From: a virus | DNA length: 41,102 nt | UHGV virus genome: UHGV-0210063 | Strand: one strand, 5' to 3' | Shown: one piece after another, positions 1 through 41,102 of the stretch | Numbering within the stretch: position 1 is the first letter of the stretch | Layout of the letters: each line of letters starts with the position of its first letter | Notes under the pieces: model-generated | What the model was told of the DNA's origin: nothing | The model's database searches: none | What the model saw: only the letters and a program-made list of their open reading frames with translations | Made by a program: the position numbers and the translations under genes

Positions 1-135
1 ATCAATCGTTTGTTCACATTTCCAAAAAAAAAGTTTTCGAACCTGCGGCGATGTGAGGAAGGGTCAGGCGGCGGTACTGAGCAGCCAGGGTTGCAGAGAT
101 TTGACCCGCCCCTCCCCTACAGATGGGAACTGTTA

Positions 136-486
136 TCAATTGATGCGTTCGCGCGCTGTTTTTGCTTTATGACAGGGCCAGCACAGACTCTGCAGGTTAC
201 TGTCTGCATCTGTGCCACCATGAGCTTTCGGAATGATGTGGTCCACAGTTCTGGCTTCAACGGCTCTCCCATTGCGCAGGCAGTTCTGACACAGATGATT
301 ATCACGCTTCAGTATGCGCGCACGTATGGCATCCCATTTCGAGCCATAGCCACGCTGGTGGCGGCTCAGTCCGCGTTGATGCTGTACCCATCCTTCGCCA
401 CGATGTTTATCGCAGTAACCAGAACTGTCTGTGGTTGTACCTGCACATCCACGCTTACGGCAGGCGCGTGGGATTCGTGATGGCAT
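136..486 (-). CDS. HNH endonuclease (packaging-associated, HK97 gp74-like)
   Basis: 116 aa with Cys pairs and HNH motif (VDHIIPKAHGG...SNLQSLCWPCH); sits next to terminase across the genome end. Confidence 0.8.
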   Translation of the reverse strand: MPSRIPRACRKRGCAGTTTDSSGYCDKHRGEGWVQHQRGLSRHQRGYGSKWDAIRARILKRDNHLCQNCLRNGRAVEARTVDHIIPKAHGGTDADSNLQSLCWPCHKAKTARERIN

Positions 487-493
487 AAATACC

Positions 494-694
494 TCACACC
501 CTGTTCAGTTGAATGACGGGCTGATTCTCGATATGTTCTGCTGTCAGTCTGAAAGTCACAGTGACTGTTGGTGGCTCGCCTCCGCGTGACTCTGTCCTGG
601 CGGAAAGCTGCCCTTCCAGTAACTCACCATCAACTGCAATCCCATACCCTGCGAAATGTTTACCACGATACAGTTTAGCGACCTGAAACTTCAT
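494..694 (-). CDS. Hypothetical protein (66 aa)
   Basis: Intact ORF immediately upstream of HNH on the same strand; no recognisable motif. Confidence 0.4.
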   Translation of the reverse strand: MKFQVAKLYRGKHFAGYGIAVDGELLEGQLSARTESRGGEPPTVTVTFRLTAEHIENQPVIQLNRV

Positions 695-938
695 AACTCT
701 TCCTTTTAGACATGTTAGACGTGAACCTGTCGCACGGCAGAGTCGCCGAAAGTTTACGGTTTACCCAGGCTCACAGCTGAAAGCCTTTCTTAGATGTGCA
801 CATGCGATATGCTTTGAATGAATTATTAAAAACTTTACTCTTTTTCAAAATTTCGTATCCTGGCTCGTTAATGTTAAAGAATTAAACGTAAGAAAGTAGT
901 ATGTTGAATCGCTTATATCAAAATACATAGGACTCAAA

Positions 939-1424
939 ATGCCAGAACTCGTTGATCCAACAGACTCATTAATTAGTTTTCAATACGCCTTTTCTAATGG
1001 TCTGATTAAGCCTTCACCATGCATAGTTCACCCAAATATGAAGGTGCTTTTGGATGATGCAGAGGGTACACCACGGTTTACTTATGCATTCTTTGAAGGA
1101 GAAAATGTTAAAGGTGTTGCTATATATGTCCCTGCAGAGTTTGTTGAAGGTAAACCATGCTTTGGCGTTGGCTATGCAGTAGCCGATGAATATAAAGCGC
1201 AAGGCATCGGTACTCAACTTCTCATCGCCAGCATTGAAGAAATGCAATACGGATTTAGAAATTCCTTCAATGAATTCTATGTAGAGGCTATTGTCGGGGT
1301 TGGTAATCAAGCCTCCAACAAATTAGCTGCAAAAGTTTTATCTGATACTCCTGAGCCAGGGACAGATTCTTACTCAGGAAAACCTATCAATCAGTACATG
1401 AAACTTTTCAAAACCACAAAATAA
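939..1424 (+). CDS. GNAT-family N-acetyltransferase (moron)
   Basis: 161 aa; motif-A-like KAQGIGTQLL and motif-B-like NQASNKLAAKV; AGGA ribosome-binding site before ATG; AT-rich; opposite strand to late genes, between Rz and HNH. Confidence 0.6.
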   Translation: MPELVDPTDSLISFQYAFSNGLIKPSPCIVHPNMKVLLDDAEGTPRFTYAFFEGENVKGVAIYVPAEFVEGKPCFGVGYAVADEYKAQGIGTQLLIASIEEMQYGFRNSFNEFYVEAIVGVGNQASNKLAAKVLSDTPEPGTDSYSGKPINQYMKLFKTTK

Positions 1425-1435
1425 CTACCATTCTG

Positions 1436-1461
1436 GCGCAGATTTTTGCGCCTTTTCAGGT
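1436..1461 (+). terminator. Rho-independent terminator after GNAT gene
   Basis: Hairpin GGCGCA-gattttt-TGCGCC followed by TTTTCAGGTTT. Confidence 0.55.
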
Positions 1462-1602
1462 TTGCAGTTCACCTGCCACGCTTTGTTATGCGCCTGAATG
1501 TCCCGCTTCGTCTGTTGCATTATCATAAGTAATAGCGTAGGTTGACACCTTGGCTCTCTTTCGCCACCGGCGAATCTTTAGCGGATTATCCTTGGCCGTT
1601 TT

Positions 1603-2070
1603 TTATCTGAGACATTGCTCACGAATATATAGCTGTGCCCCTTCCAGTTGCTTCTGCATCGTCATCAACCGTTCTCTGAGGGTGAAATAATCCCGTTCAG
1701 CGGTGTCTGCCAGTCGGGGGCTGGTTGCATTATCCACGCTGGTGGGTCCGGTGGCTTCACGCACGGCTGCGGAGCAACTGGCATTGACCCGCAGGCGCTT
1801 ACGACCAGCGGCAACATCAGCGCGCAGAGTTTCATTTTCAGCTTTCGCATTGGCTAATTCTCTCGAGTACTTTGCATCGAGCGCAGCAACATCACGCTGA
1901 CGCTGTTGCATGTCAGCGATGGTGGCAGTCGCCTGCTTCAGCTCACTGACTTTTTTATCACGCTGTTCTTTGTAGGCGATGGCGTTATCACGGTAATGAT
2001 TGACCGCCCACGACAGGCAGACGATGGTGCAGATAACCAGAGTATAAATAATCGCTGCGACTCTGCTCAC
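1603..2070 (-). CDS. Rz: Spanin inner-membrane subunit Rz
   Basis: Close match to lambda Rz ([19 protein letters not shown]...[14 protein letters not shown]); probable GTG start overlapping endolysin stop; ORF track extends to 2085 with a TTG start. Confidence 0.85.
1665..1850 (-). CDS. Rz1: Spanin outer-membrane lipoprotein Rz1, embedded in Rz in another frame
   Basis: 61 aa, [20 protein letters not shown] lipobox, proline-rich, ends [12 protein letters not shown] as in lambda Rz1. Confidence 0.85.
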
Positions 2071-2600
2071 TGATCTATCCCCCAACAGGCTAATGCGCTT
2101 TCCTGGTCACGACGAATAACCTGTCCATAGCAGTTATTTGAACGTATGCGGCAATCGCGCCCACCATCTTTTATCCACCAGCGAATCGCCTCGCATGCGC
2201 CCTTACGATCACCGGCATTCAGCCGCTTATAAAACGTCGACGGGAAACACTTACCGGGGCCAATGTTATAGGGACAGAATGACGCTATACCCGCTTTCTG
2301 TGGTTCGGTCAGTGGTACTTTAATATTGCGCTCTACCCATGCCAGCGCCTTATCACGTTCAATAGCGTTAACCTGGTCGCATTTTTCCTTCGACAGCTTC
2401 ATTCCCGGTATGACGGGCTTACCATCCACCATTGTGGCACCCCGACAGATGGTCCAGATGCCGGCCCCATCGCGGTATGCCGTTGTGTGGTTACCTTCTT
2501 TTTCATCCAGAAACTGGTCGAGAATATCAGGCGCGGGCGCACCGACGGCAATCAGTGCCAGAACGGCAGCCGACAGGCCGTATCTGATTTTTGCGTTCAT
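2067..2600 (-). CDS. Endolysin, GH24 lysozyme with N-terminal SAR (signal-anchor-release) segment
   Basis: 177 aa; hydrophobic N-terminus [14 protein letters not shown] then lysozyme-like core; position between holin and Rz. Confidence 0.8.
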
Positions 2601-2663
2601 GGATATTTATCAGGATTTATCGGTTTCTGCCCACGGACAGGTTTATCTGTTCCGGTCAGTGAC

Positions 2664-3014
2664 TTAAGGTTGTGATTCCGGAGGAGTCTTCAGAGAACCA
2701 GTAATTCTTCCTGGTAGCTTTCCTTTGTAGGTTATCCACACATTCTGCGCATCTAAAATTACGGGGCGCTTTTCCGGCGGCTGCTCATCCCCTTCACATA
2801 ACCCGGCAGCAACATCCAGGAAGACCTGTCTGATGCTCCTTCTGGCTGCTGCCTCATAAAACTCCAGCGCGGCACCTTCAACACGGTCCAGCGAGATGTC
2901 CAGGTCAAAAATTTCACCGTCAAAGCGTTTTTTGTCCCGTAACGCTAAAGTTACCGTAACTTTATTCTCAAAATTGCGGATCCCTTTCACAATCAGTTCA
3001 TAGTTTTGAGTCAT
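2664..3014 (-). CDS. Hypothetical protein (116 aa) inserted between holin and endolysin
   Basis: Intact ORF tightly packed in the lysis cassette; acidic, no transmembrane segment, no recognisable motif. Confidence 0.5.
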   Translation of the reverse strand: MTQNYELIVKGIRNFENKVTVTLALRDKKRFDGEIFDLDISLDRVEGAALEFYEAAARRSIRQVFLDVAAGLCEGDEQPPEKRPVILDAQNVWITYKGKLPGRITGSLKTPPESQP

Positions 3015-3018
3015 TGAA

Positions 3019-3234
3019 TTACTCTCCCCGTGCAGCCTTACGCTTGTCTTCTCTGATTTTGAAGTACAGATTTGTCAGATAAGTCAGGAAGCCCAGAACC
3101 AGACTCCCCAGTACACCAATCGCAGCCCACTGTGAAGGACTGACCTGATCAAGCCACTGTAAAAACCAGTAGCCAGCACTGCCTGCGGAGGTGCCGTAGG
3201 CAATGCCCGTTGAAATTTTGTCCATGGATTTCAT
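3019..3234 (-). CDS. S: Class II holin (S21-type pinholin) with dual start
   Basis: 71 aa [30 protein letters not shown]...; near-identical to phage 21 S; two Met codons at positions 1 and 4. Confidence 0.9.
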
Positions 3235-3300
3235 AGCCTCACCTCCGCAAATAACGGATGGCGTAGTTTTACACTGAGAAATGAAAGGGATTTGAAAAGA

Positions 3301-3325
3301 AAAACCCGCAAAAGCGGGCGAAACG
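3301..3325 (-). terminator. Rho-independent terminator between tRNA array and holin
   Basis: Minus-strand hairpin CCCGC-TTTT-GCGGG followed by T-run. Confidence 0.5.
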
Positions 3326-3526
3326 ATATATACAGAAAGGAAAGCACTCTATCCAACAAACCACCCACAGTTAATCGGAATAAAAGCAGAGTGCTTATGA
3401 ATGATCGCCTGCTCGAAGGTTAGTATTTCTGCACAGCAATTTTGCAAAAAAAGGCGATCATTCATAACTTAAACGTCTTTCAGTCACTCCGGGATTTCCC
3501 ATCATCGCAGACTGAAAGACTCTAAC

Positions 3527-3601
<75 letters not shown>

Positions 3602-3604
3602 ATA

Positions 3605-3680
<76 letters not shown>

Positions 3681-3716
3681 ATCAAGTAGCGCGCATTCTA
3701 ATCGCGTGGCCGAAAT

Positions 3717-3801
<85 letters not shown>

Positions 3802-3809
3802 GGACTTGA

Positions 3810-3885
<76 letters not shown>

Positions 3886-3887
3886 AC

Positions 3888-3964
3888 TGGACCGCCACCG
3901 GGGACTCGAACCTCGCACACTCAACTTAAAGGGTTGACGCTCTTTCCTGATGAGCTAGTGGCGG
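3888..3964 (-). tRNA. Atypical tRNA-like gene, anticodon loop CCUUUAA (UUU anticodon, C at position 33)
   Basis: 77 nt; perfect 7-bp acceptor stem C1-G72, D-arm with GG, 5-bp anticodon stem, TTCGAGT T-loop, CCA; non-canonical C33 and one T-stem mismatch. Confidence 0.5.
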
Positions 3965-3965
3965 C

Positions 3966-4041
3966 TGGTGGCCCTTGCTGGATTTGAACCAGCGACCTGG
4001 CGATTATGAGTCGCTCGCTCTCACCACTGAGCTAAAGGGCC
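3966..4041 (-). tRNA. tRNA-Ile2 (anticodon CAU, ileX-like; elongator Met not excluded)
   Basis: 76 nt; closely resembles E. coli ileX as recalled, anticodon loop CUCAUAA. Confidence 0.8.
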
Positions 4042-4150
4042 GAGCGCAGGATAATAACGTTACGAAATCAATGTTGCAAGCATTCAAAAATCACCCTTAT
4101 CTCCTCCACTAACGCATTAACCATGTCTATCCGAGATAAGTGGCACAAAA

Positions 4151-4182
4151 AACCCGCTTGTGGGCGGGTTTTGTTTGCTTTT
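4151..4182 (-). terminator. tR'-like terminator downstream of the Q-like gene (bidirectional hairpin)
   Basis: CCCGCCCACAAGCGGG hairpin followed by TTTTTTGTG on minus strand; also T-rich on plus strand. Confidence 0.5.
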
Positions 4183-4235
4183 GCCATCACGTACAAAATC
4201 GGCAAAATATCAGATTTGCATGAAATATATGCCTT

Positions 4236-4931
4236 TCAATCTACTTTTGCAACACTTTGCTTTGAAAATGCCGCCTTTTGTTTTGAACGTGTTCTCATTA
4301 CAAACAATAAAGCCTCACTATCAAGTCGGTGAAAAATGTGTTTCATTGCAACCCAGTGACGAGTAAATGTTTTGGACCAGTTTTTAGTTGTCACTCCCGC
4401 CAGTAATGCCAGCTCCTGGTATTCATAACCTTCCCCACCAAAAAGTTCTGCTTTTACTGCCTGCGCCGCCAGCCAGATTAATTTTTTCAGGCGTTCCTGC
4501 GTTTTCCCTGCAATTTTTCTGGTACCGGATTGAGTATTAAATTCATTCCACGCCCACTGTGTTATCGCGATCTGATATTCCCAACAAATACTCCCGCTGT
4601 AACACCACAACAACCAGGCTTTATGATGTTCTTCAAGAGACAGAACAGCCCGCCGCCACGATGATGTCGAAAACTCAACCGGACTGACCAGAGGAATTGA
4701 CGTCCCCTTCGCCAGCGATTGCTTTCCCGGGATTGGTGGATTATCCCGCGTTATCATTTTTCCAGTCACTTCATCGCGGTACCGGATTTTTTTTCGCCTG
4801 TAACGCCCTGTATCGAACATGGCATTCTCTTGCCAGGCTTCAAGCTGACCTTTTGTTGCCCCACTCAAATCAGCGGTGGCGATAATGAGCTGCTCACGCA
4901 CAAACTGTAAATACTGGTTATTCATGCGCAC
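4236..4931 (-). CDS. Putative late-gene antiterminator (Q-like), assigned by position
   Basis: 231-aa ORF between rusA and the tR'-like terminator/tRNAs/lysis genes; no zinc-finger motif recognised. Confidence 0.35.
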   Translation of the reverse strand: MRMNNQYLQFVREQLIIATADLSGATKGQLEAWQENAMFDTGRYRRKKIRYRDEVTGKMITRDNPPIPGKQSLAKGTSIPLVSPVEFSTSSWRRAVLSLEEHHKAWLLWCYSGSICWEYQIAITQWAWNEFNTQSGTRKIAGKTQERLKKLIWLAAQAVKAELFGGEGYEYQELALLAGVTTKNWSKTFTRHWVAMKHIFHRLDSEALLFVMRTRSKQKAAFSKQSVAKVD

Positions 4932-5287
4932 TCCAGTTCTGTGATTTTTATCCCCAGCCGCCCACCAGGAACGAGCTGACCGCGCACAATATTGATTTCA
5001 TCAAACTGCTCGTCGTCTATAAGTAGTCCGGCATGCGTCAGCGCATCCAGTGGTGCCTTCAGGATATTGTCCAGGTCGCGGCGGCGCTTATCCGGTGGCT
5101 CTGCAATAATCTTTATCGCCAGCCTTCCGGACAGGCTTAATTTCAGCCGCTGCTGGCGAACAATTAGCGCCACATCACGGCGATAACGCTTTCCGGCTTC
5201 CGAGATGAAATACGTATTGCCATGACGTCGCCAGTAGGTATTCACCGTCGGCGGGTAAGGCAAAACAAATTCTATGCGTTCAGTCAT
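4922..5287 (-). CDS. rusA: Holliday junction resolvase RusA
   Basis: 121 aa; RusA-like motifs (PPTVNTYWR..., DKRRRDLDN, GGRLGIKITE). Confidence 0.85.
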   Translation of the reverse strand: MTERIEFVLPYPPTVNTYWRRHGNTYFISEAGKRYRRDVALIVRQQRLKLSLSGRLAIKIIAEPPDKRRRDLDNILKAPLDALTHAGLLIDDEQFDEINIVRGQLVPGGRLGIKITELECA

Positions 5288-6271
5288 TCATGCTTTCCAC
5301 TTCAGGACACCCGAATTTCTCGCGTGCATTAAAAAACGAATCAGCAACAACAGCTGGCTGCCGTGTTTTTCTTCAAAATCTTTTACCCCGGCGTGCAGTT
5401 CGTTATGACATTTACGGCACAGCGGAATAACAAACAAATCATCAGCCTTTGTTCCCATCCCTCCCAGTCCATGACCAATGATGTGATGCGGATCATCTGC
5501 CTGATTACCGCACGTCATGCATTTCTGCGTTTTTACCCAACGCGTGTATACAGGCATCTCTTCCCGTTGTGGTTTCTGGCGCTGGAGATACTGAGCCGGT
5601 GACTCCGGATCAACGGCAATGCTGACCACCGTCTTGTCCTGTGGCGGGTTTTGCTGGTGGGCATGAGGCAACGGCGCAAGATTTTTTGTGCGCTGCTTCA
5701 GTATGCTGGTGGCGGTCTGCTCTCCCGGTACGATGTCGCTTTCGCGGTACAAGGAGCGGATTTTTTCCGCACGTAACCCCAGAGAACGACGTAATACTGC
5801 CTCCGGAAGCGCGTCCGCCACCTGATTGCAGACCGCCCACCAGGATAATTCAGCCAGCGACAATTCCCGCTCCTGCGTGCCATTCATTGCATGGCGTATG
5901 ACGTCAATCATCCATGCTGACAGGTTTTGATGAGCAAGTTGCCCGAGTGATTCGGATGTCTGGTCACGCAACTGGTTGTCGCAGTGCCAGCACAACACCA
6001 TCGCGCCGGTACCGTAACGATGTATGACGATTTCACTGTGATGATAGTCACCATGAGGCCACTGGCAGGATTTGACATGACGCAACAGCCAGTCAGACAG
6101 TGCCCCAGCGCCGCCAGCAGCACGAATCACCCGCTCATCGCTGAAAAATGGCAGTAATGATTTATCCTCCGCCAGCGGCTGGCGAACGGCAGGGACGACT
6201 CCGGACGGCAGACCGCGCATGCTTTTCGGTTCAGGCTCCACCAGCACTCGAGGGTTATGAAATACTTGCAT
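5288..6271 (-). CDS. DUF968-like protein with C-terminal HNH-like zinc motif (YdfU-like)
   Basis: C-terminus CMTCGNQADDPHHIIGHGLGGMGTKADDLFVIPLCRKCHNELH; ORF track starts at 6415 but that overlaps the upstream gene, so an internal ATG at 6271 is proposed. Confidence 0.55.
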   Translation of the reverse strand: MQVFHNPRVLVEPEPKSMRGLPSGVVPAVRQPLAEDKSLLPFFSDERVIRAAGGAGALSDWLLRHVKSCQWPHGDYHHSEIVIHRYGTGAMVLCWHCDNQLRDQTSESLGQLAHQNLSAWMIDVIRHAMNGTQERELSLAELSWWAVCNQVADALPEAVLRRSLGLRAEKIRSLYRESDIVPGEQTATSILKQRTKNLAPLPHAHQQNPPQDKTVVSIAVDPESPAQYLQRQKPQREEMPVYTRWVKTQKCMTCGNQADDPHHIIGHGLGGMGTKADDLFVIPLCRKCHNELHAGVKDFEEKHGSQLLLLIRFLMHARNSGVLKWKA

Positions 6272-6344
6272 GGATTCACGGCCCGGCCTAAGGACCACCA
6301 GCCCGAGTTCCGGTACCAGAACAGGTCGAAGTAATATCCGCACG

Positions 6345-6623
6345 TTACCTCCAGATCCGTTGCTGGTATGTGCGGGATGGGCGCGGTGGGCGTTCGGAAT
6401 AAGGGAGCCTGACATAGATTATCCAGTGACGATAATCGAGGCTGAGGGCTTTCTTAATCTCGTATCCGCGTCTGCGATAGTTATGAATTAGCCATTCGGC
6501 CTGTTCTTCAGTACATGGGTCATGCTGGAACCAGTCAGATTTGAAAGTGCGGGAACGCCGCCCGTGCCTGCTGGCAAAGACGGCAGAATCATCAGAATTG
6601 TGTAATTTGGTATCGTGCGCCAT
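6345..6623 (-). CDS. Hypothetical nin-region protein
   Basis: ORF track 6345..6704 begins with TTG inside a terminator; internal ATG at 6623 gives a 92-aa basic protein. Confidence 0.4.
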   Translation of the reverse strand: MAHDTKLHNSDDSAVFASRHGRRSRTFKSDWFQHDPCTEEQAEWLIHNYRRRGYEIKKALSLDYRHWIIYVRLPYSERPPRPSRTYQQRIWR

Positions 6624-6693
6624 CGGTTGTCTCTGCTGGCGCAGCAGGTGCCAGTTGTTCAGGCTGGCGTGCGAATTGTAAACCAGAATGCCA

Positions 6694-6722
6694 GGAAAAA
6701 ACAAAACCCGCCGAAGCGGGTA
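6694..6722 (-). terminator. Rho-independent terminator (UUCG tetraloop) after lipoprotein gene
   Basis: Minus strand ACCCGC-TTCG-GCGGGT followed by TTTTGTTTTTT. Confidence 0.6.
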
Positions 6723-6919
6723 TGCTAAAACAAACTGAAAGTAATATACCGGACTTGTAAAGGAACGATAGAATAATTATTGGATTAAACCCTGACTCAA
6801 TCCAGATTTCATAGGCAACAACTACGGACTAATCATCACAGTCATGTTTGATAGACTTAGTCCACATTGGGTGAGGGTTTACGGCGTTTTCACTAATAAT
6901 TTATCGTCCAAGCTATACA

Positions 6920-7312
6920 CTACTGCCCTGTTTTAACGAAGTTTTTAAAGGAAACAACTGCCTGATAGGGGTTTGGTTGACAGCCAAACATATTATCGCA
7001 AAAAGGCTTGATGAAAATTCTTGAGGATCCATCTTCATTTGGCATTTTACTCACTTGATAAGCGAGGAATGGACTATTTGGAGAGGGATTATAAGTGGAA
7101 ATTAGCGTGTCTGTCGCCGTTTGAATTTTCCATGAGGAATTATTAGCCAACCAGAATTGCGCTCGTTTCCAATAAAAGTCACATTGCTTTTCATCATTAC
7201 ATGTTAGTGGCTTCATTGCTTCTGCTTTCAACGCTGGATCGACCTTTGCTGCACACCCTCCCAACATTACTGTTGCAATCATTACACCTGCGACTAAAAC
7301 AAGTTTCTTCAT
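6920..7312 (-). CDS. Lipoprotein, function unknown (moron)
   Basis: 130 aa; signal peptide MKKLVLVAGVMIATVMLGGC with lipobox; about 41% GC by eye; flanked by hairpin terminators. Confidence 0.7.
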   Translation of the reverse strand: MKKLVLVAGVMIATVMLGGCAAKVDPALKAEAMKPLTCNDEKQCDFYWKRAQFWLANNSSWKIQTATDTLISTYNPSPNSPFLAYQVSKMPNEDGSSRIFIKPFCDNMFGCQPNPYQAVVSFKNFVKTGQ

Positions 7313-7455
7313 CTCCCTGCCCCATCAATAAAAGTTCGGTTCTCTAATAACTAGAGTTAATCAACGGAAAAAACGCCGAAGCGGGTTAAGTGCGGGTGCG
7401 TTGAGGATGCCTGACACATCAGAGGTGGCGAGGGATTTCTCCCCCGCCAGGTCTC

Positions 7456-7611
7456 TTACTCCTCAGGTTCGTAAGCTGTGAAGACAGCGACCTCCGTCTG
7501 GCCGGTTCGGATTCGTACCTCGCAGAGGTCTTTCCTCGTTACCAGTGCCGTCACAATGACGGTTAAACAGATGACGATCAGGGCGATTAACATCGCCTTT
7601 TGCTGCTTCAT
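7456..7611 (-). CDS. hokD: Hok/Gef-family type I toxin (HokD/RelF-like)
   Basis: 51 aa MKQQKAMLIALIVICLTVIVTALVTRKDLCEVRIRTGQTEVAVFTAYEPEE, recalled as matching E. coli HokD; ORF track gives an in-frame upstream extension to 7668. Confidence 0.8.
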   Translation of the reverse strand: MKQQKAMLIALIVICLTVIVTALVTRKDLCEVRIRTGQTEVAVFTAYEPEE

Positions 7612-7902
7612 AGCCTGCTTCTCCTTGCCTTTCGGCACGTAAGAGGCTAACCTAGATTTGCCGTTCATAGATTGAGCCTCAGATTAATGTTAAGCGTCTT
7701 GCAGGACGCGTAATGTTAACTGGGGCTTTTCTCTATCTGCCTTTTGGTGTTCATGCCTGAGACAGATAGCCTCAAGCACCCGCTGCAATTCTACTTAACT
7801 CTCCTTTTCCCGCAAACCGTTTTTATCCCCAGCGGCAAATCGAATACACCACCAGCGCCACAGCCATTGCGATTCCTGCCGTTGTAAATGCCTCAGGCCA
7901 GG

Positions 7903-8418
7903 TCATCGTAAAACATCCTCCACGCTTATCAGTCCATTTCGTTTCAGGTAATCCATCGCCATCTCCGGTAATTTGCAGTCTAGATTAGCTTTTTTCAGTT
8001 GACTGACCAGTCGTTTAACCCACATTGTTAATTCGCCAACCTGATTACTGGATGCTAGTGGATTGTCGGCTTTACCCAGAATGACAGCACAGCAGGCCTC
8101 TTTGAGTACCCAATCAACAGCATCTTTCCATGCTCCTGTTTCGACTGGTGGATTCTCACGCTTTACCTGTTCATAAAAGCGCACGGCTTTAACCAGTCCT
8201 TCTGATATCACAGGGACTGGCGGGGTAGTGAATAAGGCCTGAATCTCATAGCCCGGCCTGTCGTTGCACCCCTCTTTTGTCGGTACATATTTCCAGTCAC
8301 CAACCCACATCTTCTCCTGAAAGTCCGTAACGCCTTTTTTCACGTAGCGATATCGCCATGCAACTGGTTTTGCCTGCCCTGCCGTTTCATGCCCTTCCTG
8401 ATAATTAATCTCGCTCAT
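7903..8418 (-). CDS. Hypothetical nin-region protein (171 aa)
   Basis: Intact ORF with translationally coupled neighbours (ATGA overlaps). Confidence 0.5.
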   Translation of the reverse strand: MSEINYQEGHETAGQAKPVAWRYRYVKKGVTDFQEKMWVGDWKYVPTKEGCNDRPGYEIQALFTTPPVPVISEGLVKAVRFYEQVKRENPPVETGAWKDAVDWVLKEACCAVILGKADNPLASSNQVGELTMWVKRLVSQLKKANLDCKLPEMAMDYLKRNGLISVEDVLR

Positions 8419-8591
8419 TCATCGCCCCACTCATCACAATATGCTTCGACCGGAGTTTTTCCTGCTTCGTAGTCATCACGCCAGGCTTCAGCATCAGCAG
8501 CACTTCCACCACGTAACTCTGCATAGTCCATTAACAGTTCATGCCATTCTTCAAAACTGACGTTGTATTTAGTTGAACCAAAATCAGCCAT
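8415..8591 (-). CDS. Small acidic hypothetical protein (58 aa, hand-translated)
   Basis: ATG at 8591, TGA overlapping start of 7903..8418 gene; MADFGSTKYNVSFEEWHELLMDYAELRGG...; below the ORF-track length cutoff. Confidence 0.4.
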   Translation of the reverse strand: MADFGSTKYNVSFEEWHELLMDYAELRGGSAADAEAWRDDYEAGKTPVEAYCDEWGDE

Positions 8592-8766
8592 TTTGTTCTT
8601 CCTCTTCGTCTTTTATTTCGTGATATGAGTAATTGCAGTAGTTAAAGAAAATTTCTTTTGCTTCGTCATGAATTTCATCAGGTGTTGCGTCATCGTCCAC
8701 TTCGAATACATCCTCAAAATCTCCACCAGCTATTCCCGTTTCAATAATTATTTTGAACTTTCGCAT
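8584..8766 (-). CDS. Hypothetical small acidic protein (60 aa)
   Basis: ORF overlapping start of the downstream small gene. Confidence 0.4.
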   Translation of the reverse strand: MRKFKIIIETGIAGGDFEDVFEVDDDATPDEIHDEAKEIFFNYCNYSYHEIKDEEEEQNG

Positions 8767-9273
8767 TTCACTACCACCCTTTCGGGTGGCCTCCTGCTGT
8801 TCTGAGGGTGCAGAAATCCCTCCGGTTAAGGATTAAATTTTTAACAGTGCTAAATTTAATTATTCAGTTCTGGATTTTGTCACCCTGCGTATCCGTGCTT
8901 TCGCATTACGCTCAATCTGAATTAGCTTTTCTATATTTTTTCGCCTTTCCTGTTCCTCCTGGCGCAATAGTTTTACATCATCTGCCAGTCTGGTTTCTCT
9001 TTTCGCCACAGAGAGCATCCAGTCAAATGGCTCCACAACTGCACCGCAGATTTTACAGCGGACCTGACGCTCTTTTTCGTCAACCCGGACAGAAGCGTGA
9101 TGGCAGTATGGTCTTTCCTATGGCTCATAAAGAAAATTAACCTGATTACGTGGGTCATCCTCTTTTACCGGAAATAAAACAATATTACTTAACTCATCTT
9201 CTGGTTTTATTTCCATGCTCCTCTCCTTTGATGCGAATGCCAGCGGCAATTGAAGCCTGATAGCTAATTTCAC

Positions 9274-9696
9274 TTACAGTACCGCCTCCTGAAAATTACC
9301 CTGATAGAAAGCCAGTACACGCTGCATAGCTTCGCTCTTCCGGCACTCGCGACAGATTATATTCAGGCGCCTGTCGTAGCGGCGTATTTCTCCGTCTGGT
9401 AATGACCAGATAAGGTCCGGATCAACCGCAGATGGTTTCTTCGGCTTTGCCCTTGAGAGCTTTTTACGGGCATTTTGCCAGTCCTTACGCGCCTGTTCAG
9501 ACGGGAATAACCCGTAACCAGAGTTGTATACATCGCCACTGGCAACCAGCTCTCTGGCCAGAACGCTCATCAGATATCTTGTTGCCCCAGTTTTAGTTTC
9601 CAGTTGTCGTAACGTCTCGCGCCCACTCTGGCGTACGAGTTCAACAACCTGCCCTTTAATTTTTTCCCGCTCTTCTTGTGTAAAAACTTTTGCCAC
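9274..9696 (-). CDS. Hypothetical protein downstream of replication initiator (possible replication partner)
   Basis: 140-aa basic ORF after the O-like gene; no AAA+ or helicase-loader motifs seen. Confidence 0.45.
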   Translation of the reverse strand: MAKVFTQEEREKIKGQVVELVRQSGRETLRQLETKTGATRYLMSVLARELVASGDVYNSGYGLFPSEQARKDWQNARKKLSRAKPKKPSAVDPDLIWSLPDGEIRRYDRRLNIICRECRKSEAMQRVLAFYQGNFQEAVL

Positions 9697-9736
9697 AAGC
9701 CCTCCTGAAAATTACCTCATGACCAGAAATTAACAC

Positions 9737-10813
9737 TTACCCCCTGAAGCCCGGCGGAATTTCGTTATCCGGTTCAGAAATATGATTCACACAACGCTGG
9801 TTGTTCGTGCCGCTTACCGGGAGCAACCAGGGGTTCTCAAAATTCCGGTCCGGTCCAAAAAACGTCGTCGCTCGCTGAACAAATTCCGTTCCCGTTTTCC
9901 CGGTAGCCGCCAAGTATCTTGCGTAACGCCTCACGCCATCCAGCATGGCCTCTGGTGGCACCCCCTCGCGTAATCTGGCCTTCCAGGCACTGAAAGCGGA
10001 TTTCTTCGGGTTTGCTCCGGCACGCAACGGGTACTCCCGCCAGACCTGTTCGAACACATCCGGATAATCCACTCGTCCCACAGACTGCCCGGTGCTTTCC
10101 GGGACTACCCGATCGGCTTCCCGCTGAATGGCGGAATCGGCTTCAGGCTGCTGCAGTTGGTGTGATTGCTCCGGCCTTGCGGTCATCACCTGCTGCACAG
10201 CGCCCGAATCGGCTTTCAGCGCATACGCTGAATCGGCTTCCGGTGTCGTGCCTGCTGGCTGACCAGGATTGACGGTCTGAACATCCCCTGCCTGGTTCGT
10301 GGCGTTTTTTACGCCATGAACCATAGTGTTTTGATCTTCTTGATCTGTATCTTTATCTGTATCTTTATCTGTCGTGACTCGTCGTGACATGTGCGTGACA
10401 TTTCGTGACGCGCCGTGACAATCGCCATTTTGTTCCCGCTTTCTTTCCCTCTCTCGCTGCGCCCTCTTGCGCTCTGCAGGAGATTTTGCGGTTTGCGAAA
10501 TATTGCCGTTGTCCTCTTTAAGCACCTGGCGTTTTTCCCATCCAGTGATTAAATCACCATCAAGTACCCGCCCCTGCATCGTCTGCAAAATTGAATCAAT
10601 TACCTCTTCTGTCACGTCGAGCGCACTTGCCAAATCTTCTGTCGTGACATCAATGTGACCTCGCGTGACATTTCGTGACGCGCTCACCAGGAGGTGGATA
10701 TACACTGCCATCACTGTTGCAATTGGCTGCCCTGACACCCTGGCAATTGTTCGCCACTTAGGGTCATTTGGCATGTCATGCCATAATCTGAGCCAGGCGT
10801 TAGCCATACTCAC
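9737..10813 (-). CDS. Replication initiator, O-like (YdaU/DUF1376-like) containing the origin iterons
   Basis: 358 aa; N-terminus WLRLWHDMPNDPKWRTIARVSG; internal iteron clusters; position after cro/CII-like genes. Confidence 0.65.
   Translation of the reverse strand: MSMANAWLRLWHDMPNDPKWRTIARVSGQPIATVMAVYIHLLVSASRNVTRGHIDVTTEDLASALDVTEEVIDSILQTMQGRVLDGDLITGWEKRQVLKEDNGNISQTAKSPAERKRAQRERERKREQNGDCHGASRNVTHMSRRVTTDKDTDKDTDQEDQNTMVHGVKNATNQAGDVQTVNPGQPAGTTPEADSAYALKADSGAVQQVMTARPEQSHQLQQPEADSAIQREADRVVPESTGQSVGRVDYPDVFEQVWREYPLRAGANPKKSAFSAWKARLREGVPPEAMLDGVRRYARYLAATGKTGTEFVQRATTFFGPDRNFENPWLLPVSGTNNQRCVNHISEPDNEIPPGFRG
10343..10378. repeat. Tandem 12-bp repeat (ATCTGTATCTTT, about 2.5 copies)
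   Basis: Direct tandem copies; encodes DKDTDKDTD on the minus strand. Confidence 0.7.
10371..10420. repeat. Iteron cluster A (5 CGTGAC repeats at 10-11 bp spacing), putative ori
   Basis: CGTGAC at 10373, 10383, 10394, 10404, 10414. Confidence 0.65.
10611..10682. repeat. Iteron cluster B (3-4 CGTGAC repeats plus one inverted copy), putative ori
   Basis: CGTGAC at 10643, 10664, 10674, GTGAC at 10655, inverted GTCACG at 10611; shares a 20-bp exact repeat GCGTGACATTTCGTGACGCG with cluster A. Confidence 0.65.
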
Positions 10814-10878
10814 CTCTTCTGATACCGAATCTTTTTACTCACGAGTTGCCGGAAGCGATTCGATATGGCTATTATCAC

Positions 10879-11304
10879 TCAATGCACTGCCACAGCATTT
10901 CCTGCCGGGCCACCACGGTTCATCTGATTGAAACCGGCGATTGCCACTGCGACAAAATCATCGGCGTCTCTCACCAGTCGCTCCCGCGTCTCCACCAGCT
11001 CCCGAAAATAAGCTGAACTGTGGCTACGCATTCTGGCCACCAGCAAAGGTGGCATTGCCTTTTCGATCGCTGGTAACAACGCCTGAATTTTTTCAACTGC
11101 ATCAGGGGTGTCTTTCTCTACCCAGCGGAAAATTTTCTGGGTATTGCGAGCCAGGGCTTCCGGATGGCTGTCGTCGTACAGTTCAGGAAACGTCATACCC
11201 AACTCAAAATAAGCCTGGGTTATTCCAGCTGCCGGAACTTTTTCGCCATCAGGACGCGCCCAGGCATTCATCGCCATGCGGATGTGTTCATGCTTGATTT
11301 TCAT
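10879..11304 (-). CDS. YdaT-like protein (CII-like regulator of Rac-type prophages)
   Basis: 141 aa from internal Met (MKIKHEHIRMAMNAWARPDGEK...); directly follows the cro-like gene. Confidence 0.55.
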   Translation of the reverse strand: MKIKHEHIRMAMNAWARPDGEKVPAAGITQAYFELGMTFPELYDDSHPEALARNTQKIFRWVEKDTPDAVEKIQALLPAIEKAMPPLLVARMRSHSSAYFRELVETRERLVRDADDFVAVAIAGFNQMNRGGPAGNAVAVH

Positions 11305-11530
11305 GAATCCCCCCTTGGTTAGAAGGCGGATTATGATCAGAACCGGGAATGACAACCGTCGGTATGTGTAACTCATATTTGAGCGCCCCGGCAGTGACTG
11401 CCTGAATTAGCAACGCCCATTTCCACGGAACCTCTTCCCCCCACATGCTGACTGTGGTTTTTGACGTTCCTAGAGCTGCGGCTGTTTTAACAACTCCGCC
11501 AAAATAGCCTAATACTTCTGATTTTTTCAT
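11288..11530 (-). CDS. Cro-like / YdaS-like HTH regulator
   Basis: 80 aa MKKSEVLGYFGGVVKTAAALGTSKTTVSMW...; GGAG ribosome-binding site; divergent from cI. Confidence 0.65.
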   Translation of the reverse strand: MKKSEVLGYFGGVVKTAAALGTSKTTVSMWGEEVPWKWALLIQAVTAGALKYELHIPTVVIPGSDHNPPSNQGGIHENQA

Positions 11531-11621
11531 GAGTCGCTCCATAAAACTGAACGCCAAAAGTTTAATAATCAAAACCAAAGAAAGTCAAGAAACAAAACCA
11601 TCTGTGTTTTAAAATCAAAAC

Positions 11622-12260
11622 ATGAGCAAGCAAACAATATCTGAACGCATAACCCAACGTATGCATGCGCTAAACCTGAAAGGCAAAGACCTTGTCAATG
11701 CCACTGGCGCATCAAAAGGCTCCGTAAGTCAATGGATGAACGGTGGAGGAGCGCCGTCCTCGCGTTACATAAGTTCACTGGCAAAAATATTGAAAGTAAA
11801 CGAAAATTGGCTTCTTAATGGAGGAGAGTTAAATACAGGTGATTCGCTTGATCTATCTTTACCGCCGATAAAAACGGTTCCGCTACTATCACTTCAGCAG
11901 GCAGCAAGCTGGAGTGATTATATGAAAAATTCCTCAATAACCTCTTGTGTGCAGCTTGTCGGAGAAATCCCGGCCAATACCTTTGCAGTTGTTCTAGAGA
12001 GTGACAGTATGTCAACATCTGGTGGGGGAGTTTCCATCCCAAATGGTTCAACAGTTTTTGTTGATCCCGATCGAACCGTACAACCAGGAAATATTGTCCT
12101 TGCCTTACCCAAAGGGACCACAACACCTGTCATTCGTAAACTGGAGATAGAAGGGCCGGATATTCTTTTAGTCCCCACGAATCCTCGCTACCCTTCAATT
12201 ATGCTGGATGATCTATCTTGCATATTGGGCGTATGCTTTAAAATTCAACAAGATATTTAA
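11622..12260 (+). CDS. CI-like repressor (HTH plus S24 LexA-type peptidase domain)
   Basis: 212 aa; N-terminal HTH (GASKGSVSQWMNGG) and C-terminal domain; divergent from cro-like gene. Confidence 0.8.
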   Translation: MSKQTISERITQRMHALNLKGKDLVNATGASKGSVSQWMNGGGAPSSRYISSLAKILKVNENWLLNGGELNTGDSLDLSLPPIKTVPLLSLQQAASWSDYMKNSSITSCVQLVGEIPANTFAVVLESDSMSTSGGGVSIPNGSTVFVDPDRTVQPGNIVLALPKGTTTPVIRKLEIEGPDILLVPTNPRYPSIMLDDLSCILGVCFKIQQDI

Positions 12261-12334
12261 CCGACCTCATCTATTTGATTAACTGTATGCCATCGTGGTG
12301 ATGGCTTAACAGCTGCCTGCTTAAAATGTTTTGA

Positions 12335-12363
12335 TAAAAAAACATTGACCTGAAAAGTTCATT
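12335..12363 (+). promoter_or_regulatory. Candidate sigma70 promoter of the ydfABC-dicF-dicB operon
   Basis: TTGACC, 17-bp spacer, TAAACT; palindrome CCATCGTGGTGATGG at 12290..12304 may be an operator. Confidence 0.3.
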
Positions 12364-12552
12364 TTTCTAAACTTCATTCATTCCCTCTCCCCACCCCACA
12401 GAATGCAGGGCAATACTTCGAGTTACCAGGCAGTGGTCAGGGGTTAAGTAGCCAGCCTGAGGCGTAAGAACATGACGGCAGGGTTCAACTTTAATAACTA
12501 TGCAGCAGGTTTTTGTTCCGCTACCCCGGCGTTAAGGGGAAATGAGGTCAAC

Positions 12553-12708
12553 ATGGATACTATCGATCTTGGCAACAACGAATCTCTGGTGTACGGCGTG
12601 TTTCCCAACCAGGACGGCACGTTCACCGCGATGACGTATACCAAAAGCAAAACGTTTAAAACCGAAAATGGTGCCCGTCGCTGGCTGGAAAGAAACTCAG
12701 GTGAGTGA
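12553..12708 (+). CDS. ydfA: YdfA (DUF1391) of dicB operon
   Basis: MDTIDLGNNESLVYGVFPNQDGTFTAMTYTKSKTFKTENGARRWLERNSGE, matches Qin YdfA as recalled. Confidence 0.8.
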   Translation: MDTIDLGNNESLVYGVFPNQDGTFTAMTYTKSKTFKTENGARRWLERNSGE

Positions 12709-12709
12709 T

Positions 12710-12838
12710 ATGGATTTCGACACAATCATGAAAAAGGCTTACGAAGAATACTTCGAAGGCCTTGCCGAAGGCGAAGAAGCCCTCAGCTTCAGTGAGTTTA
12801 AACAGGCGCTTTCCAGCTCGGCAAAATCTAACGGCTGA
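12710..12838 (+). CDS. ydfB: YdfB small protein of dicB operon
   Basis: Hand-translated 42 aa MDFDTIMKKAYEEYFEGLAEGEEALSFSEFKQALSSSAKSNG; 1-bp gap after ydfA. Confidence 0.7.
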   Translation: MDFDTIMKKAYEEYFEGLAEGEEALSFSEFKQALSSSAKSNG

Positions 12839-12867
12839 TAAGCGAAGCAGCACCGCGAGGAATCAGT

Positions 12868-13086
12868 ATGCAGAAACGAGAACCCGTCATCATCGCGCCA
12901 GACTATACCGATGATGAACTTTATGAGTGGATGCGCCAGAAAATTAATGCAGCGCAGGATCTGAAATGGGCCAATGAAGCCAGGGCTAAGCAGGCTGAAA
13001 ATCTGTCCGCTCTGGAGCAGGATATCACCAGGCTGGAAAAAGCAGCGGCATTAAGCATTGCCAGAATGATTACATACCCGCGTTAA
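12868..13086 (+). CDS. ydfC: YdfC of dicB operon
   Basis: 72 aa MQKREPVIIAPDYTDDELYEWMRQKINAAQDLKWANEARAKQAENL... Confidence 0.8.
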   Translation: MQKREPVIIAPDYTDDELYEWMRQKINAAQDLKWANEARAKQAENLSALEQDITRLEKAAALSIARMITYPR

Positions 13087-13221
13087 TAGCTAACCAACGA
13101 AGCTAAGGTTGGTAATTAAGGAGTTCTCCACGGGTAAGGTGGAGTGCGTGCGCCGGACACGGGTGAGCATCCGGCACGTTCTTTAAAAATCTGGATAGTC
13201 CCAACTTATTTAAACGGTTAA

Positions 13222-13653
13222 TTATCTTGAGTTCATCCAGAACTTATTATTGCAAGCGGGGCAAAAAGTACGAAAATGAGCATCAAGGCGCATTATTTCC
13301 ATTGGCTGCAGTACAGATATTACCTTTTTTCCAAAACATTGTGGGCAAAGATGCACTGTTATCTCGGTATCGCCTATAAATTGCTTCTTGGAATACACAA
13401 GAGTTCCAGAATCAAGCTTGTTAAGTTTGTAACCTTCCGCCTGTTGCTGAAAGTCTTCTATCTCTGCAATTTTTGCTTTGAGAGATGCGGCTTCTTCCTG
13501 ATAAGAGCGCACCATCTCAATGAGCGATACGCATTCAAACTGAACAGACGTAAGTTTTGAAAGCATATCGCTGACAGCGGAATTTATCTCAGTTTGAGTT
13601 TTGGCATTCAGAATACCCTTTGCCATTACCGCAGTTTCTTTGATTGCCGACAT
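13222..13653 (-). CDS. Hypothetical coiled-coil protein with C-terminal zinc ribbon; antisense moron inside the dicB operon
   Basis: 143 aa from ATG at 13653 (MSAIKETAVMAKG...); two CxxC pairs (CPQC, CPAC); AT-rich; ORF track extends to a GTG at 13797, but a promoter lies inside that extension. Confidence 0.6.
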   Translation of the reverse strand: MSAIKETAVMAKGILNAKTQTEINSAVSDMLSKLTSVQFECVSLIEMVRSYQEEAASLKAKIAEIEDFQQQAEGYKLNKLDSGTLVYSKKQFIGDTEITVHLCPQCFGKKVISVLQPMEIMRLDAHFRTFCPACNNKFWMNSR

Positions 13654-13689
13654 TGCTGCTGAGAACTCAACTATCACGTTACTTACTCT

Positions 13690-13746
13690 TCTCGTTGTTG
13701 GGGATATCCGGATTATACAAATTTCTTGTTGTTGGGGAATAACAGG
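13690..13746 (-). promoter_or_regulatory. Candidate promoter of the antisense moron with flanking direct repeats
   Basis: Extended -10 TGTATAAT (plus-strand 13712..13719) flanked by direct repeats TTGTTGGGGA at 13694..13703 and 13728..13737. Confidence 0.4.
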
Positions 13747-13988
13747 AACCACCTCGCCTGATGTGGTTAAAAGCAGGCACACAACACGAAAGCGCACGGC
13801 GAGGCTGTTAGCTCATAAATGGTCTGTCGTTAAATTTTCGTCGACCGTGCGCTCTCGGTTGTGGCACTCCGCGAAATGGCGCGACGGTAAGTATGGCGGG
13901 GTTATTCCTTCCCCGTTGAGGACACCGGGTTGTCAGGTTGACCATACGCTTAAGTGACAACCCCGCTGCAACGCCCTCTGTTATCAAT

Positions 13989-14041
13989 TTTCTGGTGACG
14001 TTTGGCGGTATCAGTTTTACTCCGTGACTGCTCTGCCGCCC
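13989..14041 (+). ncRNA. dicF: DicF small RNA (ftsZ-targeting sRNA)
   Basis: 53-nt UUUCUGGUGACGUUUGGCGGUAUCAGUUUUACUCCGUGACUGCUCUGCCGCCC followed by T-run; matches recalled E. coli DicF. Confidence 0.85.
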
Positions 14042-14215
14042 TTTTTAAAGTGAATTTTGTGATGCGGTGAATGCGGCTAAGCGCACGCGGAACAGTTAAA
14101 ACCAAAAACAGTGTTATGGGTGGATTCTCTGTATCCGGCGTTAATTGTTAACTGGTTAACGTCACCTGGAGGCACCAGGCACCGCATCACAAAATTCATT
14201 GTTGAGGACGCGATA

Positions 14216-14404
14216 ATGGAAACGTTATTACCAAACGTTAATACGTCTGAAGGCTGTTTTGAAATTGGCGTCACTATCAGTAACCCTGTATTTACTGAAG
14301 ATGCCATTAACAAGAGAAAACACGAACGGGAGTTATTAAATAAAATATGCATTCTTTCAATGCTGGCCCGTTTACGTCCGATACAAAAAGGATGCTGGCA
14401 ATGA
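14216..14404 (+). CDS. dicB: Cell division inhibitor DicB
   Basis: 62 aa METLLPNVNTSEGCFEIGVTISNPVFTEDAINKRK...; internal start of ORF 14111..14404. Confidence 0.85.
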   Translation: METLLPNVNTSEGCFEIGVTISNPVFTEDAINKRKHERELLNKICILSMLARLRPIQKGCWQ

Positions 14405-14589
14405 ATCCAGTATTTGCACTTATTCTGACGGTTTTTCTTGTTTCCGGAGAGCCAGTTGATATTGCAGTCAGTGTTCACAGAACAATGCAGGAATGTATGG
14501 CCGCAGCAACCGAACAGAAAATTCCAGGCAACTGTTATCAGGTCGATAAAGTTATTCACCAGGATAACGAAATCCCGGCAGGATTTTAA
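14392..14589 (+). CDS. ydfD: YdfD-like small membrane protein
   Basis: MLAMNPVFALILTVFLVSGEPVDIAVSVHRTMQECMAAATEQ...; overlaps dicB stop. Confidence 0.7.
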   Translation: MLAMNPVFALILTVFLVSGEPVDIAVSVHRTMQECMAAATEQKIPGNCYQVDKVIHQDNEIPAGF

Positions 14590-14682
14590 AACAGCACCGT
14601 AATAAATATCCAGTTTCATTCTTATATGTCAGCAATGGCAGAGATTTGTTCACCCTTAAATCTGTGATGAGGTTTATCAATA

Positions 14683-17109
14683 ATGAGCACTGATAAAGAA
14701 GAATTTGCACTATATTGCGAAGCAAAAAATGACAAAGTAAGAAAACGCCTGGGAATTAAAGGTGGTTTTTACTGGACTACAGCAAAAAAATTATCTGTTG
14801 CAATCTCCCGCTGCATTACCGCAATGGATGACAACGATTATGATGAAGACGACTTTAAAAAACCCGTCCGCGTCAATTTGCCCGTTGTTGACGACCTTCC
14901 GCCAGAAGGCGTGTTTGATACTGAATTCTGCAACCGCTATGAAAAAGGCGGGAAAGATGGCATCACAATGACATTTATCGGCCCTTCCCCCTCTGTTCAG
15001 GACAAACCAGCCAGCACTGACAATACCAACATCAACGGCGAAGACATGACTGAGATTGAGGAGAGCATGCTTCTGCCTGTCTCCGGTCAGGAACTGCCCA
15101 TTCGTTGGCTTGCTCAACACGGCAGCGAAAAACCAGTAACGCACGTTTCACGCGACGAACTCCAGGCATTACACATTGCACGGGCTGAAGAACTACCGGC
15201 TGTTACTGCCCTGGCTATTTCGCATAAAACCAGTCTGCTCGACTCGCTGGAGATTCGCGACCTCCACAAACTGGTTCGTGACACTGACAAAGTTTTCCCT
15301 AATCCTGGTAATTCAGACCTGGGACTAATAACTGCTTTTTTCGAAGCATACCTGGACGCTGACTACACTGATCGGGGGCTGCTGACAAAAGAGTGGATGA
15401 AAGGAAATCGTGTTTCACGCATCATCCGCACGGCTTCCGGTGCTAATGCTGGCGGTGGGAACAAAACCGATCGCAATCCGAATTTAGTACACACCCTAGA
15501 CACACTGGATGTGGAGATTGCAGCAGCCACACTTCCGATGGATTTTAATATTTATGAAATTCCGGGCAGCGTTTATCGTCGCGCAAAAGAAGTAGTCCTG
15601 AAAAAAGAAAGTCCGTTCAAAGAATGGTCCGCAGCACTTCGTGCAACCCCGGGTATTCTGGACTATTCCCGCGCCGCTATTTTTGCACTTATCCGAAGCG
15701 CACACCCTGAATTTTATCACTACCCGGGACGCCTTCAGGGGTATATCAACGCCTATTTGACGGAAACTGATCACGAGAACCCCAGCAAGGAAACTCTCAC
15801 AGCTGCCCGGCATACGCCGGAAAAAGATATCCTGGAAGAAATTAACCGCGAGGTGGTTACTGAACGTGAAACAGAAGAAGAAAAACCACAACCATCTGAC
15901 GCAATGGCAGGTGAACAGGCAACAACTGAAACAATGGAACCGGCTACAACTGAACATTGCCAGAACGCTCAGTCGCAGGTGAGTTCCGCTAACCAAGTAA
16001 AAGTCACCGCTGACGAAGTAAACAAAATTATGCAGGCAGCCAATATCAGCCAGCCTGACGCCGATAAGTTACTTGCTTTATCGCGTGATGAATTTGTTGA
16101 GGGGATTAGCGACCCTAATGATCCGAAATGGGTCAAGGGGATCCAGACTCGCGATTCTGTGAACCAGAACCAGCATGAATCGGAACGGAACGACCAAAAA
16201 GCGGAACAAAACAGCCCAAATGCGTTACAAAACGAGCCAGAAACGAAACAATCCGAACCAGTAGCGCAACAGGAACCGGAAAAAGTCTGCACCGCCTGCG
16301 GTCAGAGCGGTGGCGGCAACTGCCCTGATTGTGGCGCGGTGATGGGCGACGCAACATACCAGGAAACATTCGATGAAGAGAATCAGGTTGAAGTTCAGGA
16401 AAATGATCCGGAGGAAATGGAAGGCGCTGAACATCCACACAAGGAGAACCCTGGCGGCAATCAGCATCACGCCAGCGATAATAAAACTGGCGAGGCGACA
16501 GATCCCTTAATTAAGGTGAATGGTCATCATAAGCTCACATCCACCAGCAGAGCGGGGATTCATCTGATGATCGACCTTGAAACCATGGGAAAAAATCCCG
16601 ATGCCCCGATTATCTCAATAGGCGCAATATTTTTCGATCCACAAACCGGAGATATGGGACCGGAATTTAGCAAGACCATCGATCTGGATACTGCTGGCGG
16701 AGTCATTGATCGTGACGTCATTAAATGGTGGCTGAAGCAATCACGTGAGGCGCAGTCTGCCATTATGACCGATGAAATCCCGTTAGATGATGCACTACTG
16801 CAATTGCGGGAATTTATCGACGAAAACTCCGGTGAATTTTTTGTTCAGGTCTGGGGTAATGGGGCCAACTTCGACAACGTGATTTTACGCCGTTCATACG
16901 AACGACAGGGTATCCCCTGCCCGTGGCGCTACTGCAACGATCGCGATGTACGCACAATCGTTGAGCTGGGGAAAGCCATAGACTTCGATGCCAGAACTGC
17001 TATCCCATTCGAAGGTGAGCGCCATAATGCACTTGATGACGCTCGTTACCAGGCAAAATACGTTTCAGCTATCTGGCAAAAACTGATCCCGAGTCAGGCT
17101 GATTTTTAA
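14683..17109 (+). CDS. Large early protein with C-terminal DEDDh (DnaQ-like) 3'-5' exonuclease domain (prophage 'exonuclease VIII-like' family)
   Basis: 808 aa; C-terminus HLMIDLETMG...WGNGANFDNVIL...HNALDDARYQAKY; acidic middle region with CTACGQSGGGNCPDCGAV zinc ribbon; upstream of xis/int. Confidence 0.6.
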   Translation: MSTDKEEFALYCEAKNDKVRKRLGIKGGFYWTTAKKLSVAISRCITAMDDNDYDEDDFKKPVRVNLPVVDDLPPEGVFDTEFCNRYEKGGKDGITMTFIGPSPSVQDKPASTDNTNINGEDMTEIEESMLLPVSGQELPIRWLAQHGSEKPVTHVSRDELQALHIARAEELPAVTALAISHKTSLLDSLEIRDLHKLVRDTDKVFPNPGNSDLGLITAFFEAYLDADYTDRGLLTKEWMKGNRVSRIIRTASGANAGGGNKTDRNPNLVHTLDTLDVEIAAATLPMDFNIYEIPGSVYRRAKEVVLKKESPFKEWSAALRATPGILDYSRAAIFALIRSAHPEFYHYPGRLQGYINAYLTETDHENPSKETLTAARHTPEKDILEEINREVVTERETEEEKPQPSDAMAGEQATTETMEPATTEHCQNAQSQVSSANQVKVTADEVNKIMQAANISQPDADKLLALSRDEFVEGISDPNDPKWVKGIQTRDSVNQNQHESERNDQKAEQNSPNALQNEPETKQSEPVAQQEPEKVCTACGQSGGGNCPDCGAVMGDATYQETFDEENQVEVQENDPEEMEGAEHPHKENPGGNQHHASDNKTGEATDPLIKVNGHHKLTSTSRAGIHLMIDLETMGKNPDAPIISIGAIFFDPQTGDMGPEFSKTIDLDTAGGVIDRDVIKWWLKQSREAQSAIMTDEIPLDDALLQLREFIDENSGEFFVQVWGNGANFDNVILRRSYERQGIPCPWRYCNDRDVRTIVELGKAIDFDARTAIPFEGERHNALDDARYQAKYVSAIWQKLIPSQADF

Positions 17110-17167
17110 TGTTCAACCCTAATTGCCGCTAACCGTATATAGTTAGCGGCGGTTATGAGATATAGCT

Positions 17168-17371
17168 ATGAGCAGCTTATTTTTAACCGAAGATGAATTG
17201 CTAATATTAACGGGCTGCAAATATGCAAGCCACCAGCGAAAATGGTTAATGGAAAACGGGCTTCCGTTCTATACCAATCGTAGTGGCAAACCGATTGTCA
17301 GCCGGGATCTATTTACCTGCAATAAAACTTTACCACCACGCGAGGTAGAGCCGAATTTTGGTGCGATCTGA
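17168..17371 (+). CDS. xis: Putative excisionase (DUF4224-like)
   Basis: 67 aa directly upstream of and overlapping int start; LTEDELLILTGCKY...NRSGKPIV pattern. Confidence 0.55.
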   Translation: MSSLFLTEDELLILTGCKYASHQRKWLMENGLPFYTNRSGKPIVSRDLFTCNKTLPPREVEPNFGAI

Positions 17372-18396
17372 TGGGAAGACGAAGGAAAAATCCTGAACAC
17401 GAAAAATTACCTCCAAATGTATACCCAAATAAATATAGTTATGTATGGAAACCAACATCCAGAGAATCTGTCACACTAACCGCCATCAAGGATGGTTTAG
17501 CTGCTTTATGGAAAAAGTATGAGGAAACTGTAAATAATCGCGATCGTGCAATGACATTCGGTCGCTTGTGGGAAAAATTCCTCGCCAGCGCCTATTACAG
17601 TGACCTTAGTCCAAGAACACAAAAAGATTATCTGCAACATCAAAAAAAGTTGCTTGCCGTATTCGGTAAGGTACCAGCGGATTCCATAAAACCAGAACAC
17701 ATCCGTCGATACATGGACAAAAGAGGGGAGCAGAGTAAAACGCAAGCCAACCATGAAAAAAGCAGTATGTCCCGTGTTTACAGTTGGGGGTATGAGCGAG
17801 GGTACGTCAAGGCTAACCCATGTGCAGGTGTAAGTAAATTCAAGGCCAAAAACCGCGAACGATATGTAACCGACAAAGAATACCAGGCAGTATTAAGCGT
17901 TGCACCTCTTCCTGTTTTTATCGCAATGGAAATTGCCTATCTGTGTGCAGCGAGGGTTTCCGATGTGTTATCGCTGAAATGGGAACAGATTGGAAACGAC
18001 GGGATATTCATCCAGCAAGGGAAAACCGGAAAAAAACAGATAAAAGCATGGAGTCCACGATTACAGGCAGCGATCGAAAAAGCAAAACAGTTACCAAAAT
18101 CTGCCTATGTGATCAGCAATCAATACGGCAACCGATATATGTACAAAGGCTTTAACGAAATGTGGGTAGAAGCAAGAAATCGTGCTGGAAAAATTTCAGG
18201 TATTTTAACCGACTTCACCTTTCATGATCTGAAGGCGAAAGGAATTTCAGACTATGAAGGAAGCAGCCGGGATAAGCAACTTTTCTCTGGTCACAAAACC
18301 GAAGGGCAAGTGCTAATCTATGACAGGAAGGTTAAAGTTTCACCAACACTTGATGTCCCGTTACCTGAAAATATTCCAAGAAAATATTCCAAGTAA
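17371..18396 (+). CDS. int: Tyrosine-type site-specific integrase
   Basis: 341 aa; C-terminal catalytic region (HDLKAKG...GHKTEGQVLIYDRK); adjacent to tRNA-Ser fragment. Confidence 0.85.
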   Translation: MGRRRKNPEHEKLPPNVYPNKYSYVWKPTSRESVTLTAIKDGLAALWKKYEETVNNRDRAMTFGRLWEKFLASAYYSDLSPRTQKDYLQHQKKLLAVFGKVPADSIKPEHIRRYMDKRGEQSKTQANHEKSSMSRVYSWGYERGYVKANPCAGVSKFKAKNRERYVTDKEYQAVLSVAPLPVFIAMEIAYLCAARVSDVLSLKWEQIGNDGIFIQQGKTGKKQIKAWSPRLQAAIEKAKQLPKSAYVISNQYGNRYMYKGFNEMWVEARNRAGKISGILTDFTFHDLKAKGISDYEGSSRDKQLFSGHKTEGQVLIYDRKVKVSPTLDVPLPENIPRKYSK

Positions 18397-18448
18397 TTCC
18401 AAGTGTGATTTTTGTCACTGACTTAATGATGTGTAAGTGATTGAATTT

Positions 18449-18510
18449 TGGCGGAGAGAGGGGGATTTGAACCCCCGGTGGAGTTGCCCCCACTCCGGTT
18501 TTCGAGACCG
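18449..18510 (-). other. attP core: 3' ~62 nt of a tRNA-Ser (serU-like, CGA anticodon arm onward)
   Basis: Minus strand reads ...CGGTCTCGAAAACCGGAGTGGGGGCAACTCCACCGGGGGTTCAAATCCCCCTCTCTCCGCCA; 5' half of the tRNA absent. Confidence 0.7.
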
Positions 18511-18809
18511 ATGATACAGAGTCGAAAAATCAAAGAGTTAAAAACTTTTCTTGGAATAAATGTCTTAAAATCGTACACGAAAAATCAATAAATTACATAA
18601 CATTAAAGAAGAATATTCCAAGCCTTCTTGAGGCCACCACCTGTTTTCAGGTGTCATTCAGACGTGATTTACCCCAGATTGGGTAAGCACGCTTTTTTTC
18701 TCAGCTTATTCCGTTTTGCCTGTGTGTTGAATAATTCCACTGCAGTTATATAAAATCGGTAACGGCTGGAAATCATTCAATACTCGCACTATCGAAAGTT
18801 AACCAGCCA

Positions 18810-18856
18810 GCCGCAGTATCCTATCATGACAAGTTACTGCGGCTTTTTACTTTTTA
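18810..18856 (+). terminator. Hairpin with T-run (candidate terminator)
   Basis: CCGCAGTA ... TACTGCGG 8-bp stem followed by CTTTTTACTTTTT. Confidence 0.4.
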
Positions 18857-18859
18857 TAT

Positions 18860-19147
18860 TTAACGGATCAACATCCAGATCAGCAGACACGCCACCACCG
18901 GCACAGCAAAATCCATCAGGCTTGCCACATCCCACACGCGCGGATCAAAACCGCCCCACCACGGCATGTTAATCCTCTTGCCATGCCCAAACATTTCAAT
19001 CCAGCGATATTCTGCCTGGGTGTGTTCACGCGCAATGAAGAACGTACAACCGGCTATCGCACCGTAAGCCCAGTTTCCGGTAAAAAGGCCAATCAGTACC
19101 TGCGCAGCCACAGCACAAAGCGCATGAAGAAAAGGTGTTATATCCAT
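18860..19147 (-). CDS. Small inner-membrane protein, function unknown
   Basis: 95 aa with at least two hydrophobic helices; last gene before attP. Confidence 0.55.
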   Translation of the reverse strand: MDITPFLHALCAVAAQVLIGLFTGNWAYGAIAGCTFFIAREHTQAEYRWIEMFGHGKRINMPWWGGFDPRVWDVASLMDFAVPVVACLLIWMLIR

Positions 19148-19157
19148 TACTCCTCCT

Positions 19158-19862
19158 TTATCCGATATCGCTTCGGGAAACGGATAACAACTTTAACTCT
19201 GACTCAAGTTCATCAACTCTTTCAGTCAGTTTCTGGATATGGTGAATCAGTGGAACAACCAGACGTTCGTACATTACACCTTCGGCAACAAGGCCATTGC
19301 TGGAAATGGTTTCCGGTGCATCATCTTCGTTGGCTGGTCGCCAGTGAACAAACTGAGGGGCAATTTCTCCAACTTCCTCGGCAATCAATCCATAGAATCC
19401 CCAGTCACGCCTGTCATTTTCGCATTGCGACCTGTACCACACAGGGCGCATCCTGAAAATGAGATCGGCGTGCTCTGAATCTATTGTCTCTACTGAATGT
19501 TTATAGCGGATAGATGATGTTGACCGCAGTACAGACGAAATTGCGGGGTCAGGATTAAGATAAAGGTTTGCCGCCGCTGTAGTCGTGGCCAAATTCCATA
19601 AATAAAACGCTTCACGACCTGTCAGTGGATAAAAATCTCCGCCATAACGACCACTTTCCAGATCGTTCACTTCCACTTTGTTTTTCAGCTTATTATCAAC
19701 TTCAGTTTTTGTGTATCTGGTGCTGATATCCTGCTTTGCACTGGTCATATCAGTCTGAAGCGTTGATACTTTTCCGTTAATTGAGGAAATCTCTTCCTTA
19801 GTTTTACTGACATCTCCCTTTAGCGTGGTGATATCTCCTGGAATTACTGTCGATGTAGCCAT
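19158..19862 (-). CDS. Tail-fibre-like protein with C-terminal intramolecular chaperone (peptidase S74-like) domain
   Basis: 234 aa; coiled-coil N-terminus; C-terminal pattern LRSTSSIRYK...WGFYGLIAEEVGEIAPQFV...YERLVVPLIHHIQKLTERVDELE. Confidence 0.45.
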   Translation of the reverse strand: MATSTVIPGDITTLKGDVSKTKEEISSINGKVSTLQTDMTSAKQDISTRYTKTEVDNKLKNKVEVNDLESGRYGGDFYPLTGREAFYLWNLATTTAAANLYLNPDPAISSVLRSTSSIRYKHSVETIDSEHADLIFRMRPVWYRSQCENDRRDWGFYGLIAEEVGEIAPQFVHWRPANEDDAPETISSNGLVAEGVMYERLVVPLIHHIQKLTERVDELESELKLLSVSRSDIG

Positions 19863-19871
19863 TTGTCTCCC

Positions 19872-20153
19872 TCACATCCAGCCACGAAGTTGATGCTCAA
19901 CAACAACCGCGTATTTATCGAATATTGACGATTTTTTTGCATCATTAATGATGCGCACGTTTACAAAATATCCGTCTTCCTTAACACATACCGGTTCGCC
20001 ATCTTCAGTCAGTTCTCCGGTTTCTTTGTACACGTTACCTATCACGTCAATAAGAATATTATCCTGCATCGACTCGTCATCATAATAGCCAGTGCTCTCC
20101 ATAAAGGCCGAAAAGTCGGCCCTGTCTGCAAATTTGAGTGTTAAATCTTTCAT
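19872..20153 (-). CDS. Hypothetical protein (93 aa) translationally coupled to stf
   Basis: Start overlaps stf stop; acidic; sits where tfa would be. Confidence 0.45.
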   Translation of the reverse strand: MKDLTLKFADRADFSAFMESTGYYDDESMQDNILIDVIGNVYKETGELTEDGEPVCVKEDGYFVNVRIINDAKKSSIFDKYAVVVEHQLRGWM

Positions 20154-22534
20154 TAGATTGACTCCCCCACCTGAGCATCAGTCAATGCCTTGTGCCATAT
20201 TCTGAAATTCCTGACATGACCAAATAAATGACGTAACCCGGCAGTAGTCTGGCCTCCAATACGGATAATTGCGGTGTTCTGAATACAGGACCATGTGGTT
20301 TTTGTTTCGCTGGATATACGCCCGTTACTTACTGAGCACGTAGACTGATCTGACTTTACACGCATCCCCATAACCATTTTTTCAAGCGATGCGTTTTCGT
20401 TTACCCGTCTGTTAGCTCCTCCAATATCGCAATAAGGAAATCCGTCGTAATCTGTTGAACGACCGAAGCCAAGAATAATAGCCGCTCCGGTTTGATGACC
20501 GCCGGTGTCAAAAACACGCGGAGCTGCATTTGGCGTTTTATACCAGTTCTTATGTACCTCACAAAGAACCGTAAAAGGAAGATTATAAAGATTATTCTTA
20601 ATGGGAACTGTAACTATATCGCTTGCGCGGGTCGCCGCCGTCGTTCCTGATATAATAAAAGATGATACACAAGGCCCATTTTCTACTTGTGGGGTGGCCA
20701 GATAAATATAGTCACCAGATACGGTTGCCCCGCCCTGCTTAGGAGAATACTGTATCTGAGAACCTATTTTTAACTCCCCATCAATTGCCTGAATTGTTGC
20801 CTCTGCAAAAATCCATCCGGTAGCTTCGTCCTTTCTGACTCTCGCAGTAATCCTTGAGGCAGCACCGCCTGTCATATTAATTTCAAGCGTTTGTGTATCA
20901 ATATACGCATCACCAAGAAAAGTTGTTGCGCTACCGTCATATTTATCAAACCGGATACGCAACCTTACCTGCAGTTCTGTTTTAAAACGACATGAGGTTG
21001 TCACGTGTTTATTATCGCCTGAGACATCAACTGACTTTGTTGCAGCAATTGATGCCATATTAATGGCTGAGGTTTGCCCAATCAGAGAATCGTTGCAGAC
21101 AAACTTTCCATAGGTAAAACCAAAACTATCCGTCCCTGTTTCGGGCACATCCATATTTGACGATCGCCCCCAACTGGCAGGGTTTTCCGAATTGAGCATG
21201 TAGTTTGTTCTTTGCCCCTCAATAAGCAGGCCATCACGTTCAAACCGTGGCTCGTCAATGGCAGCCTCTGTCAGCACACCAGATTTATTAATGTAAGTTG
21301 CTTTTGATGCGCGTTTAAACTTTACAACCTTATCGCCAGGCATCGTTATTTCATCATCACCAATAACAATCTTTTTATATGACGGCGAAAAGCCCGTAAT
21401 CATATCCAGTGAATCGTTAAACGGTATCCACACATCGGGAAGCGGCTGCAATACTTGTTTATACGGCTCCGCAGCCTGGCTTGCATACTCTCTGGCTGCG
21501 TCTTCACTTGCTTTTGCAGCCGTCTGGCTTGCAGCGGATGCTTTCGCCGAGTTAGCCGCCGCAGTCTCGCTCGCCTTTGCGTTGGTTTCACTGGTTTTTG
21601 CAGCTTTTTGACTGTTGGCTGATGCAGTGGCAGAAGCAGCCGCCGCGCTTGCAGAACCAGCTGCAGCACTCTCGCTTTGGGCTGCTGCATCCTGACTGTT
21701 TTTCGCCGCAGTTTCGCTGGCTTTGGCATTCGTTTCGCTGGTCTTCGCTGCCGTCTGGCTGGACTTTGCGTTAGTTTCACTCGTCTTCGCAGCTTTCTGG
21801 CTGTTAGCCGCAGCAGTTGCTGATCCAGCTGCTGAAGTCGCAGAACCGGCTGCCGCGCTCTCGCTTTGGTCTGCTGCAACCTGGCTGTTTTTTGCCGCAG
21901 TTTCACTGGCTTTGGCATTCGTTTCGCTGGTTTTCGCTGCCGTCTGGCTGGACTTTGCGTTGGTTTCGCTCGTCTTTGCGGCTGTCTCGCTATTTTTCGC
22001 GTTGGTTTCTGATTTTTTGGCTGCTGTCGCGGAGTTTGCCGATGCAGTCTTTGAGGTCGCTGCCGCCTGTGCACTATTAGCTGCATTCGTTTCTGAGGTT
22101 TTCGCCGCGTTCTTCGATGATGCCGCTGCAGTTTCGGATTTCTTTGCCGCCGCTGCGCTCTGAGAGGCGGCTTCAGCGTTGCGTGCCGCTTCTTCCACCA
22201 TTTCCTCAAAACGACGCAATGCCTCCGGCATGACATCATCTTCCGTCATGGCACCGAGAAAATCATTCAGCGTACCTGGTCTGGAGCCTTCATAGACGGT
22301 AATGGTCCCGGCATGTGAAGGCGGAAAACCTTCAACCAGCAGGGTGACGCTGTACTGGCCATACTCAACATCCATGCTGTAACGCCCGGCTTCATCAGGA
22401 TTTTCAGAGGCCACCGTGTTCACCAGTACCGTGGTGCTGTTACGCTTTGCCTTCAGTTGAATAGTGCAGTTCTGTATTGGTTTTCCCGCACCATCTTTCA
22501 GCACACCTGAGATTTTTACTGCTGCCATATCCAC
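20153..22534 (-). CDS. stf: Side tail fibre protein (Stf-like) with repetitive Ala/Ser/Thr-rich shaft
   Basis: N-terminus nearly identical to lambda Stf (AVKISGVLKDGAGKPIQNCTIQLKAKRNSTT...); internal SETNAK repeats; divergent C-terminal receptor-binding region. Confidence 0.85.
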   Translation of the reverse strand: MDMAAVKISGVLKDGAGKPIQNCTIQLKAKRNSTTVLVNTVASENPDEAGRYSMDVEYGQYSVTLLVEGFPPSHAGTITVYEGSRPGTLNDFLGAMTEDDVMPEALRRFEEMVEEAARNAEAASQSAAAAKKSETAAASSKNAAKTSETNAANSAQAAATSKTASANSATAAKKSETNAKNSETAAKTSETNAKSSQTAAKTSETNAKASETAAKNSQVAADQSESAAAGSATSAAGSATAAANSQKAAKTSETNAKSSQTAAKTSETNAKASETAAKNSQDAAAQSESAAAGSASAAAASATASANSQKAAKTSETNAKASETAAANSAKASAASQTAAKASEDAAREYASQAAEPYKQVLQPLPDVWIPFNDSLDMITGFSPSYKKIVIGDDEITMPGDKVVKFKRASKATYINKSGVLTEAAIDEPRFERDGLLIEGQRTNYMLNSENPASWGRSSNMDVPETGTDSFGFTYGKFVCNDSLIGQTSAINMASIAATKSVDVSGDNKHVTTSCRFKTELQVRLRIRFDKYDGSATTFLGDAYIDTQTLEINMTGGAASRITARVRKDEATGWIFAEATIQAIDGELKIGSQIQYSPKQGGATVSGDYIYLATPQVENGPCVSSFIISGTTAATRASDIVTVPIKNNLYNLPFTVLCEVHKNWYKTPNAAPRVFDTGGHQTGAAIILGFGRSTDYDGFPYCDIGGANRRVNENASLEKMVMGMRVKSDQSTCSVSNGRISSETKTTWSCIQNTAIIRIGGQTTAGLRHLFGHVRNFRIWHKALTDAQVGESI
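21540..22150. repeat. Tandem imperfect repeats inside stf (about 46-aa units)
   Basis: Repeated AAKTSETNAKSSQTAAKTSETNAKASETAAKNSQ...SESAAAGSA blocks at protein and nucleotide level. Confidence 0.7.
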
Positions 22535-22540
22535 TCCACA

Positions 22541-22572
22541 AAAAAGCCCGCCTGAACCGGCGGGCTGTCATA
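22541..22572 (-). terminator. Terminator downstream of lom
   Basis: Minus strand GCCCGCCGGTTCAGGCGGGC hairpin followed by TTTTTTGTGG. Confidence 0.55.
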
Positions 22573-22592
22573 ACACTGTGTTACCTGGCTAA

Positions 22593-23192
22593 TCAGAATT
22601 TATAACCGACACCCACGATGAAACCGTCAGTGCGCCAGTCACCACTGCCGGAGCCTTCATAAGCAATATCAATGGCCACGGATTCGGTCGGGTTAAACTG
22701 CACGCCAGCCCCCCACGCCAGAGACGTGTTGCTGTGGCGACCGTCATCACTTCCGGTCAGCACATCGTGCGTTTTCCCCTTGCTGTCAGTTACGCGGAGA
22801 TAATCCCCGGAAAAAGTCGAAACACGGCTGTAAGCCACACCTGCCATCGCATAAGCACTGAACCATTCATTCACGCGTACAGATGGCCCCGCCATCATGC
22901 TGAACCAGCGGTTACGCACGGAATCTTCATGCCAGCGGGTATCGCTGTAATGCGTTTTTTGCTCATCTTTGGCATTGGCATAACTGAATGACGTCACCAG
23001 CCCCAGCGTGTCCGTAAATTCATAACGGTATTTCACGTTAATGCCCTTCAGGTCATCACTGCCTGGCATATCAGTATGGGTCTGAAGATACCCGGCGCTT
23101 AGTGTGGACTGATGCTCTGCTGCGCTCGCTGGCGTACCAGCGGCAACCAGCCAGACTACTGCGGACAGAATAACAGCACATAATTTACGCAT
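22593..23192 (-). CDS. lom: Outer membrane protein Lom (Ail/Lom family)
   Basis: 199 aa with signal peptide and beta-barrel pattern ending GVGYKF; flanked by hairpin terminators. Confidence 0.9.
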   Translation of the reverse strand: MRKLCAVILSAVVWLVAAGTPASAAEHQSTLSAGYLQTHTDMPGSDDLKGINVKYRYEFTDTLGLVTSFSYANAKDEQKTHYSDTRWHEDSVRNRWFSMMAGPSVRVNEWFSAYAMAGVAYSRVSTFSGDYLRVTDSKGKTHDVLTGSDDGRHSNTSLAWGAGVQFNPTESVAIDIAYEGSGSGDWRTDGFIVGVGYKF

Positions 23193-23220
23193 AATTACCT
23201 CTCGCTTTTCTGCAATAAAA

Positions 23221-23250
23221 AAGGCGTCATTTCTGACGCCCGTATTGGGG
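23221..23250 (-). terminator. Terminator between J and lom
   Basis: Minus strand GGCGTCAGAAATGACGCC hairpin followed by TTTTTTATT. Confidence 0.55.
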
Positions 23251-23259
23251 TTATAAAAT

Positions 23260-26200
23260 TCAGCTGATACTGATGCCTGCGGTGGCTTTCTTCATCACCA
23301 CAACCAGCAAATCGCTGATACTTGCTGTGGGATACCAGTCATTTACCAGCCATGCTGACACCGAAAACTCCAGCGTCATGTGACCGTGACCGGCAGGCAT
23401 ATCAATAACGCCACTGTAAATCAGCGTATTATCCAGCGCGGTACGGTTATAAATTTCAGCACCGTTTTTCCGCACTATCAGACGGCATGAGGAGTAAATA
23501 TCAGTATGCTCTCTCTCATGTTTAGCGCCACGAAACGCCACCGCCGGAATAACAATCTGCCGGTCAAACGGCTGATCGTCATAAATCCTGACGGTAATGG
23601 TCCCTGATGGCCACCGTTCCGGTGCACGGGAGTCCCGGGGGAAAGCTTTGCCCACTGTTTTAACGAGATCGCCTTCAATCTGGTTCGCGGACAGTTTTCC
23701 CAGAACCCGGCAGTTCTCGTTAATCGTGACGTTGTTGAGCGTCCCGGAGTTCGCATTCACGTTACCGCTGATATCGGCATTTTTCGCCGTCAGCCGCCCG
23801 TCCGGTGTCAGGGAAAATGCCGGAGGATTACCGCCGCTGGTAATGGTGGGAGCCGTCAGATATTTCAGGAACACTTCATTCATAAATATCTGATCGCCCT
23901 GACCAACAAACATCGGCTTTGTGTTGCCATTCGCAGGATTAACCATCGCAATCCTGTCCGCCGCCAGCAGCACCTGACTCTGCATACCGTCAGGGGTGTT
24001 CTCAATACCGGCACCAATACCCGCGATATAAAGGCGTCCGTCCTGCATCTGCTGCAGCTTCACAGCCCACATGCTGTTCAGGTTATTATTTGTATCAACC
24101 TGAACCTTCTGTATCTGCTGAATTGCCGCACTCTGGTCTTCCAGTTTCTTATTGACGGTCTGCGTGATTTCATTGCTGACATCCGTAATGGACGTCCTGA
24201 TTTCAGCCAGGTCAGGCGCAAGCTGACCGTTATCAATCTGCGTCCACAGCTCCTGAGCCAGATGGCTTTTCCCTATCTCGCCTTTGAAAAAATCCAGATA
24301 GCCGGATGCATCATCACTCGGCTGGCCAACAGCCTCCACAAATGCCGATTTGCCAACGGTGTTCACACTGCGGATGTAAAAATAATAATCATGGCCCGGT
24401 TTGATATTGATACTGGCAGCTATCCAGTACAGCGCCGTGCCAAGATAGCGGGCTGTGGTTTCAACCTGCCTGATATCCGCAATCCGCTTTTCCGAGAACC
24501 AGAACTCAAACTGTACCGTCGGATCATAAACGGCAAGATGGGGCGTGGCGGTTATCTGAAAATAGCCCGGCGTCAGCTCAATCCGCGACGGCGCTGCCGG
24601 TGCGGCAATACGGAACGATACCGATGCCGGATCGCCCTGCTGCCCCCAGGCATTTGCCGCCCGGACTGTCAGCCTGTAGTTTCCCAGCGCCAGTTGCGTG
24701 AAGCGGTATGTGGTTTCCGTCGTCCGGGCCGTGCTGACCAGCCGCTCACTGCCGTCATCCGCTGCCACGGTCAGGCGAAGCAGGAAGCTCACGCCCTTCA
24801 CCACCTTCGGTGTGTCCCATCGCGCCAGCACCTGATATTCCCCGCTGTCTGCGGTGACTTCGGCAGTCAGGTGCTGCACCGCTGGCGGCGTGACACCATT
24901 CACCGTGCCGCTCTGGTCGCCGTCAAAGTGCGCCCCGTTATCCACGATGGCCTCTTTTTCCGGTACATGCTGCACGGCGGTGATGGCATACGTGCCGTCG
25001 TCGTTCTCACGGATACTCACGCAGCGGAACAGGCGCTGGCGCAACGTCGGCAGCTTCAGCCCCCATACGCTGTATTCAGCAACGCCGTCAGGAACACGGC
25101 TCACTTTCACCTTCACGCCGTCGGTGACGGACTGAACCTCCACGCTGACCGGACTCCCCTGCCCGTCAACCAGGCTTATCAGCGTGGTGCCGGAAGATGG
25201 CAGCGTGATTTCACGGTCGAGCGTCAGCGTCCGGGTCTGGCTGTTTACCGCCAGCACGCGCCCGCCGGTGCGGATACCGGCATAGTCATCATCGCAGATT
25301 TCAATGACATCGCCCGGTACATGGCGAAGCCCTTCGGCACCCACGCTGAAATCCACGGTCTGCGTTTCCAGCAGTTCCGTTTTAATCAGCCACAGCCCGG
25401 CGCGGTGTGCCTGCCCCCGGCTGGTACAGCCAAAAGCATCCATCTTCGTGACGTTACGACCGTAACGGGCAATGGCCTGCGTATCCTCCACAAGCTCTGT
25501 CGCCGTCTCCCAGCCGTTGTCCGGGTCAATCCAGTTCACCTCAACGGCATTATGGCGGTCTTTCAGGGCGCTGAAGCTGTAGCGGAACGGCGCGCCATCA
25601 TCCGGCATCACCACATTACTGCGGTTATAGGTCCACACCTTATCCGACGGTCGGTCCTGCACGAACGTCAGCGTCTGCCCGTTCCATACCGGCATACAGC
25701 GCATCGCCGAGCAGAAATCACTGAGCACATCCCACGCCTTGCGCTGTGTGGTCAGGTACGCATTACAGGTGATGCGCGGCTCCGTGCCGCCAAAGCCGTC
25801 CGGCACTGACTGGTCGCAGTACTGGCCGATGACATACAGCGCCCATTTGTCCACATCCGCCGCACCAAGACGTTTCCCCATGCCGTAGCGCGGGTGGGTC
25901 AGCATATCCCACAGACACCAGGCCATGTTGTTGCTGTATGCTGGTTTTAACGTTCCGTCCCAGATACCGCTGTATTGCCGCGTCTGCGGGTTATAATTCG
26001 ACGGCACCTGCAGAATACGCCCGCGCAGATGATAATTACGGCTCACCTGCTGGCTGCCGAACTGCTCCGAATCCACCTGCACGCCGACCAGTGCCGTGTT
26101 CGGGTAGCACTGTTTCACATCGATGATTTCGGTGTATGACGACCAGAGCGTTTTGTTCTGCAGCTGGTCTGTGGTGCTGTCCGGTGTCATCCTGCGCATC

Positions 26201-26739
26201 CGGATATTGAACGGGCGCGGAGGCAGGTTATCCACCACCACCGAGGCCAGATACTGCGAGGTGGTTTTGCCCTTAATGGTGATGTCTTTTTCCGTCACCC
26301 AGCCACCGTTACGCTGTATCTGAACCAGCAGGCGAACTTCCGACGGATTCCTGTCTCCCTTTGAGGTGGTTTCCACCAGTGCCTGCACGCCGAAAGTAAA
26401 ACGCAGACGGTCAATGTTTGCCGACGTGATGGTCCGGGTGATCGGCGTGTCATATTTCACTTCTGTACCGAGCACCGTCTCGGAGCCGGAGGATTCAAAT
26501 CCCTCCGGCGGTGTCTGCTCCTGCTCACCGGCCCGGAACACCACCGTGACGCCGAATATATTGGTATTCCCCTCACTGTCCAGCACCGGCGTACTGTTCA
26601 GCAGCACGCTTTTTAATCCATCCACCGGACCTTCAACCGGCCCTTCGCTGATGGCGTCTATCACGCTCAGCATCTGGGATGATTTCAGGTTGTCCTTCGC
26701 TTCGCGCGGGGTATGCCCCTTACTGCTGCCTTTACCCAT
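23260..26739 (-). CDS. J: Host specificity protein J (central tail fibre)
   Basis: 1159 aa after tail assembly protein I; size and position as lambda J. Confidence 0.9.
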
Positions 26740-26799
26740 TCGTCATGCTCCATAAACGATAAAACCGCCCGGAGGCGGTTTCACATAAAACATTTTGCA

Positions 26800-27471
26800 T
26801 CAGCGACCAATCACCACAACCTGACCACCATCCCCTTCGTCTGCCGTGCTGATCTCCTGAGAAACCACGCGTGACCCCACGCGCATTTCACCGTACAGAA
26901 CCGGCAGAACATTGCCCTGGGCAACCATGTTATCCAGTGAGGAGAAATAGGTGTTCTGTTTGCCGTTATCCGTTGTCTGTGTACGGGGAGTTCTGGCTTT
27001 CGGTGCCAGCATCTGCGCCACACCACCGAGCACCATACTGGCACCGAGAGAAAACAGGATGCCGGTCATACCACCGGCCCCAATGGCTGCCCCCCATGCT
27101 GCAAGGGTGGCTCCGGCGGTAAAGAATGATCCGGCAATGGCGGCAGCCCCCAGGACAATCTGGAATACGCCACCTGACTTGGCCCCGGCGACTCTGGGAA
27201 CAATATGAATCACAGCGCCATCAGGCAGAGTCTCATGTAACTGCGCCGTTAACCCGGACGTGCTGACGTCCCGCCCGGCAATCCGTACCTGATACCAGCC
27301 GTCGCTCAGTTTCTGACGAAACACCGGGAGCTGTGTGGCCAGTGCGCGGATGGCTTCAGCCCCCGTTTTCACACGAAGGTCGATGCGGCGGCCAAATCGT
27401 TGTAAATCCCCGTAAAGGCAGATGCGCGCCATGCCCGGTGACGCCAGAGGGAGTGTGTGCGTCGCTGCCAT
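26800..27471 (-). CDS. I: Tail assembly protein I
   Basis: 223 aa with Gly/Ala-rich hydrophobic segment; overlaps K as in lambda. Confidence 0.8.
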   Translation of the reverse strand: MAATHTLPLASPGMARICLYGDLQRFGRRIDLRVKTGAEAIRALATQLPVFRQKLSDGWYQVRIAGRDVSTSGLTAQLHETLPDGAVIHIVPRVAGAKSGGVFQIVLGAAAIAGSFFTAGATLAAWGAAIGAGGMTGILFSLGASMVLGGVAQMLAPKARTPRTQTTDNGKQNTYFSSLDNMVAQGNVLPVLYGEMRVGSRVVSQEISTADEGDGGQVVVIGR

Positions 27472-28112
27472 TTGTCGGTATACCTCTCTCGTTTACTCAG
27501 TTGTTCAGGAATATGGTGCAGCAGCTCGCCGTCACCACAGTAAATAGCGGCATGATTCGGCACCGATGAACCAAAGCAGCACAGCAGCACATCGCCCGGC
27601 TGCGCCGCTGACAACGGCACCTGATACAGCCCTGTGGCCTCCAGATTATCAAGATAGAGATTCTGGCCGTTACGCCACCAGTCATCCTCACGATGAAAGT
27701 CCGGCATCTCAATCCCCGCCAGATGGTAAGCGTCCCGGAACAGCGTGTAACAGTCCGTCACCCCGTGCTCAAAGCGCCGCCCGGTGAGATGCGGCACACA
27801 GCGGAACTTATGAATCGCCCCCCGGCAGACCAGCCACCACGGCAAATCACTCTGCACCTGCAGCCGCCGGTCGGCCTCACTCAGCCAGGGCAGACCACCG
27901 GGATGACTGTGGACCAGCGCCACAATCTCACCCTGCATCTCTGCCTGCAGCCAGTCCTCCGGAGCCATCCGGAAATACGCCTCCGGCTCACCGGAGATAT
28001 TCACGCAGGGAAAATATCTTTCCCCCTCCGGCGCTCTCACCACGAAGCCGCACGACTCCGCTGGCGCACATCGCCGGGCATGCGCCAGAATCGCTGATTC
28101 TGTCTCTGTCAT
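27369..28112 (-). CDS. K: Tail assembly protein K (MPN/JAB plus NlpC/P60 domains)
   Basis: HSHP motif (ALVHSHPGG) and Cys/His peptidase region. Confidence 0.8.
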   Translation of the reverse strand: MTETESAILAHARRCAPAESCGFVVRAPEGERYFPCVNISGEPEAYFRMAPEDWLQAEMQGEIVALVHSHPGGLPWLSEADRRLQVQSDLPWWLVCRGAIHKFRCVPHLTGRRFEHGVTDCYTLFRDAYHLAGIEMPDFHREDDWWRNGQNLYLDNLEATGLYQVPLSAAQPGDVLLCCFGSSVPNHAAIYCGDGELLHHIPEQLSKRERYTDKWQRRTHSLWRHRAWRASAFTGIYNDLAAASTFV

Positions 28113-28117
28113 GGGAT

Positions 28118-28816
28118 TTACTGCGAAAGTTTGTTAATGGAAAGGAAGCCGCCAAAGTTGCCGACGTTATTGCGAAACTTACAGCCGCTCAGGCATTTGC
28201 TGCATTTATCCTTCGTGATATCGGAAGTCGGCTGATCATATTCATCCGCGACCGCCGGACCGTGATAACCGCACTCATCACCGCGATAGGTCCAGGTGCA
28301 GGTATTAGCCAGCATGATGCGCCCCGGAAAAACGGCACCATCCGTTTCCGTCGGTGTGGACAGTACAAAGGAGGCACTGACCGCACTCAGTTCGCTGCAC
28401 TGCTCGATGCGCCAGCGGCTGATCACCTCCTGCTCCGGATCGGCGTCGCTGTTTCCGTTGACGAAGTTCACCGCATCCAGAAAACGGGCGTAAACCTTAC
28501 GCCTGACCACCGTTCCGCCGACCAGACTCTGCAGATCTTCCACCATCCCGGTGACCATGCCGTACAGGTTAGAGACTTTAAGCGTTGGCCTTGCACTGGC
28601 TCCTTTGCCGTTCATCTCAAATCCGCTTCCCTGAATGGGATAAGCCTGATACTGCCGCCCCTGCCAGGTGACTGGTTCACCTTTTTCGTTCTGCTCATTA
28701 CAGAAGAAATAACGATCTCCGACGACCTCTGTCAGATCAATTTCCCAGAGCACGACCAGCGCGGATTGCTCCGTTTTAGTGCACTCATTGAGTGTTTCCT
28801 GCTGTATATCCTGCAT
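28118..28816 (-). CDS. L: Minor tail protein L
   Basis: 232 aa between M and K; conserved Cys cluster near C-terminus. Confidence 0.8.
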   Translation of the reverse strand: MQDIQQETLNECTKTEQSALVVLWEIDLTEVVGDRYFFCNEQNEKGEPVTWQGRQYQAYPIQGSGFEMNGKGASARPTLKVSNLYGMVTGMVEDLQSLVGGTVVRRKVYARFLDAVNFVNGNSDADPEQEVISRWRIEQCSELSAVSASFVLSTPTETDGAVFPGRIMLANTCTWTYRGDECGYHGPAVADEYDQPTSDITKDKCSKCLSGCKFRNNVGNFGGFLSINKLSQ

Positions 28817-29172
28817 CAGTGAGTGACCTCTTCAAAGGTACAGTTAAAATCGGTATACATGGCATTATCCGAAATGCTCCACTCCCTGCAGACAACCCGG
28901 ACAGTCCTGTTGTGTTTTGGCGGACGCCACAAAAAAGCACGAATCCCGGCATGACGGGATAAAAAACTGTCCAGCGCGGCACGGGAATATTCATCTGTGA
29001 CACGAAATACCGGTTTAAACGTTTTCAGATCCGCATTCAGACCACCAGCCCGTCGCTGTTCATATCCGTCACCAAACTTTACCGTAATAACTGATGGCTT
29101 TCGTGTCGTCTCCATCCCCTCACGGGGGATCCAGTTAAAAACTTCAGGCTCAGGCACTGTACAATCCTCCAT
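28816..29172 (-). CDS. M: Minor tail protein M
   Basis: Lambda M-like (VKFGDGYEQRRAGGLNADLKT...); ORF track start 29202, internal start 29172 proposed. Confidence 0.7.
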   Translation of the reverse strand: MEDCTVPEPEVFNWIPREGMETTRKPSVITVKFGDGYEQRRAGGLNADLKTFKPVFRVTDEYSRAALDSFLSRHAGIRAFLWRPPKHNRTVRVVCREWSISDNAMYTDFNCTFEEVTH

Positions 29173-32100
29173 CCCGACGCGATGACTGCATAATTGACAC
29201 AACCCTGCTGTCGATCAGATCCACCAGTCCCCTGGCTGAGCGCGCATCTATCTCGCCATTGCTCCCTTGATTCTGAATGCTGATGTGATACACGGGAGAA
29301 TAAACAAATCCACCGCCACCATTCACATTTCCAATGGCCCTGACCCCAAGAGAGCCGTCCGCTGCCCGTGTCAGTGGCATGATTGCTTCAGGCCCGGCCT
29401 CGCCCATCAACCCGGCACCTTTCGCAAAAGCAAAATACGTCGGTGTATCCACAATAGTGTTACTGTAAGCACTCAGATTTGCCGATGTGTAAACACCACC
29501 TTTTGCGTTTGCCACTGCCCCCGAAATCCATCCGCCGACCGTACCAAGCCACCCTCCGGCACCGGAGAGTGATTTCAGTCCGTTAACAATGGCTGCATTC
29601 ATCAGAATTTTTGAAACTTCCCGGAGAACTGAACTCCCCCAGTTCCTCCAGTCCACAACATTCCCGGCCAGTGCATCGGAAATATTTGATACCAGCCCGT
29701 CCATCGTGGAAACGACAGCATCTGCCGCCTGTGAAGCATAATCGGTGGCACTGTCTGCCCAGTTGGTCAGTCCCTCCTGGAGTCCGGCATTCCAGTTATT
29801 ACGTAAAGCATCGGCCTTTGCATAATAATCCTGCTGATCACTGAGACGCTCTTCCAGATATTTTTTATTCAGTTCTTTCTCCTGTTTCCACAGGGCTTCT
29901 TCAATTTCTCCGGCCTGATACTGTCTCAGCAGCTCGTTATTTTTCTGCTCAAACGCCTGCCGGATACTCCACATTTCCTGGAGTCGTTCACGCATCCGTG
30001 AGCCTTCACCATATCCCAGCAACTGCGCTTCGTCAGATGCCCGGGCACTGGCATTACTGTCCGCCAGACTGCTCTCATACGCAGCAAGCTGCTCACGAAT
30101 CTTTTTCTGGTCGATGAGTGCTGCATTCTGCAAAAGCGTTTTTTTCTGCGCTTCTGACAGGGTTGATAATTCGCCCTGACTGACCTGATATTTCATCTTA
30201 GCCAGTTCAGTATTCTGCCCTGCCAGTGCTATTTGTTCTTTTTGCTGTTTAATCAGCCGTTTATAAATATCTTCTGTTTTTTCCGCTTCGGTCTTTTTAT
30301 GCGCTTTGGGTTTATTTACCTGGTTATTTCGCCAGGCATCCAGTGAGGTATTGATATAATTCTGTCTGGCTGTCTGATACGCCTCTCCCACAAAGCCGAG
30401 ATCATCCGCAGCATAACCCAGGCGGGCACGCTCACGGGCTTCCCCCTTCAGGCGGGACAGAGCCAGTTCGCGCTCGCTGTTATTCAGTGCGGTCTGCTGT
30501 TTATCATCCAGGGTTGCCTGTGGTAGCCGTAACGGTACATTCACCAGCCCCTGTCGCTGCTGAAGTAATTCATTACCGAGCCCGAGAAGGCGATTAAACT
30601 CGGTATGCTGCCCATTCATGATCAACAGGGACTGATACGCTTTGTTTTGTTCCGCGGCCTGTTGACGGATCAACGCCACCCGTCGCTCCTCCAGCCCGGC
30701 AAGCACATCCTGAATGGATTGCGCTTTGCCCTGCATTTGTGTGAGACGGGACTGTTCAACTGCCAGTTGATTTGTTGCTTCTGCAAGCCCTTCTGTGACA
30801 GTTTTTACCGACGTCATGTGGTTAATCATAAAACCGTTATCGGTTGTCCAGCCCGGGTTTGCCAGCACATACTGATAGCCAGCAATTTTTTCCTGTAAGG
30901 ATTTAATCTTACTTTTCTGCTCGTCAATTAACCTGTTTTGCTCATCAAGTGCCTGCCGCGTCTTTTCCTCATTATCTGACGCTTCAGGAAGCGACATTGC
31001 CGACGTTTTCTGGCGAATTTCGTCGATTGTTGCGGCATACTGGCGTGCAGATTCTCTGGCCTGCTCCTGATTCTGATACATCGTGTACCAGGCCGTCGCC
31101 CCCAGCATGACGAGTCCCGGCACACCACCAACCAACCCCAGCGCACCACTTAACAGACGACTCCCCACTGACGTGACAGTATTCAGCGTTGTCTGTGCCG
31201 CTGTTCTGGCCGCAATATTACGGGTAAGTGACGCCTGGGCAGCTGTCAGCTTCGCTTCTGCTGCGGCCTGCCTTTCGGTACCGCGAGCAGCAACAACCGC
31301 CTGTTGCGCACGATAAACCGCCGCACGCGCCCTGGCGGTTGCTATCTGTGTCCCCCGAAGTTGCGCTTCAGCAAGAGCCACTTCGTTTCTGGCTGCAGTA
31401 ATTAATCCAGCAGTTGCAGATCCAGCAGACGACGCCATATTGCCAAAATATCGGGCTACCCCGACGGCAACCAGTGCGCCAGCTGCAGCAGCCACGGTAT
31501 CAATATTGTCTGCAACACCATTCAACACCCCGGTGAGTGTCTTTGTCACTCCGCTTGCCTCGTTCGCACCACCAACCCAGGCCATAAAGGCGTTTTCAAC
31601 TTTGGTTGCAGAGGATGAAACAGTATCAGGCATTGCTGCATATTCATCACGCAACGCCCCAAGCTGACTAATCAGTGCAGGAACAACCTTATCGGCGGTC
31701 AGTTTTCCGTTATCCGCCATGGCCTTCAGATCCTTACGGGCAACACCCATTCCCGCAGCCAGCGCACGAATAACACGATCGCCGTTCTCATTCACAGAGT
31801 TAAATTCTTCACCGCGCAGCACTCCCTGCGCCAGTGCCTGACTGAACTGCGTGATCACCGAACTGGCTTCTGCTGTACTGGCACCGGATAATTTCAGGCC
31901 CGTGGAGATCGCCTCGGTGACTTTCAGTACCTCCTCAGAACTGTAGCCATACTCCCGCATGGAAGCTGCAGAGCGGGCAAAAAGGCTGGCGTTATCAGAA
32001 AACGCCGTTCCCGTTCTCTGGCTGATTGCCATTAATTCACGTTGTGATACCTGAAAATCATCACTGGACTGTGAAGCCTGCTTCAGACGGGCATTTACTG

Positions 32101-32383
32101 AATTCCACTCATCGGCGAGAGAAATAAGATGACCGGTAGCAAAAGCTCCGGCAAATGCCCCCGCCATATTCAGTGCCGAAGATTTAGCTGTATTTATCTG
32201 ATCCGTCACTTCTGCCAGTGCACGCCGCATTTCACGGGATGCAGCAGCGGACTGCCGGCCTCCGTTCTGCATGGTACGGTAGTAATCCTGCCCCATACGC
32301 GAAGCCCGGGAGATCTCTGACTGGAATGACCGGGAATTTGCCGAGATTTTAATAATCAGTTCACGTAATGTCGCCACACTCAT
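29150..32383 (-). CDS. H: Tail tape measure protein H
   Basis: 1077 aa, largely alpha-helical, after the G/T chaperone genes. Confidence 0.9.
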   Translation of the reverse strand: MSVATLRELIIKISANSRSFQSEISRASRMGQDYYRTMQNGGRQSAAASREMRRALAEVTDQINTAKSSALNMAGAFAGAFATGHLISLADEWNSVNARLKQASQSSDDFQVSQRELMAISQRTGTAFSDNASLFARSAASMREYGYSSEEVLKVTEAISTGLKLSGASTAEASSVITQFSQALAQGVLRGEEFNSVNENGDRVIRALAAGMGVARKDLKAMADNGKLTADKVVPALISQLGALRDEYAAMPDTVSSSATKVENAFMAWVGGANEASGVTKTLTGVLNGVADNIDTVAAAAGALVAVGVARYFGNMASSAGSATAGLITAARNEVALAEAQLRGTQIATARARAAVYRAQQAVVAARGTERQAAAEAKLTAAQASLTRNIAARTAAQTTLNTVTSVGSRLLSGALGLVGGVPGLVMLGATAWYTMYQNQEQARESARQYAATIDEIRQKTSAMSLPEASDNEEKTRQALDEQNRLIDEQKSKIKSLQEKIAGYQYVLANPGWTTDNGFMINHMTSVKTVTEGLAEATNQLAVEQSRLTQMQGKAQSIQDVLAGLEERRVALIRQQAAEQNKAYQSLLIMNGQHTEFNRLLGLGNELLQQRQGLVNVPLRLPQATLDDKQQTALNNSERELALSRLKGEARERARLGYAADDLGFVGEAYQTARQNYINTSLDAWRNNQVNKPKAHKKTEAEKTEDIYKRLIKQQKEQIALAGQNTELAKMKYQVSQGELSTLSEAQKKTLLQNAALIDQKKIREQLAAYESSLADSNASARASDEAQLLGYGEGSRMRERLQEMWSIRQAFEQKNNELLRQYQAGEIEEALWKQEKELNKKYLEERLSDQQDYYAKADALRNNWNAGLQEGLTNWADSATDYASQAADAVVSTMDGLVSNISDALAGNVVDWRNWGSSVLREVSKILMNAAIVNGLKSLSGAGGWLGTVGGWISGAVANAKGGVYTSANLSAYSNTIVDTPTYFAFAKGAGLMGEAGPEAIMPLTRAADGSLGVRAIGNVNGGGGFVYSPVYHISIQNQGSNGEIDARSARGLVDLIDSRVVSIMQSSRRDGGLYSA

Positions 32384-32389
32384 TCTCCG

Positions 32390-32415
32390 GACGAAAAAAA
32401 CCGCCGAAGCGGTTA
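32390..32415 (-). terminator. UUCG-tetraloop hairpin plus T-run between T and H (attenuator/terminator)
   Basis: Minus strand ACCGC-TTCG-GCGGT followed by TTTTTTT. Confidence 0.45.
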
Positions 32416-32422
32416 TGTTGAC

Positions 32423-32734
32423 TCACTGAGACACTATTAAAAGCGCGTTTTCCAGTCCGGCAAATGGATCTGAGACGCCTTCTGTCTGCTCTTGTTCCCA
32501 CTGAAGAAGCGCATCATTCAGTGGGACTTTGACACCCTGCGCACCGTAAACCGCAGAAACTATCTGGGCAGCCCGGATATCAGCCCGCTCGTCACCCAGC
32601 GGGCTGAACCTGTCAAATTCTGCCCACATCATGATTTCTGATGCGGACATTTCCCGGCGTAACTCTGACAATGTGCGCCCCATCCTGAGCGCCAGCATCA
32701 TCAGAAAACGCATCCCCGGAAGCTCTACTTTTTT
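32423..32734 (-). CDS. T: Tail assembly chaperone T segment (expressed as G-T fusion by -1 frameshift)
   Basis: Reading frame continuous with G after a -1 shift at the A8 run; ...VELPGMRFLMMLALRMGRTLSELRREM... Confidence 0.7.
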   Translation of the reverse strand, partial: KKVELPGMRFLMMLALRMGRTLSELRREMSASEIMMWAEFDRFSPLGDERADIRAAQIVSAVYGAQGVKVPLNDALLQWEQEQTEGVSDPFAGLENALLIVSQ

Positions 32735-33111
32735 TTAACCTCGCCGGCATCACAGATCAGTTCCAGAGACTGCCGAAGAAGCCGCGCATGCACCGGGCCA
32801 TACACGGCAATCACCTGTTCACGATCATCCTCTGAAAATACAGGTTGCAGTCCGGTATCACACAGAACATCAATGAACAGTTCAACATCTGCCTCCAGAT
32901 TTCGGCGGGCGCGCTCCGCAACGGATAACGGTGTCTCATCATCTTTTGCTTTAACGATCTCCTGCCAGCGCAACCAGGCTTCTGCAGAAGGTTCCCGTAA
33001 TACAACCGTTGCCCCTTCCCATTCAGGCACATCAACAGTTTTATGGCGAAACCCCGACATCGTTGCCAGTGCCAGATTGCGGATATTTTTAGTCATCACA
33101 TCTATCCTCAT
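32725..33111 (-). CDS. G: Tail assembly chaperone G
   Basis: 128 aa between major tail protein and tape measure; ends at slippery A-run. Confidence 0.8.
   Translation of the reverse strand: MRIDVMTKNIRNLALATMSGFRHKTVDVPEWEGATVVLREPSAEAWLRWQEIVKAKDDETPLSVAERARRNLEADVELFIDVLCDTGLQPVFSEDDREQVIAVYGPVHARLLRQSLELICDAGEVKKK
32729..32736 (-). other. Programmed -1 ribosomal frameshift site (slippery A AAA AAG)
   Basis: Run of 8 A on minus strand at the end of G, with the T frame open in -1. Confidence 0.65.
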
Positions 33112-33815
33112 TAACTGACGGTAACAGTGCAGGAAGTGGAGGTCACCTTGTTAACAGGGCTTGCTGAATCAGAAATCTCGCAGGTATACGCACCAGCATC
33201 ACCTGATGCTGCTGATGCCTTACTGAATGTTGCCGCCGTCTGTCCGGAAACAGGAGAACTACCTTTCTTCCAGACATAAGAATAAGGCGGCACACCACCG
33301 GCAGCCTCAACCACCATTTCGAGTTTCGCTCCGGCAGAAACCTGCAGCGTGCTGTTTAAATCGACCTTCACTTTCAGCGGCTCTGTCGTCAGCACAGGTT
33401 TACCTTTCAGGCGCAGGGAAAACGTTGCAGCCACAACACCATTAGTTCCTGCAGACCAGGTATGCTGACGCACCTCTGCCATAAAGGTAAATCCGTTGCC
33501 TGACGGAAAAATAACTTTAAAGCCATACGTGGTGTCATTGTCATAGGCACTGCGCAACGCGTTCTGGGCAGCATTGAGGTAAAAGTTGCCTGACATGGAA
33601 ATCTCTGACGCGGCACCAAGGCCGTTAATATTTTCCTGCTCAACAGAACACAGCGTGGTGACATCAATATCCTGCTTTTGTCCTGCGGTAAACTGCACCT
33701 CTTTGATTGTACAGCTCAGGCCAAGATAGCTGGCAGAATCCAGGGTTTCTGCTGTTACCGGTGCAGACGAAATCATAATTTTCGTCAGTTGCGAACGCTC
33801 AAAATTAGAGGACAT
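33111..33815 (-). CDS. V: Major tail protein V with C-terminal Ig-like domain
   Basis: Start at MSSNFER with GGAG ribosome-binding site (ORF track begins 33866); C-terminal Ig-like segment (GGVPPYSYVWKKG). Confidence 0.8.
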   Translation of the reverse strand: MSSNFERSQLTKIMISSAPVTAETLDSASYLGLSCTIKEVQFTAGQKQDIDVTTLCSVEQENINGLGAASEISMSGNFYLNAAQNALRSAYDNDTTYGFKVIFPSGNGFTFMAEVRQHTWSAGTNGVVAATFSLRLKGKPVLTTEPLKVKVDLNSTLQVSAGAKLEMVVEAAGGVPPYSYVWKKGSSPVSGQTAATFSKASAASGDAGAYTCEISDSASPVNKVTSTSCTVTVS

Positions 33816-33874
33816 ACTCGTCTCCTGAAAATAAAAAACCCGCCAGCGGCGGGTGGGTAAAATCATTAACGACC

Positions 33875-34219
33875 TCAGGCTATTACCTGAAATTCAAGCG
33901 TGGCTCTGCTCAGACGGGAATCAGGATCATAACCCTGAGTTTTAGAAATAACGGAGGGTGCAAGTTGCCTTACCGCATCAAGCGCCTGCTCACGGATATC
34001 ATCTGCGTCATCAGGTACTGTTGCCCAGACATCGATCTGCACGGTAATTCTGGATTCAGCCTGACCATCAAGCACATCAGACGCAGTGTCAGACACCACA
34101 GAAAATACCAGCCATGGCGGAGATACCGCAGGCTTTCCCTCCGTCAGCGGGACCACATAAGGATAAACCTGTCCTCCGGCCAGTTGAGACAGCAGGGAAT
34201 ACAGTGTGGTCTCTCTCAT
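33875..34219 (-). CDS. Tail terminator / tail completion protein (U-like)
   Basis: 114 aa immediately upstream of major tail gene. Confidence 0.6.
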   Translation of the reverse strand: MRETTLYSLLSQLAGGQVYPYVVPLTEGKPAVSPPWLVFSVVSDTASDVLDGQAESRITVQIDVWATVPDDADDIREQALDAVRQLAPSVISKTQGYDPDSRLSRATLEFQVIA

Positions 34220-34665
34220 TTACTTAAGACCTCATCAATAGCCTGATTCATTCGCTGTATGGCAATCTGTGCTGCCAGTTCCTCTGTCGTATCGAAAGCC
34301 GGGCGAATGAACGGATGCGCGGGCATGTTTATCGTTCCCAGCTCCACAAAGCGCCAGTAAAACGCATTTCGGGGATCACTGGCTTTCATGCTGTTATCAC
34401 TGTTTCCGGTTCGCAGGTTCCGTCCACGAATGTGGACACCCGAGATAATTTCCCCGCGACGCTTTGAACGCTGAGTGAGAACAACCACATTTTTCTTCAG
34501 TTTCCCGGTTCGCTCCGGCGCACGTTCAACAACTGCATCCCGCATAACTTCAGCACCGGCACGGGTGGCATCGCGCAGTACCTTATTATTTTCTGCCCTG
34601 CTGAGCGTCTCCAGATCCCGTGCAATATCCGCCAGACCTGAAAAATCAAGACTGAAATCCATCAC
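34216..34665 (-). CDS. Head-tail joining protein (HK97 gp10-like)
   Basis: 149 aa, position and size in HK97-like module. Confidence 0.6.
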   Translation of the reverse strand: MMDFSLDFSGLADIARDLETLSRAENNKVLRDATRAGAEVMRDAVVERAPERTGKLKKNVVVLTQRSKRRGEIISGVHIRGRNLRTGNSDNSMKASDPRNAFYWRFVELGTINMPAHPFIRPAFDTTEELAAQIAIQRMNQAIDEVLSK

Positions 34666-35000
34666 ACATTCCCCTTCTGAGAACAGAGTATCTCAAGCCG
34701 TGTGGCACGAGCATCCGGTATCGGCGGACCGTCTATACTCAGAATCGCGCCTTTGAATGCACCAGTCAGCACTTTCAGACATGAAGTTGCTGTTACATCT
34801 CGCCGGAATCTCATCCAGACCCTCACTGTAGCCTGAGCAGTTTCTGCGCCTCCGGATATTCTCTCCCTGCCACTGATCCCCTTAACTTCTGCCCATATGG
34901 TTGCCCCCTCCGTCATTGTTTCCACAGGGTGCCCTGACGGAGACCGAACGGTGGTGGCATTTAGAATAACCACACGATCACGTAATCTTCCTGCCTGCAT
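34662..35000 (-). CDS. Head closure / head-tail adaptor protein
   Basis: 112 aa in conserved head-tail gene block. Confidence 0.6.
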   Translation of the reverse strand: MQAGRLRDRVVILNATTVRSPSGHPVETMTEGATIWAEVKGISGRERISGGAETAQATVRVWMRFRRDVTATSCLKVLTGAFKGAILSIDGPPIPDARATRLEILCSQKGNV

Positions 35001-35008
35001 GAATCCTC

Positions 35009-35314
35009 CTATGTTCCGGGATGAAATCGATACATCCGCAGTCCGGTATAGAAAAAATCAGGCACTGCATCCTGCATTTCCCTGTTCTCGTACCAGTAGC
35101 CAACCAGTTGCATAAGACGCAGTTTTATCAGAGGTGTTATTACAAGCCCGGTCGTATCCTGCTCAGAAACAGTTTCATCGTAAAGCGTCCGGTTTAAAAA
35201 CTTTTCAGCCTCTTCCCTGGCAGCAGCCAGATACATCATAAGAAGAGAATTCTCCTGTTCATTGTCATCATCAATCCGGCACTGAACACGAAGCTCTTCC
35301 AGAGTGGGCATCAT
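35009..35314 (-). CDS. Head-tail connector protein (gp6-like)
   Basis: 101 aa, acidic, downstream of capsid gene. Confidence 0.6.
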   Translation of the reverse strand: MMPTLEELRVQCRIDDDNEQENSLLMMYLAAAREEAEKFLNRTLYDETVSEQDTTGLVITPLIKLRLMQLVGYWYENREMQDAVPDFFYTGLRMYRFHPGT

Positions 35315-35325
35315 TTGGGCAACCT

Positions 35326-35514
35326 CTATGAATGCTGTTTTTTAGACTTATCAGCCCCCCGCGCAACAGGTGTTCTCTTATCAGAGACAATCCCAGCTGC
35401 AGTGGCAATTTCGCGTACCCGTTCGGGTAATTCTTTATCTTCATACTCACCGGCCCGAATAATCTCAACACGCATACCGTCCGGTGACCATTTCAGATCT
35501 TGTTTCAGGATCAT
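35326..35514 (-). CDS. Small hypothetical protein (62 aa)
   Basis: Short ORF between capsid and connector genes. Confidence 0.35.
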   Translation of the reverse strand: MILKQDLKWSPDGMRVEIIRAGEYEDKELPERVREIATAAGIVSDKRTPVARGADKSKKQHS

Positions 35515-35565
35515 GATTCTTTCACCTGTCAGAACAGGGGGCGCACTTCTGCGCCCCCTGAATGA

Positions 35566-36771
35566 TTACGCCGCTGCAATCTTCAGCAGTTTGATGGCCT
35601 GCGAATCGACCAGCATCCCGCCGGTGCGCTTGGTGGTATAAAAACCGACAAACGGTTTATTGGTGTACGGGTCACGCAGAATGCGGGTGCCGATACGGTC
35701 AACGATGGTGTAACCCCGTTTGAAGTTACCAAATGCAATGGCTTTCGCATCAGCGGCGATATCCGGCATCTGTTCGTTTTCAGCGATACCGTAACCCGCC
35801 AGAGAGGACGGCTGCCCCAGTTCCAGCCCCGGACGCCACAGATAGTTACCCTCGGTGTCTTTCAGCAGACGGATGGCAAACAGGCTGTTGTTGTTCATCA
35901 TGAACTTCGCGCCAGTGCGGTGTGCCTTTCGCAGCGTGTAAATCAGTTTGATAATGGCGTCTGCGGTCACCGCAGTCGCGTCGCCGGATACAATATGCTG
36001 AAGTTTGCCGAACGCCCGGACCTTATCGGTTTCATCCGTGGATTCATACGCCAGGAACCCTTTCGGCTTCTTGGTACCATCGCCGGTGGTAAAGGCAATT
36101 TCTTCCTGTTCGGCAAATTCGGTTGCCAGCTCGCTGTTGATCCAGGCCTCCACGTTGAAAAAGGCATCATCCAGCATTTTCTGGGTGGCCTGCGGGTTAC
36201 CGTAGATTTCCCCCATGAAAGGTTCAATCAGCCCCAGTTTTGAGGTGGCAGTCTGGGAGCGCGCGTCAGTCTCGCCAACCCATCCGGAATCCGTGCCGCC
36301 CAGATTCACCAGTTTTTTGTAGTCGGAACCACCAACGGTGATCACCGTGGCTTCCTGACGCATCACCACTTCATCTTTCAGCAAGGTCAGAATGTTGCGA
36401 TCCAGCGCTTCCGGCACGGCATAGCCACCGTCTTCATCGGTGCCCACCTGTAATGCCTTGCGCTCCAGATCGCGCAGACCATCTTCACGGCCTTTACGCA
36501 GGAAGCCCACAAACGCTTCTTTATGCTCGGTGGCCAGTTTATTTTGCGCACCACCTGCCGGACGTTTCAGCTCAAGCAGCTCTTTTTCAAGGTCGCTTTT
36601 GAGATTTTCCAGCTCGCTGAGTTTTCCGTTCAGGGTTTCCACCTGCCCGGCAAGTTTGCCTTTTTCCTGCTCAATCGCCTCAACGCGCTTGTCGTTCTTT
36701 GCTTTGAAGTCGTCAAACTTCTGCTGCAGCTCCTGCGCGACCTGTTCGACATCTTTAATATCAACCGCCAT
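35566..36771 (-). CDS. Major capsid protein, HK97 family
   Basis: 401 aa; N-terminal coiled-coil delta domain then HK97-fold-like region; follows prohead protease. Confidence 0.85.
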   Translation of the reverse strand: MAVDIKDVEQVAQELQQKFDDFKAKNDKRVEAIEQEKGKLAGQVETLNGKLSELENLKSDLEKELLELKRPAGGAQNKLATEHKEAFVGFLRKGREDGLRDLERKALQVGTDEDGGYAVPEALDRNILTLLKDEVVMRQEATVITVGGSDYKKLVNLGGTDSGWVGETDARSQTATSKLGLIEPFMGEIYGNPQATQKMLDDAFFNVEAWINSELATEFAEQEEIAFTTGDGTKKPKGFLAYESTDETDKVRAFGKLQHIVSGDATAVTADAIIKLIYTLRKAHRTGAKFMMNNNSLFAIRLLKDTEGNYLWRPGLELGQPSSLAGYGIAENEQMPDIAADAKAIAFGNFKRGYTIVDRIGTRILRDPYTNKPFVGFYTTKRTGGMLVDSQAIKLLKIAAA

Positions 36772-36785
36772 CGTATTTCTCCTGA

Positions 36786-37472
36786 TTAGAAGTTCAGATT
36801 TTTCAGTGCATTCAGTGCAGAGCCCACATCCTCAGCGTCGCGCAGGGACAGTGCGCCATAGCCCCCGGCCATGAATGCTTTGGCCTGGGTACGGGAGAGT
36901 CCGACATCACGCAGGACTCTTTCGATTTTTTTCTGTTCGGGGATTTCCCCGCGGGCCAGTGCGTTCTTGACGTCGCTGATCCGCGCCTCGTCGTTAGACG
37001 GGAATGTCACCAGACTGACTTCCCAGAGGTCGATTTCTTTCAGCAGAAAGGCTTCTTTCGTCCGGTCGTATTCCCAGTCCTTCAGGACGTACCCAATAGA
37101 AAGGCCGGTTAACGAACCGGCCTTCATGTGTGCATGTGCGCGTTTTGCCAGGGGATCATCATCAATGAGCAACCGCCCCCTGACGTAAAGCCCGACATCG
37201 TCTTCCTTCATTTCGGTGTAAACACCGATGGGCTCATCCATGCGGTGCTGCCAGAGCAGCGCAGGTAACGCTTTTCTGTCACTCCACGCCCGCAGGGAAG
37301 CAGCAAATGCCCCGGACATCACCACATCATCGTGGCTGTCCTTTACACCAAAGACGGAGCCATACCCTTCAAACTCACCGGAGTCACTGACAGATTTCAG
37401 ACTCAGCGGTACATCAAGACGTTGTTTCGTCTGCATTGGCGTTATCCTTCTGCTTACCGGCTTTACTGCCAT
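36786..37472 (-). CDS. Prohead protease (HK97 family)
   Basis: 228 aa between portal and capsid; FEGYGSVFG...D...GAF pattern. Confidence 0.8.
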   Translation of the reverse strand: MAVKPVSRRITPMQTKQRLDVPLSLKSVSDSGEFEGYGSVFGVKDSHDDVVMSGAFAASLRAWSDRKALPALLWQHRMDEPIGVYTEMKEDDVGLYVRGRLLIDDDPLAKRAHAHMKAGSLTGLSIGYVLKDWEYDRTKEAFLLKEIDLWEVSLVTFPSNDEARISDVKNALARGEIPEQKKIERVLRDVGLSRTQAKAFMAGGYGALSLRDAEDVGSALNALKNLNF

Positions 37473-38655
37473 CGGAGGGTTTCGTGGTCATGTTCATCGG
37501 TGTGAGATAGACATCACCACCGGGACGTGGATTCATATCTTCCAGGTCGCGGCAGTCATTGGGAGAGTAAATTCCCCAGTTGATCCCGGTGGCGTAGGCT
37601 TCAAAACGGGACTTCATATCCCCGCGCAGTAACGCCCCGGCGTTAAATTTGGCGTAATAAACGCCCTGCTTACTTTTTCGTACCAGTCCGGTGTTGATCC
37701 GCTGTTCGATGCGGGTCAGATACGGCACCAGTGAATAGTTGATAAATCCCAGCCCCAGCTCTTCGATATTGTTGAAGGTGGCGCGATCGGTGTTCTGCAC
37801 CATGTGCAACGGCACCCGGAACAGACGACAGATTTCTTCAAGCTGAAACTTGCGGGTTTCCAGGAACTGGCTGTCCTCGGCGTTCAGCGCCATCGACTTC
37901 CAGTCCAGCCCCATCTCAAGGATCATCGGGCGGTGAGCATTGCCAAGCCCGGTGTGACGCTCCTCAAAATCTTTCTTCAGGCGCTCATAAGCCTGATCCG
38001 ACAGCGTCTGTTCTGTACGCAACACACCGGACGTCACCGCACCATTGCTGAACAGTCTGGCCCCGTGCTCTTCGGTCGCTGCTGCCAGCGATATTGCCTC
38101 GCGGGCATAGGCGATGGGATTCAGTCCCACCAGACCGTCCAGCGTCAGCGTGCGCACATGCCAGATATCTTCCTGGCTCAGTACATCCGTGGAACCGTCC
38201 GGGAATGTGACCTGATAGACCGGCTCCCAGCGACTGTTAAGCTTCGGTACCACACAACCGGGATCGACGGGCAGCAGTTCAGCCACTTCGCCAAATGCTT
38301 TCACTTTGTAGGCGTAAAAGTTTCCCCTCAGGCACAGACAGGTGACCACCAGCTCCCAGAACTCCTGCGGCGTCATATAGCCATTGGGATGCGTGGAGAT
38401 CAGCTTATGCAGACGTTCGCCGGTGGCCCTCTGTTTCAGGCTGCCGTTCAGGTGATACAGATTGCAGGGCAACATCCCGACCGACTCTGCCAGCACTCTG
38501 ACGCAGGAAAAAACCGCCGTCAGTCGCATGGCCCGCTGACTGCTGATCTGCTTTCCGGTATAGGTGTCGTAAGACAACCCGATGGCATCCGCCAGCTCTG
38601 CTGGCGTGGTCACCGGCGCGTCACTTTTTCGTTGAAATAATCCCGAAAAGAACAC
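37414..38655 (-). CDS. Portal protein (HK97 family)
   Basis: 413 aa between terminase large subunit and protease. Confidence 0.85.
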   Translation of the reverse strand: MFFSGLFQRKSDAPVTTPAELADAIGLSYDTYTGKQISSQRAMRLTAVFSCVRVLAESVGMLPCNLYHLNGSLKQRATGERLHKLISTHPNGYMTPQEFWELVVTCLCLRGNFYAYKVKAFGEVAELLPVDPGCVVPKLNSRWEPVYQVTFPDGSTDVLSQEDIWHVRTLTLDGLVGLNPIAYAREAISLAAATEEHGARLFSNGAVTSGVLRTEQTLSDQAYERLKKDFEERHTGLGNAHRPMILEMGLDWKSMALNAEDSQFLETRKFQLEEICRLFRVPLHMVQNTDRATFNNIEELGLGFINYSLVPYLTRIEQRINTGLVRKSKQGVYYAKFNAGALLRGDMKSRFEAYATGINWGIYSPNDCRDLEDMNPRPGGDVYLTPMNMTTKPSDGSKAGKQKDNANADETTS

Positions 38656-38837
38656 TATTTACCTCCGCCGACAGACGGCTGTGTACGGTCGAGATATCGC
38701 GCCACCAGCCACGACCAGAACAGGCACAGCACCCCGGCAACAACAAAACCCGCCGGGGGATAAATCAGCCAGGCACCATACGCCAGCAAAAGCGCACCCA
38801 GCACGCCCACCAGTGGCGCGAGAATTATCAGAAACAT
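38655..38837 (-). CDS. Small hydrophobic protein (60 aa) between terL and portal
   Basis: Two predicted transmembrane helices; ATGA-type coupling with portal start. Confidence 0.4.
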
Positions 38838-38848
38838 AATGACCTCGG

Positions 38849-40606
38849 TTAAAGCGAGCGGATGCCCACGCTGACCAGATGTTCAGACAGATCCAGCTCC
38901 GGTTCACCACCATTGACCAGCATCCGGCTCATTGCTGTAAACATCGCAACAGGGCCGTCGATTTTGGCTTCCTGCGTGGATTTATTCGGGAAGATATTGT
39001 CGTTTTTGTCCGGTTTTACCGTAACGTTAGACATCATCCAGTTCATGACCGGATGATTGCTGTGATGGAAACGCCCGGCATAGACCAGTGATTCCGTTTC
39101 CTTCATGGCCTCTGACAGATTGCGAACCGTCTGCGGAACCTCCACCAGCGGTATCCCTTCTTCAGCCAGTGCCAGGCTGAACTGCATCGCGCTCCACGGG
39201 TCAAATCCCAGTTCCCTGAGGTTTTCACCACCAATCCATTCCAGTAAGTCACTTTTTATCTGAGCATGATCGATAACATCACCATCCGTCAGAATCAGCT
39301 TATCCATCTCCGCCCACTTCCGGTAAAGTTCTGCCTGCTGCCGCGAGCATCGTTCCAGCCGTCCTTCCGGAAGCCAGAATTTAAAATCGGCATGAACATG
39401 CCCGTTATCCGTTCGCCAGAGTTTTGCCGCCGCACAGATATCAATCTTATGAGCAAGGTCAACGCCGACCCACATGGGATACGTTTTCAGCTCATGTCGT
39501 GGGGCAATGTATTCGCACTTCTCCCACTTAATCATGTCCATCCAGGCAGACTCTGCTGTTACCCACACATTCATGTGTTTGGTAAAAAAATTCACCCGCG
39601 CAGAGACCTGTTCTTTCGCTTTTTTCGCCAGGCGACGCAGATCATCCCAGCGTTTACAGATGCCCAAGCCGGGATTCGCTTTCTGCCAGACCGTTTCATC
39701 AAACGGATCATCTCCCTCATCGAGGGTGTAAATAATCGCAAAGTAGGAGTCGTCTTTTACCGCGCCCTCCACGTCGCTGTTATAGCCACGCAATACCTTG
39801 ATGGCGTAATCACGCTGCTCGTAACAAATCCCTTCCTTGTTAAACCCTGCCGTGGTGATACCAAATAAAAGGGACTGCAGACGGGCACCGGTTGCCGTTT
39901 CCAGAACGTCCCACACGTCACGGGTTTTATGTGCATGCAGCTCATCAATAATGGCGCAGTGGATGTTCAGACCATCTAGGTTGTTTGCATCCGAAGAAAG
40001 CGGTTCAAATTTTGATGCGCTCTGCTCCTGGTAAATCGCCAGCTTGTTGAAATCAAACAACCGCCCGAGTGTCGACCGGGCTTTTCTGACCATATTTTTG
40101 GCGTCTTCAAACACGATTCTGGCCTGGTCACGCGTGGTTGCGGCTGAATACACCTCAGCTCCGCCTTCACCATCTGCCCCCGTCATATACAGGCCGATAC
40201 CCGATGACAGAGTTGATTTTGCGTTTTTACGGGCGACTTCGTTGTACGCCGTCCGGAACCGGCGCACCATCACCGGACGTCCGCTGCCATCGCTGCGCAT
40301 GACAACTTCCCCGGTCTCTTCATTGACCAGCGGAATGACAAAACCAAAAATATTAATGAGGATAAATACATGCCAGTCCATCAACTCAATGGGCTGGCCT
40401 GCCAGCGCCCCTTTTACATGAGGCACAAATTTGTAGAAATTCAGGATGTGCTGCGCACGGGGTTCACTGAAATAAATCCCCCGCTCTTCGCCGTACTTCA
40501 GATCATCAAGAAAACGCTGGCAGGCCAGGCGGACAAATTCGCCAGCAACAATTTCTCCTGCAACAACACGTTCGGCGTAGCGGATCCCGTCAGCCACTTT
40601 TGCCAT
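38849..40606 (-). CDS. Terminase large subunit
   Basis: 585 aa; ATPase and nuclease regions; position after terS. Confidence 0.9.
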
Positions 40607-41088
40607 CAGTCTCTCGCTTTTAAAAGCTCCGCCAGCGGATCAACATCATCCGGTCCGGCGATATTTACTTTAGCCCGGCTTGCCGGTGACATACCAAACT
40701 CTGCAAGCATTGCCCGGATCCGCTTCCAGGCATCCGCTTTCATTGCCGCCGCGGGGTGCGCCTTAATCAGTACATCACCGCTCTGCGTTTCCGTGCGGTA
40801 GGTATACCCCTCAACATCGAGTGTTTCGCAGTGATGCCGATATTCGGTGTAGGCTTCCACCAGCAACTCGAGCGCACGCGCATCAAGCTGAGAAATGATC
40901 CCTTCCGCATTCAGCTCTTCCGCCATTCGCCTGAACCAGTACTTCCCCTGAGCCCCTAAATGCTGCGGAATTTTAGGAAGACCTTTTTCATCCTTTTTAG
41001 CGGTTTTTTTGTGGTCTTTAACGGGGCGCTTTGAGGGGTTGCCTCGAATCAAATGCAGGCGTGGCGGGGTTTTCGGAGGTCCTGACAT
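40606..41088 (-). CDS. Terminase small subunit
   Basis: 160 aa basic N-terminus; immediately upstream of and overlapping terL. Confidence 0.8.
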   Translation of the reverse strand: MSGPPKTPPRLHLIRGNPSKRPVKDHKKTAKKDEKGLPKIPQHLGAQGKYWFRRMAEELNAEGIISQLDARALELLVEAYTEYRHHCETLDVEGYTYRTETQSGDVLIKAHPAAAMKADAWKRIRAMLAEFGMSPASRAKVNIAGPDDVDPLAELLKARD

Positions 41089-41102
41089 AATCGGTCTTAC
41101 CT

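Follow-up and report, generated by a model that had tools for sequence, protein, structure and literature searches.

The intergenic gap between the HNH endonuclease gene and the small terminase gene (terS) of the virus genome UHGV-0210063 is most likely a cohesive-end packaging site of the HK97/phiP27 type, cut at positions 64–73 of the window, i.e. the whole stretch of 41,102 nt analyzed here. We put the probability of this reading, together with the mechanism proposed below, at roughly 0.8. The site itself is an ordinary HK97/phiP27-type cos, and the comparative observations that accompany it are modest leads. For a prophage family widespread in Escherichia coli, it does allow the genome ends and the direction of packaging to be predicted in testable form, which helps to re-orient such genomes, to interpret read pile-ups in viromes and to plan transduction or cos-plasmid experiments.

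The window represents a complete genome of a lambdoid temperate phage with the structural genes on the minus strand. In phage orientation, terS is followed by the genes for the large terminase (terL), portal, protease, HK97-fold capsid and tail proteins, including an HK97-type tape measure and a gpJ-like tip protein. The integrase gene (17371..18396), a CI-like repressor and lysis genes come after the tail module, and the HNH gene is last. With its integrase gene in the middle, the window cannot correspond to a prophage delimited at att; rather, a circular sequence has been opened within the HNH–terS gap. From the HNH stop codon to the terS ATG the gap measures 149 bp (window 135..1 plus 41102..41089). 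When the window ends are joined, 186 nt across the junction are 100% identical to a single contiguous stretch of the E. coli MS8345 chromosome, where they belong to a prophage; thus, no sequence is missing or duplicated at the boundary. Of 5426 complete E. coli genomes, 920 (~17%, about 1 in 6) contain a related junction, every time in the chromosome, and such junctions also occur in many phage records. Neither a sigma-70-like promoter nor an intrinsic terminator nor a match to an Rfam family was found in the gap, and its repeats are short ones at chance level.

The first-pass annotation had placed a putative cos between an HNH gene and terS, and both flanking genes are indeed present, the HNH gene at 486..136 (PF01844) and a P27-family terS at 41088..40606 (PF05119). 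Homologues of the latter, 216 in number, are spread across Enterobacterales. Residues 122–559 of the TerL match the structure of HK97 TerL (6Z6D; phmmer, E 1.2e-35). Residues 1–114 of the HNH protein align to residues 1–126 of the GVE2 HNH structure (5H0M, E 2.4e-15), so that the homology is full-length, and 37% of positions over 70 aa are identical to HK97 gp74. Judging from this homology, the window HNH is a packaging accessory nuclease. The features of the locus are collected in Table 1; positions with a plus sign are counted from the predicted cut towards terS.

Table 1. Features of the HNH–terS locus in window coordinates.
Feature	Position	Strand	Evidence or remark
HNH endonuclease gene, 116 aa, N-terminal zinc ribbon and HNH domain	136..486	-	Pfam PF01844, E 1.9e-16
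G-box, GGGGAGGGGCGGGTCAAATC, conserved, cosQ-like position	98..117	-	Single copy in window
Spacer from G-box (ending ...TCAAA) to 10-mer	74..99	-	26 nt; sequence variable, length constant
Predicted cosN, 10-nt 3' cohesive end	64..73	-	CGCCGCCTGA on minus, TCAGGCGGCG on plus strand; gap-free homology to reference 10-mers
Right-arm core, CACATCGCCGCAGGTTCGAAAAC, candidate TerS recognition element	33..55	-	+9..+31 from cut; holds second CGCCGC at 50..45
T9 run (A9 on plus strand)	24..32	-	+32..+40; with preceding GAAAAC forms an A4-C-T9 tract
IHF-like site, TATCAATCGTTTG	41102 + 1..12	+	+52..+64 from cut; exact match to WATCAANNNNTTR; straddles window boundary
terS Shine-Dalgarno-like sequence, AGGTAAG	41096..41102	-	Read from sequence
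terS, P27-family small terminase, 160 aa	40606..41088	-	Pfam PF05119, E 2.3e-25
terL, large terminase (ATPase and nuclease)	38849..40606	-	PF03354 and PF20441

The cut is predicted to consist of two nicks, 64|63 on the minus strand and 73|74 on the plus strand (GGCGGCG|GTAC). Window 73..64 aligns without gaps to the 10-mers at the ends of HK97, SfI and phiP27, and in all three phages a G-rich box (G-box) lies 26 nt upstream of the 10-mer. The ends of HK97 and SfI are documented in papers, and that of phiP27 is a GenBank feature only (‘cos-site’, CGCCCGCCCC). HK97 has 10-nt 3' overhangs (PMC9410871, Figure 1 legend; PMC11331095). The right end of its record reads ...ATGAC|CGCCGCCAAA|, and base 1 of the record equals +1 of the published cos numbering, with T16, C:G at 21 and A:T at 24–29 all in agreement (PMC11331095). 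Thus, the HK97 cut follows ...GAC CGCCGCCAAA. In the case of SfI, run-off sequencing of virion DNA defined a 10-nt gap, TGCCCGCCCC (PMC3636060), which is identical to the final 10 nt of the SfI record. We infer the exact termini and the polarity of the overhang in the window from homology to these phages, whose right arms differ. The Discussion of PMC9410871 gives a 10-nt 5' overhang for lambda and a 12-nt 3' overhang for HK97, the two numbers apparently being swapped relative to its own Figure 1 legend.

It had also been suggested earlier that a GGCGGCG motif and a run of A in the first 135 bp could belong to cosN and cosB, with comparison to known HK97-like cos sites as the way to check. The comparison bears this out: the gap is homologous to the cos sites of HK97, SfI and phiP27, for which ends have been reported; GGCGGCG (67–73 on the plus strand) falls within the 10-mer aligned to the reference 3' overhangs, and A9 (24–32 on the plus strand) is part of the conserved terS-proximal arm, the counterpart of cosB. 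Neither motif is enriched in the window (10 observed versus 6.6 expected for GGCGGCG; 1 versus 1.3 for A9), so that it is their position and homology, and not their frequency, that give them meaning.

The left half of the site consists of the G-box, the spacer and the beginning of the 10-mer (ACCGCC...). No chance match to the G-box with up to three mismatches is found elsewhere in the window. The box is shared by HK97, SfI, SfV, phiP27, mEp235, Fraca, Klebsiella and Morganella phages and one satellite, irrespective of the upstream gene. In nine of the nine sequences measured by script (window, HK97, SfI, SfV, phiP27, mEp235, Fraca, Klebsiella phage 1 LV-2017 and the satellite), exactly 26 nt separate the G-box, ending in ...GGGTCAAA, from the 10-mer. 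The spacer is gap-free in the remaining aligned relatives as well, the Morganella phage included, with the sole exception of the rearranged CharmingMan record. The left half travels with the HNH gene and is also retained next to other upstream genes in Fraca, the Morganella phage and the satellite, which is encoded in the E. coli N12 genome. The fixed spacing and the retention in the satellite suggest a function, either a cosQ-like termination signal or docking of the nuclease; by analogy with the position of lambda cosQ, we propose the G-box as a putative docking or termination element.

The right arm, from the cut to terS, contains the candidate recognition site of TerS. The HK97 TerS nonamer binds +15..+29, recognizing a single C:G pair together with the deformability of the 9-bp A-tract beside it; by stalling the motor, it positions cos in the TerL nuclease (PMC11331095). 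The right-arm core of the window is near-invariant among Escherichia, Klebsiella and Morganella relatives and the N12 satellite, and by analogy its GGTTCGAAAAC-T9 block is likely the site of the phage's own TerS. There is no detectable sequence similarity between the window TerS and HK97 gp1, and an AlphaFold model of the former (pLDDT 68) gave no informative fold match; thus, the assignment of the TerS site is an analogy supported by conservation. The T9 run is the only one of its kind in the window and the longest version among close relatives, in which 6 to 9 residues are found. This variability suggests that the spacing between the GAAAAC block and what follows is not critical. Further downstream, the putative IHF site matches the IHF consensus, WATCAANNNNTTR; it is the lone match in the 2.7-kb locus (L009, 1675–1687), with 0.07 expected. 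A variant common in close relatives (..TCATTTA) also fits the consensus, and the copy in the N12 satellite does not. In sister subtypes, the T run is directly followed by a dyad-symmetric element, the sequence of which differs while the symmetry is kept: ATGGGGTCCCCCAT in mEp235, Fraca and Klebsiella phages, CCGGGATACCCGG in Morganella and CCGGGGATCCCCGG in Providencia. The window subtype has GGAAATGTGAACAAACG in its place and no dyad. The element could be a site for a dimeric protein or an RNA hairpin ahead of terS.

HNH–terS gaps were taken from 77 of 80 IMG/VR relatives found via the HNH protein, yielding 62 distinct sequences including that of the window. On the evidence of these sequences, the cos is composed of two exchangeable halves. 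The right half, beginning at +1, exists in at least three types (window, phiP27 and SfV types), each paired with its own terS sub-lineage; the window type reads CCYTTCCTCRCATCGCCGCAGGTTNGAAAAC followed by T6–9. This covariation of arm type and terS type fits the location of the candidate TerS site in the right arm. Natural recombinants occur, among them L069, in which a P27-like left half is combined with the window-type right arm. Among the 63 distinct sequences with the window-type arm, the best conserved segments are the near-invariant ACCGCC (75..70), +1/+2, CATCGCCGCAGGTT.GAAAAC (53..33), the core of the T run and GATTGATAGG; the length of the T run and +41..+56 are variable. The breakpoints of the mosaic sequences (IMG/VR L064–L088) fall within the last 2–3 nt of the 10-mer. 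This points either to a recombination hot spot at the cos ends or to the survival of whole-module exchanges only.

Independent retention of the site is provided by a PICI-like satellite in E. coli N12 (L090, NZ_CM165901). It encodes a primase, SSB, a lambda gpE-like capsid protein, a gpD-like decoration protein, AlpA and a Nu1-family TerS/Rpp-like protein, with an exact copy of the lambda cosN 12-mer just upstream of the Nu1-like gene (L090, ~4380). About 1.6 kb further on (~5998–6125) lies a complete window-type cos, i.e. G-box, 26-nt spacer, ACCGCCGCCTGA, right arm and T7, with neither an HNH gene nor a P27-type terS adjacent to it. Conservation of all cos parts apart from these genes supports the reading of the gap as a cos. 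The satellite may use two helper families. It adjoins narP.

As far as we found, the window-type right arm has no experimentally mapped representative. None of the mEp235, Fraca, Evi, CharmingMan and PSTRCR_117lys records demonstrably starts at a mapped terminus, and assembly anomalies at cos are seen in several of them. The first 127 nt of Fraca (L091, LR597645) are a copy of its own terL (1843–1969), joined through a 3-nt microhomology to the predicted +1, and the record ends with a 63-nt repeat of 125–187, 14 nt before the terS ATG. Fraca is a chimeric or redundant assembly, and the join at +1 hints at a chimera formed at a physical DNA end. The record of Providencia phage PSTRCR_117lys (L099/L100, MW358929), declared circular, ends inside cos, between the G-box and the right-arm GGTTAGAAAAC; compared with Morganella phage IME1369_02, ~40 nt including the 10-mer are apparently missing. 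We consider the anomalies of Fraca and PSTRCR_117lys weak hints that the ends lie at the 10-mer. In CharmingMan (L094, PP925830, ~480–510), the segment with the 10-mer is inverted (TTAGGCGGCGGTCC, flanked by GCGCC/GGCGC), and the two closest chromosomal prophages (L096, L097) have the canonical orientation; this is probably an assembly artifact at virion ends, or else a singular variant. Evi (L098, LR597642, ~390–505) has a truncated HNH gene, and in place of the cos as far as the T run it carries an inverted copy of the 5' part of terS, which the record lists as a second ‘small terminase’. The anomaly is likely an artifact of fold-back during assembly; since it covers the entire cos region and does not end at +1, it is uninformative with respect to the ends.

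The core of the predicted cosN (68–73) recurs as a direct repeat 23 nt downstream, within the right arm (45–50). This second CGCCGC is invariant in all phages with the window-type arm, being even more conserved than the first, it is embedded in the arm that covaries with terS, and in Klebsiella relatives it reads ACCGCCGC, closer still to the context of a cut site. The cut could, accordingly, be placed there (50..45, CAT|CGCCGCAGGT), with the upstream copy serving as a recognition element or being a relic. Against this, HK97, SfI and phiP27 lack the second copy and have their ends at the first one, at the fixed distance of 26 nt from the G-box, and both the mosaic breakpoints and the chimeric join of Fraca coincide with the end of the first copy. 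We therefore regard a cut at the downstream repeat as unlikely and retain 64–73 as the predicted cut.

The window edges themselves (1/41102) might be thought to be virion termini, the record having been linearized at mapped ends. The genome is complete and opened inside the cos region, a seamless join would also be expected of a record cut at true cohesive ends, and the Fraca record ends at the homologous position. However, the ends reported for HK97, SfI and phiP27 correspond by homology to a position 63 bp upstream of the edge, and the edge itself is devoid of a conserved motif resembling a cut site. It lies 14 nt upstream of the terS ATG, directly 5' of the Shine-Dalgarno-like sequence, which fits the habit of starting a record at terS; the mEp235 and SfI records are also opened conventionally. 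That the edges are the physical ends is thus very improbable, and they look like a mere linearization point. The first-pass expectation that the packaging site spans the window ends was correct insofar as the gap does cross them, but the predicted cut lies entirely at 64–73, 63 bp from the edge; what crosses is the distal right arm alone, with the IHF-like consensus and the terS ribosome-binding site. Headful (pac) packaging, in which the intergenic motifs would not be a cleavage site, has nothing specific in its favor, except that the mode of packaging cannot be read from the family of the small terminase alone, and can be practically dismissed given the homology of TerL to that of the cos phage HK97, the HNH gene adjoining terS as in HNH-dependent cos phages, and the conservation of cos even in a satellite lacking P27-type terminase genes.

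For the cos reading, we propose the following mechanism. In replicating concatemers, TerS would bind the conserved arm downstream of the cut (55..24, the right-arm core and T9), whereupon TerL and HNH would introduce the two nicks, 10 nt apart. The HNH nuclease would be responsible for the plus-strand nick (GGCG|GTAC) and TerL for that on the minus strand, producing the 10-nt 3' cohesive end CGCCGCCTGA/TCAGGCGGCG. The terS-proximal end would enter the head first, so that packaging would proceed from window 63 to 1 and from 41102 downwards until the next cos. The G-box (117..98), 26 nt before the 10-mer, may act as a docking or termination element in this process.

Compared with HK97, the window has the same gene order (HNH-cos-terS-terL), a homologous TerL and a related HNH protein. 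The left halves, composed of the G-rich box, the 26-nt spacer and GAC|CGCCGCC, are alignable, and both phages possess an A/T tract beside C:G pairs downstream of the cut. By contrast, the TerS proteins are unrelated in sequence and the right arms cannot be aligned; the A/T tract occupies +32..+40 in the window versus +23..+31 in HK97, and the distance from the cut to the terS ATG is 77 nt versus 49. PhiP27, SfI and SfV share with the window the TerS family (PF05119), a near-identical HNH gene and left cos half including the G-box, and the position of the 10-mer. Their 10-mer is C/TGCCCGCCCC, as opposed to CGCCGCCTGA in the window, their right arm is of another type (GTCRWWTTTTTAYACCCGCG...), and their TerS belong to different sub-lineages. 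The lambda cos follows the same logic, with an upstream element, a staggered nick site and a TerS-binding arm with a possible IHF site, and packaging towards the terminase genes is common to both. Lambda cosN also holds a CGCCGCC core. Differences lie in the 12-nt 5' overhang of lambda, made with Nu1/gpA, versus the predicted 10-nt 3' overhang and HNH dependence in the window. The window TerS belongs to PF05119 and not to the Nu1 family (PF07471) of lambda-type cos systems, and lambda cosN (GGGCGGCGACCT) has three matches with two mismatches in the window against 3.1 expected, none of them near cos.

According to the literature on HK97, the HNH protein gp74 stimulates cos cleavage, and it has been suggested that TerL and gp74 share the work, each cutting a single strand (PMC11331095). 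Xu and Gupta reported that GVE2 HNH (N.phiE2) and N.phiGamma nick at CG|GT, which equals AC|CG on the opposite strand (PMC3592412). The predicted plus-strand nick falls within the same motif (GGCG|GTAC), and we therefore propose HNH as the plus-strand nicker. HK97, phiP27 and the window share AC|CG as the 5'-recessed boundary of the overhang; the corresponding sequence in SfI and SfV is AC|TG. Unlike the window HNH, gp74 is reported to have no N-terminal zinc ribbon (PMC3592412), and packaging HNH proteins, gp74 included, have been described as non-specific in vitro. GVE2 was considered as a test of whether HNH specificity coincides with the cos boundary; with its record linearized within the HNH gene, and with terS directly adjoining that gene, it is uninformative on the ends. 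A more general scheme can be offered tentatively, as a possibility that is rather less than even. HK97-like cos sites may share a bipartite left half in which a G-rich box (GGGGNGGGGCGGGTCAAA), exactly 26 bp from the cut, would be cosQ-like or dock HNH-TerL; the zinc-ribbon HNH, through its intrinsic CG|GT preference, would place the bottom-strand nick at AC|CG, with the top-strand nick made by TerL 10 nt away, and TerS specificity would reside solely in the exchangeable right arm. On this scheme, satellites of the kind found in E. coli N12 could acquire such a cos beside one of lambda type and draw on two helper families. Taken together, the constant distance to the G-box, the exchangeable TerS arm and the AC|CG at the nick provide an inexpensive way of assigning each strand to its nuclease in HNH-dependent terminases.

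Follow-up and report, generated by a model that had tools for sequence, protein, structure and literature searches.

The window analysed here is the whole of UHGV-0210063, 41,102 nucleotides, and constitutes a complete cos-ended temperate phage genome (41.1 kb) with E. coli as host. Near the start of the window a single plus-strand ORF for a GNAT-family N-acyltransferase lies amid minus-strand lysis and HNH endonuclease genes, and the far end of the genome is reached by the tail, head and terminase genes. The features discussed below are the following, with coordinates counted from the first letter of the window:

136-486, minus strand: HNH endonuclease gene
494-694, minus strand: 66-aa ORF
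715-1462: mobile cargo cassette (moron) of ~0.75 kb, made up of a conserved 5' region, the GNAT ORF and a terminator-like hairpin; delimited by blastn boundaries and GC content
715-830: conserved GC-rich block at the 5' edge of the cassette, with an imperfect inverted repeat and a second hairpin
831-938, plus strand: AT-rich upstream region (31-38% GC) with the Shine-Dalgarno sequence at 929-932; presumed promoter region
939-1424 (stop included), plus strand: GNAT-family N-acyltransferase CDS, ATG start, 161 aa; assigned by profile, fold, selection and RefSeq identity
1425-1526, minus strand: remnant (33 codons) of an o-spanin lipoprotein gene that has full-length versions in other phages
1435-1456, plus strand: intrinsic-terminator-like hairpin, stem 1435-1441/1446-1452, loop 1442-1445, then UUUU
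1603-2085, minus strand: Rz
1665-1850, minus strand: Rz1
2067-2600, minus strand: lysozyme gene
3019-3234, minus strand: holin gene
11622-12260: CI-like repressor gene
17371-18396: integrase gene

The GNAT ORF is antisense to the late operon, with Rz/Rz1 on one side and the 66-aa ORF and the HNH gene on the other. Because the genome is complete and cos-ended, the gene lies approximately 1 kb from the right-hand terminus of the phage DNA, where lambda has bor. Within 244 bp upstream and 178 bp downstream of it there is no other plus-strand ORF of at least 30 aa. The 66-aa ORF, which is divergent from the GNAT gene, accompanies only the E. coli copies.

The protein belongs to the GNAT superfamily (PF00583/clan CL0257) by profile, motif A and mixed alpha/beta fold. 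The Pfam model Acetyltransf_1 (PF00583) matches residues 37-132 with 27.4 bits, above the gathering score of 20.7 (E 4.4e-6), and Acetyltransf_3 and Acetyltransf_7 give weaker matches below the Pfam threshold. The ATG start codon is supported because the N-terminus MPE(L/I)VDP is conserved in 37 homologues. A Shine-Dalgarno sequence, AGGA, is present at 929-932, 6 nt 5' of the ATG, in keeping with the ribosome-binding site reported in the preliminary description of this DNA. Pairwise comparison with nine homologous cassettes gives dN/dS values of 0.10-0.16 at dS up to 1.25, which excludes a chance ORF. Identical DNA in RefSeq encodes WP_001114684.1, annotated as "GNAT family N-acetyltransferase", and the GNAT call itself is therefore not new; a literature search with the RefSeq accession and keyword combinations returned no paper on this protein. 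The whole 700-1600 stretch occurs at >=99% identity in 63 of 5,426 complete E. coli genomes, in all of them on the chromosome. What is new here is the delimitation of the cassette and the conservation of its position and strand across unrelated phage backbones, as well as the size of the GNAT family, its ecology in mobile elements and defence islands, and its fusion to a STAND protein.

The boundaries of the cassette were defined by blastn of window positions 1-2200 against GNAT loci with unrelated flanks. At least nine loci share homology that begins at 715 and stops at 1514 (the start at 715 is seen in L012, L044-46, L049, L051, L053, L055 and L057). The base composition of the cassette deviates as well. 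GC content is 31% at 801-1000, which bears out the AT-rich upstream region of the preliminary description, and 38-42% within the ORF, as compared with 50-58% in the flanks. Comparison with the GNAT-less Escherichia phage vB_EcoS-689R5 reveals flanks (1-486 and 1463-3681) that are 96-98% identical and a variable segment, window 487-1462, in which 976 bp are replaced by 965 bp encoding a plus-strand YfbU-domain protein and a minus-strand 88-aa ORF. This is a classic presence/absence, cargo-swap polymorphism between close relatives, with the insert placed amid backbone genes.

The right-hand homology extends beyond the cargo. The 51 nt at 1464-1514 retain 84-86% identity even in phages with a GNAT of only 57% identity, and the 136-bp stretch 1463-1598 is common to 208 GNAT-less E. 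coli genomes. The o-spanin gene is full-length with a lipobox (LIASC) in L012, L049 and L044. Positions 1463-1514 are the 3' end of this gene and lie outside the cargo, and we read this stretch as a putative homologous right-hand anchor for cargo exchange. The sharp cassette bounds and the conserved o-spanin remnant illustrate the swapping of cargo at the lambdoid lysis-packaging junction.

At the left-hand side, a 224-bp 5' region that includes the 715-830 block travels with the ORF in all close cassettes. The whole region diverges less than the synonymous sites of the ORF; for 715-830 the divergence is p = 0.17 as compared with pS = 0.54. Within the block, the segments 721-729 (GTGAACCTG) and 766-774 (CAGGCTCAC) form an imperfect inverted repeat, and a second, short hairpin lies at approximately 797-812. 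A structured RNA or riboswitch was considered and rejected: the block has no Rfam match at E up to 1, the RNAalifold covariation term is positive (unfavourable) and lends no covariation support, and the fold of the single sequence does not surpass that of shuffles. No conserved ORF was seen when the alignment of the block was inspected; the one small candidate, a minus-strand GTG frame of 19 codons in the consensus, is interrupted in the window by a stop codon. In the AT-rich part (831-938) the aligned close cassettes share the blocks CTTCAAAATTTC, CTCATTAAT.TCAAAGAAT, GTATTTTGAATCGC and AGAGGA. The promoter implied by the preliminary description was not located by consensus. A scan of the plus strand detected no sigma-70-like promoter at >=9/12, and a relaxed scan gave no 8/12 candidate conserved across ten cassettes. 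A promoter is assumed to lie within the conserved 224-bp 5' region.

The 3' end of the cassette is marked by a G+C-rich hairpin of 7 bp (dG -14.8 kcal/mol, z -2.87 as compared with shuffles), whose stem is kept and whose loop is variable in 10 homologous cassettes. A strict terminator scan, which needs five T residues, does not call this hairpin because its U-run has only four. The terminator claimed earlier corresponds to this conserved, terminator-like hairpin at 1435-1452 followed by UUUU, within the end at 1461 given in that description.

The lack of a detected promoter and the gene remnant flanking the cassette speak for a decaying passenger without current function. This explanation is extremely improbable and is effectively refuted by the selection analysis (dN/dS of 0.10-0.16 over dS up to 1.25). 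Moreover, the ORF is intact in 35 of 35 phage-type loci, the catalytic-type residues are invariant across 164 family members, and the 5' region and the terminator hairpin are conserved. We show that 715-1462 is a self-contained moron between the lysis and packaging modules, encoding a solitary GNAT-fold enzyme under strong purifying selection. That the moron is an active one, with a functioning GNAT, is very probable.

The 35 phage-type loci comprise 30 IMG/VR contigs and genomes of Yersinia, Leclercia, Dryocola and Enterobacter, with GNAT identities of 46-100%. In these loci most or all of the flanking ORFs are on the opposite strand from the GNAT gene (L062 is mixed), and where the flanks could be typed, the gene separates lysis genes from packaging genes. 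The antisense placement between Rz/Rz1 and HNH/terminase genes in a bor-like slot, proposed earlier for this phage, is borne out by the gene map. The immediate neighbours fall into approximately 12 different protein clusters on each side, and at least 12 different phage backbones hold the GNAT in the lysis-to-packaging slot. These backbones have three types of endolysin (GH19, GH108 and GH24) and at least three terminase types (P27/Terminase_4 with HNH, lambda GpA-type TerL, and Terminase_2 TerS). In Yersinia the GNAT gene is found between TerS and TerL.

The cassette has many characteristics of the lambda bor-type morons. Both occupy the slot that follows Rz/Rz1 and precedes the packaging genes and cos, and both are single genes of deviant composition that are opposite in orientation to the late operon and polymorphic for presence/absence. 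The bor-type morons have their own terminator, and the counterpart in the GNAT cassette would be the conserved hairpin with U4, which the strict scan does not call. The products differ, as lambda bor encodes an outer-membrane lipoprotein whereas the product of the GNAT cassette is a cytoplasmic enzyme.

All-against-all BLAST identified no conserved neighbour or partner gene in 26 diverse and 35 phage loci. Because no neighbour of the GNAT is conserved across loci, it has no antitoxin, regulator or partner, and its earlier description as a solitary gene without an adjacent antitoxin-like ORF can be extended to more than 50 loci. The GNAT toxins TacT, AtaT, ItaT and KacT share with it the fold, a similar length and carriage by mobile elements. 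However, these toxins have as partner a small RHH or DUF1778 antitoxin gene in the same operon, adjacent and usually overlapping, which the phage GNAT lacks, and no specific similarity of the phage GNAT to type II toxin-antitoxin GNAT toxins was found. A GNAT/RHH toxin-antitoxin pair (TacAT, AtaRT, ItaRT, KacAT) is rejected on both grounds. A solitary toxin or abortive-infection effector of the TacT/AtaT/ItaT type, which would acetylate aminoacyl-tRNA, stop translation and be restrained without a neighbouring antitoxin, is very unlikely.

The structure prediction suggested in the preliminary description gave a confident result. The AlphaFold2 model, built from 37 homologues, has a mean pLDDT of 91.9 and a GNAT fold consisting of a helix (7-19), four strands (34-81), a helix (90-105), a strand (112-120), a helix (124-133) and two C-terminal strands. 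The canonical GNAT topology begins with beta1-alpha1-alpha2, usually walling a small-molecule pocket. Typical GNATs, including RimI and the NATs, have these elements, whereas the phage protein is predicted to have a GNAT core in which a single N-terminal helix replaces them.

Motif A follows strand beta4 and binds the pyrophosphate of acetyl-CoA. In the window it reads K86-A-Q-G89-I-G91 (consensus R/Q-x-x-G-x-G/A). Conservation was determined in 164 family members of 140-175 aa. Position 86 is R in 87%, K in 6% and Q in 6%. R46 and N123 are conserved in 100% of the members, G89 in 99%, D39 and S126 in 98%, A80 in 97%, E116 in 95%, and P7, Y49, C74, Y79, D143, S146, G147 and Y153 in about 90%. 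The preliminary description had named failure of the GNAT profiles and loss of the acetyl-CoA binding residues as grounds for abandoning its call. Neither occurred, as PF00583 matches and G89 is almost invariant; with the Pfam match above threshold, motif A kept and a predicted GNAT fold, the identification stands. Judged by its residues the enzyme looks catalytically competent. The tyrosine on helix alpha4, which we take to be the usual general acid of GNATs and which is usual in RimI and the NATs, is replaced by alanine (Ala130) in the phage GNAT family.

The best profile matches in the PDB are the Sulfolobus SSO0209/Ard1 N-terminal acetyltransferase and an archaeal NAT (E 6e-4), with approximately 40 residues covered. 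In this alignment E116, the active-site-type glutamate of the family, corresponds to Glu127 of Sulfolobus Ard1. Glu127 is in contact with residue 1 of the substrate and coincides in superposition with His112 of hNaa50 (PMC5390088). The relationship to RimI/RimJ/RimL and Ard1/Naa10/Naa50 is distant, with an identity of only 11-23% and a match that covers approximately 40 residues by sequence and approximately 120 of 161 by fold. The family-specific D39, R46, Y49, C74 and D143-x-x-S-G have no identifiable counterpart in the RimI/NAT proteins. The structural matches are all generic, and the fold ranking mixes protein and small-molecule GNATs. For this reason neither sequence nor fold reveals the substrate; for the sequence, the preliminary description had concluded the same.

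Acetylation of a small molecule has therefore to be weighed, since the fold matches do not discriminate. In this case the moron would be a gene of lysogenic conversion or detoxification, acting on an antibiotic, a toxic aminoacyl-nucleotide, a polyamine or an amino-acid analogue. MccE and RimL act in this way on processed microcin C, a toxic aminoacyl-nucleotide. The aminoglycoside acetyltransferases AAC(6'), AAC(3) and AAC(2') share the GNAT fold with the phage protein, with generic similarity only, and the PDB profile search includes meta-AAC0020 at E 0.62. NCBIfam is the library by which NCBI names proteins and includes its resistance models. Of the profile searches, Pfam matches with PF00583; the best NCBIfam hit reaches only 11.6 bits, against a cut-off of 460, and is to an unrelated model. 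A recognised aminoglycoside acetyltransferase is rejected for lack of an NCBIfam match. Several further observations argue against a small-molecule acceptor of any kind: the closest PDB relatives by sequence acetylate protein N-termini, the predicted single N-terminal helix may suggest an open acceptor site, and associations with defence islands and a STAND protein (described below) are unexpected for a metabolic detoxifier. Small-molecule detoxification is, in our estimate, rather improbable.

Instead, the enzyme would use acetyl-CoA to acetylate (acylate) an amino group on a macromolecule, most likely a protein. RimI-like GNAT domains predicted to modify proteins are a theme in the conflict proteins of phages and conjugative elements (PMC5512222). 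This precedent, the RimI/NAT-like affinity and the presumably open N-terminal architecture point to a protein acceptor, which we consider somewhat probable.

The GNAT family is compact and widespread, has no studied member, and its carriers are almost exclusively prophages, plasmids and defence islands. In 5.8 billion proteins a word-indexed search detected 39 clusters, and exhaustive profile searching of 1.84 billion representatives yielded 593 at E <=1e-3 and 452 at <=1e-10; these roughly 600 family clusters are clusters at 50% identity. Nearly all members are full-length solitary proteins of approximately 160 aa. They are present in Enterobacteriaceae, Yersinia, Pseudomonas, Stutzerimonas, Janthinobacterium, Agrobacterium, Caulobacteraceae, many Acidobacteriota and a Saccharimonadales MAG. 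By tblastn no member was identified in 50,697 cultured phage genomes.

Few fusions are found in the family. P0138 carries a C-terminal SEC-C motif. P0097 (1,098 aa) combines an Mrr_cat nuclease, an nSTAND1 NTPase and a helical region with a C-terminal GNAT that keeps most of the family-conserved residues, with S146 and G147 replaced. The gene for P0097 adjoins a SIR2_2 gene; it is a single case on a 6.7-kb metagenomic contig.

Members are also carried by 34 plasmids, of Pseudomonas (14), Agrobacterium, Aeromonas, Vibrio and others. In P. aeruginosa p382 the GNAT gene lies in a long co-directional array of small hypothetical genes behind a small integrase-like gene, with a Pycsar system 3 kb away. 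In a P. syringae plasmid it follows genes for ParA, an SRAP peptidase and an integrase-like protein and precedes CsrA. In Agrobacterium pAt2 it is flanked by a TIR protein, an S8 peptidase and AAA ATPase pair, a DUF6088 protein and another GNAT, and in an Aeromonas plasmid it is near an Abi gene, UvrD and traF. Many distant family members are located among housekeeping genes.

The neighbourhoods were scanned in 18 diverse genomic loci, yielding 140 ORFs within 3.5 kb of the GNAT. PADLOC recognises among these neighbours Drt3b (L029, E 1e-195; DRT3) and PDC-S21 (L015, E 2e-119; DUF4917), as well as PDC-S19, PycC, PycTIR, TIR effectors, PD-T4-6 and a type II methyltransferase. Pycsar neighbours the GNAT in L064, and in L066 and L067 a TIR gene, an S8-peptidase/AAA pair and Abi genes are nearby. 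The GNAT protein itself matches none of the defence models of PADLOC-DB v2. Pfam matches in the 140 ORFs include SSB and ArdC-N, each in two loci, DUF4917 and a resolvase, and also plain housekeeping genes. Family members are thus solitary accessory genes on mobile elements and in defence islands, with neighbours of both the defence and the counter-defence kind. These contexts do not decide on which side the GNAT acts.

Our best explanation, offered tentatively and with rather less than even confidence as a whole, is a lysogen-expressed, protein-directed acetyltransferase moron that functions in mobile-element conflict. The GNAT gene would be transcribed in the lysogen, independently of the late operon, from a promoter in the conserved 224-bp 5' region; as no promoter was identified, we infer lysogen expression only from the orientation. 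The enzyme would act in the conflict of prophage and host with invading elements, providing exclusion or defence by protein modification, and its role would be neither antibiotic resistance nor toxin-antitoxin addiction. A slight lean towards lysogen benefit or exclusion is based on the orientation and slot, which are typical of lysogenic-conversion morons, on the absence of the family from cultured, mostly virulent, phages, and on the association with defence islands and the one STAND fusion. That the gene is on the side of defence or lysogen benefit, rather than counter-defence, is possible and somewhat doubtful.

The opposite assignment is that the GNAT acetylates and inactivates a host immune protein. 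AcrVA5, a GNAT anti-CRISPR of approximately 92 aa, acetylates and inactivates Cas12a and would be the model for such an activity. Lambda DNA exits the head right end first, and the GNAT gene is approximately 1 kb from the right end of a cos genome. By analogy with the anti-defence genes of plasmid leading regions, a gene at the cos end that is packaged last and ejected first could be suited to counter-defence, and its own promoter would allow it to fire at once on DNA entry. The ArdC-N and SSB neighbours fit this assignment, as do the Pseudomonas plasmids in which a small integrase-like gene precedes a long run of co-directional small hypothetical ORFs. So does L011, in which an AcrVA2-like gene (PF26125) is located two genes 5' of the GNAT and NAD-salvage genes (NadE, NAPRTase, nicotinamidase, NMNAT-like and NUDIX) are downstream. 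In addition, 17 of the 34 member-bearing plasmids are conjugative; in the full map of one of these, NZ_CP006257.1, oriT was not placeable relative to the GNAT.

Precedents for counter-defence are AcrVA5 and the GNAT domains of polyvalent proteins, which are likewise small GNATs of mobile elements and have been shown or proposed to modify a protein of the opposing side. AcrVA5 has no detectable specific relationship to the phage GNAT in sequence or structure. The polyvalent-protein domains (PMC5512222) match it only generically, at BFVD ranks 31-41. Loci of the AcrVA5 type carry an adjacent aca HTH gene or other acr genes; no aca-like HTH gene is adjacent to the phage GNAT in the window or in the phage-type loci, and among the family only the distant L011 has an AcrVA2-like neighbour. 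E. coli is without type V-A CRISPR, so any target would differ from Cas12a. Furthermore, the family is absent from the 50,697 cultured phage genomes, yet anti-defence genes are common in virulent phages, and defence genes are at least as frequent as counter-defence genes among the GNAT neighbours. Counter-defence is a strong rival reading, though in our estimate fairly unlikely.

A small-molecule detoxifier would be an ordinary lysogenic-conversion gene. A role in phage-host or plasmid-host conflict would add a catalytic single-gene system to a repertoire that consists mostly of binders and nucleases. To our knowledge, enzymatic examples of protein acetylation in such conflicts are rare, and AcrVA5 is the main one. 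The boldest form of the idea is that the GNAT family is an unrecognised single-gene weapon that acetylates and thereby disables an opponent's protein. It would be stationed at the first-entering cos end, as a phage equivalent of the anti-defence genes in plasmid leading regions, or expressed from the prophage so as to exclude rivals, and its domain would have been captured as C-terminal module by an Mrr-STAND immune protein; we regard this as unlikely. The cassette is cheap to test because it measures only 0.75 kb and is present in 63 sequenced E. coli strains.

The junction between the lysis genes and the HNH gene, which holds the GNAT cassette, is a cargo hot spot, because other cargo occupies the same slot in a close relative, Escherichia phage vB_EcoS-689R5 (ON470583.1; positions 2536-3500 of L063, its locus in our comparison). 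There the slot contains a gene for a 179-aa YfbU-domain protein and an 88-aa ORF, and the YfbU-domain gene is likewise antisense to the late operon. In the window, three features accompany or flank the GNAT gene in the slot:

494-694, minus strand: 66-aa ORF between the GNAT cassette and the HNH gene
715-830: GC-rich block that accompanies the GNAT gene and contains an imperfect inverted repeat (arms at 721-729 and 766-774)
1425-1526, minus strand: remnant (33 codons) of a gene for an o-spanin lipoprotein, derived from another lysis cassette

The final 51 nt of the o-spanin remnant (1464-1514) are kept across very different phages, and this conserved stretch marks where the cargo slot ends on its right side. 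Full-length copies of the o-spanin gene that encode a lipobox are present in three of the compared loci, L012 (8493-8747), L049 and L044. On the left side of the cassette, the GC-rich block evolves approximately three times more slowly than the synonymous sites of the GNAT ORF. A search of the block for a conserved ORF, an Rfam match, covariation and excess folding energy found none of these. Possible roles for the block are those of a regulator site, of a leader or of a recombination anchor. The 66-aa ORF (cluster c13) has no Pfam match, falls within the segment that is variable relative to vB_EcoS-689R5 and has been seen only alongside the E. coli copies of the GNAT cassette.

Variable or possibly accessory genes are also found elsewhere in the window:

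3527-4041, minus strand: array of six tRNA genes between the holin and the Q antiterminator
6920-7312, minus strand: early-region ORF
7903-8418, minus strand: early-region ORF
8808-9140, plus strand: early-region ORF
13222-13797, minus strand: early-region ORF
14077-14619, minus strand: early-region ORF

The tRNA array consists of Gly-TCC, Thr-TGT, Tyr-GTA, a second Thr-TGT, Lys-TTT and Met-CAT. The last of these is probably of the lysidine Ile2 type, since its homologue is annotated as tRNA-Ile in RefSeq. Related phages carry differing subsets (four in the lysogen NZ_AP017610.1 and three in vB_EcoS-689R5), and therefore the array is itself variable cargo. The five early-region ORFs (110-191 aa) have no match in a Pfam search. 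They may be further accessory genes because mosaic differences between the window and its closest complete-genome relative fall in exactly these segments.

Members of the GNAT family also occur in other contexts. A metagenomic contig (SRR30787003_439299; L069, 295-4740) encodes a 1,098-aa protein with the domain order Mrr_cat nuclease, nSTAND1 NTPase, helical region and GNAT, in which the C-terminal GNAT domain retains most conserved residues and has S146/G147 replaced. A SIR2_2 gene directly precedes it. The fusion has an Avs-like immune architecture with a putatively enzymatic C-terminal module. A distant family member lies in an island of GCA_015665085.1 (contig JADGMW010000005.1; L011, 4163-12486), alongside an AcrVA2-like protein, a CYTH protein, a RecA-dependent nuclease, RNase H and a full NAD-salvage set (NadE, NAPRTase, an isochorismatase/nicotinamidase-like protein, a nucleotidyltransferase and NUDIX). 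This gene set resembles the counter-defence pathways that work by NAD reconstitution. In a Yersinia prophage (L005), a 46%-identical GNAT sits between TerS and TerL. The same prophage encodes, just upstream of the holin, a Mom-family protein (PF25680; 9698-10426), which is another enzyme with a GNAT fold.

Follow-up and report, generated by a model that had tools for sequence, protein, structure and literature searches.

A YdfR-family (DUF1327) gene between the holin and lysozyme genes of a phage 21-type lysis cassette

Related cassettes and layout of the locus

The family, the name and the cassette position of the gene analysed here are already known from Pfam, from RefSeq and from the annotation of Escherichia coli K-12. 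Indeed, in the Qin prophage of K-12 the YdfR protein (b1555, UniProt P76160) is encoded in the order essQ holin-ydfR-rrrQ lysozyme-rzpQ, and a member of the same family is found in the Shiga-toxin phage H-19B as an unannotated ORF between S and R, following an S21-type holin. The same gene as this H-19B ORF occurs in many Stx1a and Stx2c phages, in BP-4795 and, as gp05, in Stx2 phage 86. The reference cassette of phage 21 has no ydfR: S21 overlaps R21 and nothing lies between them, as a preliminary description of the present locus had stated.

Functional data have been reported for the K-12 protein, obtained with this allele only, which carries another C-terminus, and with overexpressed, tagged constructs (PMC13232886). 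A two-hybrid screen published in 2026 recovered YdfR residues 1-72, which were enough for a signal with RNase E; the full-length protein gave a two-hybrid signal with RNase E 1-597, and Strep-YdfR co-eluted with RNase E 1-598, a co-elution which could be bridged by RNA (PMC13232886). In addition, DNase-resistant nucleic acid co-purified with YdfR at a level similar to that of a known RNA-binding control, the authors cautioning that a contaminating protein could have retained the RNA (PMC13232886). Overproduction of the protein left growth unaffected and changed few transcripts, and in normal growth K-12 ydfR has almost no RNA-seq reads (PMC13232886). Two other screens list the gene: the Keio ydfR mutant was scored as envelope-defective in a CPRG envelope-integrity screen (supplement of PMC3879167), a phenotype which we suspect to arise from polarity of the kanamycin cassette on rrrQ, the lysozyme gene downstream, and an overexpression screen lists ydfR for a streptomycin MIC that rose threefold (PMC12924614).

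The locus under study belongs to UHGV virus genome UHGV-0210063, a stretch of 41,102 nt which was analysed as a whole and is here called the window. On its minus strand the genes follow the order Q, six tRNA genes, holin, 116-aa ORF, lysozyme and Rz/Rz1 (Table 1), the family matched by the holin being named 'Bacteriophage P21 holin S' in Pfam. The preliminary description had reported an extra, co-oriented and tightly packed gene between holin and endolysin, and this is borne out: the ORF occupies exactly 2664-3014 on the minus strand and encodes 116 aa, its ATG following the holin stop after 4 nt and the lysozyme ATG following its own stop after 63 nt. It differs from K-12 YdfR, which has 103 aa, a different C-terminus (EKLSEKVESYLQHQ...) and a 4-nt overlap with rrrQ, in its length, in its EKRP...GSLKTPP module and in its 63-nt distance from R. 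The lysozyme carries an E-x8-D-x5-T motif and, judging from its sequence, is probably an enzyme of the signal-anchor-release kind.

Table 1. Coordinates of features in the window and of ORFs convergent with DUF1327 genes at other loci (numbering is that of each sequence)
Sequence	Feature	Position	Strand	Basis or remark
Window	HNH endonuclease gene, at one window end	136-486	minus	
Window	GNAT-type acetyltransferase ORF, 161 aa	939-1424	plus	PF00583 E=4.4e-06
Window	Rz i-spanin	1603-2085	minus	PF03245 E=1.9e-49
Window	Rz1 o-spanin, embedded in Rz	1665-1850	minus	PF06085 E=1.4e-18
Window	Lysozyme R, 177 aa, N-terminal hydrophobic segment	2067-2600	minus	PF00959 E=4.7e-25
Window	Start of R, MNAKI	2577-2600	minus	
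Window	63-nt spacer ending in R leader GATAAATCCTGATAAATATCC, without Shine-Dalgarno sequence	2601-2663	minus	
Window	ydfR-family gene (DUF1327), ATG start, 116 aa and stop codon	2664-3014	minus	ORF list; PF07041 E=2.2e-42
Window	C-terminal part of ydfR (codons 76-116), linker and conserved peptide EKRP-VILDAQNVWITYKGKLPGRITGSLKTPP	2667-2789	minus	
Window	N-terminal DUF1327 core (codons 1-75), three strands and one helix	2790-3014	minus	AlphaFold, K-12 alignment
Window	Shine-Dalgarno-like GGGGAGAG in last holin codons, 9 nt before ydfR ATG	3022-3029	minus	Sequence
Window	S21-type class II holin/antiholin, 71 aa, MKSMDK dual start	3019-3234	minus	PF04971 E=1.4e-35
Window	Second terminator-like hairpin, between tRNAs and holin	3304-3322	minus	
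Window	Six tRNA genes between Q and holin	3527-4041	minus	
Window	Weak sub-threshold isrK match	4147-4219		Rfam
Window	Candidate leader terminator (strong hairpin and T-run)	4172-4149	minus	Consensus scan only
Window	Candidate late promoter, just downstream of Q	4252-4224	minus	Consensus scan only
Window	Q antiterminator	4236-4931	minus	PF06323 E=8.6e-92
Window	ORF sized and ordered like terminase large subunit	38849-40606	minus	ORF size, PhiR49_2 layout
Window	ORF sized and ordered like terminase small subunit, at other window end	40606-41088	minus	ORF size, PhiR49_2 layout
L080	Convergent ORF	3500-3766	opposite to DUF1327 gene	
L084	Convergent ORF	3311-3589	opposite to DUF1327 gene	
L092	Convergent ORF	4266-4553	opposite to DUF1327 gene	
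L095	Convergent ORF	4245-4529	opposite to DUF1327 gene	
L097	Convergent ORF	4233-4517	opposite to DUF1327 gene	
L101	Convergent ORF	2744-3040	opposite to DUF1327 gene	
L102	Convergent ORF	3317-3631	opposite to DUF1327 gene	
L106	Convergent ORF	4247-4486	opposite to DUF1327 gene	
L110	Convergent ORF	4282-4506	opposite to DUF1327 gene	
L111	Convergent ORF	4273-4821	opposite to DUF1327 gene	

The likeness to phage 21 extends to the presence of tRNA genes between the late promoter and S, two in phage 21 and six in the window, and to the layout of the spanins, with Rz1 within Rz; in fact, the region downstream of Q matches the order pR'-terminator-tRNA-S annotated in phage 21. The difference, beyond the absence of ydfR and the overlap of S21 with R21, is in the endolysin, R21 being 34% identical to the window lysozyme. 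The segment 4149-4252 is a candidate for the start of the transcript that would carry ydfR, and the tRNAs that would open it are Gly-UCC, two Thr-UGU, Tyr-GUA, Lys-UUU and Met-CAU. Apart from the tRNAs, no Rfam family scored above threshold in 1400-4400. We also considered whether ydfR goes with the tRNA genes ahead of S and discarded the idea, as phage 21 has the tRNAs without ydfR and K-12 Qin the reverse, with no tRNA annotated near its ydfR copy.

The translation signals of the cassette are noteworthy in respect to the inserted gene. In VT2-Sakai, which has no ydfR, the same Shine-Dalgarno-like element that in the window lies within the last holin codons directly precedes R, whose product begins MSRKL right after GGGGAGAG-TAA. 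A distinct, conserved leader devoid of a Shine-Dalgarno sequence, GATAAA(T/C)CCTGATAAATATCC, followed by the start MN(A/T)KI, is found in about 147 of the 154 tabulated 534-nt lysozyme ORFs of ydfR cassettes, and DNA similarity to VT2-Sakai R sets in only around codon 8: the inserted module thus starts at the holin stop and reaches into the opening codons of R. Since the strong holin-embedded ribosome-binding site precedes ydfR and not R, the insertion alters the translation signals of R. No stable RNA structure was detected in the 63-nt spacer (z = -0.09), and a consensus scan evidenced neither promoter- or terminator-like sites flanking 2664-3014 nor a promoter-like site between the holin start and ydfR. 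It seems that ydfR is translated on the late transcript by way of the ribosome-binding site within the holin gene.

Family membership, fold and mosaic structure of the protein

Assignment of the 116-aa ORF to the YdfR family is essentially certain. Residues 1-112 match PF07041 (DUF1327) with 143.6 bits against a cut-off of 25, and two PHROG families match the protein, phrog_406 (E=8e-67) and phrog_2091 (E ~1e-67), both labelled 'unknown function'. In E. coli chromosomes that carry identical DNA, RefSeq annotates a 'YdfR family protein' between a 'class II holin family protein' and a 'lysozyme', and an identical protein is encoded at the same position in PhiR49_2, an induced phage of ECOR13. 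Among ydfR alleles the pairwise dN/dS is around 0.2-0.5 in most pairs and near 1 in some close pairs. The ORF is considered a real gene because its Pfam score is far above the cut-off and because of the dN/dS of most allele pairs.

The other searches returned no match: none among PDB chains, by single-sequence or by profile search, none in NCBIfam, and none in PADLOC, where the window protein, a long allele and a set of neighbouring genes were run; in Pfam and PHROGs, the window protein has no match to a holin or lysis family.

The protein lacks a transmembrane helix and a signal peptide, as had been described, with a maximal 19-residue Kyte-Doolittle mean of 0.69, compared with 1.7-2.3 for the membrane proteins of the cassette by the same measure. 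Its earlier designation as soluble and acidic is in agreement with the lack of a membrane segment, the acidity being only mild: the pI is 5.5 and 18 D+E residues face 17 K+R, for a net charge of about -1. In the AlphaFold model, computed from an alignment that includes distant homologues, the core folds as three strands (residues 5-14, 18-27 and 33-43) and a helix (50-71), with block-mean pLDDT values of 77-93. The dsRBD fold, beside which this domain was set, has the order alpha-beta-beta-beta-alpha. Family alignments delimit a core of around 72 aa with the conserved motifs YEL.VK and EGA.LEFYE, and residues 77-116 are modelled with low confidence (pLDDT about 40-56).

The two parts of the protein have distinct histories. 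The N-domain exists as two deep alleles, separated by dS >1 at a dN/dS of about 0.3, and the window protein shares 55% amino acid identity in this domain with the H-19B type. The C-terminal part is common to both deep alleles (dN/dS 0.1-0.6) and in H-19B-type copies it is 76-78% identical to that of the window. The window and H-19B genes differ by a dS of about 0.25 in the C-terminal part and of 1.47 in the N-domain, and because the former is far below the latter ydfR is mosaic, the C-terminal part being a separately exchanged module. In fact, other alleles replace or lengthen the C-terminus, with family lengths from 103 to 287 aa (169-287 aa for the extended ones), and some H-19B-type copies are extended to 263-268 aa and then followed by a small convergent gene. 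Within the YdfR family, modules are shuffled.

Two further arrangements were observed among the family proteins. In P0154 (112 aa) the peptide EKRPIILEAQ.VWITYKGKLPGRITGSLKTPP follows an unrelated, coiled-coil-like N-terminal part, which corresponds to the C-terminal extension of the 176-183-aa YdfR alleles. Also, P0183 (176 aa) and P0189 (170 aa) consist of two tandem DUF1327-like domains, which hints that the single-domain forms may act as dimers.

Distribution and separability from the lysis genes

The holin-ydfR-lysozyme arrangement is ordinary in Escherichia lambdoid phages. DNA similar to ydfR was found in 4349 of 5426 complete E. coli genomes (~80%), a single genome having as many as 10 matching sites, and the gene order is the same at every Escherichia or Shigella locus with both flanks (around 170 sampled, covering both deep alleles). 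The tabulated loci have a holin-ydfR gap of 4 nt, reduced to 1 nt in those for which an upstream GTG was taken by the ORF finder. Among phage records, 101 carry ydfR, mostly Stx1a and Stx2c phages, versus 438 that carry an S21-type holin. Beyond Escherichia and Shigella the family has very few members: 5.8 billion proteins yield 311 clusters at 90% identity, 1.84 billion proteins yield 87 representatives, and 185,579 species genomes yield 8 loci. Two of the eight loci, in metagenome-assembled genomes labelled Veillonella parvula (L088) and Bacillota (L090), show the full E. coli-type holin-ydfR-lysozyme cassette, and a protein labelled Enterococcus faecalis (P0073) has an E. coli-type ydfR sequence; these Firmicutes labels likely result from mis-binning or contamination and do not reflect a real host range.

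The gene is optional and separable from lysis, a conclusion that is well supported by the comparison of cassettes with and without the gene. S is joined directly to R in phage 21, 434 and VT2-Sakai. The window holin is identical to phage 21 S at 70 of 71 positions (99%); VT2-Sakai, without ydfR, has a holin that shares 100% identity with the PhiR12_2_star holin and 99% with the Stx2 phage 86 holin, both from phages with ydfR; and 434, again without ydfR, has a holin sharing 96-97% identity with the H-19B and Stx1_499 holins. Likewise, the window lysozyme is 93% identical to R of VT2-Sakai. The occurrence of near-identical holins and of this lysozyme in cassettes devoid of ydfR therefore indicates that neither neighbour needs, or has adapted to, YdfR. 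A co-variation of ydfR alleles with holin alleles was rejected after this comparison.

Distant homologues, which are stand-alone proteins of 72-94 aa with 21-39% identity to the window protein, are encoded in prophages of Citrobacter, Enterobacter, Cronobacter and others. At all seven loci examined they lie outside lysis cassettes and never between holin and endolysin, their sites being downstream of the tape-measure gene, between minor tail genes, upstream of the tail-tip gene or, in the stretch from the lysis to the terminase region, downstream of a glycosyltransferase gene. The domain's function therefore does not depend on a holin or an endolysin.

At each of these seven loci a small convergent ORF directly follows the DUF1327 gene, and convergent ORFs were also observed after several E. 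coli alleles, among them those of Stx2 phage 86, of Evi, of PhiR12_2_star and of loci L080/L085 and L084. In PHROGs these partners, of 74-182 aa, fall into at least seven different families, none of them with an assigned function, and the window and K-12 copies have no convergent partner. The proposal that the convergent ORFs form one family was rejected, given an hhalign probability of 0.9%, the several PHROG families and the lack of a Pfam match.

Possible functions of YdfR

The reading that we favour, at about even confidence, is that window YdfR is an accessory late protein which acts on RNA or on RNase E, rather than a core component of lysis. Because its N-domain is 81% identical to K-12 YdfR (over residues 1-74), we infer that the protein may bind RNA, the catalytic N-terminal half of RNase E, or both. 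The gene would be read as part of the late transcript, using the Shine-Dalgarno-like element within the holin codons; the N-domain of around 72 residues would then contact RNA and/or the catalytic half of RNase E, and the protein might, more speculatively, affect how RNA is processed or degraded at the late stage of infection, such as the long late transcript starting with six tRNA genes. Small phage proteins are reported to contact RNase E in other systems, such as T4 Srd, T7 gp0.7 and phiKZ Dip. The resemblance of YdfR to these is a functional analogy only, and it is closest for T4 Srd, which reportedly binds the N-terminal half of RNase E, as does K-12 YdfR. The H-19B-type allele, with its 55% identity in the N-domain, may behave differently. 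A function on RNA does not explain the constant position of the gene right after the holin in Escherichia.

As a discovery the present finding adds little, the family being very common and known and the arrangement known too. Its interest is that ydfR is among the commonest genes of E. coli prophages, is also present in many Shiga-toxin phages and sits in the best-studied kind of lysis cassette, and that the report on RNase E and RNA binding by the K-12 protein makes its role testable (PMC13232886). Were such a role confirmed in a live phage, the biology of lambdoid phages would gain a regulator of host RNA decay that is expressed late, with possible consequences for how lysis genes and, in Stx phages, toxin-linked late genes are expressed.

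The preliminary description had proposed a lysis regulator or an unrelated moron co-expressed late, and had named identification as a known conserved protein of unrelated function among the outcomes that would refute its proposal. This outcome has in part come about: the gene is a member of a known conserved family, and the activity reported for its K-12 member is RNase E and RNA binding rather than lysis (PMC13232886). A regulator of lysis timing would be a cytoplasmic protein, made together with the holin, that binds the charged C-terminal tail of the holin or delays the release of the tethered endolysin. Other phages have lysis regulators that are soluble or peripheral, T4 RIII, P1 LydB and Mu releasin being precedents. 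In favour of such a role are also the position directly after the holin at every sampled Escherichia locus with both flanks, the holin-embedded ribosome-binding site that precedes the gene, the altered translation signals of R and the envelope defect scored for the Keio mutant (supplement of PMC3879167). Nevertheless, the comparative evidence weighs against it: holins that are 99-100% identical and a lysozyme that is 93% identical are found in the phage 21, 434 and VT2-Sakai cassettes without ydfR, obligate co-occurrence or co-variation with a holin or endolysin partner is not seen, and the distant homologues are never in lysis cassettes. Moreover, the protein has neither the membrane segment nor the holin-derived sequence of an antiholin, the matching PHROG families are all of 'unknown function' and none of 'lysis', and overproduction of K-12 YdfR has no effect on growth (PMC13232886). 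The suggestion of a lysis regulator has thus gained no support, and we regard it as unlikely.

A moron serving the lysogen, or acting against other phages by superinfection exclusion, defence or anti-defence, and unrelated to RNA decay and to lysis, is distinctly unlikely. In its favour, the gene is optional, its presence varying among near-identical cassettes, and its distant relatives occupy varied sites in late operons, usually beside a small convergent gene, as typical morons do; in this respect the earlier suggestion of a moron co-expressed late comes close to the comparative data. Against it, a consensus scan gives the gene no promoter- or terminator-like site of its own and it lies 4 nt from the holin stop, the PADLOC search returned no match, and the K-12 copy is almost devoid of RNA-seq reads in normal growth (PMC13232886). 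A variant of the RNA-directed reading is that DUF1327 proteins are factors travelling with opposite-strand inserts in phage late operons, the window copy having lost its convergent partner; a protein that binds RNA or RNase E could, speculatively, manage the sense and antisense RNA arising where late transcription enters such an insert. We consider this variant quite improbable.

Finally, it is very improbable that the chief effect of the insert is in cis, parting R from the strong holin-embedded site and so lowering endolysin synthesis with a dispensable protein, since the leader and MN(A/T)KI start shared by R in ydfR cassettes and the different start of R in VT2-Sakai, which fit this view, are set against purifying selection on both coding halves in most pairs, against the conservation of the domain as a stand-alone gene in other genera at 21-39% identity and against the K-12 copy, which overlaps rrrQ by 4 nt and has no spacer.

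The acetyltransferase ORF of the window, which has no PHROG match, is encoded opposite to the late genes, with Rz on one side and the HNH gene on the other, and it looks like a convergent moron. The ORFs at the far end are assigned to the terminase from their sizes and from the layout of PhiR49_2, and the window may correspond to a whole phage genome of around 41 kb, opened between the HNH and terminase genes.

What the first reader, a model, noticed from the sequence alone, without database searches (positions are those of the whole stretch)
6694..7385. Terminator-bracketed lipoprotein gene in the nin region
A 130-aa protein with a clear lipobox (MLGGC) is encoded in an AT-rich island. It is bracketed by two hairpin terminators with UUCG tetraloops, so it looks like an independently transcribed insertion between a hokD-like gene and a DUF968-like gene. 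Small phage lipoproteins in such positions include superinfection-exclusion factors (Cor, Llp) and serum-resistance factors (Bor), but this sequence resembles neither as far as I can recall.
Basis: partly seen in the sequence, partly recalled or inferred. Interest (0 to 1): 0.55.

Follow-up and report, generated by a model that had tools for sequence, protein, structure and literature searches.

The report
Mobile prophage lipoprotein cassette beside hok/sok
This is a real 665-bp add-on gene cassette (a phage "moron") that sits in the terminator of a hok/sok toxin-antitoxin locus and encodes a probable outer-membrane lipoprotein from a widespread but unstudied family; it is a fairly ordinary kind of prophage cargo whose actual job is still unknown.

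Summary
The 130-aa lipoprotein ORF is real (window 6920..7312, minus strand). It has a lipobox (MLGGC, Cys20) and Ala at +2. It lies in a low-GC, 665-bp insertion (6722..7386). Related phages and 2,489 E. coli genomes have the uninterrupted hokD-terminator-rem junction; 255 of 5,426 genomes carry the cassette. Only the downstream hairpin (6706..6721) is a convincing terminator. The upstream copy is a crippled repeat with a 3-bp stem. The downstream neighbour is a rem-like gene, not DUF968.

Relatives 57-85% identical sit at five other prophage positions: tape-measure/gpM, gpI/gpJ, after ant, after ParDE near sieB, and a degraded remnant. A 42%-identical relative is the main cargo of 2.5-4 kb ColE1 plasmids.

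Best reading: a stand-alone envelope-protection moron, probably entry exclusion (about 0.3 for that function). Function is untested.

The parts
6722..7386 (-). The whole inserted cassette (665 bp): crippled hairpin copy, leader, lipoprotein gene and 3' region
   Evidence: Filled versus empty site alignment. Start-to-start spacing of the flanking direct repeat is 665. GC is 0.375-0.42 against 0.5-0.6 in the flanks.
6920..7312 (-). Lipoprotein CDS, 130 aa, PHROG 16082 (RefSeq WP_000737636.1)
   Evidence: ORF list. PHROG 16082 matches full length at E 2.6e-84. dN/dS <=0.1. Intact in 55 of 56 viral loci.
7253..7312 (-). Signal peptide and lipobox (residues 1-20: MKK, hydrophobic core, MLGGC; Cys20 codon at 7253-7255)
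   Evidence: PROSITE-type lipobox match, +2 = Ala. Cys20 is invariant in alignments A3 and A4.
7313..7367 (-). Leader conserved across unrelated insertion contexts. It holds the Shine-Dalgarno-like GGGG(C)AGGGAG and a degenerate counterpart (AGTTATTAG) of the TGnTAGGAT extended -10-like motif seen in relatives
   Evidence: Alignment A6 and flank listing. No consensus promoter found.
7368..7386 (-). Upstream copy of the hairpin repeat, crippled (ACCCGCTTCGGCG then TTTTTT; 3-bp stem)
   Evidence: Repeat D1. No stable hairpin in the fold, z -0.6. Present in this form in all 54 E. coli upstream sequences that contain it.
6696..6721 (-). Intact intrinsic terminator (ACCCGC-TTCG-GCGGGT plus TTTGTTTTTT). 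This is the hok terminator of the empty site and now ends the cassette
   Evidence: Terminator scan; fold -14.3 kcal/mol, z -2.7; the same hairpin is in empty-site phage 813R8.
6722..6919 (-). 198-nt non-coding 3' region that always travels with the gene in E. coli. It has a 69-nt indel variant bounded by a 16-nt inverted repeat (6786-6801 / 6866-6881)
   Evidence: Found in the same 255 genomes and 261 places as the CDS. Inverted repeat I1. Length variants 198 and 129 nt. Fold z -2.2. No Rfam match.
7392..7783 (-). Upstream neighbour: complete hok/sok type I toxin-antitoxin locus. mok/hokD ORF 7456..7668; sok/leader Rfam hit 7606..7781; tac 7770-7783; fbi 7392-7406
   Evidence: Pfam HOK_GEF E 3e-23. 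Rfam RF01794 at 112 bits. tac/fbi duplex -25.1 kcal/mol.
6345..6623 (-).
   Evidence: Annotated in L001 and L003. PHROG 1212 E 7e-37.
5288..6343 (-). DUF968 / YdfU-family HNH protein, followed by RusA (4922..5287) and Q (4236..4931)
   Evidence: Pfam DUF968 E 1.4e-63; annotations.

Best explanation
The feature is a moron: a 665-bp horizontally mobile cassette that recombined into the terminator hairpin at the 3' end of the hok mRNA gene in the nin region of a lambdoid prophage.

It encodes a lipoprotein precursor. Shown from sequence: a lipobox with Ala at +2. Inferred from the E. coli Lol sorting rule: after lipidation at Cys20 the protein is sent to the inner leaflet of the outer membrane. 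The roughly 110-residue periplasmic domain is a compact alpha/beta (helix-grip-like) module with two invariant CX5C cysteine pairs, which probably form disulfides.

In the E. coli lineage the upstream hairpin is crippled and the -10-like element is degenerate. I therefore infer that in a lysogen the gene is transcribed mainly by read-through from the constitutive hok promoter, and during lytic growth from antiterminated early transcription. Transcripts would end at the intact hairpin at 6706-6721.

No partner gene travels with it, so the protein acts on its own. The mechanism I commit to, which is inferred and untested, is that it protects the carrier cell at the envelope. It would bind an outer-membrane or periplasmic component and block an entry step of incoming phage, or possibly of bacteriocins. 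It is not tied to the receptor used by its own phage's J protein.

My probabilities: cassette and insertion anatomy about 0.9; outer-membrane lipoprotein about 0.8; read-through expression about 0.45; entry-exclusion function about 0.3. The single confidence figure given (0.4) is for the statement as a whole, and the untested functional step pulls it down.
For: Insertion:
- Empty versus filled alignment; flanking 19-nt repeat; low GC.
- Empty junction in 2,489 genomes, cassette in 255 of 5,426.
- In 56 of 56 E. coli viral loci the gene is 96-100% identical and lies upstream of rem/DUF968 wherever that side is present. hok/sok is found upstream wherever the contig extends that far. The flanking rem and DUF968 genes vary from 83 to 100% identity.

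Mobility: relatives 57-85% identical sit at other positions.
- Between the tape-measure gene and gpM.
- Between gpI and gpJ.
- Just upstream of gpI and gpJ, together with a second lipoprotein gene.
- After arc/ant.
- After ParDE, near sieB and the repressor.
- In a degraded prophage remnant.
- About 75-85 nt of leader, including the same hairpin, moves with the gene.

Real protein:
- omega <=0.1.
- 55 of 56 copies intact.
- Cys20, 38, 44 and 105 invariant and Cys111 nearly invariant.

Lipoprotein:
- Lipobox in the window protein and in 127 of 147 family representatives; Asp never at +2.

Fold:
- AF2 pLDDT 84 overall, above 90 for most of the mature part.

Expression:
- Crippled upstream hairpin.
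- tac/fbi of hok are intact and lie immediately upstream.

Protective role, by association only:
- Neighbours are hok/sok, ParDE, SieB, the arc/ant immunity region, GmrSD/McrA-type restriction genes and tail-tip genes, as for cor.
- A 42%-identical homologue is the main cargo of 2.5-4 kb ColE1-type plasmids.
- Family members are fused to periplasmic PDZ or LysM modules.
Against: - The J receptor-binding C-terminus of this phage is unrelated to those of Pantoea phages with 73-85% identical lipoproteins. This argues against a Cor-like block of the phage's own receptor.
- Guilt by association is weak, because all these sites are general hot spots for accessory genes.
- The read-through model rests on a negative promoter scan. 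That scan also fails to find the hok promoter, which must exist, so an unrecognised own promoter is possible.
- The crippled hairpin plus its U tract may still terminate some transcripts.
Confidence: 0.4

Rival explanations
1. Orphan immunity protein. The lipoprotein neutralises a toxin that acts in the periplasm, such as a bacteriocin or a type VI secretion effector (for example a peptidoglycan hydrolase). Prophages and small plasmids carry it as stand-alone protection.
For: - It is a periplasmic, probably disulfide-bonded lipoprotein, as many such immunity proteins are (general knowledge).
- It is carried as the main cargo on ColE1-type plasmids.
- LysM (peptidoglycan-binding) and PDZ fusions occur in the family.
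Against: - No toxin or effector gene is adjacent in any of about 12 contexts examined.
- There is no sequence or profile match to any immunity family.
- The TplEi match is no better than many unrelated folds.
Confidence: 0.17
2. Cor/Llp-like receptor blocker. The lipoprotein binds and inactivates the outer-membrane receptor used by its own phage. This prevents superinfection and stops released virions from being lost on lysed cells.
For: - In Pantoea and Enterobacter prophages the gene lies among tail-tip genes (gpI/gpJ, tape-measure/gpM).
- cor lies beside the tail genes of HK022 in the same way.
- It is predicted to be an outer-membrane lipoprotein.
Against: - The J C-terminal domains of phages with 73-85% identical lipoproteins are unrelated to the window phage's J.
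- In E. coli the gene is about 16 kb from J, in the nin region.
- The family also occurs on plasmids and chromosomes without phage tails.
- There is no similarity to Cor beyond the signal peptide.
Confidence: 0.1
3. Bor/Iss-like lysogenic-conversion factor. It is an outer-membrane lipoprotein that raises host fitness in animals, through serum or complement resistance or adhesion, rather than defending against phage.
For: - It has the same general form as lambda bor: a small prophage lipoprotein moron (PMC3594210).
- Carriers include human, bovine, poultry and canine isolates and the pathogen EAEC 042.
Against: - There is no similarity to Bor.
- Close relatives occur in plant-associated and environmental Pantoea and Phytobacter, and in metagenome contigs of unidentified origin. 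A vertebrate-specific role does not explain these.
- No host enrichment was tested.
Confidence: 0.1
4. General envelope or physiology factor. The family would be a housekeeping-type periplasmic binding module, for example a lipid- or protein-binding helix-grip domain like BamC or Flpp3. The phage copy would modulate envelope biogenesis or stress responses, or affect Hok action.
For: - The fold resembles BamC-N, Flpp3 and START/Bet v1-like ligand binders.
- A chromosomal PDZ-fused member lies next to yfgM-der.
- The family is very large.
Against: - Context is not conserved among the distant members sampled; most lie in mobile or accessory regions.
- Only 4.7% of E. coli genomes carry the gene.
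- The fold scores are too low to infer homology.
Confidence: 0.1
5. A decaying or non-functional ORF that merely hitch-hikes beside hok/sok.
For: - It is annotated only as hypothetical.
- One of 56 copies is truncated, and frameshifted variants exist.
Against: - Synonymous sites are saturated while dN is 0.09-0.29, and omega is <=0.1.
- It is conserved across genera and insertion contexts.
- 55 of 56 copies are intact.
- The AF2 fold is confident.
Confidence: 0.02

Closest known systems
Phage morons in general (Juhala/Hendrix concept; reviewed in PMC3594210), e.g. HK97 gene 15 in the tail operon
   Same: - It is extra DNA absent from close relatives and has a deviating GC content.
- It has its own terminator.
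- It is inserted between genes of an operon in the same orientation.
- Relatives sit in the tail operon, as HK97 gp15 does.
   Different: - An own promoter is not demonstrable in the E. coli copy.
- The upstream boundary is a crippled duplicate of the target's terminator hairpin.
- HK97 gp15 is an unrelated protein.
Lambda Bor / Iss outer-membrane lipoprotein
   Same: It is a small prophage-encoded lipoprotein with a lipobox, predicted to go to the outer membrane and to be expressed from a prophage as accessory cargo.
   Different: - There is no sequence similarity.
- Genome position differs: bor lies next to the lysis genes.
- The protein is larger and has four conserved cysteines.
Cor (HK022, phi80, N15) and Llp (T5) receptor-blocking lipoproteins
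   Same: - All are lipoproteins carried by siphophages.
- Several relatives of this gene lie beside tail-tip or receptor-binding genes, as cor does in HK022.
   Different: - Only the signal peptide aligns with Cor.
- There is no linkage to one J receptor-binding type.
- The family extends to plasmids and chromosomes.
Flpp3 (DUF3568, Francisella) and the BamC N-terminal domain
   Different: - Sequence identity is 11-15% and TM is only 0.38-0.46.
- There is no Pfam DUF3568 hit.
- The CX5C pairs are specific to this family.
- This is a resemblance in fold class only.
PHROG 16082 (and distantly PHROG 4186)
   Same: The protein matches PHROG 16082 over its full length at E 2.6e-84, so it is already catalogued as a phage protein family.
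   Different: The family has no annotated function, so membership names the protein but explains nothing.

Membership tests
Moron (definition in PMC3594210) | Extra DNA compared with closely related phages | tested here: met
   Empty-site phages 813R8, Evi and 640R1. Empty junction in 2,489 genomes against the cassette in 255.
Moron | [quoted passage not shown] | tested here: met
   GC 0.375-0.42 against 0.50-0.60.
Moron | Own terminator | tested here: met
   Hairpin at 6706-6721 with a U tract. In E. coli it is identical to the target's hok terminator. Relatives have other terminators downstream of the gene.
Moron | Own promoter allowing expression from the repressed prophage | tested here: inconclusive
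   No consensus sigma-70 site in any context. A conserved TGnTAGGAT / TGGTAAAAT motif is present in relatives but degenerate in E. coli. The scan also misses the hok promoter.
Bacterial lipoprotein (Lgt/LspA substrate) | N-terminal signal peptide ending in a lipobox [LVI][ASTVI][GAS]C | tested here: met
   MKK, a hydrophobic core and MLGGC at residues 16-20. Cys20 is invariant. 127 of 147 family representatives have a lipobox.
Bacterial lipoprotein, outer-membrane sorted | No Asp at +2 (Lol avoidance signal absent); actual localisation | not testable with these tools
   +2 is Ala here and is never Asp in the 127 representatives. Localisation itself needs fractionation.
Bor/Iss (Pfam Lambda_Bor) | Sequence homology to lambda Bor | tested here: not met
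   No Pfam hit at E <=0.1. BLASTP against lambda Bor gives no alignment at E <=100.
Cor superinfection-exclusion lipoproteins (PHROG 1119) | Homology of the mature protein to Cor | tested here: not met
   The PHROG 1119 hit covers residues 1-44 only, at E 0.007, with no stretch passing on its own. BLASTP against HK022 Cor finds nothing. hhalign aligns only the signal peptide and lipobox region, probability 64%.
Cor/Llp-type function | Co-inheritance with a particular receptor-binding protein | tested here: not met
   The last 250 aa of J in the window phage are unrelated to those of L008, L067 and L077, although the lipoproteins are 73-85% identical.
T5 Llp | Sequence or structural homology to Llp | tested here: inconclusive
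   No family annotated as Llp appeared in the Pfam or PHROG scans, and no Llp chain appeared among the top PDB fold matches. No direct pairwise comparison with an Llp sequence was run.
DUF3568 / Flpp3 | Sequence-family membership | tested here: not met
PHROG 16082 | Full-length profile match | tested here: met
   E 2.6e-84, residues 1-130 against profile positions 1-130 of 130.
hok/sok type I toxin-antitoxin (neighbour and insertion target) | Hok ORF, sok/leader RNA, and tac-fbi long-range pairing | tested here: met
   HOK_GEF E 3e-23. RF01794 at 112 bits, above the gathering score of 59. tac/fbi duplex -25.1 kcal/mol.

The most novel reading that the evidence does not exclude
The protein is the phage-borne representative of an unrecognised, very large family: at least 1,141 clusters at 50% identity with no Pfam or NCBIfam model. 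Its members are lipid-anchored periplasmic domains with two CX5C cysteine pairs and a helix-grip-like fold. On this reading the domain is a portable, single-gene envelope-defence module shared by prophages, tiny ColE1 plasmids and chromosomes, sometimes fused to PDZ or LysM. It would work by a mechanism different from Cor, Llp or Bor, for example by inhibiting a peptidoglycan-degrading or channel-forming step of phage or bacteriocin entry. Its cassette would spread by recombination at a shared terminator hairpin. In E. coli it would have become wired to the constitutive hok promoter.
Probability: 0.25. Interest if true: 0.6.

Novelty: new member of a known kind. Interest (0 to 1): 0.35.

Why it matters
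If the protein is an exclusion or immunity factor, it would add a new, widespread family to the short list of characterised prophage lipoproteins that alter phage or bacteriocin susceptibility. It is a single gene, it is present in about 5% of complete E. coli genomes, and relatives are on small plasmids. That is relevant to host-range prediction in phage therapy. The anatomy is also a clean example of how morons move. The same hairpin marks the cassette boundary in three unrelated genomic contexts. Here the insertion re-uses, and partly disables, the terminator of a hok/sok locus, which may couple expression of the cargo to a toxin-antitoxin promoter. As it stands, it is a well-delimited but functionally uncharacterised moron.

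Tried and rejected
Searches that found nothing useful:
- Pfam, NCBIfam and PADLOC scans of the protein gave no family. Scanning 69 diverse family members found only the PDZ domains of fused relatives.
- The PDB sequence profile search gave nothing significant.
- Literature searches for WP_000737636, WP_032201349 and EC042_RS11650 gave no papers.
- Genome-wide locus scans with diverse alignments failed because no stretch was conserved enough. Contexts were obtained through exact-protein look-ups instead.
- The Rfam scan of 6300-8000 found only sok; there is no RNA family in the 3' region.

Readings considered and rejected:
- o-spanin (Rz1-like): the gene is not in the lysis cassette, has no Rz partner and is not proline-rich.
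- Colicin lysis protein: the protein is far too large.
- Chance ORF: excluded by the selection analysis.
- The promoter-like site inside the ORF (7117 to 7088) is treated as chance, since about 2 such sites are expected in shuffled sequence.

Full report
**1. What is in the sequence**

The ORF is on the minus strand at 6920..7312 and encodes 130 aa. It begins MKKLVLVAGVMIATVMLGGC. A PROSITE-type lipobox (MLGGC) ends at Cys20, and residue +2 is Ala. GC falls to 0.375-0.42 across 6700-7300, against 0.50-0.60 on either side.

The gene order on the minus strand is: replication genes, small nin-like ORFs, hok/sok, the lipoprotein gene, a 92-aa rem-like gene (6345..6623), DUF968 (5288..6343), RusA, Q, then a tRNA cluster.

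**2. It is an insertion with precise ends**

Megablast against deposited phages found two with the whole region (vB_EcoS-689R5 and vB_EcoM-606R7). Several others (813R8, Evi, 640R1) match only the two flanks.

The alignment and the empty-site sequence show that the empty site has one hairpin between hokD and rem: ACCCGCTTCGGCGGGTTTTGTTTTTT on the minus strand. The filled site has 665 extra bases bounded by a 19-nt direct repeat of that hairpin sequence (6703-6721 and 7368-7386, 17 of 19 matching).

Among 5,426 complete E. coli genomes:
- the uninterrupted junction is present in 2,489;
- the lipoprotein gene is present in 255, in 261 places, all chromosomal;
- the 198-nt non-coding 3' region is found in the same number of genomes and places, so it is part of the unit.

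**3. The two 'terminators' are not equivalent**

The downstream copy (6706-6721) is a 6-bp G+C stem with a UUCG loop and a U tract. It is the only terminator-like site the scan reports, and it folds at -14.3 kcal/mol, z -2.7.

The upstream copy reads ACCCGCTTCGGCG followed by TTTTTT. The 3' arm of the stem is lost, which leaves CGC-UUCG-GCG. The hairpin is absent from the centroid structure, and the segment is no more stable than shuffled sequence (z -0.6). This crippled form is present in all 54 E. coli upstream sequences that contain it.

**4. The insertion target is the 3' end of a complete hok/sok locus**

- The 70-aa mok/hok ORF (7456..7668) matches HOK_GEF at E 3e-23.
- Rfam finds sok at 7606..7781 with 112 bits.
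- The 5' element GCGGGUGCUUGAGG (7783 to 7770) pairs with CCUCAACGCACCCGC (7406 to 7392) at -25.1 kcal/mol. This corresponds to the tac/fbi long-range pairing described for hok mRNAs (my knowledge of the Gerdes model).
- The fbi element ends only a few bases before the hairpin.

The cassette therefore sits exactly where the hok transcript should terminate. It leaves hok regulatory pairing intact but replaces a strong terminator with a weak one.

**5. The gene moves as a unit**

In 56 of 56 E. coli-type viral contigs the gene is 96-100% identical and lies upstream of rem/DUF968 wherever that side is present. hok/sok is found upstream wherever the contig extends that far. The neighbouring rem and DUF968 genes vary from 83 to 100% identity. 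More distant copies are elsewhere:

| Host or source | Identity | Position |
|---|---|---|
| Enterobacter hormaechei | 81% | between the tape-measure gene and gpM |
| Pantoea ananatis | 73% | between a gpI-like gene and gpJ |
| IMG/VR contig L067 | 79% | followed by a second lipoprotein gene, then gpI and gpJ |
| Pantoea sp. | 85% | after arc-arc-ant, then another small lipoprotein, before gpJ |
| Yersinia enterocolitica | 57% | after ParD/ParE, opposite the early-left operon, near sieB and the repressor |
| Phytobacter | 69% | in a degraded prophage remnant |

About 75-85 nt upstream of the start codon is conserved between these unrelated contexts. In Enterobacter and in Pantoea L077 this stretch begins with the same hairpin, (A/G)CCCGCTTCGG(C/T)GGGTTTT. 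It is followed by a TGnTAGGAT motif that looks like an extended -10 (TGGTAAAAT in Yersinia).

In E. coli the corresponding bases are AGTTATTAG, which lack both the TG and the final T. The consensus promoter scan finds nothing upstream of the gene in any context. However, it also fails to find the hok promoter, so it is insensitive.

My inference, with moderate confidence, is this. The ancestral cassette was terminator-promoter-gene-terminator. It entered the hok site by recombination within the shared hairpin. In E. coli it is now largely expressed by read-through from the hok promoter in lysogens, and from antiterminated early transcription in lytic growth.

**6. The protein**

- *Selection.* Synonymous sites are saturated between genera while dN is 0.09-0.29. 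Where dS can be estimated, omega is 0.015-0.095.
- *Integrity.* 55 of 56 E. coli-type copies are intact and 39 are identical to the window protein.
- *Conserved residues.* Across 69 diverse relatives, Cys20 (lipidation), Cys38, Cys44, Thr73 and Cys105 are invariant. Pro35, Trp48, Ala51, Trp54 and Cys111 are nearly invariant. This gives two CX5C pairs.
- *Structure.* AlphaFold2 gives a confident model: pLDDT 84 overall, with only the signal peptide below 50. The order of elements is short helix, strand, long helix 41-58, four strands, C-terminal helix 115-128.

**7. Family**

The protein matches PHROG 16082 over its full length at E 2.6e-84; that family has no known function. It matches PHROG 4186 weakly. 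The Cor PHROG matches only over the signal peptide.

An exhaustive profile search finds 1,141 clusters (50% identity) at E <=0.001 and 532 at E <=1e-10. There is no Pfam or NCBIfam model for the domain.

Twelve of the 69 sampled members carry a C-terminal PDZ domain; I had deliberately included the longer proteins in that sample. Acinetobacter plasmid relatives (29% identical) have an N-terminal LysM domain. 127 of 147 representatives have a lipobox, and none has Asp at +2.

A 42%-identical homologue (WP_032201349.1) is the main non-backbone gene of a 2,519-bp ColE1-type plasmid in Citrobacter and of 3,988-bp mobilisable plasmids in Salmonella.

Distant members sampled lie next to transposases, next to GmrSD/McrA-type restriction genes, in another phage early region, and once beside chromosomal yfgM-der. 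No partner gene recurs.

**8. Comparison with known lipoproteins**

- Direct BLASTP against lambda Bor and HK022 Cor gives no alignment.
- The profile comparison with Cor aligns only the signal peptide and lipobox region.
- A Cor-like model predicts linkage to a receptor-binding type. However, the last 250 residues of J in the window phage are unrelated to those of the three Pantoea-type phages, whose lipoproteins are 73-85% identical.
- The feature meets three of the four criteria in the published description of a moron (PMC3594210): extra DNA, deviating GC and an own terminator. The own-promoter criterion is inconclusive.

**9. Interpretation**

*Shown:*
- a real, selected lipoprotein gene on a 665-bp mobile cassette inserted in the hok terminator;
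- a widespread unnamed family;
- no homology to Bor or Cor.

*Inferred from established rules:*
- lipidation, and Lol-dependent sorting to the outer membrane;
- periplasmic disulfides.

*Inferred from context only:*
- a stand-alone envelope-protective role, most likely exclusion of incoming phage or bacteriocins (about 0.3);
- rivals are orphan immunity to periplasmic toxins (about 0.17), a Cor-like block of the phage's own receptor (about 0.1), a Bor-like host-fitness factor (about 0.1) and a general envelope role (about 0.1).

Nothing here is very surprising for a lambdoid prophage. The more interesting aspects are the size and complete obscurity of the family, its presence as near-sole cargo on tiny plasmids, and the hairpin-mediated insertion, which may wire the gene to a toxin-antitoxin promoter.

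**10. Verdict**

This is a new, uncharacterised member of the known class of moron-encoded prophage lipoproteins. Interest 0.35.

Noticed in passing
window 7392-7783 (minus strand): A complete hok/sok locus. It has the mok/hok ORF, an Rfam sok hit at 112 bits, and a 14-bp tac/fbi long-range pairing (-25.1 kcal/mol). Its native terminator has been displaced 665 nt downstream by the cassette. Whether hok post-segregational killing still works at filled sites is an open question.
   Followed up: partly
window 6345-6623 (minus strand): A 92-aa rem-like gene (PHROG 1212; annotated 'toxin to Rem' in deposited phages) lies between the cassette and DUF968. The mechanical ORF list extends both it (119 aa from a TTG) and DUF968 (375 aa) beyond the annotated starts.
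   Followed up: partly
window 6786-6881: The 3' region has a 69-nt indel polymorphism among E. coli copies: 198 or 129 nt from the stop codon to the hairpin. It is bounded by a 16-nt inverted repeat and contains its own GGACTAA...TTAGTCC hairpin. There is no Rfam match. It may be a remnant of a small mobile element or of a second gene.
   Followed up: partly
L026 4583-5920; L012 1-331: Two E. coli copies have insertion sequences right at the cassette's upstream edge. In L026 an IS10-like element is inserted just before the crippled hairpin. In L012 an IS transposase gene abuts the start codon and replaces the leader.
   Followed up: no
L067 6374-6784; L077 6374-6721: In two Pantoea-type phages the gene overlaps a second lipoprotein gene (136 aa and 115 aa), and the two companions look different from each other. 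This suggests clusters of lipoprotein morons upstream of gpI/gpJ.
   Followed up: no
window 32401-32412 (minus strand): The hairpin core CCGCTTCGGCGG also occurs just upstream of the tape-measure gene (29150..32383). In Enterobacter the homologous cassette lies on the other side of the tape-measure gene, between it and gpM.
   Followed up: no
window 3527-4041 (minus strand): A cluster of six tRNA genes (Gly-TCC, Thr-TGT x2, Tyr-GTA, Lys-TTT, Met-CAT) lies downstream of Q. Related phages carry three or four tRNAs at this spot, in different combinations.
   Followed up: no
whole window: From ORF sizes and positions the layout looks like a circularly permuted, complete lambdoid phage genome: lysis genes at about 1.6-3.0 kb, Q/nin/replication at 4-11 kb, the immunity region at about 11-12 kb, an integrase-sized ORF at 17.4-18.4 kb, and tail-to-terminase genes at 20-41 kb, all on the minus strand. 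Only the Q-to-hok region and J were actually checked.
   Followed up: no
protein collection cluster: The 90%-identity cluster holding this lipoprotein (1,137 members) also contains many 70-aa Hok/Mok proteins. This is apparently a clustering artefact caused by partial or fused gene calls that span both genes, so cluster size overstates the number of lipoprotein sequences.
   Followed up: no

Follow-up and report, generated by a model that had tools for sequence, protein, structure and literature searches.

Does a hokD-like toxin gene carried by a phage, with no relBE genes beside it, lack the controls of its family, or does it bring a control region of its own? The locus considered here lies in the virus genome UHGV-0210063, which was analysed as one stretch of 41,102 nucleotides (the window). 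A preliminary description, made from the letters and their open reading frames, had recognised a Hok/Gef toxin in the nin region, called it an orphan for want of relBE, pointed to a small hydrophobic peptide upstream, and left undecided whether a mok/sok antisense control region accompanies it.

The gene order of the window runs CI-like repressor, Cro, YdaT-like and replication genes, DUF977, the hok region, DUF968, RusA, Q and tRNAs. Given that hok lies between the replication genes and the DUF968, RusA and Q genes of a lambdoid phage, the term nin region is correct. Over positions 7300..8000 the DNA is 100% identical to that of a prophage of E. coli EC21GDE043. Relative to this prophage the window is circularly permuted (1..3681, 40234..41102); position 41102 is directly followed there by position 1 (41633/41632), which gives the 41.1-kb window the look of an entire temperate phage genome closed into a circle. 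The phage carries a P27-type terminase. A full-length DicF small RNA is encoded at 13990..14041 (+) (Rfam RF00039, 76.7 bits), and the homologous part of a related prophage carries dicB, ydfC and ydfB, indicating a Qin/Rac-like early-left region. Six tRNA genes (3530..4041, -) lie just downstream of Q, four being present in the otherwise 99-100% identical EC21GDE043 prophage; given that the blastn alignment to this prophage also breaks between window positions 3681 and 3809, the tRNA array varies in copy number.

Hok/Gef proteins are small membrane toxins of about 50 amino acids with one transmembrane helix and a TRK-LCE-R motif. The 51-codon reading frame of the window belongs to this family; it scores 82.9 bits against Pfam HOK_GEF (PF01848, cutoff 22), matches PHROG 251 'MokW-like host killing' with an E value of 2.8e-33, and the columns it holds invariant with Hok of plasmid R1 include T25, R26, K27, L29, C30 and E31. 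Residue for residue it encodes HokD of E. coli K-12, in line with the preliminary description, and one RefSeq protein, WP_000813254.1, is common to K-12 hokD and the EC21GDE043 gene. The Tyr47 codon TAC is followed by G (7473..7470), keeping the UACG context of the A-to-I site at which TadA editing of hokD mRNA has been reported (PMC12214031). Sequences of this kind are common. A 701-nt query matches 4957 of 5426 complete E. coli genomes, at a median of 2 places and a maximum of 11 per genome, as well as 107 phage records, and Hok has been catalogued in 3852 prophages and 2501 phages, with enrichment in prophages (2026 preprint, bioRxiv 10.1101/2025.08.07.668861).

The absence of relBE is real. 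With K-12 RelB and RelE as tblastn queries the best E value anywhere in the window is 0.5, and the relBE-hokD (relBEF) arrangement is not found here; what lies upstream of hok is a canonical leader, not relE. Loss of relBE by deletion in this phage was considered and rejected, as the canonical leader occupies the position and is common to many phages.

Alignment to hok/sok loci and RNA folding locate mok, the sok promoter, tac, fbi and a ucb-like box (Table 1). The full mok/sok control region lies in 7611..7781, with a matching fbi 3' of hok, and because the antisense control region is fully present, the label orphan is wrong. A sok-like promoter, the lack of which had been put forward, together with a lack of toxicity, as the mark of an inert remnant, is there on the plus strand. 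In accordance, 7781..7606 matches the Rfam model RF01794 ('sok') from end to end (1-157 of 157), with 112.4 bits (gathering score 59) and an E value of 6e-25. Since the match falls on the hok-sense strand, what the model describes is the leader of the hok mRNA and the Sok target in it; Sok corresponds to the reverse complement of a part of this region. All of these elements are present and conserved, and their pairings are predicted by folding. The RefSeq entry for the identical prophage labels hokD only, omitting mok, sok and the 27-codon reading frame upstream, and annotation pipelines thus under-describe the locus.

Table 1. Positions of the hok/mok/sok elements and of neighbouring genes in the window.
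Feature	Position	Strand	Details
Q	4236..4931	-	
Weak terminator-like hairpin and U6	7368..7385	-	CCCGCUUCGGCGUUUUUU; from alignment with K-12 and other loci
Predicted full-length hok mRNA	7368..7781	-	about 400-414 nt; begins with tac and ends in the U-run past fbi
fbi (fold-back inhibition)	7394..7406	-	CCUCAACGCACCC; mRNA nt 376-388
hok (hokD allele)	7456..7611	-	51 codons and stop; 51-aa membrane toxin
mok reading frame	7456..7668	-	70 codons, ATG at 7668, in frame with hok, same stop codon (ORF listing)
Shine-Dalgarno of hok	7621..7625	-	AGGAG; read from the sequence
sok promoter	7625..7653	+	-35 TTGCCT (7625..7630), 17-nt spacer, -10 TAACCT (7648..7653)
Sok-target hairpin	7643..7680	-	mRNA nt 102-139; holds SDmok (GAGG, 7680..7677) and the mok AUG
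Sok antisense RNA (predicted)	7660..7730	+	71 nt: 14-nt single-stranded 5' tail (GCCGUUCAUAGAUU), long hairpin, UUUU
ucb-like box	7722..7728	-	AAGCCCC; mRNA nt 54-60; tac partner after 3' end removal
tac (translational activator)	7769..7781	-	GGGUGCUUGAGGC; 5' end of the mRNA
Predicted hok mRNA promoter	7788..7816	-	-35 TTTGCG (7816..7811, 3/6), 17-nt spacer, -10 TAGAAT (7793..7788, 5/6)
27-codon hydrophobic ORF	7823..7906	-	MTWPEAFTTAGIAMAVALVVYSICRWG; neighbour, outside the hok module
Cro	11288..11578	-	
CI-like S24 repressor	11622..12260	+	

The 5' end of the hok mRNA was set by position 1 of RF01794 and by alignment to 933W and R1-type loci. Read from the sequence, the -10 element of the predicted hok promoter ends 6 nt before this start at 7781, and across hok subfamilies a -10-like hexamer (TAGAAT, TATAAT, TACAAT, TAAGAT or TATGAT) stands 6-7 nt upstream of a GG(G)YGCUUGAGG start; in the loci that share its position, the DNA farther upstream is unrelated. 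A simple consensus scan for promoters (sigma-70) and terminators, applied to 7250..8000, returned nothing above threshold. Given that both promoters score 7-8 of 12 and that the Sok terminator is a bulged hairpin, the empty result reflects the limit of the scan and does not speak for absence, the sok promoter having been defined experimentally in a homologue.

The predicted mRNA (7781..7366) folds with a minimum free energy of -162.5 kcal/mol (z = -5.95), a value reached by 0 of 100 shuffled sequences. In the full-length fold tac (nt 1-12, GGGUGCUUGAGG) is paired with fbi, as expected of these two elements, and the hok Shine-Dalgarno sequence is paired inside a local hairpin. The tac-fbi duplex has an energy of -21.5 kcal/mol, matched by 0 of 300 shuffles. 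When the 5' 13 nt were searched for duplexes with the 3' region in 80 hok loci of other genomes, the pairing lay 340-385 nt downstream of the 5' end in most of the loci retaining the tac motif, and it was missing from this position in a few loci with a diverged 3' flank. An earlier form of the search, which allowed G-U pairs and a bulge, was replaced by this energy-based one, its shuffled controls having matched as often as the real sequences. The two partners covary, GGGUGC:GCACCC in hokD and hokC types, GGCGC:GCGCC in R1 types and GGGCGC:GCGCCC in Pantoea, indicating selection on RNA structure across the hok family.

When the mRNA is truncated in silico at nt 374, 368 or 362, tac is predicted to switch to nt 54-60, a helix that is also part of the RF01794 consensus structure. 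The box so paired is one we take to be the ucb of the R1 literature. The refolding after removal of fbi matches the folding pathway reported for R1 by Gerdes, Franch and Gultyaev. In the truncated fold the predicted Sok-target hairpin forms; it corresponds to the third hairpin of the Rfam consensus, and the loop at its tip is complementary to the bases with which Sok starts. Checked by eye, the predicted target loop has no obvious YUNR U-turn motif.

At the 3' end, the hairpin that follows fbi is weakened. A GG-to-TT change relative to the usual CCCGCUUCGGCGGGUUUUU cuts its stem to 3 bp, so that only (((....))) is predicted, and the true 3' end of the hok mRNA is therefore uncertain. Directly downstream of hok lies a gene for a 130-aa predicted lipoprotein (6920..7312, -; MKKLVLVAGVMIATVMLGGC...), a member of phrog_16082 (function unknown) with a faint N-terminal resemblance to Cor (E 0.007) and a moron-like appearance. 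Because the hok terminator is weak, this gene may be reached by read-through from hok.

The coordinates of Sok and mok were transferred from the annotation of 933W through alignment. The sok promoter, including -35, spacer and -10, is base-for-base identical to the sokW promoter of 933W and Sp5. In Sp5, Takada et al. (PMC8621323) replaced the sokW -10 (TAGGTTA on the other strand) by means of primers YO-421/YO-422, and the resulting 'pro-less' hokW-sokW construct lost its antitoxin activity and became toxic. The Sok RNA predicted for the window has what a Sok RNA calls for, namely a promoter, a free tail and a terminator hairpin. It folds with -30.0 kcal/mol and leaves its 5' tail free (z = -5.75 for 7660..7735). 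The hairpin is worth -26.8 kcal/mol when formed by Sok and -18.0 when formed by the mRNA, a difference of 9 kcal/mol that arises because G-U pairs of Sok become A-C mismatches in the mRNA.

Variability was followed along 52 distinct mRNAs of the hokD/W type; because tac and fbi served to select this set, their invariance within it is uninformative. The sok promoter, the Shine-Dalgarno sequences and the coding region are near-invariant. A peak of variability falls at mRNA nt 111-130 (7671..7652), at the mok start and the Sok 5' tail, where the mean entropy is 0.93 compared with less than 0.2 over most of the locus. Compared with SokW, the Sok of the window is changed at 6 of its first 12 nt, and its remaining 49 nt show identity at 48 positions. 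The divergence of the tail from SokW suggests that antitoxin recognition may be allele-specific, and the variable stretch suggests that specificity may have diversified among prophage copies residing in the same cell.

The preliminary description also noted a small hydrophobic reading frame upstream of hok, at about 7820..7903. It exists, offset by 3 nt, at 7906..7823 on the minus strand; any tie to hok does not hold, as many phages carry it with no hok downstream, its start in every case overlapping the stop codon of the gene before. Its ATG overlaps the stop codon (ATGA) of the preceding gene, which here encodes a 171-aa phrog_660 protein. A tblastn search finds it in 88 phage records, and with a degenerate DNA pattern for the first seven codons it is seen in at least 120 viral-contig stretches. 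Among the matches listed, nearly all keep a 27-codon frame ending in ...VYSICRWG; hok follows within 400 nt in only about 45%. The consensus is MTWPEAFTTVGIAMAVALVVYSICRWG, mostly unannotated, and neither Pfam nor PHROGs assigns the peptide to a family. Over codons 8-27, pN/pS is 0.35 in frame as against 1.0 and 1.2 in the other frames (54 distinct nucleotide versions). Further copies stand beside xis/int in VT1-Sakai and behind ea22/eaA-like genes in PhiR12_1, and a Vequintavirinae phage has one too. Most likely, judging from these patterns, it is a genuine gene for a small membrane protein, translationally coupled to an upstream gene family of the ea22/eaA/phrog_660 type with which it travels. 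It is not part of hok/sok.

Taken together, the locus is in all probability an intact hok/mok/sok type I toxin-antitoxin module, made of a hokD toxin allele and a complete regulatory leader, and closely related to hokW-sokW of the Stx phages 933W and Sp5. Its transcription, processing, toxicity and biological role would be those of its homologues. By this analogy, a weak constitutive promoter would give rise to a hok mRNA of about 400 nt, in which pairing of tac (7781..7769) with fbi (7406..7394) would keep the full-length RNA closed to ribosomes and to Sok. Slow trimming of the 3' end would remove fbi, upon which the 5' end would re-pair with 7728..7722 and a hairpin would present the mok ribosome binding site and start codon. 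In a lysogen the 71-nt Sok would bind this target hairpin through its free 5' tail, blocking translation of mok and hence of the coupled hok, and the duplex would be degraded. Should Sok cease to be supplied, because the prophage is induced or the element is lost, the pool of stable mRNA would be translated and Hok would damage the inner membrane. To judge by hokW-sokW, what the phage gains is likely to be help with lysis and release on induction; stabilisation of the prophage is a possibility as a second pay-off.

Could the same module serve chiefly for something other than lysis, either prophage addiction through post-segregational killing or abortive infection against superinfecting lytic phages? 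The hok/sok system of R1 stabilises plasmids and lowers the plating of T4, as summarised in PMC8621323, type I toxin-antitoxin systems have been implicated in prophage maintenance (bioRxiv 10.1101/2025.08.07.668861), and the 933W record carries the annotation 'prophage maintenance'. Yet the only direct experiment on a prophage copy, in Sp5, found two-fold more phage release and RecA-dependent Hok on induction (PMC8621323), and hok is not enriched near defence systems (bioRxiv 10.1101/2025.08.07.668861). We regard a chief role in addiction or defence as possible and worth keeping in view, though not as the expected outcome; addiction, defence and lysis are, moreover, not mutually exclusive.

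How Sok supply might cease on induction may be read from the setting of the module. hok has the same orientation as the early operon from Cro to Q, and no terminator-like site was found between hok and the genes upstream. We put forward, tentatively and with more doubt than belief, that on induction early transcription reads through the locus, runs head-on into the weak sok promoter and silences Sok; the resulting 5'-extended hok transcripts would carry tac away from a free 5' end, and the hypervariability of the Sok tail would prevent cross-silencing among co-resident modules. If true, read-through would explain mechanistically the RecA-dependent loss of SokW and appearance of HokW in Sp5, a point that the authors of that work left open.

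The reading frame upstream of hok has the features of mok, its SDmok GAGG lying 8 nt upstream of the ATG, inside the Sok target. Because it is in frame with hok here, unlike in R1, the mechanism of coupling may differ in detail. The active product might even be a 70-aa in-frame Mok-Hok fusion instead of the 51-aa Hok, Sok then controlling one long reading frame with no translational coupling; the mok ATG at 7668 is in frame, the stop codon is shared with hok, and the same layout is found in 933W and in hokC-type loci. Several observations make this improbable, however. A strong AGGAG Shine-Dalgarno sequence precedes the hok ATG at the correct spacing and is kept even in the K-12 copy, which has no mok; the 51-aa HokW is toxic by itself; and the N-terminal codons of mok are the most variable part of the locus, a pattern that fits selection on the RNA and not on the peptide.

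That the locus is an inert remnant, complete in appearance but unexpressed or non-toxic and hitch-hiking on the phage like several chromosomal hok loci, is very improbable, since every regulatory element is conserved and the blocks of low variability are the functional elements, the toxin frame is unbroken and encodes exactly HokD, hokW-sokW with its 91.6% identity is toxic and under the control of Sok (PMC8621323), and the tac-fbi covariation indicates family-wide selection on RNA structure, even though the promoters are sub-consensus and the terminator weakened, most K-12 hok loci are considered inactivated (PMC12214031), and intact chromosomal hokA, hokB and hokC are reported, in work cited by a preprint (bioRxiv 10.1101/2025.08.07.668861), to cause no post-segregational killing.

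The locus is thus an ordinary, complete copy of an already known module carried by many lambdoid phages of E. coli, and it alters nothing already known of hok/sok biology. Its closest characterised relative is the hokW-mokW-sokW locus of 933W and Sp5 (VT2-Sakai), which has the same gene order, in-frame mok, Sok hairpin, tac and fbi. The 933W record, which annotates mokW, hokW and a SokW antisense RNA, is 91.6% identical to the window over 7906..7384 (523 nt). Both are carried by lambdoid phages and both are preceded by the 27-codon reading frame. HokW is 92% identical to the window Hok and differs in four C-terminal residues (TAYEPEE against VDYESEK), and the N-terminus of mok differs as well (MNGKS against MLNTC). 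The 933W locus lies near attR, past the late genes, whereas that of the window lies in the nin region; 3' of fbi the two sequences are unrelated, and 933W lacks the post-fbi hairpin yet is functional. hokW-sokW is a functional type I system, toxic and controlled by Sok (PMC8621323), and toxicity of Hok, neutralisation by Sok and differential stability of the two RNAs would extend to the window by this homology. Because the Sok tail and the mok N-terminus differ from those of SokW and MokW, the findings from Sp5 carry over to the window as those of a homologue, not of an identical locus.

The hok/sok (parB) locus of plasmid R1 is built in the same way: tac and fbi mark its ends, mok precedes hok, and Sok is a cis-encoded antisense RNA. 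In both loci the Sok promoter overlaps the hok Shine-Dalgarno region, and the same refolding is predicted after 3' trimming. The toxins, in contrast, are only 43% identical, mok is out of frame with hok in R1 and in frame in the window, as it is in hokC-type loci, and the hokD/W group has, relative to R1, a 16-nt insertion that forms an extra stem in the leader and Sok hairpin. The tac and fbi ends pair as GGGUGC:GCACCC in the window and as GGCGC:GCGCC in R1, and the carrier is a phage in the one case and a plasmid in the other. Identical or nearly identical copies of E. coli or R1-type hok were also seen in assemblies labelled Veillonella, Acinetobacter, Xanthomonas, Ferruginibacter, Streptomyces and Oscillibacter; most likely these represent contaminating enterobacterial or plasmid DNA.

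The third comparison, with hokD (relF) of the K-12 Qin prophage, returns to the question of relBE. The toxin, Shine-Dalgarno sequence, coding region, 3' untranslated region and fbi are shared, with 98% identity over window positions 7625..7368. Homology to the window locus, however, starts only 17 nt upstream of the hok ATG, and the K-12 copy, which follows relE with a different leader, lacks the hok promoter, tac, ucb, mok and sok. In K-12, relF/hokD is co-transcribed with relBE (PMC3598666), and every hok gene but hokB is inactivated, through either IS elements or rearrangements in which canonical components were lost (PMC12214031). A leader of the K-12 relE-hokD type, about 75 nt long (ATGACATCTCTG...CACTTCTGCTTTGCGTTGACAGGAG), is also found upstream of R1-like hok genes in Escherichia sp. 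ESNIH1 and in Pseudescherichia, with no relE-like reading frame immediately upstream; from its recurrence, it may represent an alternative type of hok leader, conserved and Sok-less, rather than the debris of a rearrangement. To call the phage gene an orphan without relBE therefore reverses the logic, as it is the K-12 copy that is without the canonical components: the phage-borne hokD is the complete, canonical form, and the textbook relBE-hokD of K-12 is the form that lacks the canonical controls.

Follow-up and report, generated by a model that had tools for sequence, protein, structure and literature searches.

How are a cro-like and a cI-like gene controlled from the 91 bp that separate their start codons, and does the cI mRNA begin at its own AUG? 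The region lies at positions 11531-11621 of the window, which is the whole 41,102-nucleotide stretch of viral DNA that was analysed, between ATG 11530 on the minus strand and ATG 11622 on the plus strand. The first-pass annotation had put the two starts about 90 bp apart and had described the DNA between them as AT-rich. The distance is exactly 91 bp, and the GC content of the region is 0.319, compared with 0.504 for the whole window. The gene identities proposed earlier are borne out by Pfam matches (P22_Cro at about 1e-15 for the one protein; HTH_3 together with Peptidase_S24 for the other) and by the top PDB match of the repressor, which is lambda cI.

11288-11530, minus strand: cro-like gene, 80 aa (Pfam P22_Cro, 1.1e-15; RefSeq CDS)
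11537-11540, minus strand: cro Shine-Dalgarno (SD) sequence GGAG, 6 nt upstream of ATG 11530
11622-12260, plus strand: cI-like repressor gene, 212 aa (Pfam HTH_3 and Peptidase_S24; top PDB match lambda cI)

The cro-like protein also matches the P22 Cro structure 1rzs (E=2.5e-8). Its start is conventional: the SD/anti-SD duplex has an energy of -5.6 kcal/mol, and RefSeq uses ATG 11530 too. The alternative ATG at 11542 lacks an SD sequence, is mutated in relatives and was rejected.

The whole window represents a mosaic lambdoid E. coli prophage, and its 1.6 kb around the switch match chromosomal prophages of many E. coli strains at 99-100% identity. At least 80% of this 1.6-kb region was found in 1035 of 5426 complete E. 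coli genomes, and it also occurs in three induced or predicted E. coli phages. Among characterised repressors, P22 c2 and phage 21 cI come closest, at 28% identity, and no named phage has one above about 31%. A literature search for the operator sequences and the protein accessions found nothing. Rfam has no match within the intergenic region, and a LexA box (CTGT-N8-ACAG) does not occur anywhere in the 41-kb window. The divergent repressor-Cro pair of a lambdoid cI-OR-cro switch is present, and the 91-bp region probably serves as an OR-type control region for a lambdoid E. coli prophage whose immunity specificity is uncharacterised.

Public records disagree on the length of the repressor, giving 212, 199, 174 and 112 aa for the same gene. 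The shorter versions start at Met14 (11661; 199 aa, seen in phage vB_EcoS-640R1), at Met39 (11736; 174 aa) and at Met101 (11922; 112 aa, the RefSeq "LexA family protein", without the DNA-binding domain). Were the repressor to start at one of these downstream codons, 11622-11660 would be untranslated leader and the absence of an SD sequence at 11622 would be irrelevant. The start was therefore examined in four diverged relatives, all of them Logan contigs with 84-90% protein identity, three of which were used for the codon comparison. The cI DNA of the relatives is 81-83% identical to that of the window, and only 59-64% identical at third codon positions. In each of the three, codons 2-13 carry three to six synonymous changes and one non-synonymous change. 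The single replacement is the conservative Ser2 to Thr, and codons 3-13 change only synonymously. Because codons 2-13 change almost only in this way, the stretch must be translated.

Upstream of ATG 11622 there is an in-frame TAA at 11610-11612, and the intervening codons AAT, CAA and AAC are incapable of initiation. ATG 11622 is thus the first and sole start codon after the in-frame TAA that precedes the conserved N-terminus. It is also ATG in the four diverged relatives and in 80 viral contigs. The in-frame TAA, together with the synonymous drift of codons 3-13, fixes ATG 11622 as the start. In the resulting protein the N-terminal helix is helix 1 of the HTH; its alignment begins at residue 1 with P22 C2 and at residue 6 with the 434 repressor.

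A downstream start is accordingly extremely improbable, even though all four lengths occur in public records and ATG 11922 is conserved in relatives and has a GGAG SD sequence (-5.9 kcal/mol). Besides the synonymous change in codons 2-13, Met14 likewise lacks an SD sequence (+0.4 kcal/mol), and starting there would remove most of helix 1 of the HTH, the helix that P22 C2 and the 434 repressor share in the alignment. Two relatives have Ile in place of Met39, and a start at Met101 would lose the entire DNA-binding domain. An additional internal product could be made from 11922, but it cannot be the repressor. The conflicting lengths arise because the true start has no ribosome-binding site and gene callers reject an SD-less first ATG. 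Recognition of the leaderless-type start restores the full 212-aa repressor, of which the truncated annotation is widespread.

The 20 nt upstream of ATG 11622 are CUGUGUUUUAAAAUCAAAAC. The best anti-SD duplex that can be formed at -20 to -1 of this ATG has an energy of +0.9 kcal/mol, whereas the 31 annotated genes of the identical prophage region have a median of -6.9 kcal/mol and a weakest value of -0.6 kcal/mol. The values before the cI ATG of the relatives are 0.1 to 0.7 kcal/mol. The earlier statement that no SD sequence precedes the cI ATG is thus correct. Only 7 of 96 annotated control genes have a value above -2 kcal/mol. No gene of this set combines the lack of an SD sequence (seven genes) with a -10-like hexamer 5-8 nt upstream of the start (two genes); the combination was found for the cI gene of the window and for paaR2.

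The promoters of the region and of the far side of the repressor gene are as follows.

11588-11583 (-35) and 11564-11559 (-10), minus strand: PR-like promoter TTGACT-18-TAAACT (consensus scan and second scan)
11610-11615, plus strand: predicted PRM -10 hexamer TAAAAT (5/6), followed by the six bases CAAAAC and then by the cI ATG
12345-12373, plus strand: PL-like promoter TTGACC-17-TAAACT, reading away from cI (consensus scan)

The first-pass annotation had proposed promoter prediction on both strands. This recovered the PR-like and PL-like promoters, the hexamers of which are invariant and conserved in relatives, respectively, but the consensus scanner did not report PRM. PRM was missed because its -35 element matches at only three of six positions, as either AAGAAA (11587-11592) or TCAAGA (11585-11590), and because there is no TGn extension. 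A plus-strand scanner match inside cro (11487-11516) was set aside as being within chance expectation. On the same strand AATAAT at 11564-11569 is a second -10 candidate, which would give an SD-less leader of 46 nt. The PR-like promoter is predicted to start near 11552, so that the cro leader would measure about 22 nt. This start is about 70 bp from the predicted PRM start, and the -35 hexamers of the two promoters overlap by 2 bp.

The PRM hexamer occupies positions -12 to -7 of the cI ATG. Transcription usually starts 7 nt past the hexamer, and that position is here the A of the ATG, with C/A at -1/+1. Of the 1353 ATGs in the window, only two have a -10 hexamer with at least five of six matches at -12 to -7, and shuffling the AT-rich spacer gives one in 0.6% of cases; this estimate of chance is less independent than it seems, since TAAAAT lies wholly within operator 3 (described below) and may be a by-product of an AT-rich operator that abuts the ATG. 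The predicted fold of the cI mRNA leaves the first four nucleotides, and with them the AUG, unpaired, and over the 5' 60 nt it is no stronger than that of shuffled sequences (z=0.46). Leaderless mRNAs of E. coli require AUG, not GUG or UUG, at the 5' end. The cI gene has an AUG start codon and no upstream SD sequence. It is therefore likely, as predicted from the geometry of the -10 element, that cI transcription starts at the A of ATG 11622 and that the mRNA is leaderless. There are precedents among prophage repressors. Only five leaderless mRNAs were found by dRNA-seq of E. coli K-12, and three of them encode the prophage repressors dicA, racR and ymfK (PMC4681348). The cI mRNA of PY54 is leaderless by RACE (PMC4488713), and that of CP-933P paaR2 is leaderless by 5'-RACE, N-terminal sequencing and mass spectrometry (PMC8630535).

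The first-pass annotation had noted repeats in the intergenic region that could be operator half-sites. The repeat, ATCAAAAC, has plus-strand copies at 11568-11575 and 11614-11621, and a further, inverted copy at 12328-12335, beside the PL-like promoter. There are six copies in the whole window compared with 2.0 expected, and 2 of 100 shuffles reach six. Two 16-bp sites of the form GTTT-N8-AAAC, at 11560-11575 and 11606-11621, have the repeat as their better-conserved right half. The exact form GTTT-N8-AAAC occurs three times in the 41 kb (0.85 expected), always at the OR or OL promoter regions. The predicted sites are arranged as follows.

11560-11575: OR1-like operator (site 1) GTTTAATAATCAAAAC, overlapping the PR -10 element; predicted
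11583-11598: OR2-like operator (site 2), weaker, AGTCAAGAAACAAAAC, covering the PR -35 element and overlapping the weak PRM -35 region; inferred
11606-11621: OR3-like operator (site 3) GTTTTAAAATCAAAAC, covering the PRM -10 element and abutting the cI ATG; predicted
12328-12343: OL-like operator GTTTTGATAAAAAAAC, an inverted copy of the OR motif that abuts the PL -35 element; conserved in relatives
12357-12372: second OL-like site GTTCATTTTTCTAAAC, between the PL -35 and -10 elements; one mismatch to GTTT-N8-AAAC

Site 2 belongs to the direct-repeat family D6 (86% identity) and is situated 23 bp from each of its neighbours. Its left half doubles as the PR -35 element. With a position weight matrix (PWM) built from the three strong, exact sites, site 2 ranks 75th of 82,174 positions and the second OL-like site ranks 7th of 82,174. 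In the relatives L004 and L005 the latter site reads GTTTGTTTTTCTAAAC, an exact match to GTTT-N8-AAAC. No fourth operator is found in phase upstream of site 1, the sequence at 11537-11552 being out of phase and variable in relatives. The reading of the repeats as parts of operators has therefore held, in that they are operator-like, conserved and overlap the promoters, but the motif is not by itself a symmetric half-site, and the sites number three, not two. The evidence supports the suggestion that the three 16-bp pseudo-palindromes, set in a 23-bp phase, behave like parts of operators. At the sequence level the arrangement is that of a switch: repeated sites overlap both divergent promoters, and a second operator cluster is found at PL, across the repressor gene.

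Between 11557 and 11599 there is one change, in one relative, and between 11604 and 11621 there is one variable base (11617, A/G). Site 1 is invariant in the four diverged relatives and in the 80 viral contigs, and site 2 is invariant in the relatives. Variation is concentrated in the cro leader (11531-11533, 11542, 11548 and 11553-11556) and in the 4 bp that separate sites 2 and 3. In 80 IMG/VR contigs with the same repressor, no position of 11560-11621 varies.

These observations bear on the possibility that the A-rich repeats are not operators at all, but incidental low-complexity AT-rich promoter DNA, either UP-element-like or curved. In favour of this, A+T makes up 68% of the region, and spacers of this kind often contain A-tracts. 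Furthermore, the 16-mer pattern, when relaxed to three mismatches, is not enriched in the window, and the score of site 2 is modest. Nevertheless, the exact GTTT-N8-AAAC sites are exclusive to two repressor-controlled promoter regions that lie 700 bp apart, where they have inverted orientation. Flanking spacers and synonymous positions diverge where the sites themselves do not, and in relatives one OL site varies towards the consensus. The recognition-helix segment of the repressor, SKGSVSQW, is invariant in the same relatives. An incidental origin of the repeats is thus very improbable.

The available relatives all share the same operators, and the invariant SKGSVSQW segment together with the invariant operators fits one shared immunity specificity. 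A word-indexed protein search returned 12 relatives, all of them close. Relatives at intermediate distance, in which the geometry of the -10 element and the ATG could be followed under operator turnover, were not found in a scan of genome contigs, and a scan of viral contigs gave 80 loci, every one 99-100% identical. The comparative evidence therefore consists of the four Logan contigs and the population data. Among more distant homologues in named phages (P22, phage 21, LLS, YeP3, Lys8385Vzw and an Stx1 phage), most lack an SD sequence and none has the -10 element in the same position; they neither support nor contradict the leaderless claim.

Downstream of cro there is a gene that could add a further promoter for cI.

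10879-11304, minus strand: ydaT, a CII-analogue gene downstream of cro (Pfam YdaT_toxin; RefSeq CDS)
11294-11311, at the cro/ydaT junction: candidate YdaT site TTGATT-ttcatg-AATCcc, with two mismatches to the published operator
11332-11337, plus strand: candidate PRE-like -10 hexamer TATGAT, for which the centre of the YdaT site would fall near -41.5

YdaT matches the CP-933P YdaT structure (PDB 8bt1, PMC9986795) with E=4e-79 and PDB 3c4r with E=8e-89. The published YdaT operator is TTGATTN6AATCAA (PMC9986795). The candidate site has one perfect half-site and one that matches at four of six positions, whereas the corresponding position in Sp12/CP-933P is a perfect YdaT site. The right half is degenerate because the homology with CP-933P ends inside the site. 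The motif is not enriched in the window (23 found, 24 expected), and only the copy at the junction was retained, on account of its position and of the CP-933P homology. The site might be part of a putative PRE-like promoter (near 11294-11343) for the establishment of cI.

ATG 11622 could therefore be used on leadered, SD-less transcripts, which would come either from the AATAAT promoter, with the 46-nt leader given above, or from the YdaT-activated PRE-like promoter, with a leader of about 280 nt that is antisense to cro. Initiation would then be SD-independent and aided by the unstructured, A/U-rich upstream sequence, by the route that involves ribosomal protein S1. The A/U-rich stretch 5' of the ATG, where the 40 nt before the start are about 70% A+U, could support such initiation and to this extent argues against a leaderless mRNA. 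AATAAT is a -10 hexamer with five of six matches, the candidate YdaT site is followed by TATGAT 21 nt downstream, and the local YdaT is near-identical to the CP-933P protein, an activator of a PRE in vivo (PMC8630535, PMC9986795). However, AATAAT lacks the conserved first T, has a -35 element that matches at only three of six positions, and lies inside operator 1, which is expected to be occupied by repressor in the lysogen. A PRE transcript would account for establishment but not for maintenance, and the right half of its YdaT site is degenerate (AATCCC). The promoter-like site on the plus strand inside cro is at chance level, with three found and 2.1 expected. A leadered transcript as the template for the repressor is thus unlikely, although leadered transcripts may exist alongside the leaderless PRM transcript, as PRE transcripts do in lambda.

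With a leaderless cI mRNA made from PRM, the switch would probably work in the following manner. The cI-like repressor and the Cro-like protein would share sites 1-3 as targets. PR would direct the cro-ydaT mRNA, with about 22 nt of leader and an ordinary ribosome-binding site. Because sites 1 and 2 cover the PR -10 and -35 elements, bound repressor would shut PR. From PRM, with its good -10 and poor -35 element, RNA polymerase would start at the A of ATG 11622, and the cI mRNA would have no 5' untranslated region, so that ribosomes would bind the 5'-terminal AUG, as in lambda cI. Cro, or repressor in excess, would turn cI off by binding at site 3, over the PRM -10 element and start point. Beyond the repressor gene, two further features are found.

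12289-12305, plus strand: hairpin GCCATC-gtggt-GATGGC, 29 nt past the cI stop codon
Downstream of the PL-like promoter: PL-side operon with ydfA-like DUF1391, ydfC, DicF and dicB-type genes

The hairpin keeps its stem in relatives while the loop varies, and may mark where the cI transcript ends. Through the OL sites at 12328-12343 and 12357-12372, the repressor would silence the PL-like promoter and with it the early "left" operon. The anatomy of the scheme is shown by the sequence, from the gene identities, the cI start codon and its lack of an SD sequence to the placing of the motifs, the hexamers with their geometry, and the conservation. We infer which protein binds which site, the order in which the sites fill, the exact transcription starts and leaderless translation.

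The centre of site 2 would lie near -31.5 of PRM and not near -42, so that contact activation in the manner of lambda is not obviously possible. A relief of the competition between PR and PRM is a speculative alternative. The putative cleavage apparatus of the repressor is also unusual. In the alignment, Ser129 of the Ser-Lys dyad is conserved, but Arg172 stands in the column of lambda Lys192 (VIRKL compared with TFKKL). This column has Lys in seven other repressor types and Arg in the close relative P0034. A shifted dyad that uses the adjacent Lys173 is conceivable. The cleavage-site column reads Ala94-Ala95, with neither Ala-Gly nor Cys-Gly; it is Ala-Gly in seven other repressor types and Ala-Ala in P0034.

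Taken together, these features raise the possibility of a switch that is wired differently from that of lambda. There would be no contact activation from -42; the repressor would raise PRM only by clearing RNA polymerase from PR, and would shut PRM tightly through site 3. With Ala-Ala and Arg172, autoregulation by promoter competition would be combined with RecA-independent induction. We regard this wiring as doubtful. If true, the differently wired switch would be one that is widespread among E. coli prophages.

The region resembles that of lambda in many respects. Lambda too has divergent genes for an HTH and S24 repressor and for Cro, about 90-100 bp apart, three operators at intervals of 23-24 bp that serve both PR and PRM, a PRM -10 element six bases before the ATG (TAGATT-TAACGT-ATG in the lambda record), a weak PRM -35 element and no usable SD sequence. 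The coding sequence begins with an A-rich stretch (ATGAGCA...) in both, and a second operator cluster lies at PL, downstream of cI. The repressor is, however, only about 25% identical to lambda cI, and Cro is here a member of the P22_Cro family. Where lambda has 17-mer operators, those predicted here are AT-rich GTTT-N8-AAAC sites of 16 bp. Between the predicted PR and PRM starts there are about 70 bp here; the corresponding distance is 83 bp for lambda and 76 bp for CP-933P, so that the proposed PRM start is a helical turn nearer to PR than that of lambda. As a result of the shorter distance, site 3 covers the PRM -10 element and start point (centre at -8.5 compared with -19 in lambda), and site 2 lies over the PRM -35 region (centre at -31.5 compared with -42). 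The PR and PRM -35 hexamers overlap, unlike those of lambda, and the role of CII would fall to the YdaT protein.

The layout is the same in the PaaR2-YdaS-YdaT region of CP-933P/Sp12 of E. coli O157:H7, where the divergent region is 97 bp long compared with 91 bp here. The PR hexamers and their spacing are identical (TTGACT-18-TAAACT), the PRM -10 element is again followed by 6 nt and the ATG (GATAAT-TACCAC-ATG, Sakai genome), and equally spaced GTTTA-type repeats extend over both promoters and recur at PL. The ydaT gene is near-identical and has a TTGATT-N6-AATC site. For the CP-933P region, opposite operator preferences of the repressor and the Cro-type protein, which make the switch bistable, have been shown (PMC8630535). 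No similarity was detectable between PaaR2 and YdaS on the one hand and the local cI and Cro on the other. In contrast to CP-933P, the repressor gene is not followed by a paaA2-parE2 toxin-antitoxin pair, and the repressor has an S24 domain.

The repressors encoded by dicA (Qin), racR (Rac), ymfK (e14) and PY54 cI are likewise prophage maintenance repressors divergent from a cro-like gene, and their mapped transcription starts are at the AUG or a few nucleotides from it (PMC4681348, PMC4488713). The PL-side operon with ydfA-like DUF1391, ydfC, DicF and dicB furthermore resembles that of Qin. The proteins and operators of these cryptic K-12 prophages and of PY54 are, on the other hand, unrelated or distant (YmfK is 21% identical), and the start described here is a predicted one. 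P22 c2 and phage 21 cI have the same HTH and S24 architecture, aligned from residue 1, and are paired with a P22-type Cro. They have a divergent region of 80 bp and a repressor ATG without an SD sequence (-1.4 kcal/mol). They differ in being 28% identical, in their operators and in having no -10-like hexamer at -12 to -7. P22 c2 has the canonical Ala-Gly cleavage site and the catalytic Lys, phage 21 cI being outside that alignment.

The locus is thus an ordinary example of a known design, since compact divergent control and a leaderless repressor mRNA are known for lambda, CP-933P, Qin, Rac, e14 and PY54. The immunity type is a common one, and its operator sequences can be used to predict immunity groups among E. 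coli prophages. What is new, relative to these systems, is an immunity type without a characterised close relative.

The S24 domain of the cI repressor looks non-canonical when its sequence is aligned with lambda cI, P22 c2, e14 YmfK and four further repressors. Two positions in the alignment differ from the expected residues:

11901-11906, within cI: Ala94-Ala95, in the cleavage-site column
12135-12140, within cI: Arg172-Lys173, with Arg172 in the catalytic Lys column

The repressor has Ala-Ala in the Ala-Gly cleavage-site column and an arginine (VIRKL) where K192 of lambda (TFKKL) occupies the catalytic Lys column, while Ser129 is retained. The same S24 residues are found in an 84%-identical relative. 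The cI repressor may not undergo self-cleavage upon RecA activation. No exact match to the LexA box CTGT-N8-ACAG occurs anywhere in the window.

The second half of the gene can also be read as an open reading frame of its own:

11922-12260, + strand: ORF from an internal ATG (Met101), the RefSeq 112-aa "LexA family protein" WP_001397087.1

Such a C-terminal-domain product, if made separately, would have no DNA-binding domain. A GGAG (-5.9 kcal/mol) precedes this internal start codon, and both are preserved in the diverged relatives.

Variation was surveyed in 80 IMG/VR contigs carrying this repressor. A G-to-A change at 11626, replacing Ser2 of cI with Asn, is present in 29 of them, and the relatives carry Thr2; taken together, these substitutions show that the putative leaderless cI mRNA tolerates variation at codon 2. 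A single contig has A-to-G at 11559, by which the predicted -10 of the PR-like promoter loses its last T (TAAACT to TAAACC).

The cI gene is followed by a hairpin and the left operon, and Rfam identified RNA genes there and elsewhere in the window:

12289-12305: hairpin GCCATC-gtggt-GATGGC, 29 nt past the cI stop
13990-14041, + strand: DicF sRNA, in the left operon
7606-7781, - strand: sok antitoxin RNA of a hok/sok-type module
3530-4041, - strand: six-tRNA gene cluster, in the late-gene regulatory region

The hairpin stem is maintained in the relatives with a variable loop (GTGGT, ATATT or ACAGT), and no T-tract follows it. Beyond the PL-like promoter there is a 90-nt C-rich leader (CCCTCTCCCCACCCCACAG..., 12380-12470), conserved in part among relatives, and then the first ORF, encoding a DUF1391 (YdfA/YdaF-like) protein (12472-12708). 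No N-type antiterminator ORF is apparent there.

The homology between the window and the CP-933P/Sp12 prophage, which have ydaT in common, ends inside the published YdaT operator:

11294-11311: candidate YdaT site, counterpart of 48253-48270 in the Sp12 region (L007)

The site is a perfect TTGATTttcatgAATCAA in Sp12 as opposed to TTGATTttcatgAATCcc in the window. The sequences around the two -10 elements are unrelated. Nevertheless, Sp12 (TACAAT) and the window (TATGAT) each have a good -10 at a distance of about 30 bp downstream from the middle of the site, which would place YdaT near -42 of a cI-directed promoter.

Follow-up and report, generated by a model that had tools for sequence, protein, structure and literature searches.

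Why does the early operon of a lambdoid phage carry, opposite to its own direction of transcription, a gene for a small protein with four conserved cysteines, and what does this protein do? The window analysed here, a stretch of 41,102 nucleotides (UHGV virus genome UHGV-0210063), comprises a complete lambdoid phage genome. The gene is located approximately 1 kb from the S24 repressor gene and is antisense within the early operon, in the order ydfA-ydfB-ydfC-(cassette)-dicF-dicB (Table 1). Lambdoid phages keep prophage-expressed exclusion genes near the immunity region.

The antisense cassette in the dicB operon

The gap between ydfC and dicF, originally given as about 900 bp, measured 903 bp (ydfC end 13086, dicF start 13990) versus 340 bp in the Qin prophage of Escherichia coli K-12. 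Alignment with the K-12 dicB operon assigned the difference to a discrete block of approximately 590 bp, which stands in place of ~26 unrelated K-12 bases. This confirmed the insertion relative to Qin that had been proposed, equally compatible with gain by this phage and with loss from K-12, as the hairpin at the 3' end is present in both. The flanks of this cassette, dicF included, are near-identical between the window and K-12, with the dicF sequences being fully identical. The open reading frame under study has no counterpart in the reference dicB operon, where the 340-bp interval is free of the cassette. Among 5426 complete E. coli genomes, the flanks were found in 4691 and the cassette in 77.

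Table 1. Positions of the cassette, its elements and selected phage genes in the window
Feature	Position	Strand	Basis and remarks
S24 repressor	11622..12260		
ydfC	12868..13086	+	left flank, early operon; RefSeq annotation, K-12 alignment
11-bp GC-rich hairpin	13148..13177	none	at 3' end of antisense gene; also in K-12 Qin
Conserved 3' boundary motif ATCCAGATTTTTAAAGAAC	13178..13196	-	just after stop codon; missing from K-12
Whole cassette missing from K-12 Qin	~13178..13766	none	pairwise alignment, ~590 bp
Rip1-family CDS (probable assignment)	13222..13677	-	151 aa from GTG, stop codon included; ORF translation, RefSeq WP_001546009.1
C-terminal module, codons 73-151	13222..13461	-	end of long helix, beta region, zinc ribbon, LQP motif (predicted)
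N-terminal module, codons 1-72	13462..13677	-	small-residue-rich helix 2-24 and most of long helix 28-80 (predicted)
Shine-Dalgarno-like GAGAAGAG	13686..13693	-	8 nt upstream of GTG; read from sequence
Direct repeat 2 TCCCCAACAAC	13694..13704	-	-27 from start codon, around predicted transcription start
Extended -10 TGTATAAT	13712..13719	-	read from sequence; predicted transcription start near 13705
Direct repeat 1 TCCCCAACAAC	13728..13738	-	-61 from start codon, over -35 position
Conserved 5' boundary motif TGCCTGCTTTTAACCACATCAGGCGAGGTGGTTCC	13745..13779	-	multi-locus alignment
dicF sRNA	13990..14041	+	right flank; Rfam RF00039, 76.7 bits, E 2.3e-16
dicB	14216..14404	+	RefSeq annotation transferred from L001
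Integrase	17371..18396		
HK97-type capsid protein	35566..36771		
Portal	37414..38655		
Large terminase	38849..40606		
Small terminase	40606..41088		

The GC content amounts to 0.39-0.42 over the gene versus 0.49-0.52 in ydfC and the dicF precursor region. The notion of an AT-rich gene in a GC-richer backbone thus held for these neighbours but not for the dicB/ydfD region downstream, which is just as AT-rich as the gene; a low GC content is therefore no distinguishing mark of the insert. The gene had also been described as converging on the dicF/dicB transcript. It is not directed against dicF itself; it runs head-on to the operon transcript reading from ydfA to dicB, and this transcript must cross the cassette to yield DicF.

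The hairpin at the 3' end of the gene folds with -24.7 kcal/mol on the minus strand (z -2.6). It is followed by no U tract on this strand and by GTTCTTTAAAAA on the plus strand, and the generic promoter/terminator scan did not call it as a terminator. For the window allele, the terminator scan and RNA folding identified no canonical terminator after the gene on its own strand, and one is present in the alleles from PhiR29_2, Citrobacter and Edwardsiella. A moron in the sense of Hendrix is an autonomous gene unit in a phage operon, that is, a discrete insertion of deviant composition with its own promoter and terminator. The cassette is discrete in comparison with K-12 Qin and has a lower GC content, and its extended -10 is promoter-like and conserved, as a prediction.

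Gene model, predicted fold and family assignment

Translation verified the predicted 143-aa minus-strand open reading frame with an ATG start (13222..13653), which contains the CPQC and CPAC pairs and ends with ...CPQC...CPAC...NSR and a stop codon. The start codon is probably the GTG at 13677, located 24 nt upstream of the ATG at 13653 and giving a protein of 151 aa. This start was preferred because RefSeq entry WP_001546009.1 uses the GTG and because the eight additional N-terminal residues, MI(A/V)E(F/L)(S/T)AA, are kept in homologues (e.g. MIAEFTAAM...). An AlphaFold model of the 151-aa protein, calculated with an alignment of 67 homologues as input, reached a pLDDT of 88.8. It comprises helices at residues 2-24 and 28-80, followed by strands and a four-cysteine knuckle, in agreement with the coiled coil and four-cysteine zinc ribbon of the original prediction. 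Cys111, Cys114, Cys139 and Cys142 are invariant among the 67 sequences and represent the predicted metal ligands; among homologues, an LQ(P) motif and a Y-x-L motif vary little or not at all. The 151-aa protein contains no hydrophobic transmembrane segment (maximal Kyte-Doolittle 19-residue mean of 1.14), and any pore would therefore need the oligomerisation of amphipathic, small-residue-rich helices.

The protein had initially been considered not placeable in any family, a view that was revised by profile searches and structure prediction. Both point to phrog_1244, the Rip1 family, of which the 151-aa protein is in all likelihood a divergent member, and from this membership we infer a defence activity. 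The match to phrog_1244 covered the full length (E 7e-47). With the single sequence as query, phmmer retrieved Rip1 of PDB entry 9oox with E 4.8e-7, and a profile of the 67 homologues matched the same chain with E 6e-32, spanning residues 14-160 of 164. The 9oox Rip1 chain is 100% identical to HK446 gp37, to which BLASTP gave 23% identity over 141 residues (E 1e-10); this value is comparable to the 28% identity between HK446 Rip1 and HkaP from phage HK620. In a Foldseek search of the AlphaFold model against the PDB, only 9oox_L and 9oox_M were significant (E 1.6e-7 and 3.6e-7, probability 1.00, TM up to 0.62/0.72), and the four cysteines of the window protein align with CAQC...CHRC of Rip1. 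A fold search in BFVD added one further viral relative and nothing else.

Searches with Pfam, NCBIfam and PADLOC 2.0.0 yielded no model for the protein and only sub-threshold, mutually inconsistent matches to SLATT_5, zinc ribbons and coiled-coil families. SLATT_5, a SMODS/SLOG-associated 2TM effector, scored 17 bits versus a cut-off of 29.5 in Pfam and 17.9 versus 60 in NCBIfam, and PADLOC contributed an RTasSLATT match with E 0.005 only; this assignment was rejected, as the scores are sub-threshold and the two transmembrane helices that it requires are missing from the protein. The JGI label 'predicted nuclease with TOPRIM domain' was likewise rejected because the Pfam search detected no TOPRIM domain.

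The structural relative is the 'Cryo-EM Structure of the Escherichia phage HK446 Rip1 in complex with the Enterobacteria phage T6 small terminase' (PDB 9oox, released 2026-02-04), which contains 12 chains of Rip1, the 'ring interacting pore 1'. In a conference report, HK446 Rip1 is described as a prophage-encoded anti-phage protein of which 12 copies sit on 11 small-terminase subunits, with a pore being suggested (PMC12908700). A preprint names Rip1 as one of the sensors of the small terminase subunit (10.64898/2026.04.30.721860).

A total of 3872 out of 1.84 billion cluster representatives belong to the Rip1 family at E <= 1e-3, and nearly all of these have a length of 145-180 aa. In eight of eight genomic contexts inspected, the homologue is antisense to the neighbouring genes, and in lambdoid prophages it lies beside the immunity region. 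Thus, rip1 of HK446 is found antisense between N and the anti-restriction (ral)/cIII genes; hkaP of HK620, also antisense, is annotated as 'putative superinfection exclusion protein'; the HK630 homologue is antisense to its neighbours, and those from PhiR29_2, Citrobacter and Edwardsiella are antisense and directly beside the S24 repressor gene. Gene 25 of DMS3 is located antisense between the genes for a DNA-binding protein and the large terminase.

Promoter module, boundary motifs and exchange between alleles

The original prediction of an extended -10 flanked by direct repeats was borne out by the sequence, with a copy of TCCCCAACAAC (plus-strand form TTGTTGGGGA) on either side of TGTATAAT. 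In the window alone, the repeat pair is not beyond chance, since two or more matches occurred in 22 of 100 shuffles with one mismatch allowed; its significance derives from the conservation at fixed positions in nine loci. Across these loci, which stem from Escherichia, Citrobacter and Edwardsiella, the two repeats are spaced by 33-34 bp, with positions of -61 and -27 relative to the start codon, and flank a -10-like hexamer (TATAAT, GATAAT, GTTAAT or TAAAAT) at one and the same position. The generic sigma-70 scan called no promoter at the gene, as it misses TGTATAAT because of the poor -35. From the conserved sequence we infer that the extended -10 promoter would be functional in a lysogen. 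At the distance of GAGAAGAG from the start codon, (A/G)AGAG is kept in all aligned loci.

Conservation is much higher in the non-coding module than in the protein. The stretch consisting of TGCCTGCTTTTAACCACATCAGGCGAGGTGG..., both repeats, the -10 and the ribosome-binding site is ~97-100% identical between the window and the L010 allele, whereas the encoded proteins share only 30% identity; likewise, the modules preceding HK446 rip1 and hkaP are ~97-100% identical, with proteins of 28% identity. In both HK446 and HK620, the two repeat copies read TACCCCTACAG instead of TCCCCAACAAC. Autoregulation by the 151-aa protein acting on the repeats is disfavoured, because near-identical repeats precede proteins that are only 28-30% identical. 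As to the regulated expression that had been suggested from the repeats, both copies change in concert between phage lineages and may represent an operator for a regulator.

The limits of the cassette relative to K-12 coincide with two conserved motifs. The 5' motif TGCCTGCTTTTAACCACATCAGGCGAGGTGGTTCC is near-invariant in the alleles at the E. coli dicB site and in PhiR29_2, HK446, HK620, Citrobacter and Edwardsiella, and the sequence further upstream is unrelated. An RNA structure was considered for this motif and rejected: it folds no better than shuffled sequences (z +0.7), and the few substitutions are without compensation, so that a DNA-level element is more likely. The 3' motif ATCCAGATTTTTAAAGAAC follows the stop codon in the window, in the L009 and L010 alleles and in those of PhiR29_2, Citrobacter and Edwardsiella, taking the form ATCCAGATT(G/T)TTAAAGA(A/G)C in the enterobacterial clade.

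In the comparison of the window with the allele L011 ('85% allele'), the two halves of the gene differed. Synonymous change has reached saturation in codons 2-72 (pS 0.73, pN 0.31); codons 73-151 are nearly identical (pS 0.15, pN 0.016). All four combinations of two N-terminal and two C-terminal types were found, namely A1 in the window, B1 in L011, A2 in P0005 and B2 in L009, and Edwardsiella combines N-terminal type B with a further C-terminal type. The junction falls in the long helix, at the conserved LKAKIAE stretch. Alleles differ by exchange of the C-terminal half, which is hypervariable, its tail and the loop that separates the CxxC pairs included. As judged from these alignments, the N- and C-terminal halves are shuffled between alleles. 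The omega values relative to L011 are low in both halves (~0.1-0.15, with ~0.15 for the N-terminal one), and those given for a divergent allele amount to ~0.1-0.25, indicating purifying selection on the entire protein sequence.

These values bear on the question of whether the gene is a decaying, non-functional passenger of a mosaic prophage, as could be presumed from the lack of a curated family model and the unsupported 'predicted nuclease with TOPRIM domain' label. Such an origin is extremely improbable: omega is low, the frame is intact, the cysteine ligands are invariant across 67 diverse homologues, conservation extends to promoter, ribosome-binding site and start codon, the AlphaFold model has a high confidence, and thousands of full-length relatives exist.

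A mainly regulatory role is very unlikely as well. In this case, antisense transcription or a nucleic-acid-binding zinc ribbon would modulate the dicB operon with its products DicF and DicB. The gene opposes the operon and separates its promoter-proximal genes from dicF, a position consistent with such a role; zinc ribbons often bind nucleic acids, and the cassette adds the T-rich tail GTTCTTTAAAAA after the hairpin on the operon strand. However, the family is mostly found outside dicB operons, with HK446, HK620, DMS3, PhiR29_2, Citrobacter and Edwardsiella all having a member without dicF/dicB, and purifying selection across the whole protein argues for a function at the protein level; moreover, the protein is homologous to one with a ring of phage protein as its binding partner. 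If the cassette does interfere with the operon, this would more likely be a by-product, or a means of switching the gene off on induction.

Putative function and relation to known systems

A phage-exclusion or defence role of the 151-aa protein, which had been proposed from the position of the gene, is supported by analogy: the homology to HK446 Rip1, the annotation of HkaP and the absence of the cassette from K-12 all point in this direction. In a lysogen, the early operon (ydfABC-dicF-dicB) would be repressed and the gene transcribed from its own extended -10 on the opposite strand. The beta/zinc-ribbon head would then recognise a ring-shaped packaging protein of an infecting phage, in the case of HK446 Rip1 the small terminase, and the ring would serve as template for the assembly of approximately 12 copies of the 151-aa protein. 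The clustered N-terminal helices would damage the membrane by forming a pore, or otherwise halt replication, and the superinfecting phage would fail. On prophage induction, head-on transcription could silence the gene before the phage's own terminase accumulates. The small terminase of this phage has no sequence similarity to the T6 chain in 9oox, which is uninformative on self-targeting either way.

The activity and the sensed phage protein are assigned here by analogy to HK446 Rip1 as described in secondary sources (PDB title, conference report and preprint) and, as the identity is only 23%, the target, and even the activity, could differ. A Rip1-fold exclusion or abortive-infection protein with another trigger, such as the portal or another ring, or with another effector step, e.g. 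a block of packaging, would be compatible with this low identity, with the hypervariable and swapped C-terminal half as expected for changing specificity, with the lack of a transmembrane segment, and with the name 'ring interacting', which is broader than terminase. We nevertheless consider this variant unlikely, given that the experimental basis for the family consists solely of the small-terminase complex and the suggested pore, and that no result of the present analysis indicates a different target.

Starting from the preferred assignment as a Rip1-type defence protein, a more comprehensive scheme may be drawn, which we put forward as a tentative possibility. The locus would then be a portable, exchangeable defence cassette, delimited by the conserved 5' and 3' boundary motifs, in which the repeats act as operator, the N-terminal half as assembly and effector part and the C-terminal half as ring-sensing part. 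The halves would be recombined to retarget the system, the antisense orientation would provide a self-immunity switch, and the cassette may throttle DicF/DicB.

This kind of protein, the Rip1 family, is known already, and the window protein, as far as its sequence tells, is a new divergent member. Within the range checked, the location in the dicB operon, the conserved promoter module with its repeats and the shuffling of halves under purifying selection may be new. A 'hypothetical protein' of 77 out of 5426 complete E. coli genomes is thereby turned into a testable candidate anti-phage gene with a structurally solved relative, from a large family that comprises some 3900 clusters at an identity of 50%. 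The niche of this family is a fixed antisense position beside the prophage immunity region, which includes the well-studied dicB operon. The allele series at a single chromosomal site, with four N/C combinations and with alleles of only 30% identity behind a ~97% identical promoter, represents a natural experiment on which half senses the phage and which kills. For work on DicF and DicB, it has to be taken into account that in strains with the cassette a predicted promoter of opposite direction lies in the path of the operon transcript.

Classical lambdoid genes for the abortion or exclusion of superinfecting phages, such as sieB of lambda and P22 and rexAB, are expressed from the prophage and lie near the immunity region. 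SieB and RexB are integral membrane proteins, whereas the window protein has no transmembrane segment, and Pfam, PHROG, PADLOC and Foldseek detected no similarity to this group in sequence or fold. With TerI and Avs1-3 the Rip1 family shares the principle of a defence triggered by a phage DNA-packaging protein; the Avs proteins are large STAND NTPases sensing the large terminase (10.64898/2026.04.30.721860), and neither TerI nor Avs1-3 is homologous to the 151-aa protein.

Further relatives within the family are gene 25 of DMS3, orf25 of D3112 and the JBD30 homologue from Mu-like casadabanviruses of Pseudomonas. They share ~24-26% identity with the window protein (E 3e-7 to 6e-9), and DMS3 gene 25 has the antisense orientation to neighbouring genes in common with it, but these homologues are located away from the immunity region, are GC-rich and lack the shared promoter module. 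HkaP from HK620, HK629 and HK630 (phrog_1244) has ~30% identity in tblastn (E 1e-12) and an antisense position in the pL operon, but is preceded by a promoter module of the HK446 rather than the window type. A literature search on hkaP returned unrelated matches and no experimental data on HkaP. HK446 Rip1 differs from the window protein by its 23% identity, by its location between N and ral/cIII versus ydfC and dicF in a dicB operon of the Qin/Rac type, and by its repeats (TACCCCTACAG versus TCCCCAACAAC); the window protein has a shorter N-terminus and is devoid of the C-terminal tail. Both have in common the full-length homology, the predicted fold with the CxxC...CxxC zinc ribbon and the LQ(P) motif, a similar size (151 aa in the window versus 164 aa), a homologous promoter module with repeats at -61/-27 flanking the -10, and the antisense position in the early-left operon beside the immunity region of a lambdoid temperate phage.

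Sequence elements around dicF

A GC-rich hairpin located 3' of ydfC is common to the window and to K-12. On the operon strand of the window it is directly followed by GTTCTTTAAAAA, contributed by the cassette that carries the rip1-like gene; in K-12, TGACAG comes after the same hairpin. Because the cassette places GTTCTTTAAAAA right behind the hairpin, the combined element, upstream of dicF, resembles in sequence a weak intrinsic terminator. Such a terminator-like hairpin could alter DicF/DicB output.

From the dicF terminator to the start of dicB runs a match to the sRNA family STnc100 that stayed below the Rfam threshold (39.1 bits with E = 3.4e-6; the gathering score is 47). A 180-aa ORF overlaps dicB and ydfD in antisense orientation. 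It is probably spurious, since RefSeq annotates no such ORF in a near-identical locus.

Genome layout of the window

The gene content of positions 1..41102 looks like that of one complete lambdoid phage genome with the usual map reversed.

Features of the window and of the comparison loci
Feature	Position	Strand
Replication gene	9737..10813	
cro-like gene	11288..11578	
S24 repressor	11622..12260	
GC-rich hairpin	within 13148..13196	
STnc100 match	14039..14248	plus
180-aa ORF	14077..14619	minus
RecE-like exonuclease, 808 aa	14683..17109	
Integrase	17371..18396	
Tail genes	19-35 kb	
Small and large terminase, portal, HK97-type capsid protein	35.5-41.1 kb	minus
Putative zinc-binding-protein gene, 66 aa	L002 1790..1990	antisense
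Extra ORF, 61-69 aa	L009 1659..1868, L010 1661..1846	antisense
Upstream module, HK446 rip1	L008 3370..3461	
Upstream module, HK620 hkaP	L004 3385..3482	

Rip1-like alleles in other prophages

The window's rip1-like allele also occurs in another prophage, that of E. coli Z1324SEC0014 (L002). There, a second small antisense gene, annotated as 'ECs_2282 family putative zinc-binding protein', stands in place of ydfA/ydfB in the interval between the repressor gene and ydfC. In L009 and L010, two E. coli prophage loci with divergent rip1-like alleles at the same site, other genes take the place of ydfC, and an extra antisense ORF lies directly downstream of the rip1-like allele. L009 additionally contains relBE upstream of ydfA.

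The module of approximately 100 bp upstream of HK446 rip1 is almost identical to the one upstream of HK620 hkaP, whereas the Rip1 and HkaP proteins are only 28% identical. The dicB site likewise combines a nearly constant upstream module with divergent proteins.

Follow-up and report, generated by a model that had tools for sequence, protein, structure and literature searches.

Analysis of the 41,102 nt virus genome UHGV-0210063 (the whole stretch of DNA that was analysed, referred to here as the window) identified an early gene whose 808 aa product is composed of two modules, i.e. an N-terminal region of the type present in RecE and a C-terminal domain with all the hallmarks of a DEDDh exonuclease, predicted to act in the 3′–5′ direction. 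No annealase, SSB or RecBCD inhibitor was detected in the phage that carries this gene. As judged from sequence comparison and predicted structure, the most likely role of the protein, to which we assign a probability of about one-half, would be to trim the 3′ ends of DNA in the lytic cycle, with host RecBCD and RecA acting alongside.

Genomic context of the exonuclease gene

The gene represents a complete ORF on the + strand (14683..17109; ORF list and Pfam), comprising an ATG start, 808 codons and a stop, as had been reported in a preliminary description of this DNA. In the early operon upstream of it, and likewise on the + strand, are located the DicF sRNA (13990–14041; Rfam, 76.7 bits), dicB (14216–14404; Pfam DicB) and a DUF1482/ydfD-like gene (14401–14589; Pfam DUF1482), all three of which are also annotated in an identical prophage (RefSeq). 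Downstream, a DUF4224 excisionase-like gene (17168–17371, + strand; Pfam) is followed by a tyrosine integrase gene (17371–18396, + strand; Pfam), with no gene between the exonuclease gene and xis/int in the window. This exo–xis–int order was retained in all 23 homologous loci of other genera, where the upstream gene encodes an Rrf2-type regulator in 16 of the 23, and linkage to DicF was observed only at the E. coli and E. coli phage loci examined.

A promoter scan revealed no promoter-like site on the + strand from ~12373 to 17509, although, as the promoter and terminator scans performed no better than on shuffled sequence, they constitute weak evidence only. The exonuclease gene is presumably transcribed from the leftward early operon at induction or infection. 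The pseudogene ydfE of the K-12 Qin prophage, which occupies the same position after dicB-ydfD, was considered as a remnant of the exonuclease gene and rejected, BLASTP similarity being nil.

The C-terminal nuclease domain

The C-terminal domain (aa 625–808; 16555..17106, + strand) was delineated using Pfam, Foldseek and hhalign, and is assigned to the DexA/Rv2179c family of DEDDh exonucleases. The Pfam family PF16473 matched aa 627–798 with an E-value of 3.5e-66 and a score of 222.7 bits (cutoff 27), covering model positions 2–177 of 177; T4 DexA itself also scores above the cutoff of this family. The full catalytic pentad is present, consisting of D631 (16573–16575) and E633 (16579–16581) in MIDLET, D731 (16873–16875) in NFDN, and H781 (17023–17025) and D786 (17038–17040) in HNALDD, all codons being on the + strand, such that the Exo I (D-x-E), Exo II (D) and Exo III (H-x4-D) motifs are all represented. 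In an alignment of 52 diverse homologues (39–49% identity), D631 was invariant, while the remaining four residues were conserved in at least 90% of sequences. The DEDDh motifs of the preliminary description are thus intact, though the domain that carries them spans ~185 aa rather than the ~230 aa it had proposed.

Structure prediction (AF2) yielded a model of the nuclease domain with a pLDDT of 90.2 and a pTM of 0.85, in which an RNase H-like α/β fold is apparent, and Foldseek matched this model to DexA, RNase T, Orn and REXO2 at a probability of 1.00. The best solved match was T4 DexA (8KEN/8KEL; E~2e-11, TM 0.70), followed by RNase T and oligoribonuclease. Profile comparison of the domain with DexA using hhalign gave a probability of 99.3, with the D-E-D-H-D residues aligned.

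The N-terminal region and its relationship to RecE

The N-terminal module (aa 1–610) corresponds to the N-terminal region of RecE and consists of a folded part followed by a flexible acidic linker. The first ~375 residues (14683..15807, + strand), which are common to RecE, kept across genera and predicted to be folded (pLDDT 78.5), exhibit a pI of 5.3 and include a match to Exonuc_VIII (PF06630) at aa 57–189 (14851–15249, + strand), which scored 125.2 bits (cutoff 25). The subsequent segment (aa 376–624; 15808..16554, + strand) is acidic, variable and probably disordered, with a pI of 4.5, a net charge of −30 and a content of 50% Q/N/S/T/P/E. Alignment occupancy is low for aa 376–525, and a short acidic ‘QMEE’-like motif is conserved near aa 577–582. 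An acidic, low-complexity character, previously attributed to the whole N-terminal ~550 aa, therefore applies to aa 376–624 and not to the folded part.

The linker contains the zinc-ribbon-like four-cysteine motif CTACGQSGGGNCPDC (aa 536–550; 16288..16332, + strand), with C536, C539, C547 and C550 in a CxxC-x7-CxxC arrangement. This motif, which had been correctly noted as CxxC...CPDC, is shared by the window protein, other Escherichia-derived DEDDh forms and RecE of the Rac prophage, and was lacking in all homologues of this architecture from the other genera examined; its presence is thus confined to Escherichia-derived forms. Comparison of the N-terminal region with PDB sequences returned nothing above noise (best E=0.44), and no match at E≤0.001 was obtained against viral models using Foldseek. 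A glycine-rich loop (GANAGGGNKT) was evaluated as a possible Walker A motif and discarded, as it does not fit the pattern, its lysine corresponds to Leu in RecE and the pLDDT at this position is low.

BLASTP comparison of the window protein (aa 58–610) with Rac RecE (residues 50–591) revealed 58% identity, with aa 117–270 being ~90% identical and the alignment ending at aa 610. At the DNA level, long runs of identity with Rac recE continue up to about nt 16512, beyond which the sequences cannot be aligned, placing a mosaic junction at codons 610/611 (16507..16518, + strand). Since recE homology ends sharply at the border between linker and nuclease, the gene can be regarded as a recE in which the nuclease head has been exchanged. 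No RecE nuclease domain was found in the window by tblastn, and no similarity to RecE was detected past RecE residue 591. The assertion that the protein differs from RecE in its architecture consequently stands for the catalytic head and fails for aa 58–610, where both the identity and the PF06630 match tie it to RecE.

The reciprocal arrangement was also observed, as N-terminal regions 91–94% identical to that of the window protein are joined to RecE-type PD-(D/E)XK heads at three loci (L128, L131 and L132), and in a further RecE-like protein (L136) the nuclease is a PF12684 domain. RecT was encoded at none of the 92 loci where the N-terminal region is joined to a DEDDh head and at all eight where it is joined to a PD-(D/E)XK head, counts that overstate independence because the loci are related to each other. 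Across these loci, RecT thus accompanied only heads of the PD-(D/E)XK type.

The existence of this natural head swap argues that neither RecT nor a particular nuclease polarity is required for the N-terminal region to function, and limits the possible explanations for the distinct behaviour of full-length RecE in recombineering. A tentative and rather unlikely extension is that the RecE N-terminal region acts as a portable targeting module, by means of which lambdoid phages direct interchangeable heads of opposite polarity, either PD-(D/E)XK (5′–3′, with RecT) or DEDDh (3′–5′, with no annealase), to one common host partner or DNA-end substrate. The form with the DEDDh head, which is the commoner in E. 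coli, would then represent an annealase-independent route involving host RecBCD and Chi. If so, the DEDDh version would process ends with RecBCD/Chi rather than against them.

Annealase search and Chi sites

The preliminary description had reported the absence of an adjacent RecT/Bet-like protein, and this was upheld by a broader search. No RecT was detected in the window by tblastn, and no annealase was found by Pfam among the annotated early genes or in 117 further stop-to-stop frames of at least 45 aa between positions 4000 and 14700, so that no RecT-like frame had been overlooked in the early region. At Pfam-level sensitivity, the RecT, Erf, Rad52, SSB and Gam families were all absent from the annotated genes and from these frames. 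Nor was an annealase present in the six genes flanking each of 23 homologous loci.

A pattern search for Chi (GCTGGTGG) identified 19 sites in the window, compared with 1.5±1.2 expected, a count reached by none of 100 shuffled sequences; 14 of these sites are on one strand and five on the other. One site is situated inside the exonuclease gene (16541..16548, − strand), some 30 nt downstream of the mosaic junction. An intragenic Chi is also present in the DEDDh-headed genes of phage Tritos and of locus L004, and is absent from the RecE-type genes that were checked. A class of lambdoid phages that is rich in Chi, encodes a nuclease only and is free of annealase has been described, with Tritos as its prototype (PMC12315714, Table 1; Genome Res 2025). 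Based on its 19 Chi sites, its possession of a nuclease only and its lack of an annealase, the window phage was placed in this class, for which RecBCD-aided growth has been shown in the case of phage LLS only (PMC12315714).

Distribution

The protein had been presented as an oddity, a view that its distribution contradicts. Its exact sequence corresponds to WP_021511942.1, annotated as ‘exonuclease’, of E. coli EC21GDE043 (100% identical), and identical database proteins are encoded on 277 contigs. The nuclease domain was found in 4065 of 5426 complete E. coli genomes (75%), at up to seven places per genome, and is more widespread than the recE-nuclease/recT segment, which was present in 1750 of the same 5426 genomes. 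The window protein is thus already catalogued and ordinary in its distribution, and the phage class to which it belongs was described in 2025.

Both domains were present in nine of ten long homologues from Enterobacteriaceae genera (40–60% identity), while fused forms accounted for 25 of 80 loci in other genomes, mostly of other Enterobacteriaceae. In other prophages, stand-alone relatives immediately follow Erf-SSB or Sak4-like recombination genes (e.g. at loci L046, L049 and L051). Literature searches on Rv2179c in connection with prophages, on PF16473, and on exonuclease VIII in connection with DicB yielded no paper. In the roughly three-quarters of complete E. coli genomes that carry it, the domain may aid the replication of Chi-rich, recombinase-less phages or, like EcD, protect lysogens from T-even phages.

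Proposed role

In the role favoured here, the protein would be produced from the leftward early operon upon induction or infection, and would remove nucleotides, by a two-metal-ion mechanism, from free 3′ ends. The RecE-type module may be a carrier, recruiting the nuclease head to whichever partner or DNA-end substrate RecE uses. The enzyme is not expected to act as a recombinase of the Red/RecET type, since it would leave no 3′ tails behind and lacks an annealase partner; recombination-dependent growth would instead probably proceed via host RecBCD, Chi and RecA, a dependence that has been proposed for Chi-rich lambdoid phages lacking recombination genes of their own. The enzyme itself would then be an accessory factor for trimming or degrading DNA at its 3′ ends in lytic DNA metabolism.

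DNA is considered a more likely substrate than RNA, because the N-terminal module is elsewhere joined to a dsDNA exonuclease, because the nearest solved relative, DexA, is a DNA exonuclease, because stand-alone relatives adjoin Erf-SSB or Sak4-like genes in other prophages, and because DnaQ-like nucleases reside in lambdoid recombination modules. Such nucleases have been reported both in these modules and near int (PMC12315714), where DnaQ-type genes were not counted as recombination-module genes unless contiguous with other genes of the module. The same paper notes, citing Lovett 2011, that the usual effect of 3′–5′ DNA exonucleases on recombination is inhibition and not promotion. In addition, EcD, a DexA homologue of E. 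coli, has been shown to function in defence rather than in recombination (PMC12153337). PF16473 also includes a proven exoribonuclease, Rv2179c, which speaks against a firm assignment of DNA as the substrate. We concur with the preliminary description in keeping several candidate roles, i.e. recombination, anti-defence and RNA processing.

Alternative roles

Retention of the domain in 75% of E. coli genomes, at up to seven places, would be consistent with an advantage for the host, and a prophage-borne defence (superinfection-exclusion) nuclease of the HREX/EcD kind, which would digest the incoming modified-cytosine DNA of T-even phages and spare unmodified host DNA and its own, is an unlikely but serious alternative to DNA end trimming. 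T4 DexA belongs to the same Pfam family (PF16473); EcD degrades 5hmC-containing T4 DNA, leaves unmodified dsDNA undegraded and confers protection against T4, and bacterial homologues are mostly derived from Escherichia, Citrobacter and Klebsiella (PMC12153337), genera in which homologues of the window protein also occur. However, the two DexA residues assigned to 5hmC recognition are not kept, W152 and D169 corresponding to C751 and A765, respectively, in a profile alignment that is uncertain at D169 because this region is a loop. At the W152 position, Trp is the family consensus, whereas the window protein reads PWRYCNDRD. In addition, the gene is positioned at the end of a repressor-controlled early-left operon, lacking a promoter-like site of its own, and no defence model of PADLOC matched the full protein. 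EcD, which starts with MIDTET and ends with TIPETYD as deduced from primers, is a different protein, and the sequence of its 3′ primer gave no exact match in IMG/VR. The accessions of the window protein and of three other fused proteins were absent among the homologues listed in the part of the PMC12153337 table that was covered. The relationship of the window protein to EcD is therefore at family level only.

An exoribonuclease comparable to Rv2179c or RNase T, which would trim or degrade RNA 3′ ends during lytic growth (e.g. by processing operon RNAs such as DicF or by attacking host tRNAs or sRNAs), seems a still less probable explanation. PF16473 takes its name from the exoribonuclease Rv2179c (PMC8628891, citing Abendroth 2014), RNase T and oligoribonuclease are further near matches in fold, RefSeq frequently names the protein ‘3′-5′ exoribonuclease’, and the operon also encodes DicF, ~650 nt farther upstream. 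Against this, the N-terminal module is otherwise found on a dsDNA exonuclease, DexA, a DNA exonuclease, gives the best match both in structure and by profile, and stand-alone relatives adjoin Erf, Sak4-like and SSB genes. The linkage to DicF, moreover, was seen at the examined loci of E. coli and its phages only, an Rrf2-type gene being the usual upstream neighbour in other genera.

It is doubtful that the protein acts as an anti-defence or scavenging nuclease that destroys small nucleic-acid products of host immunity (retron msDNA, cDNA of defence reverse transcriptases, linear oligonucleotide signals) or, like T4 DexA, degrades fragments of host DNA to nucleotides. Its location in the early operon and its resemblance to the short-oligonucleotide degraders Orn and REXO2 would be compatible with such activities, and a host-DNA scavenging role has been documented for DexA (PMC12153337). 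However, nothing specific points to this role, PADLOC matched no defence or counter-defence model, and the RecE-type carrier module would not be accounted for. Temperate lambdoid phages are not known to break down host DNA on a large scale.

Digestion in the 3′–5′ direction produces 5′ tails, whereas the annealase pathways of Red and RecET use 3′ tails. A self-contained recombinase, i.e. a one-protein RecET in which the RecE-type region or an unrecognised small neighbour performs the annealing, is highly improbable: although the N-terminal region has no known fold or assigned function, and full-length RecE rather than its nuclease domain alone boosts linear–linear recombination (PMC11611040, citing Fu 2012), no annealase family was found in any frame of the early region, and the retention of RecT at all eight PD-(D/E)XK-headed loci with the same N-terminal region argues that this region is not an annealase substitute.

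Comparison with known systems

The window protein occupies the part of the early-left operon that corresponds to the Red genes (Exo/Beta/Gam) of lambda, next to xis/int. Compared with Red and other two-component phage recombinases, its predicted polarity is opposite and its fold is different, and neither an annealase nor a RecBCD inhibitor accompanies it.

Among members of its nuclease family, T4 DexA is only ~22–26% identical to the window domain and carries extra loops, and both DexA and EcD are small stand-alone proteins, whereas the window protein bears a 610 aa N-terminal extension. Rv2179c of M. tuberculosis, the founding member of PF16473, belongs to the same DEDDh family, yet is a stand-alone bacterial exoribonuclease and divergent equivalent of RNase T (PMC8628891, citing Abendroth 2014), lacking the RecE module and a phage context.

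RecE of the E. coli K-12 Rac prophage is homologous over its N-terminal ~600 aa, a stretch that takes in the four-cysteine motif as well as the acidic linker; both proteins match PF06630, and both are encoded in an early-left operon upstream of xis/int. They differ in that the RecE head is a PD-(D/E)XK 5′–3′ dsDNA exonuclease, unrelated to the DEDDh 3′–5′ domain of the window protein, and in that RecE is associated with RecT, while no RecT is encoded downstream of the window gene. Given these differences in head and partner, the frequent database name ‘exodeoxyribonuclease VIII’ is a misnomer for the window protein, as this name, like that of RecE, implies a 5′–3′ recombination nuclease.

A close counterpart is the 823 aa protein of Tritos (OV696610, TRITO_27), which is 94% identical to the window protein in the nuclease domain and 69–87% in the linker. 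Both phages exhibit the gene order dicF-dicB-ydfD-exo-xis-int, and the strand split of Chi sites in the window (14/5) is comparable to that of the Tritos class (21/6 to 7/2), likewise without an annealase. Unlike the window protein, the Tritos protein carries a non-homologous N-terminal segment (residues 1–270) without the PF06630 match, indicating that the N-terminal region is itself mosaic.

The C-terminal exonuclease domain

The 808-aa ORF at 14683-17109 on the plus strand proved to be real, with an ATG start, and was shown to represent a DEDDh 3'-5' exonuclease (activity predicted) on a RecE-type carrier. Pfam analysis assigned aa 57-189 to PF06630, the RecE N-terminal family (E=4e-36), and aa 627-798 to PF16473, the Rv2179c-like 3'-5' exonuclease family, with the full model covered (E=3.5e-66), while RNase_T was also matched weakly, consistent with a DEDDh fold. 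When the C-terminal 208 aa were aligned with 51 homologues (39-49% identity), the catalytic pentad proved to be kept, D631 being invariant and E633, D731, H781 and D786 being conserved in at least 90%. An AlphaFold model of the domain, based on this alignment, exhibited a mean pLDDT of 90.2, and its top solved match was T4 exonuclease A (DexA, 8KEN/8KEL; Foldseek E~2e-11, TM 0.70), ahead of RNase T and oligoribonucleases. Profile comparison of the domain with DexA gave a probability of 99.3, and DexA also passes the PF16473 cutoff. Given the five conserved residues and the PF16473 and DexA matches, the possibility that the catalytic residues had been lost does not hold.

The RecE-type N-terminal region

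BLASTP aligned aa 58-610 with residues 50-591 of Rac RecE (E. coli K-12 exonuclease VIII) at 58% identity, rising to ~90% within aa 117-270 and taking in a four-cysteine motif and the acidic stretch preceding the nuclease. At the DNA level, recE and the present gene share long identical runs across the zinc-ribbon and linker segment and become unalignable from ~nt 16512 (aa 610/611), i.e. at the border between linker and nuclease. The preliminary description had considered the architecture to differ from that of RecE, which is correct for the unrelated nuclease head, whereas the N-terminal three quarters correspond to RecE. The RecE nuclease comprises residues 564-866, its N-terminal domain being without known function according to a 2023 review (PMC11611040), which also reports better linear-linear recombination with full-length RecE.

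The N-terminal part had also been described as acidic, of low complexity and containing a zinc ribbon. The acidic, low-complexity description applies to the variable linker only (aa 376-624, net charge -30), whereas aa ~1-375 (pI 5.3) show conservation between genera, the motifs VVDDLPxEG, DRGLLxKEW, GGGxxTDR and LDYSRA being invariant, are under purifying selection (dN/dS 0.1-0.45) and are predicted to be folded (pLDDT 78.5), with a single disordered loop at 102-128. The CxxC-x7-CxxC motif is indeed present, yet limited to Escherichia-derived forms, where it occurs with both head types, and absent in other genera. Neither solved structures nor predicted viral folds matched the folded part. 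The region is itself mosaic, as the first 270 aa of an 823-aa form (Tritos phage, E. albertii and E. ruysiae) are unrelated. Homologues from Citrobacter, Atlantibacter, Kluyvera, Phytobacter and Kosakonia (loci L011, L012, L020, L056 and L071) carry an extra N-terminal segment of ~110-150 aa (alignment A7, columns ~150-300), whose resemblance to the helical segment that follows it suggests a possible internal duplication.

Exchange of nuclease heads and linkage to RecT

The combination of the two domains is an old and stable architecture; of ten long homologues (40-60% identity), nine have both Pfam families. With one genome scanned per species, fused forms were found in Escherichia, Citrobacter, Klebsiella, Kluyvera, Pluralibacter, Dryocola, Buttiauxella, Kosakonia, Leclercia, Enterobacter, Atlantibacter and Phytobacter. 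Among 80 viral contigs retrieved via the N-terminal region, 62 carry the DEDDh head. In three contigs (L128, L131 and L132), an N-terminal region 91-94% identical to that of the present protein is joined to a Rac-type PD-(D/E)XK head followed by RecT; L169 shares this arrangement, its N-terminal region being more Rac-like. A third head type, a divergent PD-(D/E)XK (DUF3799) domain followed by a divergent RecT, was observed in four of the 80 (L130, L136, L137 and L158). It is exemplified by L136 (6001-10229), where a 1041-aa protein with a longer linker and an N-terminal region ~91% identical to that of the present protein over aa 1-596 is followed by a 367-aa RecT-family protein.

RecT accompanied none of 92 loci combining the N-terminal region with a DEDDh head, all eight combining it with a PD-(D/E)XK head and none of 55 stand-alone DEDDh loci, counts which are not independent because the loci are related. 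The rule is clean: the annealase goes with the nuclease head rather than with the RecE-type module. This head swap and the strict RecT link are the most useful results, their value lying chiefly in annotation and in framing experiments on the RecE N-terminus.

The absence of an adjacent RecT/Bet partner, as previously noted, was borne out. Queries with RecT, RalR, RcbA, RacC, YdaE and KilR gave no tblastn match in the window, and Pfam searches detected no annealase, SSB or Gam family among the annotated early genes. The outcome was equally negative for another 117 stop-to-stop frames (45 aa or longer) of the 4000-14700 region. The 23 fused loci examined in other genera always have an excisionase-like gene and an integrase gene 3' of the fused gene, and no annealase family was encoded in the flanking genes. 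An overlooked RecT-like partner can be set aside at the sensitivity of these searches. In 16 of the 23 loci (within L008-L071), an Rrf2-family winged-helix regulator of ~113-127 aa is encoded directly upstream (~200-570 nt), a position occupied in E. coli by dicB and DUF1482.

Distribution

The window protein, which is very common in prophages and has already been catalogued, comes from a recently described phage class. Its exact sequence occurs on hundreds of contigs in public collections, annotated as 'exonuclease' or '3'-5' exoribonuclease'. The nuclease-domain DNA was detected in 4065 of 5426 complete E. coli genomes, at up to seven places per genome, and the recE-nuclease/recT segment in 1750. 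The nuclease family comprises 11,772 clusters at 50% identity (E<=0.001), mostly stand-alone proteins of ~180-200 aa, and was matched in 732 of 50,697 phage records from many hosts. In the cattle isolate E. coli strain 148, an IS1203 insertion splits the fused gene (L089, 813-4597), showing that decay is possible in resident prophages.

Phage setting and predicted role

The lambdoid phage genome in the window is reversely oriented, and its leftward early operon encompasses a cI-like repressor gene, ydfA/B/C-like genes, the DicF sRNA, dicB, DUF1482 and, last, the exonuclease gene, followed by xis and int. No promoter-like site was found just upstream of the exonuclease gene, in a scan that performed overall no better than chance. 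A 191-aa ORF (13222-13797, minus strand; PHROG 1244, unknown function) lies on the opposite strand within this operon; it displays weak SLATT_5 (below the Pfam cutoff) and DRT-associated SLATT matches and a C-terminal CPQC...CPAC motif, and may represent an accessory (moron) gene acquired by insertion, conceivably with a defence function. The interval separating the Q antiterminator gene from the lysis genes holds six tRNA genes (Gly-tcc, Thr-tgt twice, Tyr-gta, Lys-ttt and Met-cat; 3527-4041, minus strand). A hok/sok-type toxin-antitoxin locus is located at 7606-7781 (minus strand; Rfam sok, 112 bits), with a Hok/Gef Pfam match in the same early region.

Chi (GCTGGTGG) occurs 19 times in the window against 1.5 expected, a number reached by none of 100 shuffles; 14 of the 19 sites are on the minus strand, the conventional top strand, and clusters lie near the terminase end and in the replication/late-regulation part. 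One site (16541-16548, minus strand) falls within the exonuclease gene, ~30 nt beyond the mosaic junction of recE with the DEDDh head. The DEDDh-headed genes of Tritos and L004 retain this site, which is absent from the RecE-type genes checked, and the surrounding 13-mer is present in 64 of the 80 viral loci.

DNA 3' ends are the favoured substrate, since the carrier is otherwise borne on a dsDNA exonuclease, the closest relative is DexA, and stand-alone relatives in other prophages directly follow Erf and SSB genes (L046, 5874-7545) or genes for a Sak4-like AAA_24 protein and an unknown ~200-aa protein (L049 and L051, both 5690-7545). Neighbours over 45 stand-alone loci also include DUF2303 (five) and PrtN-like (five) proteins. 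The protein cannot be a recombinase of the Red/RecET type, and the abundance of Chi, together with the lack of an annealase, suggests that the phage depends on host RecBCD-RecA. Most likely, the enzyme would have an accessory function alongside RecBCD-RecA, trimming 3' ends or removing them.

Among the rival readings, the strongest is that of a defence nuclease like EcD, an E. coli DexA homologue (PMC12153337) which protects cells and digests 5hmC-containing T4 DNA. Evidence against such a role is that the two DexA residues assigned to 5hmC recognition align to other residues here (C751 and A765), that the gene lies within a repressed operon and that no defence model was matched. Three further alternatives to the trimming of DNA 3' ends are weaker, namely action on RNA, a function in anti-defence or scavenging, and a cryptic annealase activity. 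The preliminary observation is largely confirmed, its interpretation being half right.

According to a survey of 314 lambdoid phages from 2025 (PMC12315714), phages lacking recombination genes of their own, or lacking a RecBCD inhibitor, are Chi-rich, and a reliance on host RecBCD was proposed for them. The same study noted DnaQ-type nuclease genes near int, remarked that such nucleases are usually inhibitory to recombination and defined a nuclease-only class with Tritos as prototype (its Table 1). The Tritos homologue has a nuclease domain 94% identical to that described here and shares the gene order, and the Chi enrichment of the window fits the Chi-rich lambdoid classes of that study.
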